The translations under genes and the position numbers were made by a program. Positions 1 to 64,000 of a stretch of DNA of 64,000 bases are shown here, piece by piece (positions within the stretch are counted from its first letter, which is position 1; each line of letters opens with the position of its first letter). Source of the DNA: Balanoglossus misakiensis (taxonomy: Eukaryota > Animalia > Hemichordata); the NCBI GenBank assembly GCA_040954595.2, contig CM082576.2, positions 12,775,129 to 12,839,128 on the forward strand. Direction: 5' to 3'. The notes beneath the pieces were generated by a model. That model was not told the origin of the DNA. It made no database searches and was given only the letters and a program-made list of their open reading frames with translations.

Positions 1-1653
1 CTGCACCGACACTAACAATGCAGTCCATGAAGACACCCGAGCGTCCTGTTGTAACTCCACGTAAGTGTTTTTGATAATTAACCTAAAGCTGTTTTAAATT
101 TCTTTACTATATTTTGCGTATCAACCAAGGTGCTTGGGTTCCCTGTGACTGATCACCGTGTGATGCATTTGTTTTTTATGATGGTTTTGTCAATTTTATA
201 GTCAGTTATAGTCAGTTACAGATATCAATTACATTTAAAGGACTATCATTATTAAATTCAGAAACATTTTAATTCTGCAATAAAATCAACAATTAGACGT
301 ACAAGTTGTGTTTTTTTCTTTCCATGTACTGTAATACACGATTTATTTATCTCGAGCAGTTACACTGACGAAGAATTTCTCTTTTTATTCTTTTTATCAG
401 AGCCCAATGACATCACTGTAATCATCATCATCGTCCTTGTGATTGTTGCACTTTTGGTTATCGTAGCAATCATAATCACTTACTATCGTCGGTAAGTTTT
501 GTCACGTGTTTCTTGTTCAGTTGTCAACGTAGGGGGAGCTGTCCGGGTCAGTTTCACTCATCAGCATTTTTGACCTGAGTCCCGCGCTCATGGTGCAAGT
601 ATAACCAGAACTGCAGATGGCCTTTCTTGGAGTACGTTATATGATAATCGCTCTTTGGTGTTGATTTTGTCAAACTGATGACGTCACAGTCTCTCCTCCA
701 TGCAGGGACCAGCATAGCTGTGGAAACGCGGCTGCAGCATGTGGGGTGTGGATTTGAGCAGGGCAGATTCCCTCACGTTGCCGTAAAGCTGCGTTTTCAG
801 CGGGCATAATAAGTGTAACTTACGTAGCATATTGTTTTTCTTGTAAAGGCGACAAGGACGATGTTTCAACAAGATTGATGAACCTGAGGAGAATCCGAAA
901 GGTAACGAACTTATCCCCGTTAATAACGAAATTAATTCTTCGAAGGAGGACAACAAAGAAAACGAAATGAAGGAGGGCGTCCCCAATCCTGCTGAAAATA
1001 ATGAAGAGCATGACTACGTCTATGTATCAGACGACAAAAACCAAACCGACTATGTCAAAGTATCAGACGACAAAAACCCAACTGACAATGTCAAAGTATC
1101 CGAGGACAAAAACCCAACCGACTATGTCAATGTATCAGACGACAAAAACCAAACCGACTCTGTCAAAGTATCAGACGACAAAAACCAAACCGACTATGTC
1201 AATGTATCAGACGACAAAAACCAAACCGACTATGTAATAGGGGACAAAAACCAAACGATGAATGGCGACTTGAGAGATCCGCAAAGTGAGACTGAGAAAG
1301 GAAAAGAACACGAGATTGGGAAGCCGAATGGCGCTGCAGGGGAAAGGAATCCGACCAGCAACGCCAGTGAGATCTTGTCACCGAATATTCAAAATCCAGT
1401 CACACCACAGTCGCACGACAAGAAAGAGCCTGAACCCCAACCCAGTTCATCCGACGCGTTAGAAGATGGCTTTGTTTATGCTGTCGCTCCCAAGGCGGGA
1501 TACGTAAAGAATGTAAAGGAGGCGTCAATAGTTAAACATCCGCATAGTCTCATGGCAAAAGAAACCAAGGCAAAAGAAACCAAGCTTTCTCAGCCGACGC
1601 ACACTGGGGAAGACCAGCCTATGTATTTGACACTCGAGCATGAAGCAGTCTAA
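1..1653 (+). CDS. Single-pass transmembrane protein (gene 1 of cluster; 5' part outside window) with tyrosine-repeat cytoplasmic tail; exons <1-60, 401-491, 849-1653
   Basis: GT-AG junctions keep one frame: ...APTLTMQSMKTPERPVVTP | QPNDITVIIIIVLVIVALLVIVAIIITYYR | RRQGRCFNK... into ORF 967-1653. Clear hydrophobic TM followed by a basic stop-transfer; AATAAA at ~1754. Confidence 0.85.
1012..1257 (+). repeat. Coding 36-bp tandem repeat (~7 units) encoding DYV(K/N)VSDDKNQT
   Basis: Unit gactatgtcaaagtatcagacgacaaaaaccaaacc starts at 1012, 1048, 1084, 1120, 1156, 1192, with a shortened copy at 1228. Confidence 0.95.
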
Positions 1654-4116
1654 ACTGCGGCCATCGCTATCCACGCCTCTCCCTATATACACGATGTATT
1701 TGGACGTTTGGTATAAACGGTTGTTGCAAGAAATCACACAATTACTCCCATTAAATAAACGCAACTTTTGCCAGCAGGTTAGACTTAGTCGGACAAGCTT
1801 GACGCGAACGAAGACGTCAAGTTTTTGTTTTGTGATTCTACGCACGCAGCTACCTCCATGTTCTGACTCTTCCGGAAACCATGGACTTTCCGAGATCCAC
1901 GTGACAGAACAGTTTACAAAACATCAATCAGCATCTGATCGGGGACACGATCATCAAACTCATCGGGAGCGTAATACAGTGGCACGGGACACTAGTAGTT
2001 GTCATATCACACTTTAAACTGAAGGTTCTTTGGAGTCCTTATCACTTGGAAATGCCAATAACAGTAATTGTGCTTTGACGTCCCGGTTTGAAGTACGCTG
2101 CATGTACTCGTTCTCAGACGATGGTGCAGCAACCCGCTACTCTGTTATCTATCCAATCTTACCACTCGGTCTCTCCATCTCAAAGACGAAGTGCGGTCTT
2201 GCTGGGTCTTGTAGCAAAACCACTGGAAATGTATGATGACTACAGTTTGAGTGTTCATTATATCCTATTTTAGGGGCACAATATTCGGCATATCATATGT
2301 TATCCCCGACTGTGGCAACGTTTACATTGCAAGTTTAATGGCTAACTATCTTCAGGAATTTGTTTCGCTTTATTCTTGATGTGTGAATAATGTTTTAACC
2401 ATCCTACTAACTGAACACGTCTCGACTGATCGGGACTAAAGCGATTTTAACACAGTTATGTTACATCAGGAGAATTATTATATATGGTTTTTGAATCCAA
2501 CATAATCAAGATTCGGGAAGTAGATAAAAAGACCCTTACATTAACTCAAACATATCACGTTATTTTAAAATCTTCCTTAGTTTGAATATTTTACTCGGTG
2601 GTGAAGGTTTGGAAATTATATTTTTCTATGGTTCTTCTGAATACTATTATCCTGGAGACCGAAACATGTCACATTTACACGAAAATTGAAAGTTATATAT
2701 ATATGTATATATATTTTGGTGACTTTGGGTTTTATATCGGGCAAATTTGGTCAGTCTTGTTGATTCGCTCGTTTTTATGATGTGAACCGCTAAAATTGTT
2801 TATTAATAAACGGTTATAGTTTAAATCTAGTGTCATTTTAACCCAAACTGCCAAACCCATTACTGTATCTTTCGCGCAGCTGTTGCGTTACCCCCCCCCA
2901 ACAAATGTAATAATTAATACGCATTGGGTTAATTATTAATAGTGTGGTGATACAGCTGTGAGAGGCCTCCAGACGAAACTGTCCCCTCCCTTCTGTGTGC
3001 ACATGCTTGTAGCTTTGTTGTAGTGGTGTCTCATCGTGAATGAAAACAGCGAGCGACAACCACCTGTTAAGAACAGCACAGCTCTTCGGTGTAGTGTAAC
3101 GAGGAACAAGCATAATTGGTCCTACCAGTAAGCTTACACGTTTATTCCAGTCAATGTCACGTCATCATACTATTGAGTCAAAGGTCAAATTGGATTCCCG
3201 TTTGGGGGATGTGTGGACGATCCAACACAGCAAGCCTGAAGAGCCATCTTTTGCACGGAGTTTCTGAACAAATCGCAGTTTCTAAGATTCAACATTCGAT
3301 GAAAAGTTTCTGGGTACAAATTGAAGCTGAAAGGGTTTGTCGTTGCAGTAGTTCCGCTCGGTGTAACTACCGATAAATGTCAAATTTCTGCTCTCCTGGT
3401 TCTATATCATTGTATTGTTTTCACCTGGCGTGGATAACATGACAAGGTAAATTATTTCGATATTTATTTGCTATTTACAGAAGAAAATATTAGCGGAGCG
3501 GCGTAAGTTCAGGAAGTCGAGCTCGGTAAGATGCGCACCCGGAATTGTGTGCTGAAAACACCCCCATTCAAACACAAATGATTGCAGTATCAGTATTACG
3601 GAGATAAAATACCAGGAAAAAAAACGTAACAAAACTCGCGGAACAGGGTTTCCTCGACAAAAGGCTTGTGTCTATATGTGTTTCACGTTTAGTGTAGCCT
3701 GCAGTCTATCTTTTAGACCGGGCTTACGCGGAGCTGACAATATAATAGAACAATACCCGCGGTGCACGTTTACTGCTCTGACAGTGGGTAAATCCCTGAC
3801 GTGACAACTGTGGTATACCTGGAAGCTTATGTCTGTATCACGGGGACTGATGTCAGTGTTTACACGGAATGACGATAAGAAATACATTTACACACGTTAT
3901 TTTATAGTTTCTGGTGAACGGAAATCCACGTTTAAGTTAAATTCGCCCTGTCTCTTACGTATCCGCGCGTTTGCCTCCGCCCTCTCACCAGGTAGCGAAA
4001 TTGTAACGTTTTGCAATCGACCGGCGCTTGTGATGGTGACACCGGCAGATACCGGTATCGATTTGATGGAAATATAAAGTGGACTCCTCTGATACAATAT
4101 CAGATCTGCGGGGATC

Positions 4117-5630
4117 ATGGGAAACGCCGAGAAAGAATTCTGCTACGGCAGCGCAAGGAACGACGCAGTTTTGTCGTGCGACTGTGTCGGGGATCTACCG
4201 GGACCGCCGAAGTCACCGCCGGCCGTCCCCTTGAGACCGACGTCAATCCCGCCAACACCTGGCGAACAAACAACTCTACCGCCTGTAAGCGGTAAGTGTC
4301 TGACATGGCCTCCTTTTGTAGCTGGCTGGTGTGGGGAAGTAAGTCAGTGTTTGTTGAACAAGAAACGGTAGATTGCAAACAAACGCCAGGTAAACACCTC
4401 ACGATTCTGTAATACGTTTTCCCAGGTTGTCAAATTGGCCAATTCTGTCACGTGATCTGTGAACCTGGGCGACGTCACGGAAGCGTGATTATTTGCAGAA
4501 AATTATTATAGTTTTATATCATGATAAATTTTCGCTTGTTAGACAAACAATTCTCGATGAGTTAGTAAATTATCTACTTTAGGGTTGTGACAGGAAATGG
4601 ACCTTTTCAAATTGATGGTAAGAATCCTTACACTGTTCTTGGAAAGAGTGAATGTAGGGTAACTAGAAAAATATGAGCTTTGTTGGCCTTTTTGTAAAAA
4701 ATGATACATGCATATGCGTCCCCACCCAAAAATATAATAATTAACATGTTAATGGGTAACCATATTGATCATTCTTTCTTTTATAGTAAGATACATTAGT
4801 ATATCTTCGCATGAAAACCACTGTTTGCCATAAGCCGACCATTTCACGTACAAAAATCCACAACTTCCTGGGTGAAACGAAATAACAAATGAAATTCATC
4901 AGTTTTTTTGTGTTTTCCAGGAGACGACGCCACCATTATCATTATTTGCGTCGTGGTGGGAGTAGTTGTCCTGGCACTAGTCATTTTAGCGCTTGTGTAT
5001 TGGTTCAGGTGCAGGTAAGTCTTCTCTTGCGTCTTGAGTATGATATCATGGAAGAAATGACTTATCCAGCGATGTGATGATGGTGGTGGTGATGATGATG
5101 ATGATGGTGGTGGTAGTCAAATTGACATCATCATTTACGGCATCGGTCGTGAACACAGAGAGACCCCTGCTACTATACGTGAACGGCGGTAAGCACAACC
5201 GTTGTTAGGCCCTAGTTACCATGGCATGTGCCGCAAAGTAGAAGACCAGATGACGGTTGTGTCGACGACTTGTCTCCTAAAATTGTAATTCAACCCTAAC
5301 CTATTAATGTCATTTTTTCTTATTTATTTACCAACTTATGATATTAAACTGCAGTTTATCGCTTTTCGTCAAAACAGGAAAACCGAATCGAAGAGCGATA
5401 CGACCGCTGTGGTGAAAGAAGAAGAAGAGATTTCCACGATCGCCGGAAATACTAACAATGTATATATGCATCATAGGGAAACCCCAAATATGATGTCAGA
5501 TATAAACGAACATAGATCACATAGATCCACTGCCAAAGCGACGAATCGCACGGGACACAATGGGGGTACTGTTATTCACACAAAAACCACAGAAGCGGAT
5601 TATTCCAATAGAGAAGTGACCTCTTTGTGA
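4117..5630 (+). CDS. Small single-pass membrane protein (gene 2, ~173 aa from M4117); exons 4117-4291, 4921-5014, 5378-5630; possible upstream exon ~3349-3446
   Basis: MGNAEKEFCYGSARNDAVLSCDCVGDLPGPP, then a Pro/Thr stalk | GDDATIIIICVVVGVVVLALVILALVYWFRC | RKTESK...EVTSL*. Canonical GT-AG sites and consistent phases (1, 2). True start uncertain. Confidence 0.75.
5075..5114. repeat. (GAT)/(GGT) microsatellite
   Basis: tgatgatggtggtggtgatgatgatgatgatggtggtggt in the last intron of gene 2. Confidence 0.8.
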
Positions 5631-5711
5631 GCAAGAACTCAAAGAATGGTAACGAAACAAAGAGTTGAAAGACTGTAAAAGACAGCAGCTTTGTCGACAT
5701 TGACTGCAATG

Positions 5712-5850
5712 GTGTATTTGAGCGTTCTAAATAACATATGTTGGCGCTTTTTTTTCGCGTGTGCCATCCACTGAAAATCTGTGATTGGCTAGATCTCAAG
5801 TTGTCATGGTAACAGTAGCTAAATTTGCATAGGTAACCGTATACCTTTAA
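5712..5850 (-). mobile_element. Interspersed repeat / DNA transposon end (copy A), terminating at TTAA
   Basis: Reverse complement of 15567-15707 with scattered mismatches; ends ...ccgtatacct|ttaa. TTAA plus an AGG terminus suggests a Kolobok-type non-autonomous element (inference). Confidence 0.7.
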
Positions 5851-6717
5851 TTAATAAAGTTTACTGTAAACAATAAAATATCACTTTCACTCATAATAAA
5901 TTAACAAAACTAATCAAAAGAGTATCACGGTGTGTTTCGATCCAATCAATATTCACATTACAAGGATTAATAAGTATTTTTATGACTCGAAGGTAAGTCA
6001 TTTGAAGTTTGACGTTCATGTGAAGTAGAAATACATTGTCAGGATCGGGCAAAATTTGAATCGCGGTACTCTAGGTGTGTCGCCCTCAGCGTTCGAAATT
6101 ACATATTAACGGCATGGACCTAGCCTGTAACCTTTGACCTTTATTATAATACCAGCGAAAAGAATTATTTTCTGTATGCTATTTCCTGCTTCCTTGTGTG
6201 TGTTACCTGTTTACAGGAGTCCATGGCTACCAAAGGGTATCATCCGTATGTCTGAATTTTGACCTTTGGGCAGACTACACGTGTTTTTTTTTAAACCCAG
6301 GACGGTGGAGGTTGTACACAGCCCGTATATTTCGCTCGCATTTGATTTGTTTTAGAGCGAGGAGTGAGTTGCGTCTTCGACCAAATTACATTCATTTGTT
6401 TTACCTGCACCGCTCCGGACACTACATGTACTACGGTAAGGTGCCTGAGCTGAAACCACATGTCCTTATTGGGGATGCAACTGTAAGTGTGGAGAGTGTT
6501 TCCAGTGAAACTTGAGTCAGTGTACAGGGTTTTGATGACGATATAAAAGTGCTCATCACTTCCAGTTCCACCATCCGTTTCCGACCTCTCCAAAACAACC
6601 CACACATGATCAAACTTCGAAGAGAGTCGTTCTGTACTGACCCAAAACCTGTGTTTGAACTGGGGTTTCTAACGCTTCTTCATCTGTGAACGAAGGAACA
6701 AGAGGGAAAATTAGGAG

Positions 6718-9700
6718 ATGGCGAAGACTGCAAACTGGGACAGTTATTTGTGTCTTTCGCTGGTAAGTATGCAGAAACATCGACTGATAAAGACGGAGTC
6801 ATCTATCATAAAGTGTTGCGTTGCCATGACACTGCGTTGTTGATAATCTGGTACATTATATGTTGTGATGGAGTGGTACAGATTAGTACGTATGCTAGTA
6901 CGTGTAAAACTTAACTGACATTGTACCATAAATCCCGATGACCATAAAGCCCTTGCATTTTGTAGACAGATTTATGTATTTGTATGTGTGCCCAGAAAAA
7001 GAAAAACCAAAAAATATTATTAAATTCCTCTTTTTATGACTAATTTACCACCTCAGTGATGCAGGAATTTAGCCTCACAGAAATGTGAAAGTAAATTGTG
7101 GTGTACATAAAATACATTTTCACCGATGTCTGCTCTATCAAGGCATGTTATGTGGGCCACAGTGGAGGGACTGTGTGTGGCCTGCATGCATACACATGTA
7201 TGCAAAATTGTTTTCAAGTCTAAGTGAAAGTCCCAACCTGTATGGGAGTATTGGTTACAGGAAATGACAGAGGATATCCTATACAGTAACACTTCAAGTC
7301 CCACCAACATAACTGGGTAGTTTATAACTCAACCATTGAAGGTTTAATCAACTTCTACAATCCATTAATTTAAAAGCAGTGGTAGGGTTTTAGAAGTCCA
7401 AGAAATCTTTTTTGCTACCTCGTTCTACCTGCTGAACCTTCTGTGGTGAACACAATTGTGTCGATAAATACCATACAAATTTCCATCTCATTTATCAATG
7501 TTCTCTTTCAGTGCTTCATTGCCATAGAACTGTCAGGAGTGCACACAGAGCAATATTGCTATGGATCGGTTTCGTCAACCAAGCTTACCTGCACTGGGTG
7601 TCCACCAGACCTTCCTGGACCACCACCTGTCCCGCCCACAATTGGTGGATCAGGTAAATGTGGCTGTGCCAGCAGAACCATAGTTCATGGTGACGAAATA
7701 ATTGTCACCTCTCCTTCACTCACTCACCATTTGAAGGATGTTACATACTGTAAAACGGGAAATTTTCGCGACAGAAAATTTTCGCAGTATCAACAGAGGC
7801 GACTATTTCGCGTCTTTATTTGGCTCTCGTGAAGTTCGCAAAAATTTATTGTTTTGCGAAAATTTCCCGTTTTACAGAATGTTGGGTGTTTTATAAATGC
7901 CATCTATGGTGAAGGAGATACGCATGTGAGAACAAGCAGTCACTGTATTATTTAATTAATAAGTATGGTCTTAGACTGTACATGTATAATGTACACTGAG
8001 TACAAATGTACAAATGTAGTTGTTTTGTTTTGTGGAACAGAGCTCTGAGTTCTGCTAGTGTTCCTTTGTTGGATGGTGACCAAAATGTATGGTGCAGCTG
8101 TCCTACTTTTTAAGTGATCAGTATTGCGGGTATTAGTTCTAAATTGGATTCCATAAGCGACTGGAAGCCCAATTGATGCATGTCTTTGAGTATGGATACA
8201 TGTTGGTGCGAATATGTGACAAACAGCATTATTATGTGTTCTCTCTGTAGCAGATTAAATTGTATGGTTGGCAAGCCGTATAACAGAACATTGCCATTTA
8301 GTATGGATTAATTTGAGAAGTGTTTTTGTACGTGTAGATAAAGGTACCGGTAACCTTGTGTATCTATATGCAAGTTGTTTATTTCCTGGTGAGAAAGTAT
8401 AATCTGTTGGACAATGTACATTTTTCTTCCATACTTCATCTGATTGCAGCATTGTCCAAGCAAATTTATGATGACTCAGTAATGACTTGATGTAAATTTG
8501 TGTGCGAATACAATGTATGTACATCAACCATAATACATCATACAGTGACCTAGTTATGTTGGCTCTTGTTCAACTGAAAGTCAAAGACTTAAAAATGACC
8601 CTTGAACTACATGTAAGGCATACATACAATGTAGTCATGTACTACATGTACTTGTTGCAGTCCCTAGGGAGGTACAATGTATTGTGTGATAAAAACGTAG
8701 GATGTGTGCATAATTATGCTGATAGAATGAAAAGAATACTAGATGCTGGCAAATGTGTTCAATAACACATCTCAAAGCTGTATTTGTAGCAGTATGTATC
8801 ACGTTGCTATGTACAAGTAGAGTGAGGTGCACTGTTTACAACCACTCTGCTGCTACGTGTACAAGCCTCCTGTGACAGTGTTGTAAGTACAGTATCTCAG
8901 AGACATGTACAATGTATGTGTCCTAAGATTACAATGCACATGTGTCGTAATTGTGTTTCTAGGATGTATGACGTGCAAGAAAGTCACAGCTGACAGACAT
9001 CTGGGTTACAAATGACTTCTGTTGACATTTGTGACACGGTTGTCATTTATCAAAGCCGATTTCAATTGATGAAATTTTTAGTTGGCATTTATATTTTCAC
9101 TTGGATTCATCAGTTCACAAGAAGTAAAGATCAACTGAATGCAGTTATGATTTTGTTTGTATTTGTTTTGTTTGGATACTGTTGCGCCCCAATTTCACCT
9201 CAACCGATTGATTGATTATTTTGAGTCATGACTTACTCACCAGGTTAAGGTACACATACATTTAGTTAGAAAGTGGCACATGTATGATTGCAATGTAATA
9301 TGCATGCATGATTTCTTTCTATTCCTTTGAATTTCTCAGCTAATACCACTGCAGAACCCCCTGCACTGGTAAACACCACTCACATTACTTCCGTGGCACC
9401 ATCTACAATTGCTTATACGACCGCTAGCCCTGCACCATTTGCTACAACTGCCCCTGCCATAAATGCTACCATTTTGTCTACGCCAGCCTCCGCTATAAAC
9501 ATTACAACAGAACCGTTGGCTACGACAGTGCTTGCTACCACCTTAGAATCAATGACAACGGCTACTGCAAAAGTTACTGTAAAACCACCAGCCACAACTA
9601 CATGTACCACTGCTAAAGTTGCTACTTCTGAACCAACAAAATTGACCGATATTGTTACCGTGTCCGAGGCTGCTACTGCAACTCAAGAACCGTTTCAAAC

Positions 9701-12700
9701 AGGTGGTATAATATAATATCATACAGCAGGGTGCATTTCCTCATGATCACTTGAGTGAGAAACTGAAACAAATCCCCAAAGTATATAAACTGAACCTAAA
9801 TCCACTTTGCGAACAGGATGTCATGAAAATTATTTTGTACGCTCCACATTTCACAGATTTATACTGGGTCGCAATTTGATTTCTAAATTTGTGTTTTATC
9901 AGTGCATACACATAATGACTCATTTGATACACGAGTTAGAGGTGAATTGATGTTAATCTTGCATAAGGTAACATCAATCTATTGAATGAAAAGCAGCTGA
10001 TTCTGAATGAAAATAACTAAAGCTTGCGATTCTCCAAGCAGCTCTTCAAATATAAATGACAAACATGTGTCCCTTAATAATCCCTCCACTCATATACATA
10101 CATAGATGATTGTGTAGAGGTAGCATGAGAATCAAATTTTCATTGGTGTGCTCTTTAATACTTGCAAGGTTGCATGCTATGTACACATATGTTTTTCAGT
10201 ATGTTTTGATGTCATGCTCTAGTGACTCGAGAATCAGCTGCTGCCATATATTTGTGTTGAAGGGACAAATTAGCCAGTGTCAACCGGGATTTTTGTTGCA
10301 GCTATCACCCTATCCTGTATACACCTCTGCATGCTGCCATGATTTGCATTGTACTGTATATTACTGATGATGATACATGTACATGTATTCATGTATGATG
10401 CCCAGATTGCTCGCTTTTTGTCTTGACTTTCTCGTATCTCCATTTGGGTTTCTCCAGCCAGCACCACCTTTGTGCCTACTGCACCCGTCGCTACCACCTT
10501 AGACCCGCTGGCTCCAACAGCCAGTGAGAACGCTACCTTAGATCTGCTGGCCACTACGGCCGCTGCTAATGTTACCATAGAACCAATAAGTGCTATAAAT
10601 GCAACCCATCCTCCCACTGCGACTGAAGAACCCATCGTACCAGGTGGTATTTTAGAAATGATATCCTGTAGTGTTTTACATTAAAGTAGCATTGCCTTTT
10701 TGTAAAATTTGTATAAACGTGTTGTGTCTGGGTCCAACTGTGGCTATCACTTTTAATTGCATGCAGACTGTGGTAATACACAGTGAATTTCACATATTTT
10801 ACAAAAAAAGGGAATGCGAATTTAAGATGTGGGTGTACATTCATGTGAAGACCCTCCCACCCTGTGTGATGAGACATCTAAACCCTTTGGTGGAAACTGA
10901 CTGATCTATAACAAGATTTTGAAATCTCGTAGTGAAATTGATCTATTTTGTGATTTTTATCAGTGCATGTTTTTGAGTGAAACACATTACTTTTTAGAAT
11001 GAAGGTTCGTATTTTGATCAATTTTGTTTCTGAATCAATGCAGTAATGAATTTTAGTTAGTGACTAAATGCACGCAAGTACCAGTAAATATAAATTTAAG
11101 ATATTTTAAAGGCCAGAAATATCTTTTGACAAAATTTCCTGCATGCTACATGTATTTACATTTGAGTATATAACTGTTGGGGAAGAAGTAAGAACTACAA
11201 AAATGATAACAAGGTTTGAAATCTGATGCCCTGTTATCTATTCTGTGATAAAAAAATTTGCATTCAAACTATACTTTCACTTTCAGAACGGGAGGACTTT
11301 GGATGCTATCGTTAGTCTGTAACTGCATTGATAACACAAAGAAGCATGCATAACAAAATTAACTTTTTGAATTTTTTTTTGTTCATGATTTGAATGCATG
11401 TCACAATACATGCTTATGGAGATATATATTGTATTTACACAATGCATTAGATGTCTACAGGGAAGGACTAATGGAGGCTAGGAAATACATCCCATATTTC
11501 ATATATACCATACAATGCCATCAATGAAACAAATAACACAGTTGTATGTACACCTACATCTTTAGATGATCAATAATACATGTGCATGCTAAAAGTAAAA
11601 CGTAATCATCATGGTAATTATCTTTATCCCGTTAATCTGTGATCTGTACCCTGTGATAAAAAATTTATGTATTATCAGTTAAATATGCAATATGGAGCTT
11701 GAACTTTGCTTGGATGTCAGACTGGATTGATACAGAACACATAAGAATTCATTTTTTTCTTCATGAACGTTTCATTTGATCTGTTGTGAAACTGGATATG
11801 GTCTAGTAGAAATTTAGGACAAACGTAAATTGAATGACTTTCAACACAAAATTAAAAACACTCCAGGCAAAACATCCATGTATTTCTTACATCCAAAGTT
11901 TCAAAGCTCCGAATTGCTTTTAAACTTAATAACTGGTATTGCAATCATACAATCAACTGTTCACACTATCTTTGAAACATAATTTATTTAAGTCTTGATA
12001 ATATTTTATTAAAAAATAATATTTGAAATCTTAAGGCAAGACCAGTGAGTACAATGGAGTATGTTCAATAGGCATTGCTGCAGGATTTCGAATTCACTGT
12101 CAAATCTAGCTGACTCCATAGAAGAGTCAGTCACTACTGGTATATAAAATTATTAAAATTGTTTATGTTTGTTTGGTAAAATATTATACGTTACCATCAC
12201 TACATATGTTTATGTAATCAACAATTCTTGGATATTTTTTCTGGCATATCCTGCTTCAAACAATGTTGCTAACCATTATGTTCACATTGTACTATGGTTT
12301 TGTCTTAATTTGCATAAATATTAACATATTCGTGTAATTCATTTATGAAATATACACCAGTAATTGCACTTAAACTTAAAAGTAATTGTGTCAACTGTAT
12401 AATTTTAGATGTTAATATAAATTTTTAAAGTTAAAGTTTGAAGATTAAAGAAATTTTTTGGTAGATATTGTTGATAAATTACCATATGGCACACCATTGC
12501 TACCATAGTACGTTTCCATGGGAATATTAATTTTATTGATGAGTTGATATCGGGCGTTGCATTGCTCTTTTGGTCTTTTGACCGCGTGTCTGTTATTTGT
12601 GAGATCTCATCAAGTGTGTGTGAGTTCGTTTTGTTTTGTTTCTGTGCTTTGGTAGTCATAGTGACCAGATGGACGGGTAAATGATGATAGCTTCAAAATT

Positions 12701-15700
12701 AGCCTTGAGGGCTGGGTGGCTACTGATTTCGTTTGAGCCAATTTCTTGTCAAAGGAGGATATAAAAATCTGAAAGCAGTGACGTGTCACCCAAAATCGAG
12801 CTACAAGAAACATTTAATTAAGTGTGATAACTGACAGGTTTATTTTTGTATTAAAATGATAACGCCATGTGCAGAATAAGACATGCATAGTATCTGCAGG
12901 CTCATGTCGGTCTGTTGTATACATGTACTATACACTTTCAAATTCCCATACCCATACCCATACCAGCAATATCTCTCCTTAATTGGCCAGGCAACAATGA
13001 TTGGACATTTTCCAAGTATCTGTCAATGTCCAGACTGTACTGAGAGATCATCCTACACTCTCATATGATCAGCATAAACATGTAATGTTCGCTGACCTCT
13101 GCATGACCCATTTGACCTCAAAAAGGTTGTAGATACACGCAGAGGTAAAGGTCTTGAATATTGGGTATCTTTTAATTGAATGTGCAATGCCATGTTCATT
13201 GAACCCATTGTCACAATACACAGCGAGGTACATGCATGTCCACACACATGTAAGCTGATCAAACAACATGAAATCAAAATACTCGAACCTTGTATGTCAC
13301 CATAGCAACACATCCCAAACATTTTACTGCCCCCAAACCCACCCCAGGCCATTACCATCAGCATCCACCCACCCACCGAATCAAATTGTCAACAACTCAC
13401 GAAATATGTGTTTTTGATTTTCAAAAAACAGTGGAATTAAAATTTTCCTTAAGCCAGACGACGTATCCCCGCTCCTGCATCCTCAACATGTAAACACATA
13501 CATGTACATTCTACATCTGACGCTGCAGTGGTCATGTTGTCTATATTGATCAACTGTCATACGATAGATTCTTACAGAAAATGCAGGTGTTTAATTCACA
13601 CTGCTAGTGGCCTGTGATTCTAAAAAAAAATTAGATGAATAGAAGTGTCTACACAGCAAATGTTGATGATAACATACAACTGTAACGGTGATACGTGTAT
13701 ATCGATAACTTCTGCCTCACAGGCTGCTCATTTCTCTGTGTCCAATAATATCATCTACTTGCAGTTCCCATGGCAACACAAGGTTAATGTTTATTTTGTG
13801 GAGTGATTTATTTCCCACATGAACTGTTTTTGTTGAATTCAGAATTTTTCTTCCATGACCGCAGCCTGTGTTGAGTTAAATTTGTGGAGGGTTAATAAAA
13901 TGTACAGATATTATGTTTGCACCATTGCTCATGAATTGTTTTTTTTCATGCTGCAAAATTTTGAGACTGAAAATTCTTGTATTCACGTTGGGTGCAGAAT
14001 TCTTGTGCTGTTAATATGTGTGTACCTGGGGCATGTATGTAAATGTATGTATGTATCATACATTAAAAACATACATCCATGGAGTGATGTACGGTACATC
14101 ATCAATGCCTTGCTGGCATTTTCTAATCTGTTAGTAAAAGTACTGTCCACCACTGCAATTTTCAGAAATAACATTTTGCCATGTTTTCCTTGCCATATGT
14201 GTATTTGTATGTGTGTACATATATGAATGTAATTGTGAATGTTTGCGTATCAGGTTGGGCTCTACACTGAAGGATGTATGTTTGCACATCTGCCCCATTT
14301 CATGTGACGTCTTTAAACTGCAAAGTTCGGTTTATACCAGTTGCTTGAAAATAACAGATGCACAAACACAAGATGTGCTTGTAGCATTTCAAGGTTTCCC
14401 ACCGCAAGTTTTCTTTTATTTCCTGTTTATTATTTTCATCTCTGCTTTTTGCTGGGTTTTACAGCGATGGTGTGCTTTCATTTATTTGATTCATTTTTTC
14501 ACTCATCATTTCTCCCGCTTGCATTTTTCCCTCGTCTTTTTTTTTATGTTGTCACATTTATGCAGGAAATGGCACAGAAGTACAGCAGCCTTCTCCAGGT
14601 AGAGCTTCGAGCATCCCTACACTTTCCCTAATTTGCACATTATTCATGCTACATGACGTCAAACTGTTATTATCCATCACAGCCAGCTTAATTGCACGCT
14701 CTGAATTTTTTTGCTCTGTGGTCTCAGCATTCCAACTTTGCGGATTAACGCTTTGAAATCAAAATCAAATGCCAATAAAAAACTGTAAGGAATGTGTAGT
14801 GTATTCCATGGCCAGTTTACTTTGTTTGACGCTACTAGACTGACACGAGATAAAATGTACTCTCCCAAAGATAGCTTTGTAATATTTGGTCTCTATCTTG
14901 CCGTTAATTTTCCACGGAGATGAGCGTATAAAACCTGTATTATTAGATTACCAATGTATAGAAAGTTCAAATGTAATGTTTAATGTTGTAAAGCATGTCC
15001 ATTTTATTAAAAAAAATTAAGGCTGGAGCCTGACACAGTGGAATGTCACATTGTCACTGATGGACAGGTTGAAAATGTTCATGTATAAAATTAGCCCCAC
15101 TTTTAAGAATAGTAATGATACTGTAAGTATGCAATTGCACCTTAATGAAAAAAAAAGATTTCTCCCCCCCCCCAAATGACCAGTTATAATTATTAATTAT
15201 CTCTTTGTCTTTTCCGTTAGGTGGCTGTAACGCGTTGTGTATTGCACTGATATGTGCAGCCCTCATATTGGCAGCAGTCGGTATTACGTGTGCGATAGTA
15301 CTGTATGGCAAAAAGAAAAGGAAATGGTAAGTCTTGAGTCACATTGCAACAGACTTCTCCGTTACAACTTGCAGTTGTGACAAACTTGTATACAGTTTGC
15401 ATCCCAGTATCAGGTGTTTTGTTGTACAAACACACTTGTACGATAGGAGCAGTAGCTACATATTATTAAACTTGATACTTTTTGGTTCTGTGCATCGACA
15501 ACAGAGGTTTCTTGCCCCGACTCCTTCGAGCAGTTGAAACATCCAGGGTGTATTTGGCTCTTCAACTTAAAGGTATACGGTCACCTATGGAAAATTAGCT
15601 ATAGTTACCATGGCAAATTTGAGATCTAGCCAATCACAGATTTTCAGTGGGTGGCACACGCGAAAAAAAGAGCGCCACCATATGTTCTTCAGAATGCTCA

Positions 15701-18152
15701 AATACACAAATTCAGCCATGATATACGGACATACTGTATGCACATTGGAGGTGACTGTATACGCCTATATAAGTTAGGATGATGTGCCATGTCTCTTAGT
15801 AAACTGCGGATGTCGACTGTTGGTGCTACAAAGTATAAGTTATATTTAAATTGGAGAATTATGATATTGCTGGCTATCCAGCTGCGATGGAAGTCGGTGT
15901 GCATTCGTGCAGACACTGTGGAGATCCTTGATTAAGAAACCCCAGTTGAGACATAACAAAATACCGGTAGTGATAAAAAAATTTCAAAAACCTTGGTACT
16001 GTATGGTCACTTGACTCACTGTGCCTGGGGATGAGTTTTGAAGATATGCTGTGTCTGTATGGTAAAGTGATAGCCAACTGTTTCACCAGACCCTGTCTGT
16101 GTCAACAGTATGGTTCCATTTTAAAATTCCTCAAGGGTTTCCGTTCAGGGTTTTTTCTTTTGCTCAGTGCCAAACACTTATGTGAAGATGACTGAGTAAT
16201 TGATTTGAAATTACATGTTATATTGTAAGTCCCACTGAAGTAATCTTTAAAAAAAGTGGTGAAGTGATAAATTTGACCGATGCAAAATATTATATTAAAA
16301 ATTAATGTTTGGACATTTGCCTTCAAAAAGTAATAAATTGCTGTGATGTTTGTATTCTCGACACCTGTGATCAATTTATCAAAATTTATATCACACATCC
16401 TATTATTACTCACATTTGATGCCGTGTTTCGTTTTGAATGTTAATTTTTAATTTGTGTGACCCAGAGAGAGGAAAACGTGAATTTTACTTTCTTTGTGAA
16501 TAGTGATGAGAAAGTATTACCTGACATCCTATTCATTGCAGAATTCTCATGAGAAATTGATCATACAATTGCCAGTATATGGTGTTTCCTGCGGCAAGAA
16601 ACTTTAAATTGTGAATGCGAAATAATACTCTTTACGCTTTCCTGTCCAATCTTGGTTTTAATATCGTTGATGCTGGCTCTGTCGAATGGAAATACAGAAA
16701 ATAGACAGACAAGTTACAATTTTATATGGCAAAAAAGTTATTTCATTCTAACTTTAAATATTGAGATAAAAATACCTAATATGCAAGGCTACATGTATAG
16801 AAGGGCAATGAAATGTAAAAACTCTATCAGCCACGAAAGATTTTACCAAATGAGTAATTATGAATGAGAATGTAGGGAAAGTTCATATGTAGATCTTCTT
16901 ATTGTTGTCGTTACAAAGAGAGACTTTTACCTTGAGGATATTTCGCTGTGTGGGTGATAGTGCAACCAATATCCGTATGAAATTATTTCCTGTCGGTAAT
17001 ATAATCCATATTTAATGTGCCTGAAATACTTGTTGATATACTTTGTCCGCATCTGTTTCTGTCTGCGTATACTCACACAGCCTCATCATGTTTCCAGGGG
17101 AAATACCGGGTGTGGTCTCTGTGTGTGTCATGAAATAAAAATGAGTTGTTCCAGGTTACCAGAAATTGAAGGGAAGGGTCCAGGGATATGTTGTGCGAAA
17201 AATGACCACACCCATCCGTAGTACCCTTCTCTCCGTCACACACACTTCTCATTCCTTGAAAGCCAGTTTTGGGAGGAATGGGAATGGGAATTCTCAGGAG
17301 TTTGGACGCTAGAAATGTAAGATACGTAATAGTCAATAATTTCCATTTGTGTCATTTCTGTCTTCCCAGGTGTTGGAAAGAGAAGTCTTCGAAGGGTGGA
17401 AGAACATTCTACCCAAAGCCTGGTGATGTTGGTGCTGCGTCAAGTGTGGAAATGGGTAGGTTTTCCCCCTATTAAATTCCTAAATGGTTTGGTCTGGATG
17501 CATTGCCTTCTATGGCAGAGTTGGACCTCTATGGAGAGAAATGGGGGCAGAGGATGAAAACACATTTTCCTTTATGTATATAATTTTGGTAAAATCTTTG
17601 TTGCACGACTCTGCATTAGGTGCTGCGAATCCAGCATTGACTAATGGCGAGAGTCCGACTCACAAGGCGAGTCCCGGCCACAGCGACCCCGGCAGCCCGA
17701 CCAGAAAAAGGCACCACAAGAAGAAACACACCAGGAGCCATTCGCCAAGTCCAGCACACTCTGGCAAAGTGGGGCCGGCCACGGAGACGGACGGCGTGAG
17801 CAAAAGCACGGATCCGCTCTTCGATCCGGATGCCAAGTACGTGTACCCGGGAACGCCACCGCGAGATCTACCCCCGGTAAACACAGAAGAGAACGACGAG
17901 AGCCCCAGGAGAAAGAAGAAAAAGAAGAGGAAACACAAGAAGAAGGCGGAGATCGCCGGTGACGAGGAGGAGACAGGGCAGCCCACGCTGGTCAGCGTTA
18001 ATCCGAAACACATGAAGTCAACGGCGCAATCGTCAGTGGAGCCGTTACCACCGGTCAACGTCACCGCACCACCCAGCGCGCTCTCTCCTCTCAAAAACCC
18101 GAGACCGTTGCCGACGTTGCCTCCGTTGGGGACATCCGACGGACACGCGTAG
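6718..18152 (+). CDS. Type I mucin-stalked membrane protein (gene 3, ~490-510 aa); exons 6718-6762, 7512-7653, 9340-9702, 10458-10643, [11287-11310], [14566-14598], 15221-15326, 17370-17455, 17620-18152
   Basis: Signal-like MAKTANWDSYLCLSL|CFIAIELSGVHT; Cys motif EQYCYGSVSSTKLTCTGCPPDLPGPP; two Thr/Ala/Pro-rich exons; TM GGCNALCIALICAALILAAVGITCAIVLY followed by GKKKRK; long basic/Pro-rich tail. All junctions are GT-AG and in frame; bracketed small exons are less certain. Confidence 0.75.
7748..7877. mobile_element. MITE (~130 bp), Tc1/mariner-type termini
   Basis: 22-bp TIR ctgtaaaacgggaaattttcgc ... gcgaaaatttcccgttttacag. Left flank TA; right flank AA (degenerate TSD). Confidence 0.8.
15567..15707 (+). 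mobile_element. Interspersed repeat / DNA transposon end (copy B)
   Basis: ttaa|aggtatacggtcacctatgg...gctcaaatacac is an inverted copy of 5712-5850. Confidence 0.7.
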
Positions 18153-21108
18153 TCACACCCGTCCATCCACAGTCCGCAAAATGTGAATAATTTTCTATTC
18201 AGCGAATAATGAAATTAATACAGTACAATACAAAAATATGTATCCTATCATACGATTTACCTTGTGATGTACAAAAAAACATAGTATTAATTTCAGCCAT
18301 GCTTGCAATAATCAGATCCCGTTCATAATCATTTTCATTTCCGTCCATGTGAAAAAAATCCTCCGGGATCTAAATTTGTCACAACATAAAATTAACATGT
18401 AACAAAGTGAACGAACTGAGGATATATCCCCCAAAGCCATGACCTTTGATCTTTTGCCAGTTGCAACCCTCAAAATATTTGTATATTAAAAACTGTGCCA
18501 AAAATTATTTCAATGCAGCGTAGCAGCAAGAGAGATGAAGAGCAGTAGAGTTTATTTTTGTAGGTAAGAAGACGTGTGCTAAAGAAACAGGACATATATG
18601 CATTATTTTGCTCAAAGTGTGTGGGAAAACACTTTGGTTATGTTTTCTGTATCTTTTGCGCAAAAGTAGCTTTATATTTTTTGGAGGTGACAGCATATTT
18701 GAACAAAATCCCATCGACTGTCCTGGTGTGCAATTACATGTCCGATAATAAAATGCGTTGCCAAATATTTGCAGTTGATGAACATTTTAGCCATATGGAT
18801 GACTTATCCAGGCATTGTGATCACAATGGTATACATGTACACACATTGTACATTTACCAAATGAAAACTAAAATTTCCTTCGTGATATTTTTGCTTACTA
18901 CAATCACATGTGTACATTAATTTTTAAATTAGAAATATCATTAGGTTAAGTTGTGTAGTTTACATCTCTCAGGTAGATAGACCCTAAGGCTGATAATCTG
19001 CGACATGTTTTAATAACACTCTATACATTCAATTAATGTGTACATGATACAATGTCTTTCAGATTTGCTGCAAAAGTATTTCAGTTTCAACTCATTTTCC
19101 TGTCAAAATAGAGGCTGTTGTTTTATATTTACTTTTCTGTTCGTATGTGATGATGTTTTTTATGTTATTGGATATTTTGTTGTGAGACCCTGCAGGTCAA
19201 AGGTCAACACTGCGTTGAAACTGGTTTTTATTGCATAAACGGTATCATGTTATATGAAAATAACAATTTCCTGACTGAGACTCATGACATCATTTGAAGT
19301 TAAAATTTGGAAACGAAGGATTGATTTACAGGTTTTTTTCAATTATTATCATGATCACACAGATTGCTTGTTCATGAATCATAAAGCGCAAGATCAATAC
19401 GGAGATGATGGTGAAACATTGCTGTCAAGTGAATGACAAACCAGCAGACGGTGTGGATTTTTGTTTGATTTATGTCGGATTCCCGCCGATTTATTGTACA
19501 GTTTTAGAACATCCGTATTTTTTTAGCCGCTTTTTCAGTGATGGCATTCATTGGATCAGTATCATGATACATGAACCAAACATGTTGTGTATCATACATG
19601 GTTTTATGTGTACAATAGTTTCATTTGTTCAGTGTTGCCATATGAATTGACTCTGCAGATACCATGCTTTGCCTACAAATACATCATGCATCTGTTTGTG
19701 AAACTCTCTGTCTGCAGGCAACTGAAAGTCAATCGACATGAGGATTGACTTGTTGGTTCAGAAACTTTCACTACGATATCGGCAAAATGTCAATTTTGTT
19801 GTGTGTTCATCAGATCTTTTATGTTTCCATGTTCATGTACTACCGGTATCAAACAAGGAAAATATCTAAATACATTGTATCACAATATGGACCTTCTTCT
19901 ATGTGTCAAAATGTATTTATCCTCATTCGAAGGACCAAAATGATTAATTCTGTCTGGCAATATTGTGTTATGAATGTTATGGCCCTTATGAGTACATGTG
20001 CACATGCCGTATGGGCATTCAAAGTAGGGACCTTTGTTTTATATAGCTAACATAATCACAGATGAAAGTGTTTTCATCATATCACAAAGCAGAGCCTATC
20101 TTCACTTTTGTTATGTTTAAGCCTGAAATCAGAGTTACAGGTTTTTTTCTGTTACCATAGTAACAGTATCTGACAGTATATACAAGTGCCAATGACATTT
20201 TTGCTTCCACTTTTATGAAATGTAAATAAGAAACTTTATTTCAAAATGTTTCAAATCGTTAATGTAGGCACATAGAATATTTTTATGAAAGATCTCACCG
20301 CACTGATTTACAGAAAAGTTTGAAAATAATGTGCAAGATGGTTAAATTATGAGTACCTGGTACTACAGTTTCGTCCATACATGTTTGTAGTACATTTCTT
20401 TCTGAAAGTTTTCATCAACATTGATGTTTCAAATTTGTTAAATTTATATGTGACCCTGTATTTTATTAGTTGTATAGTATTTATCTGGTTGTGTCGTTTT
20501 ACATGTACATATATAATTATGTTACTGTTATCTCAATTATAAATCTTTAACTATTACTTGAATGGAGCATTCTGCATGGGTTATTAAGCAATGACCCTTC
20601 TACCAAGGGCAGGTATACCACATGGAATCTTTCGTCTTTGCCTGAAAACAAACGTCTTCCATGCTATGTTTAAATTTACCCCTGGGTCCGCCAGTTCGAT
20701 TTTATTTGGACCAATAACATTTCTGTAAACAGCGCCCTCGGTGGCAGGGGCCAGTGTGCCCTCTAACTATGTTAAAAAGCTTCGTCAATTAAGAATTTCT
20801 AAATTTAAAAAAAAATTCTGAGACATCTCTGTACCTTTGCATGTAGTATGGCTAATGGTTTTGAGTCACCAGTAAGTTTATTGAGTCAGTGGCATGTCAT
20901 ATAGGCTTAGAGGACACACTAGTCCTTACTACTTATAGCTTTGTTTCCATAGCAACGAGAAATTTCTATAACCTTGATCATGGCGAATGAACTGACAACG
21001 TTGGGGCAGAAACGCACAACACACAATTTCTTTACAAGATTTTTTTTACTATTTTTTTATCTCAGTGAAAGCAACGTCAGAAATTACATTTTAACAGATG
21101 TATTGATT

Positions 21109-22976
<1,868 letters not shown>

Positions 22977-23108
22977 CTTGGTAGTCAAAACCCACCTATA
23001 ATGAAAGAGACAAAACTATATTGTTCAATGATTCTCGTTATTTATAATTTTCATGGAAAGGGACTGAAATATTAACATTTCAGCAGACCGCATGATTTTC
23101 ATGCCTAC

Positions 23109-23138
23109 CTCACAAGATGGATGACCTGCAGGAAGAGG
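23109..23138 (-). promoter_or_regulatory. RPS27A: RPS27A non-coding exon 1 beginning with a 5'TOP/TCT initiator
   Basis: Minus strand cctcttcctgcaggtcatccatcttgtgag|gtaggc: pyrimidine start typical of ribosomal protein genes. Splices to the exon 2 acceptor at 22995. Confidence 0.75.
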
Positions 23139-23462
23139 TCGCAGAAAGCATGGATTTCCCGAACTGAACCCACAGGGACATAATAAATATCGCCATCTAG
23201 AGGCAGGATTAGAAAATACTTACCCCAATGTAAAACGATTTAGGATCAGATATGATTTCAGATTTTTGGGATCAGAGAAATCTAACAGATCTGGGTGAAG
23301 TTGTCCAATAATATTGAAGAACACAACCAATAAATATTCTTGTTGAAATCCCACTATTGATGTTGACAATGACAAAACATCGAGTATGAACCGCCGAAAG
23401 TGCCACGGCTTAAAATCTGAAAATCAATCTGAATTTAAGGCTAATTCCAACTCCAACCGAAA
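23139..23462. promoter_or_regulatory. Bidirectional promoter between RPS27A and TTC7
   Basis: Only ~325 bp between the inferred RPS27A start site and the TTC7 ATG. Contains a CTCF-like cgccatctagagg (23191-23203) and a CCAAT (~23327). Confidence 0.65.
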
Positions 23463-23879
23463 ATGGCTGCTTCAAAGAAGCAGACTATGCGACTGGAGCA
23501 AGAAATTGAGAAAAACAGAACAGAATGCAATTGGGATAAGGTCGCAGCTATCACAAAGCAGCTGCATAGTGGCAAGGGGTCTACCAGTTTGGGTGAGTGC
23601 TGGCGTCATTAATTTGTCTTCGATGAATATGTGCGATTCCAATGGTTACATACATTGCTCGGCAGGTGTGCATAGGAAATTCACTGATTGATTAATTATG
23701 GAAGTGACATATATATGTACAGGCTCTGGAATCCACTGACTGACAATCCACTGGCTTGATTCAACATGTTGAATCAGGCCCCATTCAGTGGAATTCCGCT
23801 GCCTATCATATGGCGATGATGATGGTGGTGGTGATGGGGGTTGTGGTGATGATGATTGTTGACGTTGTTGTGGTGGTGG

Positions 23880-23918
<39 letters not shown>

Positions 23919-25380
23919 GTTATCATATAGTTAATGAAAATATCATATTGGAATATGTGAAATTCTAGCTTTATGAATCTTGTAGAGAAAGATTTTCTGA
24001 TTTTAAAAAAATCTGCTGAAAGGAGTGATTATGTATTCTTGTGGTACATGTATACTTACTAGGAACGCAATATTTTTATTTCATATGTGTCATTTATATA
24101 GGTACCTGGCAACTAGAATATTATGGACCAGACCTTGACCCTAAACTTTGGTCATCAACATGATCAATGCCAGCATGAATAAAAATAAAGTACTTGTTGA
24201 CTGCTTGGATCCCATCTGTTACTAGTATTGCCACAGGGAACTCAGTAATTTTGTTATTGTTATTGTTGTTGTTGTTGTTGTTGTTGTTAAGATTGGTAAT
24301 AAAATTTAAAAAAAATCAATGTGTCATTTCTTGCTATGTTTGTCGATGTTGTAGATAACTGTAAAAAAAAAACCCAACCATAATCGTGGAAAACACGACC
24401 TAGGTCGCCGAATGTCACTACCGTCTTACATACAGGCAAGGGTGGAATCCACATGCCCTGATCTAGGCTCATGGGCCACCTTCAAGGCCCTGAAAAATCA
24501 CCCCATTCACCAGCGAGCGATTAAATTATGCCACCATAGGCATTGAAATTTATCTCACTGACCTAATTTGGGCTTCACTTCATCTATCGACCTGCAAACG
24601 AGTGGAAAAACGGCGATTTCCAAGTCGTACCCAGTCAAATTCAATCACATTTGAATGACGCGACCGGTGGTGATGGCTCCATTTCTCTGCCTATTTAAAT
24701 TGACCAATCGGGCGCCCTGTAAAGGCTGCCTCGGCCACCGCTCAACTCGTACGAGTACGTGTAACTGCGTTCAAAATAACGCGAAAAAAAGGAGGCGAAA
24801 CCTTAAGAGTCATACAGATAAATGGATACTTCCCAACTTTGTCATAAAATCTACCATTTTACGTCTTGAATACAGTGCAGTCGATAGTCAGAACGTACAC
24901 TTCCGGGTGTTGCTCGTACGAGTTGAGCGGTGGCCGAGGCAGCCTTTACAGGGCGCCCGATTGGTCAATTTAAATAGGCAGAGAAATGGAGCCATCACCA
25001 CCGGTCGCGTCATTCAAATGTGATTGAATTTGACTGGGTACGACTTGGAAATCGCCGTTTTTCCACTCGTTTGCAGGTCGATAGATGAAGTGAAGCCCAA
25101 ATTAGGTCAGTGAGATAAATTTCAATGCCTATGGTGGCATAATTTAATCGCTCGCTGGTGAATGGGGTGATTTTTCAGGGCCTTGAAGGTGGCCCATGAG
25201 CCTAGATCAGGGCATGTGGATTCCACCCTTGCCTGTATGTAAGACGGTAGTGACATTCGGCGACCTAGGTCGTGTTTTCCACGATTATGGTTGGGTTTTT
25301 TTTTTACAGTTATCTACAACATCGACAAACATAGCAAGAAATGACACATTGATTTTTTTTTAAATTTTATTACCAATCTT

Positions 25381-25422
<42 letters not shown>

Positions 25423-28400
25423 AATAATAATAATAACAACAACAATAACAATAACAAAATTACTGAGTTCCCTGTGGTATTGCGTGTACTTTGAACCAAA
25501 GTGCATCGACAACATTTGTTACATGTTAGTTTGTCGGTGTTGATAGTTACAGACATTGCTTCAAAGTGAAGACAGCCTTCCTATATAATCAAATCAGTGA
25601 AATTACCAGAATCTCTAAAATGATTATAAATGTACACCCATTTGCACAAGTTATTTTTTTATGTAGGATATCAGTAACCATGGCAGCTGCATTGATGTAC
25701 TGATCACATGTACATAAAATGTTCAACTAATATCAAAGAGCGCCCTCTAGTGAGAGAGTTCAGCTTTTCCTAATTCTTCGCTTTGCCCGCTGGAAATATC
25801 TTATACATACAAGTAATTTGTTTCTAATCTGCATCCAAATATTTCTTTTGTGTGAAACAAGACATCAAATTCTAACATTCCCCTGGGCAACTTAAGGTGA
25901 ATTTGGTCACTTAAATTGTAATGCAGCTAAACAAATGGTGAGTCATTGCCGGAGGATGAATTTGTTTCAATGAAAGTAAAATGAACGTGTGTGTGTTGCT
26001 ATGGTAACCTGGTACCCTACTTAAAGAGGGTGAATATGTCAAGTTTGAAGGGTTACTTAATGAGTAACAACAATGAAAATGTCAAAATAGATGATTCTGG
26101 TTTGTTTGTATTACGGTAGTCATTTTTAAATGAATTGAAGACTGAAAATATTTGGTCAACAGTATAAGACAGTGCTAACATGTAATTGTTCATATTTACA
26201 TCAAGAGTAAGTTGGACTATTTGTAATTACTTGCAAAAACAGTTTTTCGTGATGTGTATTCTGTCACTCTGTGTTGTACAACAACTCTGGTCTCAACATT
26301 TTTTCCCTGCCTTTTTTCGCCAGAAACTCTCACGCATCTGGTACTCGGTGAAAGTCAGCTGGAGCTATACGTCAGGGAACACCCTCTGAAGGAAGAGAGC
26401 ACGAAACCGGCCAAGAAGGAGCTGGAATCAGCCAAGAAACATTTACAACAAGCGTTAAAGGGAGAGACGAAGGTAAACCTGTTATCTTACTTGGTCTGTG
26501 GAAACCATGGTGTGTGCACCCTAACCCACCAATGTGGACACATACTTAGAGAAAAGCACTGAGAAGTACAGAAATGTCACAGTTGAAGTACCGGTAATAT
26601 GCAAGTTTGTTGGGTCAAGCGATAAGCCTGTGTCCTGTATTTCAAATTTACCCACAGCGTACAGAAAGTACGTGTTGATTTTGAACTATCAGAATGTTAA
26701 TTGGCTTTCAGTATGTATTAAAATTGACATGTGGATTTCATCAACTTGGTATTTCCAATTCAAAATGATCATAACGTTTCTGCAACAATGACAGGAGGTT
26801 TGAGCTTCGCAAATTCTGTTGCTCTCAAAGTATAATAGAACTTCACAAATTATACTTGGTAAGGGCATTTAATAATTAATGATTTAATGAATATTACCAA
26901 ATTTTCAACATTTCAGATTTGCGGTATTCATTTTCTTTTGTAAAATTCCATTAATCTGAAATTAACAGCTTTAATTATTTTATTCAGAATAGCAATAAAT
27001 GCTAATTGATAAGTTAAGTTGACAGTGAGGTTTTCTCCCAAGGGTGTTGTGATTGACATTATAAAAGTGTAATGAGCGAGGATTAAAACATTGAAAACCC
27101 ATCATGGTGTAATCACACAGGAGTGATTTCTGTTCGAGAAAATACTGGAGGTTCTATTATCAAAATGGCATTGAATGTCACAAATGGAACTGCTTTTCTG
27201 CAAATTGAATTACTTTTTGCTTTTCTGATTTCTTAAGTAGTTTGGTTGTTATGACAAGCAGCCGTACACTTGGTCTGTTGGGACGCTGTTTTTTAATTAA
27301 ATATGGAGTTAGGAAATCCGGCGATAGACATCGTCGTGTTTTATCAACACAAGCACTAAGCACAAATCATCGTTTTTGATTACTCACAGTGACACTCGTG
27401 GCCTGTGCATTTTACACTTTTGCACAAAAAAGAAAGAATTGCCAAAGTCCGATTCTTCGATTGATTAATTAAAATTGCACACAAAGTGACATTTCCCTTT
27501 GATTCTGTTTTAGTATGGCTGGGTACAGGAAGCTCGTCTGCTGCTTGGCAAGCTGTACTTCGCCATTGGTGACTACGAAGAATGCCTCAACTATTACGGC
27601 AAGGCTGGCTTGGACGATCTGACGGTGGAAAGTATGAGCAATCGCATGCTAAGAATGATAGCGGAGGCCTTTGCAGTAAAAGGTGTGTGAGAAAAGCCCT
27701 TTATTTGATTTTTTGCTGGGCAAAGTAAACTCAATTCCAGCAAGAAAAAAAAGAACTCAGCTGCAGCGCTTGGATAAAAAATGATAGACATACTTTACAA
27801 TTATCACAGTGTATCAAATTTAATTAATTTTAAAACTTGTGCTTTTACAACTAAAAGTGATGAATGCTTTTGAACGACGACGGGAAGATGTGGAAAGAAT
27901 AATTGACTGTGTGCTTAAACCTTTTCAAATCTGTTGACCCCCTGCTGTGTCAGGACTGAACATATAGATTCGATGTCTCCTTGGTTGCTATGGTTTCTTG
28001 GTAATCACTACATGCTGTCTCCTGTCACTAGTATGATGGTGATTGTGATACAGTTCTAGAACAGCAGCCATCTTTTCATTCCAATGCCAGTATAATTAAA
28101 TTAAACCAAGATGAATTCAGAGGATGGCAATTTAAATAAAGGTGTTCAAAAATAATTCAAACGTGTTTCCTTCGCGCACAAAAAGAATTATGCATTATGC
28201 CTTGTATGTACAGACTAACCCTTTCATATTTTACATGTATGTACATGTGTGTATGTTTGTGTGTGTGTGCATACATGTATGCATGATACATGGAATAGTT
28301 CTTGGTTTATCAAAGTGTTGAATGAATTTTCAGTATTGTAAGAACAATATATATTGAGTATATATTTGTCTGCATTTTCATAATATGAATTGACCATTTC

Positions 28401-31400
28401 TAATACTATATTTCATAGGCATGGCATTAGAAAAGACACCAGCCAAAACCAGCAGTAAAATCAAGCTGGTCCAGATGGAGGAGCAGATCATATCGTGCTA
28501 TGAGAAATCGGGGGACATCGCTCTGTTGTACTTGCAAGAATGTGAGAAGGGCAGGAGCAGCACTATGTCCACATCCAGTGCTGGATCTGGATACAGCGCT
28601 GTACCGACCACCTATGTTGGACCAATTCTAGAAACTGCTATACAGAGAGCTCCACTCCTACACATACAGATGGGGTAGGTAAAAACGAAAGGTTAAGGTT
28701 TAATGTAGGGGAAGTTGAGAATAAATTGGAATCATTGTAATATGTGTATTGTTGAAATTGGCCATAATGCATTATGCTGTATACATGTACACAGATATTT
28801 TCATTTGTCTTTGGATGTGTATGGTGTTCAGTCATTTTCTGATACAATTCTCATGCAGGGCGATATCAATCTTGCCGTGACTCTGTGAACTAATAAATGT
28901 AGTGGAGTTTTTAAGTGCTATCCTTAGGTGGCATGATCATGTTTGGTCAAATCTCTTCTCTATTTACAGTATCTTTTGTATCTCTACCCTTCCAGGGATT
29001 TGGATCGTGGAATAAACCGCTTCCGCCTCGTATTGCGGGCGGTGGAGTCGCGGGCCACCCAGAACGTGAGGATGACCCTGGCCAGAGAGTTGGCGGAGGT
29101 GTTGCTGCGAGGGGTCTGCGAAGGCACCTACAATCCGCCGGCGCCGCCCACGGGAGTTCCCGACAAGTCTGCTTCCCTGAGTCGGCCCGGCGCCGGTGGT
29201 GTCATCGGCACGGCTATCAAGGTGGCAGGCATGAAGAGCGCCAACTTGGCTCTGAGACCGAGACAGTACATTGGAGAGCAGTAAGTTCTGTGTCTGTTCA
29301 ATGGTGTTGCGAGAGCTTGGATATGTGTCCTGCTGGGTGATTGGTCAGTGGTGATTGGTCATGTGGTCGGATCAGATTTACATACTCATGTTTATTCTAA
29401 TGTGCCGAGTGAATACATGTAGATTGTCACAAGTTTGATTTTAAGAGGAACGATCAAGAACCACAATGATAAACTGCCTACAGATTGTCTGTGTTTCTTT
29501 TTACTGGTATTATAAATGATGTTACTTACAAAAATTTACCTCAAGATGAAAAGCTAGCTGTGATGGGTTTCTGTGTGTTCTTCATGTGTATGTATAAAAA
29601 TGTCTGTTGCTATGTCTGCATACATGTATGTGTGTGTATGTGAGCGTGTGTGTTGTGTGTGTGGTTACATTGTCATATTATGTAAGATTATAAACTGATG
29701 TCGTATACAAGGTTTTAATAACATCTTGGTTAAAATGTCCCTGCAGATTCTGTATTGTAAATAGTTTGTTGTGTTTCTGTCTATTTGGAGGTGCAGTCAG
29801 GTAGTATGTGATGCATATGTCCCAACTGTGGTCTGGTACTGTGGTGCGATACGTATATATGCCCAAAACTTTCCCAGCCTACCCTATTCTTCTGTAGATT
29901 TTTATGCAGTTCCTCTCATTTTTTGTACAGTTCCATAATTCCCAGTCTTGTTATCACCTCGGCTAAATCCTATCCATTCCCTTCTCCCTATGCTTTCTCA
30001 TCCTTGATTGATGACATCATTATGGAATCATTTTTCGGTTACTATTTTTTCCCCTTTTTTTGATATATCTTGCTTTTTCTCTTGTCATGGCTTTGATGTG
30101 TGTCCATCTTCTTCCAGCTATGATGAGAAGTAAGTTCTTCATCATCAACATCATCAACATCAAGCATCTTGACATTTAGCGTTAACCAGAGCATGATCTT
30201 TAAGTCATACATTCTATTTTTGATTTTTTAATTCTTCTATTTTCACTAAACAATTCTGCCTGTATAGATCAAACTACATATTTTGTCATGTAAACACACA
30301 TTCATTTGTATGAAACATTAATTTCTGTCCTTAGCAAGCATGTCTGACCTCAACACTAACTTTTGTATTTTGTTTCTAATCACTGAAGCATACCTTATTC
30401 TAGAATACTTACGAGATTTATGTTTATTTTATTTCTGTGATCAAGTTGTCACTTTTAGAGGAACAAAGTCACTATCTTTTCACGTAAATCTGGTATGGTG
30501 CCCGTAGATACTAAAGCCCCAAGTAGCTGTATTGAACTCCTTGTAGAATTTCGGTGTTTTTGTACTATGGTGAATAATAACACTGTGTGTGTACACATTT
30601 CCAAGAGTCAAAGCGACCAAAAAAGCTTATGATATTTGAAATAATACTCTGCTAAAATACATTTAGGAGCAGGTCAACTTTTGTGTGCATATGTAATGAG
30701 TTACTTCAAGCATCATTAGAATTCTGGACGATTACTGGAACTTTAGATATCATAGCTTCAAATCCAGAAGTTCTGAACTGTGTCAAAATGCACACACCAT
30801 CCACAATCAAGAAAATTTCCCTCTTAGTGTTGTTATAGTAAGCAATTTTTATTCTTCTAATTATGTACTGTAAAAAGTCAATGGAAATGTGTCTGTTGTT
30901 TCCAACATCCTAGATGTGATTACAAAATACAGAAGTCATGTTCAATCTTCAGTTCAGGGGTCCAGTTGCTAGCTAGCAATCCCTAAGGTGTCAATTCAGT
31001 ATTTGGCTTTAGAGTCTAGAGATCTCCTGTCTAAATAAGGTTGGATTTTCTTTCTTCCTCTGCTTTGAATCCAAGATGCAAGGTGCATGGGATGTTTCTT
31101 TTTTTTTCTCTACGCCATATTTTTCCTGCTGACCTTTTATACCGTGTTGACTGGATGGTATGTGGCACTGCATACTTTTATTGCCGCTTGGTGCATTTCT
31201 ACACAGATCTCATTGATGCGAATGTGACGAAGTGAAGGCCAGTAGATAACAAACTCTGAGCTTCTCCGGTTATGGATTCATGGAATTCTGCCTCTATCAA
31301 AGCTTGAGCATGTTTGGAACTGTCTAGTCAATCTGCTGTGGGGATATGGTTGAAAAAAAATCACATTTGAGATAAAAAAAAACAATGAAATGCTTAAGAC

Positions 31401-34400
31401 TGACTGTCTGTTCATAAGCTTCTGCAGCATGCATGGGATAAAAAAAAATCATAAACTTGGCTAATTACATGTACTTGCATGAATTGTAAGATATCAAGGT
31501 GTACATAGTCACAATTTGTCAAAAACAAGATGACACCACCAAAAATTCCTGTTTGAGTTGATTGTAGCTAAGTGGCTTATTTGTTTTACAGCTTGTTTGT
31601 CCCAAAGGAAGAAACGGAGGAAACCTTACTGCTGTTGTTGATCAGTGAATCTTTGGTGAGTTATTCTAGACTTCGTTAGGCTTTTGTTGGCTTCGTCACC
31701 AGATACATTCGTCATGTAAAAAACAACAACCCTGGATTGTACAGGGCTAGCCATCGCTATTATTTTGCTGTACCGTTACAGTGATAAACAGCTCAAATCT
31801 GAGTTGACACATATATCCTCTTTTTTGTTTGTATCGACAGGCTACCAAGGAAGCCATTCTCAGCAGAACCGAAGAACACACGCAGAGTCGCATCCACACG
31901 CTGCACAATGCATGTGCCGTCTACGACTTGCTGACAATCGCGTTAGTGAGACGAGCTCAGTATAATATGCTAGCCGAGGTCAGTCTCTCTGCAACCAGAA
32001 GGGCGAGACATTTCCCCCTGTATTTGTCAATTAAGCAATAACCCCTGCCGAGATTTGGGTACAATTCGAGACATATAGCACGAGCCGTCAGGCGAGTGCT
32101 ATATGGAGCGAATTGTACCCAAATCGAGTCGAGGGTTATTGCTATTATATTATATCAACAACTGTTTTTGTGGCATATCAGTGTCATTTTCTTACCGAAA
32201 CGGCGTCAGAAAGAGAAATTACGATCGTGAACCAAAATGGCGACGACGAATGTAAACATGCGCGGCCGGGATCGAGCATTAAACATGAAGCAGACGACAA
32301 AAAGTGACAAGACGGGCATCGCGCGTGGCAAAGCGACAAATATATCCACAGAGCAGTTCCAAAATAAAACGTCCGTTAATTCAACAGTATTTTTGTTTTA
32401 TTTATTTGGTTAAAACACGCGCGACTGTGGTTTAACCGCACATTTTTGCTGCCGAATGCTAGTTCAGGGGCCCGTTTTACCACTGCTAGCCATGGTAAAA
32501 CAGTATTTTACCATCGCTGGATTCAGCTCTCGTCCAATCAGAATCGCGGACGGTAGCATGATATAATATAATTATAGATAAAGCGACGTACAATTTGTTG
32601 ATGCGCAGAATTGTGTAACGTTAGAGAGTGTGATGCAAAGTCTGTGAAGAGGCTTTGATCTAGCATGTCACCTTATCATTCCTGCGAGGACCACTTTATA
32701 TCATAGTGATATTACCCCAGTAATGATTACATGTACCTCAGTATTATTGACAAATGTTACTTCAATTCTCTGCTCTCCAACATTCCTTTTGACATTCAGT
32801 TGTACATTCCCACCACACTTTCTGATACAAACTTTGTCAACCAATGACCTGAATACTATATGCTGTATTCATGACATATGTGTTCTTGCTTTGTTATTAA
32901 AACCCCAATTAATTTCGTTGCAGACGTTTGACAGGTCCATGAGGTTTTCGTTTGAAGAGTTCCATCTGTGGATGCAGTTTGCCCTCTCTCTTATTTGTGC
33001 TGGAAAAGTAAGTATTAGCTCATCTGTTTTCAGTGGAAGGATGGGGGAGAGGAATGCAGGGGGGGGGGGGGTAGGTCAGTCATGTAGAAGGTGGGGATCA
33101 CTCACATCATTTCAATATTGGGCAGTTTCGACAAATGTTAATTTTCTGTGATCTGAAGTTATAAAAGTTTTATTTAGAATGATAACTACACGTATATTTT
33201 GCATGCCTATAATACCCATTATGTTATACATGTATACCCATACCACAGCTACGCCACTACCTGGTACCTCACTAATTTATTTTCTATTTTACAGTATGAG
33301 AGAGCATTGCTGGTGCTGACAGAATGTAACAGACTTAACCCAGAGAATGCAATGGTAGCCCTCCACGCTGCTAAGCTCTGTTTTAACTCTCTGCAAAAGG
33401 TAGGATTGTGTACTGCATCCTTGCATTGTCAGTCATGAGAAATAACCAGCAAAGTTTGTACCAATATTTAATAATATGTATTGCCATACACTAATTCTAA
33501 AGTTCTTACACTCCTACCAATGACATTCAGAAGAAACTGTCTATATCTGAAGTACATTCTAGAGACAAGTATGCAGCTGCTGCAGCTGGTGTTTTTTTTA
33601 TCACAGAAGTGTCAATTATTGCATTTTTCCTGGCTGGAAACTTGCAGGTGAAATACAGTCTGATTAAAAAAACAGTTGTTAGATTAGACAGAACGTAGCA
33701 GTCCCTGCTATCACACTGGTACATGTACCTACACCTGTTCTTGTCAGTTGAGTTAGGGGTTTGTAACTACAGCAAGAGCGAGCTAGACACTTGAAGATGG
33801 GACTGGTTTCTTTAATAATATGCTAAATATGTAACTGATGTCAGCATTCAGCACAGTTACTTTCTTTGTTGTGGAACGGTTTCTAGCAATTTCAGTTTTG
33901 GAAGAAAAAGTATGGATGCTGGAATCTATCAAGGAGATCAGCCTCGTATCAACGGAAGGACCGTAGACAGGGTCACTCATAGAGATTAGACATTACCCAT
34001 CACCAAGGGCAGAGGTCATTGTACTCTTTACGTGTCACTGTCAGGTGGGGATAATGAATGTCAGATGTGTTGTCAATCAGTGAACATTGAAAAAAATACT
34101 GAAATGATAGCGGATGTTATCCAGCAAGTTCAGGCATGTAGAATGTCAACCTCACGGAATTATCGTACAGATGTTCATTTCAGGAATCAAAACATGGAGA
34201 AAAGAAGGCAACTGATATACTGTTGATATACTATTGCCAGTTTAATCCTCATCTTTGCTGTCATCAGCGGCAACCTTTCTAAACTCGTCTGTTAAATATT
34301 ACACCAGAATGATATCAGTACTACCGGGGGTACTACTCTGTATGAATAATACATCTGAAAATGAAATTAAGATAAGAGTTGACAATAAATCAAAATAAGT

Positions 34401-37400
34401 TTCCATACTGCATGAGATAATTTTTGACGTGTTTCTGAAGGTAAGTTAATCACTGACATTTTGTAGACAGGTTTATGACCCAGGGAAGGTAACTTTTCTC
34501 TCTTTTTTGTGTGATATTTGCAGTTTGATGAAGGTATTGAGTGGGCTAAAAAGGTAACAGAACTGGGTGAAACCACTCCGTTTACACACAAAGGGTACCA
34601 AGCACTGGGCATTGGTTACAGTCTGAAATCAAATGAAGGTAATCGTTTTCATACTTTAAATAATTTCCATAATATGCATTTGTATCATTTTGGGCATGCG
34701 TCTCTATTCCGCATGTACTGGACAGAGTAGTAATTCTATTTCGGTCATCGGATCAAATCTCACTGATTGATAACTGTTACTGCTGAAGTTTTAAGAAAGG
34801 AATGTTAAAGTCTGACTGAAGGGTTTTTGTCATTCAACTGGAAAAAATTGAGTAAAGGAGTGCTGTGTTTGCAAGGTTATGATAAAATGTTACTTGATAT
34901 TCGGAGTAGTATCAGTTTTAAGATTTGAAATCCAGTACGCATACAACAAGAACTTGATCCATCTCAAGGTAGTATGGTCACTCTCAAAAATACAGAATAA
35001 TACAGCCAGATAACCATATCAATAAGAAAATGGAAGGCAAAATTTAAAATAAGAAAGTCACTGGTAATATAGTGAAAGATGTTTTTTTTCTTCAATTGAA
35101 CAGCAACATTACAGTCTGATAGACAGGAACTTCAGAAGGCAGCTTTGGCAGCTTTCAACAAAGCACACGAATTAGATGAAAATAATTTTGAACATCTATT
35201 CTATATCGGACTACAGTTAGCTTTGACAAGACAGGTAAGCAACCAATCTTTGAAATATTTGCTCATGTGAACATGAAAATAACACACACAAAATAACAAA
35301 TAACTGCCAAATCGTGAAAATATAGAATGGTGTGTGACGTTCAGTTTTTCTTGGACTTTAACTATTTTTGTCAAACCACATAACCTATACCTTTAAAGTT
35401 AATGGTTTTCTATTGGCAAAGCAGAATGTGAGAAATGTATTGCATGCATAACTGTAAAATTCCTAGTCAAATCTGCGACTTACTTTCATGAATGGGATTT
35501 TTCAGTGACAGACCTGACCATTGCTCAGACATACATACAATATTTACACTATTCATATATAACATGATACAATTTGTAGCGCTTGGAGAGAGTTTTATTC
35601 CTGCAAATAATTGATCTGATTTTAAATTTGATGCGACGTCTCAGGATCAGCTTCTGCTTGCAGCCACTATATTTGGATATATCTTCAATTTGAGATATGT
35701 GGTAATAAAGTTTAGGCTTTAGTCAAATCAAATGGAACTATTGCTAATAACTTTAAACATTCTCAAATTACAGTAGCTATGATTGTTGAATCTTATTGGA
35801 TACCTTTTGAAATTAAAAATCTTAAAATTTTTGGGATGCTGATGACGCAAAATGAAATTTATTTTCACTTTTAATATGTACCGTACGAATGAGTTACTAG
35901 TGTAAGCTGGTGTGGGTATTGTCATGGAATTATGCAGAAATGAAATAAGAAACCCACCAGATTGATAAAAAATATTTCCACCATGAAATCATGGAGACAC
36001 AAATATTAAAAAGGAATGAAAGTTTTCTCCCTTGAGTCACAGTGCTGAAAAGTAGTGTTTATTTTGAGCGGGTTTTCTAATGCTTTCAGTTTCCACTGGA
36101 TAGTAAATCTGTGAAATTAAATGCAAAATCGCAGTAGACCTACATCTGTGCAAATAAAAACATTTGAATGTGCTCCGAACACACATCCGTAGGGAAATAT
36201 AAAATAAAATGTATTCATTGAAACTTGAAACAACTTGAGGTTGCATGGCATTTATAGAGTGACAATTGGCAGAGCAAGCCACAGGCTGTCTGTAATGTGT
36301 GCTGTGTCAATAGATTTCAGAGGCAATCAGCTACGTGAAGCAAGCTCTGAAGCTGAGAGGGGATCACATGGAATCACTGCACCTACTAGCGCTCTTGTTG
36401 TCGGCGCAGAAGAAATATAAGGAGTCTCTCAGCGTGTTAGAAGTAGCATTGTCGGAATACCCTGACAATCTCAGGTAAGAGAAATCAGCTTTTGAATGCA
36501 AATTGATGTCGTGACTTCATCGTAGCAGTTATTCTGACAAAGAAAGGCAGACAACGAAATGTTATCTTTTTTTTTTAATATAATGACGGCACCACCAGGG
36601 GACTTTGATGCAAATAAGTTAATTTTCAGAACTATATAGAAAGCAAATTAGCGCGCTTGTGGAGCGGAGAAAATTACTTTACTTTGTGACAGTGGGGTGA
36701 CCGCGGCGAAGTAATTTCAGAGAATGTGATTAAATGCTGTTTGGTTGGCCAGCCTTTGATCCTGTCTGCTCGTTTGTTCGCTACTTTCTTAATTGAGTGA
36801 TTAATCAAAAACTGGTTGACTAGCTATTTGTGGGAAAGATTATGATGAACTGAAAATTTGCTTTTGGGGGAAAATAACAAAATGTAACCTGTCTGTTGTG
36901 GGTTCATTGACTTGATGGTTTGTATATGTGTGTGTGTGCACATGTATACATATGTGTGTGTGTGTGTATGTGTGTGTGTATGTATGTGTGTATGTATGTA
37001 TGTATGTATGTATGTATGTATGTATGTATGTATGTATGTATGTATGTATGTATGTATGTATGTATGTATGTATGTATGTATGTATGTATGTATGTATGTA
37101 TGTATGTATGTATGTATGATTGATTGTATGTGCATGTTTATGTGTGTGTGCAAATATATGTACAATGTATGTATATGTATATTTGTGTGTGTGCGTTTGG
37201 TGACTGATAGAAATTGACTCTGGGTTTTTGCATTTTCAGCCTCCTTTTCACCAAAGTAAAGCTAGACGAAATGGTCCATGACCCGGAGGAGGCACTTGCC
37301 ACATGCAAGCGTATGCTGGAACTGTGGCGAACAGTCCATGAAACAATACTCTCCAAGTGAGCATATTTTTACATTTTTATAAAATTGGTGGTTTGTTAAA

Positions 37401-40400
37401 ACATTGTTTGAATAAGACCCATTTAAGATTCCTTTTTATATATATGTTCTTTGATACTCTGTTTTAAAATATTTGGCCTGGCTGTAATTGGTTTGCTATT
37501 TTAAAAACGTTAGTTTTTGTAATAAAATAATTCACCTAGAGAATTTCTACTAAAAGCAGCACACAATTATTTGTTATTTCTCTGACTAGCCACATGATAA
37601 TACGGTCAATAGGTCAATCTTCATATACTAAATGGATCAGATTATAATAAATGAATGAGTTGGATTCAAGGTCATTGTTAGGGACCGTCATGCCTAGAAT
37701 TTAGAAACAGCGGGCTCAGAACTCCTGCAGGACTGAAAAATAGACCCAGGCATGGTTATCAATCAGACTGAAATTAATCAATATATGCTAGGCACCCTGA
37801 GTGGATTTAATTTATCATCGTGCTACAGCAGTTTGTCGTGCATGATGAAAGTAATCCCATATTTGCATACAGTGTCTCAGATACCCGTTGTGCATTAGGG
37901 GTGTGTTTTGGTAACACCCCTAATAGTTACAAACCAAAAATTAATCCCACGCCCACTTCCAACAAATTCTTGATATCTTTTTTTTTTTTTAAAGTGAGTC
38001 CAGTCGTGGGACTGGGTTACTGGAACGAGTGACAAGCGACAAAAGAAGCTTGGCACAGTTGCATCTCGTTGAATTCAGCGACCGAGATTCGGGTAAGAAA
38101 TTCAACGAGTCTTACCTCCCCCCGTTTTTGTTGTTTACTGAGTTATTCCATCAACTCGTTGCCATGTTCCACCCTCTAGTGTAACCTTACGTAATAGCAC
38201 TCTCCTCATTTCTTTTTTTTTCCAACTCTCTGAAGTACTGCTATCTCAAGAATCTTAATTGCATTCCATCCCATTACGGATTCCTATTTTTCCTACTTTA
38301 AGCCACTTTGCTAATCACAAACATAACTTATTTTTTCCTCCCTTTCTGTCAAGATAAAATCTCTTCCTACATCGCTGGTTAGTAAGGTGCAATTTTCTTC
38401 AACTCTGACTGATGGAAATTAACCCCTCTCTTTAAAATAATTAACATTTTGTATGGAGTGTTAAACTAACTCACTTCAGAGTTTAGATATGAAACACCTG
38501 TCATGATCACAGGTTTGCGAAATTCGCAGCATGCAGTTCAGCCCCTTCACTTGACCCAAGCCTTCTCTTTTTTCTTTCTTTTCACTACCTTTTTTCTTCT
38601 CGTCATTTCATGGATACCATACTTCATTTTCTTCTCTCCTTTTCCTTCCCTGCTCTCCATTTGTCTCCTGTGTGTCCCCAGTAAATTATCATGGCTCATT
38701 CGTTTTATTTCATTTTGCATACTATGCATGCAAAAACCGACAGCTGCAAAGTCAGTGCAAACTCCGTTGAAAAGTAAGTGGAAAAGAAAATTCACATATA
38801 TGTACGTTCATCCGTCATCTTCCATCATTGTTGCTTACTTTCGTGTCCCGTTCGGGATTGTTTTATACACAGATCGATTAATCCACTTTCGCACATTTCT
38901 TGTTTCTCAAGTTTCCTCTTTTTAGATTTTCGTATTTGCTAATTCACCACCTTCTTTGTGAATTTCCACTTTTGATGAAATCATCATAAATTCATTACCA
39001 CTCAGACTGGGAGTTACGCAGCAGTTGTAATTTATGAAATGTCCTTTGATTTAGGGGTGGGTGGGACGTCCAGATTTCCGTTGTAGCTAATGGTTATAGC
39101 GCCCTCTAGAGGCATGAATTTGACCCTGTTGATCCAAGTGCAGAGAGAGTTCTGTGCAGTGATCAACGAAAGACATGCCTGGGATAATTCAGATATTTTA
39201 TTTTTGTTTGCGGTGTCAGAAGTTATTAAAACACGACAGTCAATGCAATCTGACAGAATGTTGACTTTTCACTTTATTGTATTGTGGGGGTTATTTTTTT
39301 ACGTAGGTTCACTACATAACTCACTGGCAGCATCCAAGATGGAGCAAGCTCTCTCTGAAGTGGCATCATCCATCAACAGCTATATGCCAAGACAAGGTCC
39401 CCAGCAAGCATGGCTTATGCAAGCTCAAATATGGCTTAGTATAGGTAAGTTCTGTCAGCAACATGAAGTAAAGCCTTTGTGAGGGACAAATGTTGTTTCT
39501 ACATTCTTTCGTTTGTGGAAAGCTATGTACGTTGTTCTGCTGTCTACAAGGTTTATTTGAATAACTTTTTCACAAGTTATTTGTAGATATGTATCTAATT
39601 TCTACATTTGATCGTGCACTCTGGAAATTATGTCATCAAGGTGTGAGCATATTATGTCATGCAATGTGTCAAAAGGCAATTTCTTTGCCCAAGTGGGGGA
39701 AAGCGCTTTCATCCCTGTGTAATGCTATGAGGAAAGTTACCCTTGCAGTTGTGCAGTTTATTTTCTGTTTATCATGCCCCAGGCGAGCACACATTGCCAA
39801 ACTATTTCCATTCTCCTTACCATGCAAATTGCTGTCAGTCCCCATGCTCTGTTTTGTTAAAACATGTCTGAGAGATTCAAACCCGTGTTGCAGTGCATTT
39901 TGTTTATTTATCATTCATAGCCATGTGGAAGCTAGCAAATAAATTCACACACGCACAAAAAAATTATGAGTTTACAGAGAATCCTTCATGAATTTGTTGA
40001 AAGGATGAATTTTTTTAACCTTGAGAGTAGCAATGTCACCACTGGGATGTGGCTCTGTATCCGTAATCAAAACATATGTCATTGACTTATAAATTTTTTA
40101 TGTTCCTCTCTTCTACATGTTCAGAAATTGCAAAATATGTATTATTTAAACTATATCTTCCTAACAACTCTGCTCTGTATTTTGATTCAAATTGCCATAT
40201 GGTGAAATATGTACCATGGTAGTTAAAAGGTAGTAATAATATTCTTGTGCCTGTATAACTTTATGGGGAATAATACCTTCACTTCTGTGTATTTTTGTAT
40301 GTTCCATGTCCTGGCTCAGTTGCCTAAATAAGATACTTCTTCATTTTTGAACTATTTCGTTCTTGTTGCTGTGCACGTTGCTATCCATAGAATTTGCATT

Positions 40401-43400
40401 TGTAAAAAGCACATATTCAAACCTGTAGCTCAGTTGCTTTGATGTAGACATAGTAGAGCGCTGGCAACAAGTTTAATCAGTTTTGTTCAAAGCTTGGTTT
40501 GAAACAAGTGCGTGACTGATGACTTCGGCCGTTATGCATTAACGGCTCGGTGGAATATCCAAGGGTAAAAGAAATAAGACTTTGATAAAAATCAACCAAA
40601 TGCTTCGAGCAACAAAATGTAAGGCGATAAACCGCCATTATCAGTGTCAAGTACGCGCACCCTAAAGGTGTAATATTCCCACTCTTTCTCAGTCCACGCA
40701 TATTCACGTAATGATCACTTGGACGGAGCCTAATGGTGTAGAGCCAGCGGTGAAATCTGTAGGCCATAAATCATTGCATTGAACTCTTACATCTTTTTTT
40801 TGCAGCTGAGATCTATCTGGCCATGGATAAACCGGGTGAAGCCTCAGCGTGTGTCCATGAAGCTAGCAGCATTTTCCCTCTCTCTCATCATGTCATGTAT
40901 GTGGTAAGTACTTTGGACTTTTTTTTTCAAGCAAATGAAAAATGAACCAGGAATATATACAAGAATGCAATTAATTACCTGGTAATGTCTATTTTGTTTA
41001 TCTAGCAAACAAGGCAGCACTTAGAATCAACCTGGAAATGAGACTATTGAAATAACATTTATTGCATCCTTATGTCAGTACACAGAGAAAAAAATGTGGC
41101 TCCATCATGGAATATACAGCATATAAGCATGGATAATTTCTCACTGTATAAAATCTGAATGTACACCTTGGGTGTTATTTTTGTAGGAGTAATTGTTGTA
41201 ATACCTATCTTTAGTGCTGTGTATTCAGAGATAGAGATACATGTACTGCACATACATCCAGACGGACACGTAGGAAACAGTAGAATTAAATATAGGGATT
41301 GGAATTGGAAAGTTAAAATCAAACAAAGACTTCTCTGTATACATGTGTGTTCCTATGCCATATTAAAGCTCCCAATTGTGTTTCGCACAAAGAGCATTGA
41401 TCACAGAAAAATAAAAAAAAATGTCTGGCTGAGCCTTACGTAGGACTTTGAGATTTACAAAATGTGACTTCCCGATCTCGTCAGCCAAACTGATTAAATT
41501 AAAATCAATTCTGTGTGTGTTCCTCTGGGTCGAGGGTAAAGAACCACTTTTAAGTATGAAGTAATTGATTTTCGCATCGTCATGAATTGCAACTAATACA
41601 TGTGTGAGTATGTAGATTCTGATTGCCAAACGTACATTTACATGCCGCTACAGAAAATCCTCTTGAAGATATTTAATCATTGCGCCAATACTGTCAGAAT
41701 CTGTCAGGAAATATTTACTGTGAAGCAGTTTTCATTATAACCTCTGAAAGCTTTCAAGCTTATTGACAAGTCAAAGAGGTTTAGAGTTACGTGGCAGAAA
41801 AAGAGATGTACCGAGTTAGGGCAGCAAGTTGTTACAGTAAATATGACATCATTACGTAAAGTCTTGTTTCATTTGGGTAATGATGTACACCGGTCTCTGC
41901 CCCGCCCTCTTGGAACAAACTGAGTCATCAGACATCATAATAGCTTGGTTCAATTCAAATCATGCATGTGTCAATGACATCATTTCAGTTTTGTGTCACA
42001 AGTTACATCATTGAAGATGTGTTAAATCTACATGACCCTTCTACTTTAATTGGACCACTGTGTGTAGACAGCTAACTACTAGCAATTCAGCATATTTCTT
42101 TATGCATACATATACACCTCTTAAAACAAATCCGGTTATTCAAACAAACATAAAAAATGGCTGTGCCAATATTTCTCTTTGCATGAAGATACAAAAAAAA
42201 TAATTAGCATATTTGTTATTTTTCCTGACAGATTGACATAGCCGTTATCAGTATGCAAATACGCATGGCTAATTTTAAGCTGATTAATTATTCATAGATT
42301 TTAGATTGTTTGTCTGGCAGTGTGACAAATGAGTAATTTCTATACAGAGACAACAGTGTGCCTTCTTGTGGGTGGTCCATAAAGGTTTTCTCTGATACAG
42401 GCATTGGATCAGTTCTGTGGCTTCATGGAAACTGATAGTGGAAAAAATAAAACATGAAAAAAAAATGGAAGGCCACTTGAGCACCGGTAAAGGCTTCACT
42501 GGGAAAAAACAGGACATGGAGGTTTTAGAACTGGGACAGAAAAACAATTAGTGGGGGAGATTAAGGGTATAGTGTGGCATCTTGCCGGGCAGTGATATTT
42601 TTATATCGCTCAAGATCGAATTTTGAAGTACCGTATTTTCCTGTTTTGCGTGCATGTAAAATGTCACCGGAAAAACTTCAGAACCAGAAAAGGCCACAGC
42701 TCTGTTGAGGGACCCAATCACCACAGAGTAGTCACCATAACGATATGATGGTTGCCGTTGACTACAGTGCCACCCATACCTATGAAAAATCATATTTTCT
42801 TTGCCCACATGAAGTTCATAATTCTTGGGTGTAAATGTAGTGTCCTATCCCAAAACATACAGAAGAATTATCTGGAATTTCTCCCTCAACCCAATATGCC
42901 ATAGAGGATTACCTTTGATGATCGAAAAATCTATCTAAGTCAAAATGATGACAATGTGAGTCATCACAAATTACTGAATGATATCCTTCCTGACATGTGT
43001 AATTAATTTTTAATTGACAAACAAAAAATTGCCTCTAGAATGCAAGTCAGTTACACTGAGAGTTAACTCAGTGTAAATGCAAATGAATGCTCATTTATCA
43101 CTTTCTTTAACAGAGAAAATCTAATTAAACAAATCCAACCAACAGATATACACACAGTAGAATTATATCACAAAATATTTAGAAAATATGTGAACAATTT
43201 GCTAAGAATCACCAGCAATCCTGGTAACATTTTCTGCAACAAGTTTGCGCAAAAATTACCTTAAATACCAATAAATGGTGTACTTTATGTGTACAGTATC
43301 AGTGATGGAGCCTATCTTGTTTTTTTTATTTCACAGCGTGGTCTCATCCACGAACACAGGCACGAATTTGTGGAAGCCAAGAAGCACTACGACAATGCCA

Positions 43401-44653
43401 TCGCCATCAATCCCAGCCACATGAAAAGTCTGCAACATCTGGGAATGGTGCTGCACTACTCGGGAAATACCGTGCTCGCCGAGAAGGTTCTCCGAGACGC
43501 GGTCAACACCGATCCCACGTCGCACCACGCCTGGTAAGTCCCAGTTCATTTTCAAACTATTACGGTCTGAGCGTTGTTGCGCATTGGGTCTATGGGCTTT
43601 TGTTTAGTATTTGCATTATGATGCCTTGTATCCACACTGCGTTCTTTGTCAAAAATCTCCTCTGTGACATGATGAAGTGGGCAGTTCAAACATATGAGAT
43701 CCTACTGACTTGAAACAGGCTTGTTGCCCGGCAACGCAGAATGATGTCGTTTCTTGAGAAGAACTCTTGGTCTCCTCGGCTGTATTTCACCCAGTAAAAT
43801 ATACTTTGACTTTACTCAGCCTCACCCAGTGGCACATTTACAGCTCCCTAGACAGCTGTAATTCCTTTCGCGAGTTATTTGGTGTTTGTTGTGAATGGTA
43901 ATCATGTGGTTCATTCGTTCAACTTTGTGAAATACCAACACAGAGTCTAATGGGTTGTTTGGATTGATTTCACACTGCGGCCCCTTGAATTCTCTCGTAG
44001 CGTAGCGTGGAATAGCCCTTACATCTGCACAGCATGGATTTGAGCAATCTGATTAAAATCGTTGCCGTTCCCTACATCTGATTTTAATCAGATTGTATCC
44101 AGAGGGCAAAGCAAAACACGTCGTTTTTGATCTCTACTATGATTGTACCGTGTGTCTTGATGCAAAAAGTCAAAAGACAGATAGATGGAACTTCCCCTCT
44201 ACCTTTTGTCAAACCTGATTCTTTTATGCACCCAAGTATAAAATTGATCAGTACATCTCAGCAGGCGCAAGGAGCTGGCAGATGTCCAACTCATTGGGCT
44301 TAGAACTGGGTGAACATTGTCATTTCAAACTGAATTCTGTCATTATATTGAACCAGCAACCCTGATATTCAACATTTATGTGTACTGGTAATTCAAGAAA
44401 AATAACTGTTTAGGTGAAAAGAGGATTTTTCTTAACAAGCACTGTAGCCTCTCGTCATATTAAGAGCTTTGCTTGGTGACTGTTCACAATTTCTTTTTCC
44501 CTTTCCATTATTTATTATTACAGGAAGAACCTCGGCACAGTCTTGGAATACCAGGGAGAGTTTGACGGAGCGAGCCAGTGTCTGTTGACAGCTGTTGAGT
44601 TGGAGTCGTCCAGTCCCATCACTCCGTTCACCTCAATACCCCGGCTGCTCTGA
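23463..44653 (+). CDS. TTC7B: Tetratricopeptide repeat protein 7 (TTC7A/B ortholog; PI4KIIIalpha complex scaffold), ~854 aa; exons 23463-23592, 26324-26472, 27514-27682, 28419-28674, 28996-29280, 31592-31655, 31841-31978, 32924-33007, 33295-33399, 34524-34638, 35104-35234, 36314-36474, 37240-37356, 37995-38092, 39307-39444, 40806-40903, 43337-43533, 44524-44653
   Basis: N-terminus MAASKKQTMRLEQEIEKNRTECNW; LGESQLELYVREHPL; RMTLARELAEVLLRG; AVYDLLTIALVRRAQY; FSFEEFHLWMQFALSL; AASKMEQALSEVASS; LAEKVLRDAVNTDP; C-terminus ESSSPITPFTSIPRLL*. The 2565-nt spliced frame is phase-consistent. Confidence 0.96.
23814..23917. repeat. Compound (GAT)n/(GGT)n microsatellite
   Basis: Degenerate gat/ggt/gtt triplets ending in a pure (gat)n run. 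Confidence 0.9.
24232..25476. mobile_element. Foldback DNA transposon, non-autonomous, P-element/Galileo-like
   Basis: Arms 24232-24755 and 24913-25476 are reverse complements apart from microsatellite and homopolymer length; 157-bp spacer; termini CACAGG...CCTGTG; 7-bp direct repeat GTATTGC at 24225-24231 and 25477-25483. Confidence 0.9.
30512..31011. mobile_element. Possible old non-autonomous DNA transposon (~500 bp)
   Basis: Imperfect inverted termini taaagccccaagtagctg ... cagtatttggcttta. Confidence 0.35.
32029..32574. mobile_element. Non-autonomous element with a 110-bp terminal palindrome and asymmetric inverted repeats (Crypton-like, tentative)
   Basis: Hairpin 32034-32143 (agcaataaccc..gatttgggtacaattcg..catatagcac / gtgctatatg..cgaattgtacccaaatc..gggttattgct). 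attatattatatca (32144-32157) is the inverted repeat of tgatataatataat (32559-32572). AATTA at both boundaries; GC richer than the flanking intron. Confidence 0.7.
36920..37195. repeat. (TATG)n microsatellite with (TG)n flanks
   Basis: Pure tatg run ~36991-37119. Confidence 0.97.
44045..44095. repeat. Perfect 16-bp inverted repeat with 19-nt loop
   Basis: caatctgattaaaatc (44045-44060) / gattttaatcagattg (44080-44095). Confidence 0.85.
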
Positions 44654-46174
44654 GACAGTCGATGTGACAGTACTGTGTGAGACACCCTTTCTTTTACATC
44701 TTACAATGGAACTGGAACCAGTCTGCTAATATTAGGTAGACAAAAAAAACATCTACGATTTAGCTACTCTGAAATATGTATATATGTATTAATTTTTTAT
44801 GAATCTTCTCAAAAAAGGTGCAATATGTACATTTAGGGAAGCCTACTCAAAAGGCCCAAGTTTCAATTTAGATGACCGCATGTGTTAATATCCAGCAATT
44901 GAAGGATTAATCATCAACTATTCATGAGAAGACCTCATGAAATATTCTGCTTTCCTTCCTGAAGCGTGCATTTCTGAGATGTGGAGATATTACTTTGCGG
45001 GCGTAAATGAATTTCTGTTATGAATAGTGATCCATATTTCATCAGCTGAATTTCCCTTTTGTACAATTTGACTGAGCATGTTATAAATTTTGGTTATTAA
45101 TTTTTTTCTGGCGCTTTTTCAGTAAACATGGACAGTTCGTACTAAAGAATTTGATTGGGCAGCTCAATATTACATCATTATCAGTGCAATATTTCGTATA
45201 CAAGAGTGAATAGGATATTTTTTGTCGTGTTAGATGTGAGCTTTCAAGCAGAAATTTGTGTCTACTGGGGAATTTTTTTATTAATTTCCTTGTCAGTTTC
45301 ATTCAGGAAGGTATTAGTCAATTAGGAGAAAACATTTCAGCTAATTAAAAATGCAGCAGTGTGATTCATTGAATAAAATAATTCATGTTCAAAATCTTTT
45401 TTTCTTTCTTTTAGAAAGTCACTGTATCATTTGCTAGTACTTATTGTGAGAGATCAAAGTGAAAAGACTTCAATCTGTATTACATGTACCGGTATATCTG
45501 TTGCAAGATATAGGGACCTCATGACTTTACTCTTTGTTGTGTGTAAATACTGGTTTGCACTTTTTAGAGAAAAAATAACTGGTTTGTTTAAAAGGCGGAA
45601 TCAATAAAATCGATTTTTATAGTATTTTGAATGACTGGATGTGTGCATTTTTGGCTGTGACTGTTAGTGAAAGGGGGGGTTGCTGACTTGTGGTTTAGAA
45701 TAAATGTTGGTTCAAAGTGCAGTCATAAGCCACAGTAGCTGGCTTTGTTTCCTAAAAATTCCCCCTCATGGTCCATTGTGCTTAGACCAAACAACCACAG
45801 AAGGAGGCCGAACAAAAAATTGGAAATATGCAGAAATTATTTCACTGGCTGACAAGTCAATACTCTTCTGAAGTTGTGCAGAAGTTCTGTACACAGCTAA
45901 TAGGACTTCATATCTGCTCAGCAAGTTTGAGTTGCCACACAACCAAACCAGGCCGAGTGTGCGGAGCAAATTGAAATGAAAATATTGACTAATTGTTAGT
46001 TATGAAATTCTTCAGACCTGCAGGTGGCGAGAAGAGTCTCTCACGGTTGACCATGATTCCTTCAGGCCGGCTGTGCTTGTTGATAAACCACTGGATGATT
46101 GCATAAGTTCGTTCATACGATACAACCAGCACGGTCACTATAAGGCCCCACGTAGACCTACCAGCAATTGGCAT

Positions 46175-46297
46175 ATTCTGAAATCCGACTTTTCAATGGA
46201 ATCATTGCACAGACATACTCAACACAAGGAATACAAACACAAAGGCCATTTACCTTTTGGCACATTTATTTAGTTCACACATATTTAAAAGTATATA
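46175..46297 (+). repeat. 123-bp direct repeat, left copy (flanks the satellite)
   Basis: attctgaaatccg...ttaaaagtatata matches 53813-53935 with 5 mismatches. Confidence 0.93.
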
Positions 46298-46300
46298 ATA

Positions 46301-49300
46301 CCAATTTTCGACATGCCAAATTTTGATATTTTGGGCCTTTTTGAACATTTTTCATGGGTTATACATCATGATTTTTTCCCAAAAATGACCAATTTTCGAC
46401 TTGCCGAATTTTGATATTTTGGGCCTTTTTGAACATTTTTCATGGGTTATACATCATGATTTTTTCCCAAAAATGACCAATTTTCGACTTGCCGAATTTT
46501 GATATTTTGGGCCTTTTTGAACATTTTTCATGGGTTATACATCATGATTTTTTCCCAAAAATGAACAATTTTCGACTTGCCGAATTTTGATATTTTGGGC
46601 CATTTTGAACATTTTTCATGGGTTATACATCATGATTTTTCCCCAAAAATGACCAATTTTCGACTTGCCGAATTTTGATATTTTGGGCCCTTTTGAACAT
46701 TTTTCATGGGTTATACATCATGATTTTTCCCCAAAAATGACCAATTTTCGACTTGCCGAATTTTGATATTTTGGGCCTTTTTGAACATTTTTTATGGGTT
46801 ATACATCATGATTTTTCCCCAAAAATGACCAATTTTCGACTTGCCGAATTCTGATATTTTGGGCCTTTTTGAACATTTTTCATGGGTTATACATCATGAT
46901 TTTTCCCCAAAAATGACCAATTTTCGACTTGCCGAATTTTGATATTTTGGGCCTTTTTGAACATTTTTCATGGTTTATACATCATGATTTTCCCCCAAAA
47001 ATGACCAATTTTCGACTTGCCGAATTCTGATATTTTGGGCCTTTCTGAATATTTTTCATGGGTTATACATCATGATTTTTCCCCAAAAATGACCAATTTT
47101 CGACTTGCCGAATTTTGATATTTTGGGCCCTTTTAAACATTTTTCATGGGTTATACATCATGATTTTCCCCCAAAAATGACCAATTTTCGACTTGCCGAA
47201 TTTTGATATTTTGGGCCTTTTTGAACATTTTTCATGGGTTAAACATCATGATTTTTCCCCAAAAATGACCAATTTTCGACTTGCCGAATTCTGATATTTT
47301 GGGCCTTTTTGAACATTTTTCATGGGTTATACATCATGATTTTTCCCCAAAAATGACCAATTTTCGACTTGCCGAATTTTGATATTTTGGGCCTTTTTGA
47401 ACATTTTTCATGGTTTATACATCATAATTTTCCCCCCAAAATGACCAATTTTCGACTTGCCGAATTCTGATATGTTGGACCTTTTTGAACATTTTTCATG
47501 GGTTATACATCATGATTTTTCCCCAAAAATGACCAATTTTCGACTTGCCGAATTTTGATATTTTGGGCCTTTTTGAACATTTTTTATGGGTTATACATCA
47601 TGATTTTTCCCCAAAAATGACCAATTTTCGACTTGCCGAATTCTGATATTTTGGGCCTTTTTGAACATTTTTCATGGGTTATACATCATGATTTTTCCCC
47701 AAAAATGACCAATTTTCGACTTGCCGAATTTTGATATTTTGGGCCTTTTTGAACATTTTTCATGGTTTATACATCATGATTTTCCCCCAAAAATGACCAA
47801 TTTTCGACTTGCCGAATTCTGATATTTTGGGCCTTTCTGAATATTTTTCATGGGTTATACATCATGATTTTTCCCCAAAAATGACCAATTTTCGACTTGC
47901 CGAATTTTGATATTTTGGGCCCTTTTAAACATTTTTCATGGGTTATACATCATGATTTTCCCCCAAAAATGACCAATTTTCGACTTGCCGAATTTTGATA
48001 TTTTGGGCCTTTTTGAACATTTTTCATGGGTTAAACATCATGATTTTTCCCCAAAAATGACCAATTTTCGACTTGCCGAATTCTGATATTTTGGGCCTTT
48101 TTGAACATTTTTCATGGGTTATACATCATGATTTTTCCCCAAAAATGACCAATTTTCGACTTGCCGAATTTTGATATTTTGGGCCTTTTTGAACATTTTT
48201 CATGGTTTATACATCATAATTTTCCCCCCAAAATGACCAATTTTCGACTTGCCGAATTCTGATATGTTGGACCTTTTTGAACATTTTTCATGGGTTATAC
48301 ATCATGATTTTTCCCCAAAAATGACCAATTTTCGACTTGCCGAATTTTGATATTTTGGGCCTTTTTGAACATTTTTCATGGGTTATACATCATGATTTTT
48401 CCCCAAAAATGACCAATTTTCGACTTGCCGAATTCTGATATTTTGGGCCTTTTTGAACATTTTTCCTTGGTTATACATCATGATTTTCCCCCAAAAATGA
48501 CCAATTTTCGACTTGACGAATTCTGATATTTTGGGCCTTTTTGAACATTTTTCATGGGTTATACATCATGATTTTTCCCCAAAAATGACCAATTTTCGAC
48601 TTGCCGAATTCTGATATTTTGGGCCTTTTTGAACATTTTTCATGGGTTATACATCATGATTTTCCCCCAAAAATGACCAATTTTCGACTTGCCGAATTCT
48701 GATATGTTGGGCCTGTTTGAACATTTTTCATGGGTTATACATCATGATTTTTTCCCAAAAATGACCAATTTTCGACTTGCCGAATTTTGATATTTTGGGC
48801 CTTTTTGAACATTTTTCATGGGTTATACATCATGATTTTTCCCCAAAAATGACCAATTTTCGACTTGCCGAATTCTGATATTTTGGGCCTTTTTGAACAT
48901 TTTTCATGGGTTATACATCACGATTTTCCCCCAAAAATGACCAATTTTCGACTTGCCGATTTCTTGTATTTTGGGCCTTTTTGAACATTTTTCATGGGTT
49001 ATACATCATGATTTTTTCCCAAAAATGACCAATTTTCGACTTGCCGAATTTTGATATTTTGGGCCTTTTTGAACATTTTTCATGGGTTATACATCATGAT
49101 TTTTCCCCAAAAATGACCAATTTTCGACTTGCCGAATTCTGATATTTTGGGCCTTTTTGAACATTTTTCATGGGTTATACATCACGATTTTCCCCCAAAA
49201 ATGACCAATTTTCGACTTGCCGAATTTTGATATTTTGGGCCTTTTTGAACATTTTTCATGGGTTATACATCACGATTTTTCCCCAAAAATGACCAATTTT

Positions 49301-52300
49301 CGACTTGCCGATTTCTTGTATTTTGGGCCTTTTTGAACATTTATCATGGGTTATACATCATGATTTTTCCCCAAAAATGACCAATTTTCGACTTGCCGAT
49401 TTCTTGTATTTTGGACCTTTTTGAACATTTTTCATGGGTTATACATCATGATTTTTCCCCAAAAATGACCAATTTTCGACTTGCCGATTTCTTGTATTTT
49501 GGGCCTTTTTGAATATTTTTCATGGGTTATACATCACGATTTTTCCCCAAAAATGACCAATTTTCGACTTGCCGATTTCTTGTATTTTGGGCCTTTTTGA
49601 ACATTTTTCATGGGTTATACATCATGATTTTTCCCCAAAAATGACCAATTTTCGAGTTGCCGATTTCTTGTATTTTAGGCCTTTTTGAACATTTTTCATG
49701 GGTTATACATCATGATTTTTCCACAAAAATGACCAATTTTCGACTTGCCGAATTCTGATATTTTGGGCCTTTTTGAACATTTTTCATGGGTTATACATCA
49801 TGATTTTCCCCCAAAAATGACCAATTTTCGACTTGCCGAATTCTGATATGTTGGGCCTGTTTGAACATTTTTCATGGGTTATACATCATGATTTTTTCCC
49901 AAAAATGACCAATTTTCGACTTGCCGAATTTTGATATTTTGGGCCTTTTTGAACATTTTTCATGGGTTATACATCATGATTTTTCCCCAAAAATGACCAA
50001 TTTTCGACTTGCCGAATTCTGATATTTTGGGCCTTTTTGAACATTTTTCATGGGTTATACATCACGATTTTCCCCCAAAAATGACCAATTTTCGACTTGC
50101 CGATTTCTTGTATTTTGGGCCTTTTTGAACATTTTTCATGGGTTATACATCATGATTTTTTCCCAAAAATGACCAATTTTCGACTTGCCGAATTTTGATA
50201 TTTTGGGCCCTTTTGAACATTTTTCATGGGTTATACATCATGATTTTTCCCCAAAAATGACCAATTTTCGACTTGCCGAATTATGATATTTTGGGCCTTT
50301 TTGAACATTTTTCATGGGTTATACATCACGATTTTCCCCCAAAAATGACCAATTTTCGACTTGCCGATTTCTTGTATTTTGGGCCTTTTTGAACATTTAT
50401 CATGGGTTATACATCATGATTTTTCCCCAAAAATGACCAATTTTCGACTTGCCGAATTTTGATATTTTGGACCTTTTTGAACATTTTTCATGGGTGATAC
50501 ATCATGATTTTTTCCAAAAAATGACCAATTTTCGACTTGCCGAATTCTGATATTTTGGGCCTTTTTGAACATTTTTCATGGGTTATACATCATGATTTTT
50601 CCCCAAAAATGACCAATTTTCGACTTGCCGAATTCTGATATTTTGGGCCTTTTTGAACATTTTTCATGGGTTATACATCACGATTTTCCCCCAAAAATGA
50701 CCAATTTTCGACTTGCCGATTTCTTGTATTTTGGGCCTTTTTGAACATTTTTCATGGGTTATACATCATGATTTTTCGCCAAAAATGACCAATTTTCGAC
50801 TTGCCGAATTCTGATATTTTGGGCCTTTTTGAACATTTTTCATGGGTTATACATCATGATTTTTCCCCAAAAATGACCAATTTTCGACTTGCCGAATTCT
50901 GATATTTTGGGCCTTTTTGAACATTTTTCATGGGTTATACATCACGATTTTCCCCCAAAAATGACCAATTTTCGACTTGCCGATTTCTTGTATTTTGGGC
51001 CTTTTTGAACATTTTTCATGGGTTATACATCATGATTTTTCGCCAAAAATGACCAATTTTCGACTTGCCGAATTCTGATATTTTGGGCCTTTTTGAACAT
51101 TTTTCATGGGTGATACATCATGATTTTTTCCAAAAAATGACCAATTTTCGACTTGCCGAATTCTGATATTTTGGGCCTTTTTGAACATTTTTCATGGGTT
51201 ATACATCATGATTTTTCCCCAAAAATGACCAATTTTGGACTTGCCGAATTCTGATATTTTGGGCCTTTTTGAACATTTTTCATGGGTTATACATCACGAT
51301 TTTCCCCCAAAAATGACCAATTTTCGACTTGCCGATTTCTTGTATTTTGGGCCTTTTTGAACATTTTTCATGGGTTATACATCATGATTTTTCGCCAAAA
51401 ATGACCAATTTTCGACTTGCCGAATTCTGATATTTTGGGCCTTTTTGAACATTTTTCATGGGTTATACATCATGATTTTTCCCCAAAAATGACCAATTTT
51501 CGACTTGCCGAATTCTGATATTTTGGGCCTTTATGAACATTTTTCATGGGTTATACATCATGATTTTTCCCCAAAAATGACCAATTTTCGACTTGCCGAA
51601 TTTTGATATTTTGGGCCTTTTTGAACATTTTTCATGGGTTATACATCATGATTTTCCCCCAAAAATGACCAATTTTCGACTTGACGAATTCTGATATTTT
51701 GGGCCTTTTTGAACATTTTTCATGGGTTATACATCATGATTTTCCCCCAAAAATGACCAATTTTCGACTTGCCGATTTCTTGTATTTTGGGCCTTTTTGA
51801 ACATTTATCATGGATTATACATCATGATTTTTCCCCAAAAATGACCAATTTTCGACTTGCCGAATTTTGATATTTTGGACCTTTTTGAACATTTTTCATG
51901 GGTGATACATCATGATTTTTTCCAAAAAATGACCAATTTTCGACTTGCCGAATTCTGATATTTTGGGCCTTTTTGAACATTTTTCATGGGTTATACATCA
52001 TGATTTATCCCCAAAATTGACCAATTTTAGACTTGCCGAATTCTGATATTTTGGGCCTTTTTGAACATTTTTCATGGGTTATACATCATGATTTTTCCCC
52101 CAAAATGACCAATTATCGACTTGCCGAATTCTGATATTTTGGGCCTTTTTGAACATTTTTCATGGGTTATACATCATGATTTTTTCCAAAAAATGACCAA
52201 TTATCGACTTGCCGAATTTTGATATTTTGGGCCTTTTTGAACATTTTTCATGGGTTATACATCATGATTTTTCCCCAAAAATGACCAATTTTCGACTTGC

Positions 52301-53808
52301 CGAATTTTGATATTTTGGGCCTTTTTGAACATTTTTCATGGGTTATACATCATGATTTTTCCCCAAAAATGACCAATTTTCGACTTGCCGAATTCTGATA
52401 TTTTGGGCCTTTTTGAACATTTTTCATGGGTTATACATCATGATTTTTCCCCCAAAATGATCAATTTTCGACTTGCCGAATTCTGATATTTGGGGCTTTT
52501 TGAACATTTTTCATGGGTTATACATCATGATTTTTCCCCAAAAATGACCAATTTTCGACTTGCCGAATTCTGATATTTTGGACCTTTTTGAACATTTTTC
52601 ATGGGTTATACATCATGATTTTCCCCCAAAAATGACCAATTTTCGACTTGCCGAATTCTGATATTTTGGACCTTTTTGAACATTTTTCATGGGTTATACA
52701 TCATGATTTTTTCCCAAAGATGACCAATTTTCGACTTGCCGAATTCTGATATTTTGGGTCTTTTTGAACATTTTTCATGGGTTATACATCATGATTTTTT
52801 CCCAAAAATGACCAATTTTCGACTTGCCGAATTCTGATATTTTGGGCCTTTTTGAACATTTTTCATGGGTTATACATCATGATTTTTTCCCAAAAATGAC
52901 CAATTTTCGACTTGCCGAATTCTGATATTTTGGGCCTTTTTGAACATTTTTCATGGGTTATACATCATGATTTTTTCCCAAAAATGACCAATTTTCGACT
53001 TGCCGAATTATGATATTTGGGCCTTTTTGAACATTTTTCATGGGTTATACATCATGATTTTCCCCCAAAAATGACCAATTTTCGACTTGCCGAATTCTGA
53101 TATTTTGGGCCTTTTTGAACATTTTTCATGGGTTATACATCATGATTTTTTCCCAAAAATGACCAATTTTCGACTTGCCGAATTCTGATATTTTGGGCCT
53201 TTTTGAACATTTTTCATAGGTTATACATCATGATTTTTCCCCAAAAATGACCAATTTTCGACTTGCCGAATTCTGATATTTTGGGCCTTTTTGAACATTT
53301 TTCATGGGTTATACATCATGATTTTTTCCCAAAAATGACCAATTTTCGACTTGCCGAATTCTGATATTTTGGGCCTTTTTGAACATTTTTCATGGGTTAT
53401 ACATCATGATTTTTTCCCCCAAAATGACAAATTTTCGACTTGCCGAATTTTGATATTTTGGGCCTTTATGAACATTTTTCATGAGTTATACATCATGATT
53501 TTTCCCCAAAAATGACCAATTTCCGACTTGCTGAATTCTAATATTTTGGGCCTTTTTGAACATTTTTCATGGGTTATACATCATGATTTTTCCCCAAAAA
53601 TGACCAATTTTCGACTTGCCGAATTTTGATATTTTGGGCCTTTTTGAACATTTTTCATGGGTTATACATCATGATTTTCCCCCAAAAATGACCAATTTTC
53701 GACTTGCCGAAATTTGATAATTTGGGCCTTTTTGAACATATGGGTTATACATCATGATTTTTCCCCCAAAATGACCAATTTTTGACTTGCTGAATTTTGA
53801 TATTTTGG
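46301..53808. repeat. 88-bp tandem satellite, ~85 copies
   Basis: Consensus ccaattttcgacttgccgaatt(t/c)tgatattttgggcctttttgaacatttttcatgggttatacatcatgatttttccccaaaaatga; period 88 (46301, 46389, ...). Confidence 0.99.
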
Positions 53809-53812
53809 TCAC

Positions 53813-53935
53813 ATTCTGAAATCCGGTGTTTCAATGGAATCATTGCACAGACATACTCAACACAAGGAATACAAACACAAAGGCCATTTACCTTTTGGCA
53901 CATTTATTTAGTTCACACGTAGTTAAAAGTATATA
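53813..53935 (+). repeat. 123-bp direct repeat, right copy; contains minus-strand AATAAA
   Basis: Matches 46175-46297; tttatt at 53903-53908. Confidence 0.93.
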
Positions 53936-55577
53936 CAGTGTACTTCACAAAATATATAATATTTATCAAACCTTATCATGTGCAGCTGAGAAAAACAATT
54001 TTTACAACACTCGACTGGATTTCATAGCTGTTTTTTTAGAACAATGGACGGTATCAACGAAATCCTGGCAGTAAGCTATAATTCTCCAGCAATTTCCGAA
54101 GGACAAATAATTCAAGTAAATCTGAGAATTACCTTGAACGGTAATGGTGTGATCAGCCTCCATCTAAAAATGATTCTAAAAATATGTTCAGAAATAGAAT
54201 TTGAATAGTGGACGGTCAATTTTCATAGAAAAATGGACGGATATCGTCGGATGGCCATCAATAATGGAAGTTAATCCTTCATGTAAACCATCTGTTACTT
54301 CTCCATTGGTGCTATTTAAAAGCACCAGCTATTTTTGGGATTGTGGCTGATTCTACGATAAATCATTCACTTTGACACTAACATGTTGCATTTATCTCCA
54401 TCAATGACATTCTGTCTTTCCTCTCTATCAATTTCTCTATTTCGATAATAAAGTTTTCTGAATGTGAATCTTTTAAATTTGTTTAGAATTGCTTCACGCT
54501 TACCATCTAAGTGCACACGGCTGCAAAATGTAATACTATTCTAATACTGGACCGGTAATCATGTGATATCTTTTGTGTTAAAAGTTAGTAAATTTCTTTT
54601 GAAAATGTTAAAAGCACCTGATTTGCTCACAAAAACCTCCAATTACTTAATATACATGTTAACACTTTTGTAAATACTTCCAAAGCCACTCAGTAACAGC
54701 ATCAAGTTAAAACGTTACAAAAAAAACAAAACACAACAGAATTTATGAGCTTTGAGGGTGTTGGCAACAGCAGTGCAGTTTAAGGCCAAACACTTCCAAT
54801 TTTTTGGGGGGATAGCTGGTTTTCAAAATTCAGCCAAAAAGAACTGGAAAAAAATGCTGCGTCTTCTTTCGGGGCTGCGGTAATACTGCAGTAGGTGCGG
54901 TTCAGTCTCACGACATCAACCATAAGTAAGATGGAGATGTGTTCATGTGCTTCCAGCAAAGCTGCTCTCTGTCCAACACATTCCAAGGGGGGGGGGGGGG
55001 GGGGTGTAGGGGTGAGGATGAGGAGGAGGCATAGTGAAAAAGTTTGAAGCAGGAATTTCCAGAGTTGTCTCATGAAGCTGGTGCGTTCTAAGCGATGCTA
55101 GTTTTTACGACAGTCGTGTGATTCACTTTTAGAGTTAGAGCAATAAAAATGATGCAACACACAAGCTTGGAATAGATTACAGCATGCATTAGTCTTTAGA
55201 GAACATTATTCAATGCATTAATTATCGCTATCAATTACTGAAAAAAAAGCTTTCAGCATGAGCGTCATTGTGCACGGTTAGAAAATAAAAGTCACGATCA
55301 GTGTTCCCTTCGGTGTAGTTGTCTACGGCACGACAAGAGGATAATCTGCAGACATTTTTGTCAGGGGAATACAGGGACCACATAAATACTGCAAAGCATG
55401 CACACAAACTGACAAGAAGTTTCAACTCAGTAACTCTTGGGTGTGCCGTATCAAGTGCACCATGGGAACACTGAAAATGGGAACGATTTACAAGCGATGC
55501 GGTTAAAAATCTACACTACGGGGGTGACGTGTTGCAGGCTGGATGGTAGCTAGGACATATATCGCCCCATGATGATT

Positions 55578-58500
55578 TCAAGTTTGGAATGCACTGGTAA
55601 AGAATAACCCATGAGCACGTCCCATCTTGGCTATGGTTGAAGGCATGGGCGACTGGAAGGTCTTCTCGTACGTGCCGGGGCCTGGAACTTTCTGTTTGTG
55701 CGTTGGGGAGAAAAGAAGACAGAGAAAAATCATTTTACTAAAGATTACCAAGACACCAACAAGATTCGCAACAATCGATGGCTGTCAGAGGAGTGGGAAA
55801 AATCTGTAATAAAATCATCTTCTGCTAACGTAAACCATAGTTCCTTTCCCTTTTCTCTAGGTTTTGGTGGTCAATTTTGTATTTTTGAAATACATCCCTA
55901 AATAGTGCTTTCGATAAAAAAAAGTCAAAATCTAATACATGTATGACAAAAATTCCAAACAAATCAATAAAAGATTATTCTAGTTCACCTAGCATTCTTC
56001 AGTGAGACAAAGTCTGAGCACTTGAATGCAACCTTCCGTGCAACATAATTCTTTTTGATAGGTTAATTAATCAAGATTTCTTTGATATTCCCGTGAAATC
56101 TCACTGCAAACTCACACAATGTTAACCTCTTCAGTAATCACAATCAGTACCTGTAACATTCTTTAGCAGATTTCTTAGGATTTTACAACACCAATGCTTA
56201 ATTTCGTGCCACCCAGAAAAAGACTGATATACCAGGAATAAGGTATTTTTAATTGGATGAGCCAGATGTTATCTAGCATCAATTAGTGTAGATGCATTTA
56301 CATATCAAATTGAAACAATGCCCATTTTGCAAGGTCGTGGAAATTTCACAAAAGCAAAATGCAGTAAAATTTAGTGTCGGTTTTGACACAGTAAACTAAT
56401 GACCACAGATCTCTCAAGTGAATTAGCATTACCTGGTTTCATCAACACACCTAATTATTAATAAGATCTTCATTTAGCAAGCATCAAATCAATACAAAGG
56501 TGATTATTACGAGTAATTCAGGAAAAAATAGGCACATTAAAGCTTCCTCAGAGCTGGTTAATGACTTGTTGCCCATGGAAATCAAATCAGAAACAAAAAT
56601 GTGATAATCACTATTAAATGAATAACAGGACATCGAATTACTGGTTTCATTTCATTAGGATATATTGATCTATTTTCAAGAGCCAATTTTATTTCCTCGG
56701 AGTCGTGGACTGCCCGCAATTACTTGTTAAAGTCTCTTAGGGGCAATTTTCTAAGCCTTTGTTGATGTATTTCTGTGAAGGGCGAAGGTCGTTATAAGGG
56801 TAGCATCTCTAATCCACTGTTAGTTACACTACAACACAAAACAGCCAGCAAAGCTTATATAGTTTTTTCCGGGGCCAGTTCAAACATCGCTTACCGTATG
56901 AGATGAGCTAAATCTGGGCGTCCTGGATTTGAAGCTGGACGAGATCGGGTGAAGTGCGTTTGGCGGTTTGTAATTGTATTGGCCTGGAGCAGGATTCTTA
57001 TTCTGAAGTGAAGAGAACAATTCAGGAAAAGAGATGTCTTCATTATTAATGCATTTGTAAAATCTAAGGGCAAATTAATTTTTAAATATTCTAAATATCA
57101 AACATTCGTTTAACACTATAGAATTACTGTACAGTAACATGGTAACCTGCATATATCATTCCATGAATTCTGTCACCATAATCTCTTTCTTGTCGTACAA
57201 ACTCAGAAAGTAAAATATGTTGGGGCTCAGAAAACAGGACAGATATGAAAAGTAATGAGAAATTTTACCCCAAAAAATACATTTGACAATTTAATTTACC
57301 ACACATGTGTCCCATCTTTCAAAATAGACTGCTTCATAGCAGAGCATGAATTAATAATGACATATGTGACAATAATTAATTTCTGTGGAGGCTTCTAAAA
57401 TCAATTTAAAAAACCCGCATATGGTTTGAATGAGTGTATGCAGATCACGCTAGCTGAGTCATTATTAACTTCATTGCCACTACAGTTTGCGTTTTTATGC
57501 AGTCATAAAACCTTTATAAATTGAAATTCCGTTCCACTTGATGGCCAAGTCAAGTGCCACCTGCTGCCTCGGCTGAAATCATCCCGTACATGAGAGGAGA
57601 GCATATCAGCAATATCATACATTAACGGCACTATGATGGCTGAAATATTTGATGATTTTCTCCACTTCAATAGCGTTACAGTGGCTCCTTGTAGCTCTAC
57701 TGAGAATGACAGGCTCTCGATCAAATACCCAGAAATGCATTTACCTTAGATAAATGTACATTAGTTTATAAACACCGAAAAAATAATTTTAATTTAAGTC
57801 ACGTTTATATAATTTGCATATTCAATATGCACCATCAATTGAAAATCAACATTAATCTGACACTACCAACAAAAAAAATTGACAGAAACTGCTCAATCAT
57901 AACCACAAACCAGCATGTTTTGAAGATCGAGGGACCTTGCCAACATGAAAATAGCCGGGCAGGTGACTACAGGACCAACCTTCGCTGGTATTAAAATTTA
58001 CATACTTATCTGCCCGGTATAACATTGTTTGTCCACACAAACAGTCTTTGGCTCTCAATCAAACAATCATCATGCCTAGTCTTACATCACAGGCCACTTG
58101 AGCGGGTGCAACCTGTTGCTAGGCAATCTCACTGTGGGACGGCAAATTACGTTGCCACAGCAACAGCTATAATGTTGTATTTTTTTTAGGGCGGGACAAG
58201 ACGTTAGGAGGTATATTGTACGCTGATTGCTTGAGTGTTACTGGGCTGAGAAGCTTTGCATTGATTGATGGCGTCAAACTGGACACTTCAACATATCGTG
58301 TGTGTGATCTTCAATAAGGTGGTCGTATCTGTGAATTATTTTCCTGTGCAAATGAAAAGATACTTACCGGTTTAAAGTAAATAGTGGGAAACCTCTGCGA
58401 GGTGTCCTTGAAAGCCGCATGCCTGGATGGGATAAGAAAAAATAACGACAGGAAATATTCATAGCTATTTATACTAAATCTGTCACTCGGGTATCATGTA

Positions 58501-61500
58501 CAGTACACGATATTCAATTCACAATGTTGTTTTCCAAATCTTGAATTCATCAGGAAAAAAATCTGCCAAGATAAAGTCAATGGTATGATACAGTAATTAA
58601 TGTATAAGACCTTTGATAAAATTATTTAATGTGACTATATTAATATACCTAATGTCATAATTAGGTTGTGAATTGTAACAAAACATTTGTGTATATTTGT
58701 GTTCGTGTCTATCTGGTCAATGGAATACTACATGTAGTATGGAACAAACTCTTTACAAAATCACGTGGAGTGACCGTGACAAAAAATATATCATTTTTCC
58801 TCTGAAAGAGAAATTCTTTCTCAGAATATTCTGCAAGATGTCGTTCCCTTTTTTCTCACTAAACACATTGCAAAATCCAATTGTAATATCTCCTCACTAT
58901 ATTGTATTTGATGACAATATACCTACCTGTTGCCATAGCAACAAATACACATTTTTCTCCTGAAATTTGAATTCAAATTGCGGTAGGCATGTCAGTTTAA
59001 ACACCTATTAACCTGGTTTTGATGTAATATAGCCAAATGTAATTGTGTATAAAGCAGAGTCCAGCTTGGGTTCACAGGGACATTGAATTTTTGACAATCT
59101 TCTATAACATATGCCATGCCCCCCCCCCCCCTTTTTGCCCTACTATGTAAATTCCACTACATAACCTTTGACCTCTGTCAACACCCATAAATTTACATCT
59201 AAAATAGGATATGGCTTTTTTTATGTGTCCACCGAACTCTAAGGTCCCAATAACAGACATTGCCATTCTAAATTTAAAATCTACTTTTTTGTCATTGCAA
59301 TTTTGTTCACTGTCAGAATCTTTACATTTATGTTATGATCATGAAAATAAAGATATGTCAACCTCACTTTTGTTTGGGATTGCTCATAACTAATCCACCC
59401 ATAAATGGGGGGAAACATATTTTCAGTAATATGGTTTCAATTTTTTTTTCATAAACACACTGCTAATAATAATAATTTCTATTTTTTTTTCAAAAAAAAG
59501 GTGACTGATGGTTTTAACACGTTGACCCCCCCCCCCCCCCAATTGTTCTAATAAATCGACGTCCCAATTATTGGAACAATGGCGTTGGGAAAAAGCTGGA
59601 ACAATCCATGTCAGTAATTAGCACTCAGCCATGACAACCTGATAATGTCATGTAGATTATAATAGAACGTTTGGGTGAATTTGGAAATTAAAGCTATTAT
59701 CAGAATATGCCAAGTCCACCCTAATATGCACTGACACCTGTCATAGACTCGGAGGCGCGCAGACAATTTCAAGTTCGGGGTCTATATTCCTCCCAATCTA
59801 ATTACTTCCCTTCTGAATTTCGCTCTGGGCAGACAGCAGTGTTTACCCTGCCATTGATAATGTCTGCGCGGGCAAATGGTGCAGGTATTGATTTCATGTT
59901 AGCGGCGTTAAAACATAAAGAACTCCCAGCAAGACCTTTTATCGGGAGTGTCTACTACTAATATTCGCAATCAATAAAACCATGGCTGTAACTGATTTCC
60001 CCCCATTCTTACCAATATGAAAGAAATTACACCGCTCTTAACTTTCTTAATGCCACCGACAAAGACACGACAGACATACACCGTAAATTATGTTCAAAAA
60101 TATTGACTTTAGAATTTACCTATTATATTGATTACAGCGACCAAAGCAATAACAATTAAACTCTATTCATGACAGATTACAACTACACACAGCTACCTTC
60201 CTATACATCCTGCCAACAAAGATATCCATTGAAAAAGGTTTGAAAACAGCATTTTTTTTGCTATTAGAATGCCGACATTTGTCATTCAATTAGTCTACAC
60301 CGGCGTGACTACAGTATTAAGCTGAAATCACGTAGTGTAATTATTTTTTTTTTTTAAAGTCTTCCAGGAAATTCTTAGTGATGAAATGCATAGTTTGAAG
60401 GTCTACCTGCAAACTAAACTATGCAGCCGTTTATTGTGTCTGAGTTCTGAAACTCCATAAATTTGCATACTGATATCAAACCAGACATATGATATATTGC
60501 CTCACAGAACTATAAATGCTCAAATGCATTTCACATATTTGTTTATTTTTCAAACAACGGGAACAAAACTGTCATATCTAGAGACGTTCGTTCAAATTAA
60601 TCTGACCAAAATTTGCAAAGACTTTGTTGTCTGAAAGAACATTTGAAAAAAAAGATTGGGATTGCAGCCAAGGTGACCTATCTGTAAAAAGCTCAAAAAA
60701 AATATATAAATTTACACATTGCATTCTAGGGTGAGTGTTGCAGGGTTGGTTTATTCACACTTACTTGGACGGTGATTTTGTGGTTGCTATGGTTAAGTAA
60801 TTCTCCATCTTGTAGGCAGGGGGTGCCACATTCACATCCTGAAAAGTAACAGATTGTCAACAGTGAAAATTAGGGTTCCACAGCATTCCAAAAAAAGTAA
60901 TATTAATGCCATCACACATAGTGGAGATTTGCATAATAATACACAGACTTCTGCAGTGACGGAACCATTTTACCTGTTAAGATGCAACGTTTTGAAGCAT
61001 AAAATTCACGAACATGCAATTTTGCAATTTGTTAATACCATGAGAAAACACACCTCAGGGCAGTGGCTTTTGTGAATAAAATGAGTCACAACATTAATTA
61101 ATTTTTGTTATCGTTTATCCCCGACAGAATTGAACTGTAATTATCTGCCATAGAGGTAAAAAAAAACTGCGCCATTCATTAACAACTGCCTCAGCAAACT
61201 ATAACACTGTCTGTTAATTGGGTTGTTTCATAACTGTCAATACCGCTCTGCTGACAGTGAACGCAGTGAAAATGTTATGTTTCGTGCATGTTGCCATTGG
61301 CAACAAGGACGGCAAACCGATGAATGGTAAGGCGGCCATGGTTAATAATTATCACTCAATAAGAACATTATTTTAAAGCGTCTTCGGTAGACAGGGTCAG
61401 CGATCAGTACTGTGAATTTGAAGCTGGAATTATATAATTGTCAAATAATCGGCTGAAAATTGAAAATAAATTTTTCTTTGTGAGCTTAATGAGCTTTTTC

Positions 61501-63550
61501 TCTCCGATTTTACAACTCATTTCTAAAACAAAAAAATACACAATCTTCAGTCTTTTCACCAACAAGTTTAAAGACCAACTGGTAACATAAGTAATGTATA
61601 AGCAATCCAGATAACTAATCTGGAAAACATGATCTGACTCAGCAGATAAAAGTTTGCTATGTCATTCTATATAGATCTTTATCTGTTACCACTCTGTTGC
61701 AGTCAGAATTGAAAGCAACTTCCCCTTTTTTGTGCTGAGAGGTTCTGAATTAAACAACACCTTAACCCTTCCACCCCCAGTTCCCTCTTTAGAGTCCAAC
61801 TTTACCACAGAAAACAATGGGTTCGGACTGAACCATGGTGGTGAAAGGGTTAATTACCTATCAAGACTACTATGTATACAAGAAGAACTTCAGGTACTCA
61901 GTTATGTTTGCCGTGACCACCTGTTGATTGAGTTGAAGGGGTTTTTTTTGGCGAATTTTTTTAATACACACAATAAACAACAAAGAGGACTTGACTTTCA
62001 GTAATGCTTGAAGGAAACCCACCAAATTTTACTCCAGAATTTGTAGGACAAAATTATTCAACTTGAACTGCATATTTTCACAGTATATATTGGAATTTTT
62101 TTATTATTCTAGTCCTGTACTAGGCTTAATTTCACATTATTGTGCTCAGCCATGTGTAATTCCCCAGTTATGAATCTTGGCGATAAGTAGATAACGTCTT
62201 ATTAGAATCATATGAGAAATGCAAGCCTAATAAAACTTTCATTTCCCTACCTTATCTTTCTGTCCGGGAAGAGGTCTCCTGTATCTGTGCGTATCTTTGA
62301 ACGCGTATGTGTTTATGGTTTTCTCAAGCTCTTCGGGGAGATCTTTGTGATTATATGCACCTGGCATCAGCGTTTCCCCTTGTCTCCATCTTATGACGGC
62401 CAGCTCTCTCTTTCTGCCTTCGCTCTTGAATGAATACGTGAATGGCTTCTTCTCCATGAATTCCTCCAGGAAGTCTTTGGTGTCGTACGACCCCGGCACA
62501 GGTGTTTCCTGAAAGCAGCAAGATCGTAATAGCGGTAAAATCAAACATAATACCAGTAGTAAATAAAATATTAGAATAAAAAAATGGCAAAAAGTCATAA
62601 AACAGTATAATCGTGGTGAATAGTAACAGAAGACATGGTATAGTCAACTGTTTATTTTATTAAGGGCCTTTTCATTTATTTAGGGAGGGGGGTCATGCAT
62701 ATTATGATATCTGAGCAGAGCAAGTGAATGTTGTGCCGACTTTATTCACAAACACCATAATCTTGACCATAGACCGACTGACATTGAAGCTTGAGTGTGT
62801 AGTGCTTGATTGAAGTATTCCAAACGCGCTCCTCGATCACCACGCACGCTTCTTCTTGAATGGTGATACACTAATCAGGAGACATTGTTCCCGACTTTGT
62901 TACTACCGAAGTTTATTGTGTCACGTAATGGTAGTTATTTGTCACACTGTCGCAGTTTTGCAATTGGAAATGGTACTTTATTTTCACTCACCCTTATACC
63001 TGTTCGCCACCATTCTTCTCTGCCTGATACTGGAGGTTCATAACCATCTTTCAAAGCGGTCCTCTCCTGCAAATCGGAATAAATATGACAGTTATAGACA
63101 ACTTCACACTGTGTGACTGTCTCGCCAAAAACTTTTGTGTACACAGTGACAAAGTGTCAGTCTGTATAATTAACTTCGGGCTTTTGTGTGTGCGTAATAA
63201 TTGACGGTGGTTTTGTATTCGCTGTCGCAATTTGAGAAACGATTTGTCAATTTCTGTCGGTACAGGAAAACGGGACGTCGTCTGGAAATGTATGCGTTCG
63301 TGAACATCGACAACTGTGCATGTGTACACGATCTATCAGTATCATAATAGACAGGTATAGCTTTACGTCGTCTAGTCGCGCCTGTCCCTCGAATGCATGG
63401 GCGCACAAATAATCGGCACCTCACCCGTCTCGACGCAGATCTGTCGGCCGTTCCTTTCTTGTTGCCCTTCTTCCCTTTCTTCGTCGTGGCGGAATCGTCG
63501 GCAGACTTGTCAGCTGCCTGCTTCCCCGTCGCAGTTGCTTCGGGCGCCAT
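55578..63550 (-). CDS. STPG4: Sperm-tail PG-rich repeat protein 4 (C2orf61/GSE ortholog), 269 aa; exons 63550-63425, 63066-62992, 62508-62251, 60838-60765, 58422-58368, 57002-56895, 55691-55578
   Basis: GREEWWRTGIR|ETPVPGSYDTKDFLEE..TYSFKSEGRKR; QRFPTIYFKP|NKNPAPGQY..SSFKSRTPRF; KVPGPGTY..STIAKMGRAHGLFF. These parallel human STPG4 motifs as recalled (EREGWWR..TPIPGTY..FKNEGRKK; QRFPTTYF; TIAKMGQEHSLFF). PGPGxY (SHIPPO/STPG) repeats; 810-nt spliced frame. Confidence 0.93.
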
Positions 63551-64000
63551 GTTACCACTAAACACACGCACCAGTGCAGTACCAGTACCCGGCAAATCGA
63601 TCGAGCGGCGTCCTTCACACTGCCTAGTTACCACTTTGCATAAAACACGCTGTGACAATGGGCCATTCAATTCAGCGTCTGGCTCACCGGGGCTGACAAC
63701 CCCAAAATGTTTCGAGTGAGGGCCCGCCGAGAGAAATGGATAGGGTCGACTTGTTTGTATTTTTTCGAAGGTGGTATTAACTACCCTATCATCTGACTGC
63801 AGGATTTGACTTGCTTTCGAAATTCTTGATTTACAGTACACTGAGAATGTACAGTTATCCTCAGTCACCGCTTCATTAATATAACTGTAGCCCTGACGCC
63901 CTGGTAGATGTTTTTTTTTTTTTTTTTTTTTTTTTGGGGGGGGGGCTTACATCAGACGTTGGGCTGGGGATGGTTAGCCATGTGAACATACGTATTTAAA

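What the first reader, a model, noticed from the sequence alone, without database searches (positions are those of the whole stretch)
1012..1257. Cytoplasmic coding VNTR building an array of ITSM-like phosphotyrosine motifs
Seen: a 12-aa repeat gives HDYVYV, TDYVKV, TDNVKV, TDYVNV, TDSVKV, TDYVNV, TDYVIG. Three are exact TxYxxV, two also contain YxN, and two units have lost the Tyr by single-base changes (tat>aat, tat>tct). Further tyrosines lie downstream (FVYAV, GYVKNV, PMYLTL). Established: ITSMs bind SHP-1/2 and SAP-type SH2 domains, pYxN binds Grb2, and acidic residues before Tyr favour Src/Syk kinases. Inference: repeat copy number and Tyr on/off state could tune signalling between alleles, analogous to CagA EPIYA repeats but in a host receptor.
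Basis: partly seen in the sequence, partly recalled or inferred. Interest (0 to 1): 0.72.

Follow-up and report, generated by a model that had tools for sequence, protein, structure and literature searches.

The report
Acorn-worm receptor tail with tyrosine repeats
An unnamed membrane-protein gene, likely from an acorn worm, carries a 12-amino-acid repeat in its predicted inner tail whose tyrosines differ between the two versions of the gene seen in one sample, and these tyrosines likely act as a variable row of docking sites for signalling proteins, a design already known from other animal receptors.

Summary
In detail: a 36-bp repeat (1009-1254) lies in frame in the 268-codon last exon of a single-pass membrane gene, predicted cytoplasmic; 5 of 7 units keep Tyr and 3 match TxYxxV. 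A neighbouring gene matches a Ptychodera flava protein (49%), so the animal is likely an acorn worm; no homologue of this tail was found. New here: a second haplotype in the same sample has a different array (last four units YVDV, YANV, YVKV, YANV, all with Tyr; Tyr-less NVNV units elsewhere). Extra copies are only hinted at by contig depth. All three exon indels keep the frame. 'ITSM' overstates it: YVNV is exactly LAT's Grb2 site, the SHP2 fit is imperfect, SAP could not be tested, and selection on the tyrosines is not shown. A carp Ig-receptor gene model has a convergent 12-residue DYINV array, and Botryllus co-receptor alleles already swap tyrosine motifs. Best reading (0.55): a LAT-like multivalent SH2-docking tail built by minisatellite growth. 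Main rival (0.3): tolerated repeat churn in a disordered tail. Expression, phosphorylation, ectodomain and partners are untested.

The parts
1..60 (+). 3' end of a Thr/Pro-rich stalk exon of gene 1 (runs off the window; donor at 61, phase 1)
   Evidence: open frame into the next exon; donor GTAAGT. The ectodomain lies outside the window.
401..491 (+). transmembrane exon of gene 1 (phase 1 to phase 2)
   Evidence: best 19-residue window has mean hydropathy 4.0; T-rich acceptor; 2 K/R in the 15 residues before and 5 in the 15 after the helix
849..1653 (+). predicted last exon: acidic, low-complexity cytoplasmic tail with 9 Tyr, stop TAA at 1651-1653
   Evidence: no second hydrophobic segment; in-frame indels on the second haplotype
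1009..1254 (+). 36-bp coding minisatellite, six 12-aa units plus a 10-aa unit; motif Tyr codons at 1015, 1051, 1123, 1195, 1231; Tyr lost at 1087 (Asn) and 1159 (Ser); an extra Tyr at 1021
   Evidence: Tyr spacing 12/24/24/12 residues
1471..1635 (+). three further Tyr (codons 1477, 1501, 1624), the last in YLTL; this patch differs strongly between the two haplotypes
   Evidence: 17 substitutions in 1401-1653, 9 codons changed in amino acid, all three Tyr kept
902..910 (+). possible internal splice donor (phase 1, 7 of 9 consensus), use untested
   Evidence: no good acceptor inside the exon, and downstream acceptors give frames of at most 38 codons
4104..5630 (+). gene 2: four-Cys motif exon (~4104-4291), TM exon 4921-5014, tail exon 5378-5630 with NVYM and DYSN; 5' end unresolved
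6718..18152 (+). gene 3: seven exons, 486 aa, signal-like start, four-Cys motif, mucin-like stalk, TM, tail; match to Ptychodera flava XP_070577108.1

Best explanation
The repeat lies in the coding, predicted cytoplasmic last exon of a single-pass membrane gene, likely of an acorn worm, and its tyrosines likely form a multivalent row of SH2 docking sites whose make-up differs between the two haplotypes seen. Inferred steps: the receptor is engaged or clustered; a Src/Syk-type kinase would phosphorylate the D-Y-x-x-V units; units with Asn at Y+2 (YVNV, YANV) would bind a Grb2-type adaptor, as in LAT, and units with K, Q or D there would favour other SH2 proteins such as SHP2; unequal exchange between repeat copies and point changes add, remove or retype sites. 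Whether alleles then signal differently, or selection maintains them, is not shown.
For: Shown: canonical splice sites join stalk, TM and tail in one open frame; exon-like composition (T 0.15-0.19 against 0.31-0.42 in the two introns) and 1255-1650 open in 0.08% of 5,000 shuffles; basic residues follow the TM. Second haplotype: 3 of 3 indels in this exon are multiples of three (-3, -15, +6), the +1 at the stop keeps TAA, pN/pS about 0.40 in 1402-1650. Its last four units read YVDV, YANV, YVKV, YANV: the listed changes fall on Y+1, Y+2 and spacer positions and leave T-2, D-1 and V+3 (decoded by hand). YVNV is the Grb2 site of LAT (PMC2194190, passages); Grb2 strongly selects Asn at pY+2 (PMC7337045, passages); about 10-12 residues is the shortest spacing for two SH2 domains (PMC13681993, passages). 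A carp Ig-receptor model has the same period and a DYINV core.
Against: No expression, phosphorylation or binding data. The excess of silent changes is marginal (P=0.056) and the retention of 3 of 3 downstream Tyr is expected by chance (P=0.71). The Tyr codon is lost in 2 of 7 units, and Tyr-less units also occur on the second haplotype, so single sites are dispensable. No homologue of the tail among 1.84 billion representatives: 13 hits at E<=0.001, centred on the repeat, so conservation across species could not be tested. The ectodomain is outside the window, and kinship of gene 1 with genes 2 and 3 rests on position and exon phases only (no blastp match at E<=0.05).
Confidence: 0.55

Rival explanations
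1. Tolerated repeat churn: a minisatellite grew in a disordered tail where length hardly matters; at most one or two Tyr, or none, are used, and the allelic differences have no effect on signalling.
For: Tyr is lost twice in seven units while neighbouring D and K positions are unchanged; 10 of 13 changed codons in the repeat alter the amino acid (several contigs pooled); a random local 12-mer holds some YxN or YxxPhi motif 3.5% of the time; selection tests are not significant.
Against: The full TxYxxV pattern arises in 0.11% of random units; T-2, D-1 and V+3 survive in the four decoded units of the second haplotype; a fish receptor converged on the same unit.
Confidence: 0.3
2. The YxxPhi motifs are trafficking signals (adaptor-complex mu-subunit binding, recalled knowledge) rather than phospho-docking sites; the C-terminal YLTL would drive uptake of a mucin-like membrane protein.
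For: 5 YxxPhi matches, one of them YLTL near the C-terminus; neighbours are mucin-stalk proteins.
Against: Val is a weak Phi residue (recalled); acidic residue before Tyr and Asn at +2 fit kinase and Grb2 use; the second haplotype changes YLTL to YWTL.
Confidence: 0.07
3. A true ITSM switch receptor: the motifs bind a SAP-type adaptor and phosphatases in competition, as in SLAM-family receptors.
For: 3 exact TxYxxV in the window allele and 4 of 4 in the decoded units of the other; consensus as in PMC4610628 (passages).
Against: The switch depends on SAP/EAT-2; two paper searches gave nothing on these adaptors in invertebrates (listings only) and the genome is not held, so their presence is untested (from memory they are vertebrate proteins). 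No Ig ectodomain is seen in the neighbours.
Confidence: 0.04
4. The repeat is not in the cytoplasmic protein: it is either removed by splicing from the donor at 902, or faces outward, where its NQT/NVS sequons would be glycosylated.
For: Donor-like site at 902 with the same phase as the small post-TM exon of gene 3; 9 N-x-S/T sequons in the tail.
Against: No T-rich acceptor among 18 candidate sites in 902-1653 (best pyrimidine share 0.57; used sites 0.62-0.90); downstream alternatives are at most 38 codons; frame kept on both haplotypes; stalk before and basic cluster after the TM.
Confidence: 0.04

Closest known systems
LAT and related transmembrane adaptors (PMC2194190, passages)
   Same: Single-pass protein with an acidic tail of many Tyr; two YVNV Grb2 sites, the same four residues as two units here.
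   Different: No sequence homology found; here a Thr/Pro stalk precedes the TM and the sites come from a DNA minisatellite that differs between haplotypes.
Labeo rohita Ig-domain receptor model XP_050957763.1 (P0003)
   Same: 12-residue acidic repeat with a D-Y-(I/V)-N-V core in the tail behind a TM; 36% identity over 112 residues.
   Different: Ig ectodomains, uniform units with Tyr kept, array at the very C-terminus; similarity confined to the repeat region, so likely convergent; itself uncharacterised.
Botryllus fester co-receptors, FcoR (PMC12582321, passages)
   Same: Clustered type I receptors of a non-vertebrate deuterostome with 1-4 YxxI/L/V core motifs of unknown function; alleles of FcoR3 and FcoR4 differ in their Tyr motifs.
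   Different: Ig superfamily, paired with fester genes, canonical ITIM/hemITAM; no minisatellite mentioned in the passages read.
SLAM-family ITSM receptors, e.g. CD229 (PMC4610628, passages)
   Same: TxYxxI/V pattern; an allelic change inside an ITSM alters SH2 affinity two-fold.
   Different: Ig ectodomain and SAP/EAT-2 dependence; neither shown here.
Bacterial EPIYA-type effectors CagA and Tarp (PMC3593179, passages)
   Same: Tandem duplication of a Tyr motif in a disordered region; copy number and point changes alter SH2 binding.
   Different: Injected bacterial proteins with measured effects; different motif; here a host membrane protein with no measured effect.
Biomphalaria polymorphic transmembrane clusters GRC and PTC2 (PMC7494358, passages)
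   Same: Cluster of single-pass membrane genes without known domains, divergent haplotypes with indels.
   Different: Far larger divergence and a mapped resistance phenotype; here one patch of one exon, two haplotypes, no phenotype.

Membership tests
ITSM-bearing (SLAM/PD-1 type) receptor | TxYxxI/V in a cytoplasmic tail | tested here: met
   3 matches; topology predicted
ITSM-bearing (SLAM/PD-1 type) receptor | Ig-superfamily ectodomain | not testable with these tools
   ectodomain lies 5' of the window and no genome is held
ITSM-bearing (SLAM/PD-1 type) receptor | phospho-dependent binding of SAP/EAT-2 in competition with phosphatases | not testable with these tools
   definition; two searches returned nothing on invertebrate SAP
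ITIM receptor | [ILVS]xYxx[ILV] | tested here: not met
   0 matches in the window allele's tail
ITAM receptor | YxxL/I x6-12 YxxL/I | tested here: not met
   0 matches; one pair fits the spacing with Val at +3
LAT-like transmembrane adaptor | several YxN Grb2 sites in an acidic tail | tested here: met
   2 YVNV; 2 YANV on the second haplotype
LAT-like transmembrane adaptor | very short ectodomain (recalled) | tested here: inconclusive
   at least about 24 residues of Thr/Pro-rich stalk precede the TM and the frame runs off the window
LAT-like transmembrane adaptor | sequence homology to LAT-family proteins | tested here: not met
   no such Pfam family; none among the 10 of 13 hits whose names were looked up or the Pfam scan of all 13
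coding VNTR | tandem array in a reading frame | tested here: met
coding VNTR | copy number differs between alleles | tested here: inconclusive
   unit content differs; a 75-bp contig with a unit absent from the window has depth 51.2 against 22-25 for the second haplotype's other contigs; no contig spans the array
local four-Cys mucin-stalk cluster (genes 2, 3, P0024) | N-terminal C-x-G...C-x(1-2)-C-xx-D-x-P motif | not testable with these tools
   motif shared by genes 2, 3 and P0024; gene 1's N-terminus is outside the window

The most novel reading that the evidence does not exclude
Gene 1 is an acorn-worm recognition receptor under balancing selection whose minisatellite is a heritable signalling dial: alleles differ in number, type (Grb2-type or not) and spacing (12 against 24 residues) of phosphotyrosine sites, the host counterpart of CagA repeat variation.
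Probability: 0.2. Interest if true: 0.65.

Novelty: new variant of a known kind. Interest (0 to 1): 0.33.

Why it matters
If the docking reading holds, two natural alleles give a ready-made test of how the number and spacing of phosphotyrosine sites set SH2 avidity, in a deuterostome lineage whose immune signalling is little studied (a search for hemichordate + ITIM + immune listed 2 papers, neither on this topic by title). The building principle is not new: multi-tyrosine tails and allelic motif switching are described in Botryllus and Hydractinia, and a carp gene model has a similar array. Without expression or binding data it remains a candidate.

Tried and rejected
Own-genome search: no genome held, so the 5' part of gene 1 and acorn-worm SH2 genes could not be read. 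Sequencing runs: no RNA holder listed. No contig spans the array; holes in cover were not used. Pfam on 10 window ORFs: nothing at a curated cut-off. phmmer of the tail: 13 hits, repeat-driven, none a credible orthologue. Gene 2 Cys exon: 0 of 21 candidates scored; three-sequence Cys profile: 2 of 350 candidates, both isoforms of the P. flava protein used to build it. First Cys alignment was in the wrong frame and was discarded (redone in 34). Atlas: P0024's best hit 0.83, below the 0.9 bar; the tail could not be searched. Tail against P0024: no similarity. No second copy of the repeat in the window. Rfam on 1-30000: 0 matches. No structure or complex prediction was run. Paper searches for a receptor with a cytoplasmic Tyr-motif VNTR (listings only) showed no such case; the library is partial, so this is weak. 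An initial reading that placed a Tyr-less unit on the long second-haplotype contig was corrected from the depth sums (note).

Full report
Observation. The repeat is real: period 36, 6.2 copies, 90% matches at 1012-1235. It sits in the 268-codon ORF 847-1653. Three match TxYxx[VI], two contain YxN, none matches ITIM, canonical ITAM or YxxM. The copies descend from one unit, so the chance question concerns one 12-mer: 0.11% of 400,000 random units of local tail composition hold TxYxx[VI], and 3.5% hold YxN or Yxx[LIVM]. That is unusual for one repeat, but the class of motif was picked after seeing it.

Gene anatomy. GT/AG sites join a Thr/Pro-rich stalk exon (to 60), a transmembrane exon (401-491) and the exon 849-1653 in one open frame. 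The helix has 2 basic residues in the 15 before it and 5 in the 15 after, and the tail has no second hydrophobic segment, so the tail is predicted to be cytoplasmic. The exon is T-poor (0.15-0.19) unlike the two introns (0.31-0.42), and its non-repeat 3' part stayed open in 0.08% of 5,000 shuffles. A donor-like site at 902 exists, but none of 18 candidate acceptors inside the exon matches the used ones, and acceptors further down give at most 38 codons. The 5' part of the gene is outside the window and no genome is held, so the ectodomain and ligand are unknown.

Neighbourhood and organism. Two further single-pass genes follow on the same strand with the same phases around the TM exon. Both carry a short four-cysteine motif (blastp E=5e-6 between them). 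Gene 3 (486 aa) matches an uncharacterised Ptychodera flava protein, 49% identical over 88% of the tail query, the only hit among 1,959 candidates; the animal is therefore likely an acorn worm. Earlier notes of this scan on the same genome say the same (unchecked). Gene 1 shows no blastp match to genes 2 and 3 or to the P. flava protein, so its membership of this small family is an inference from position and exon plan.

Relatives of the tail. phmmer over 1.84 billion representatives gave 13 hits at E<=0.001, with best stretches centred on the repeat. I read and named 10 of the 13 and scanned all 13 with Pfam. One is informative: a Labeo rohita Ig-domain receptor model with a 12-residue DYINV array behind its TM, 36% identical over 112 residues. 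The match is confined to the repeat region, so I read it as convergence. It shows that such arrays occur in host receptors.

Second haplotype. Three runs of one sample were laid on the region; all are contigs, none is recorded as RNA. In run X1 one set of contigs is identical to the window (depth 37-40) and another differs (depth 22-25). In 1401-1653 the second carries 17 substitutions: 9 codons change amino acid, 6 do not, pN/pS about 0.40 (P=0.056 against neutrality); deletions of 3 and 15 nt keep the frame, and an A added at the stop keeps TAA. All three downstream Tyr are kept, which chance gives with P=0.71. This patch is more divergent than the 3' flank (17 of 253 against 10 of 578 bases, P=0.0004; P=0.027 if the identical 1252-1400 is included), but the patch was chosen after the fact and contigs drop some variants. 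In the array, a 352-bp contig anchored in the 3' flank has 18 other letters and 6 added bases; 14 of the 18 can be assigned from the table, and decoded by hand they give last four units YVDV, YANV, YVKV, YANV, the last one full length. So 4 of 4 have Tyr at 12-residue spacing, where the window allele has 3 of 4, and overall spacing of 12/24/24/12. Short contigs add a YVQV unit (depth 24.4) and a Tyr-less NVNV unit (depth 51.2, about twice the single level). The least count is seven units without the depth argument and eight or more with it; 11 of 19 X1 contigs were not listed and none spans the array. I take the second sequence as an allele (co-linear introns, shared flanks), about 75%; a recent paralogue is not excluded. 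Run X2 has loose ends that start or stop at GATC, as in a proximity-ligation library, so its depths were not used.

Mechanism. Shown: a coding Tyr array with two different make-ups. Inferred: phosphorylation and SH2 docking. YVNV is the sequence of two Grb2 sites of LAT (PMC2194190, passages), and Grb2 loses about 1000-fold affinity without Asn at pY+2 (PMC7337045, passages). The most variable position of the unit is Y+2 (N, K, Y, Q, D, I), so each unit has two switches, the Tyr itself and the Grb2 residue. SHP2 prefers hydrophobic residues at pY-2 and pY+5; the units have Thr and Asp, an imperfect fit. Ten to twelve residues is about the least spacing for two SH2 domains (PMC13681993, passages), which equals the period; the same paper found little difference between SHP2 and ZAP70 in preferred linker, so a 12-against-24 switch of partner is speculative. 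Against all this, Tyr is lost repeatedly and no test of selection reached significance; the neutral rival keeps 0.3.

Comparison and membership. It works, most likely, like LAT or the Botryllus co-receptors, but no homology to either was found. The ITSM pattern is met; the Ig ectodomain and SAP binding that define SLAM-type receptors (PMC4610628, passages) could not be tested. Allelic change of Tyr motifs in host receptors is in print for FcoR3/4 (PMC12582321, passages) and CD229; activating and inhibitory tails turn over in Hydractinia Alr genes (bioRxiv 2022.03.25.485889, passages). Copy-number effects are known for CagA and Tarp (PMC3593179, passages). Clusters of divergent single-pass genes are known in snails (PMC7494358, passages). 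Two searches (listings only) showed no host receptor with a polymorphic Tyr-motif minisatellite; the library is partial. No supplements were read. Earlier notes of this scan report multiplied Tyr motifs in octopus, sea-squirt, skate and shark receptors (unchecked), which fits a recurrent design.

Verdict. Real and coding, with shown differences in unit content between two haplotypes; a new variant of a known kind.

Noticed in passing
window 4104-5630 and 6718-18152 (+): Two uncharacterised single-pass genes share a short four-cysteine N-terminal motif with P. flava XP_070577108.1; no Pfam family and no other relatives found. Gene 2's tail has NVYM and DYSN and ends in a PDZ-type TSL (motif class recalled); its 5' end is unresolved.
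   Followed up: partly
window 17620-18152 (+): Gene 3's tail keeps DPDAKYVYPGTPP unchanged in P. flava amid a 49% identical tail; a conserved YxxP-type site.
   Followed up: partly
window 9340-9702 and 10458-10643: Mucin-like exons of gene 3; a shorter P. flava isoform (P0025) lacks the stalk, which points to stalk exon skipping.
   Followed up: no
window about 21150-22990 (-): Ubiquitin-ribosomal protein S27a fusion gene, named from memory of the sequence. Three introns share a short motif around 'tcattaggtgtcctaagt' that may mark intronic small RNAs; Rfam found none.
   Followed up: partly
window about 26200-43540 (+) and 62240-62640 (-): Exons that resemble TTC7 and STPG4 (names recalled; only a sub-threshold SHIPPO-repeat hit for the latter).
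   Followed up: no
window 46300-53808: 88-bp satellite, 85 copies, 95% matches.
   Followed up: no
window 295-382, 548-811, 1760-1789: The second haplotype lacks 86 and 262 bases in the two introns and 30 bases in the 3' flank.
   Followed up: no
P0003 (Labeo rohita XP_050957763.1): Uncharacterised fish Ig receptor with nine tandem DYINV units in its tail, itself a candidate for the same question.
   Followed up: partly
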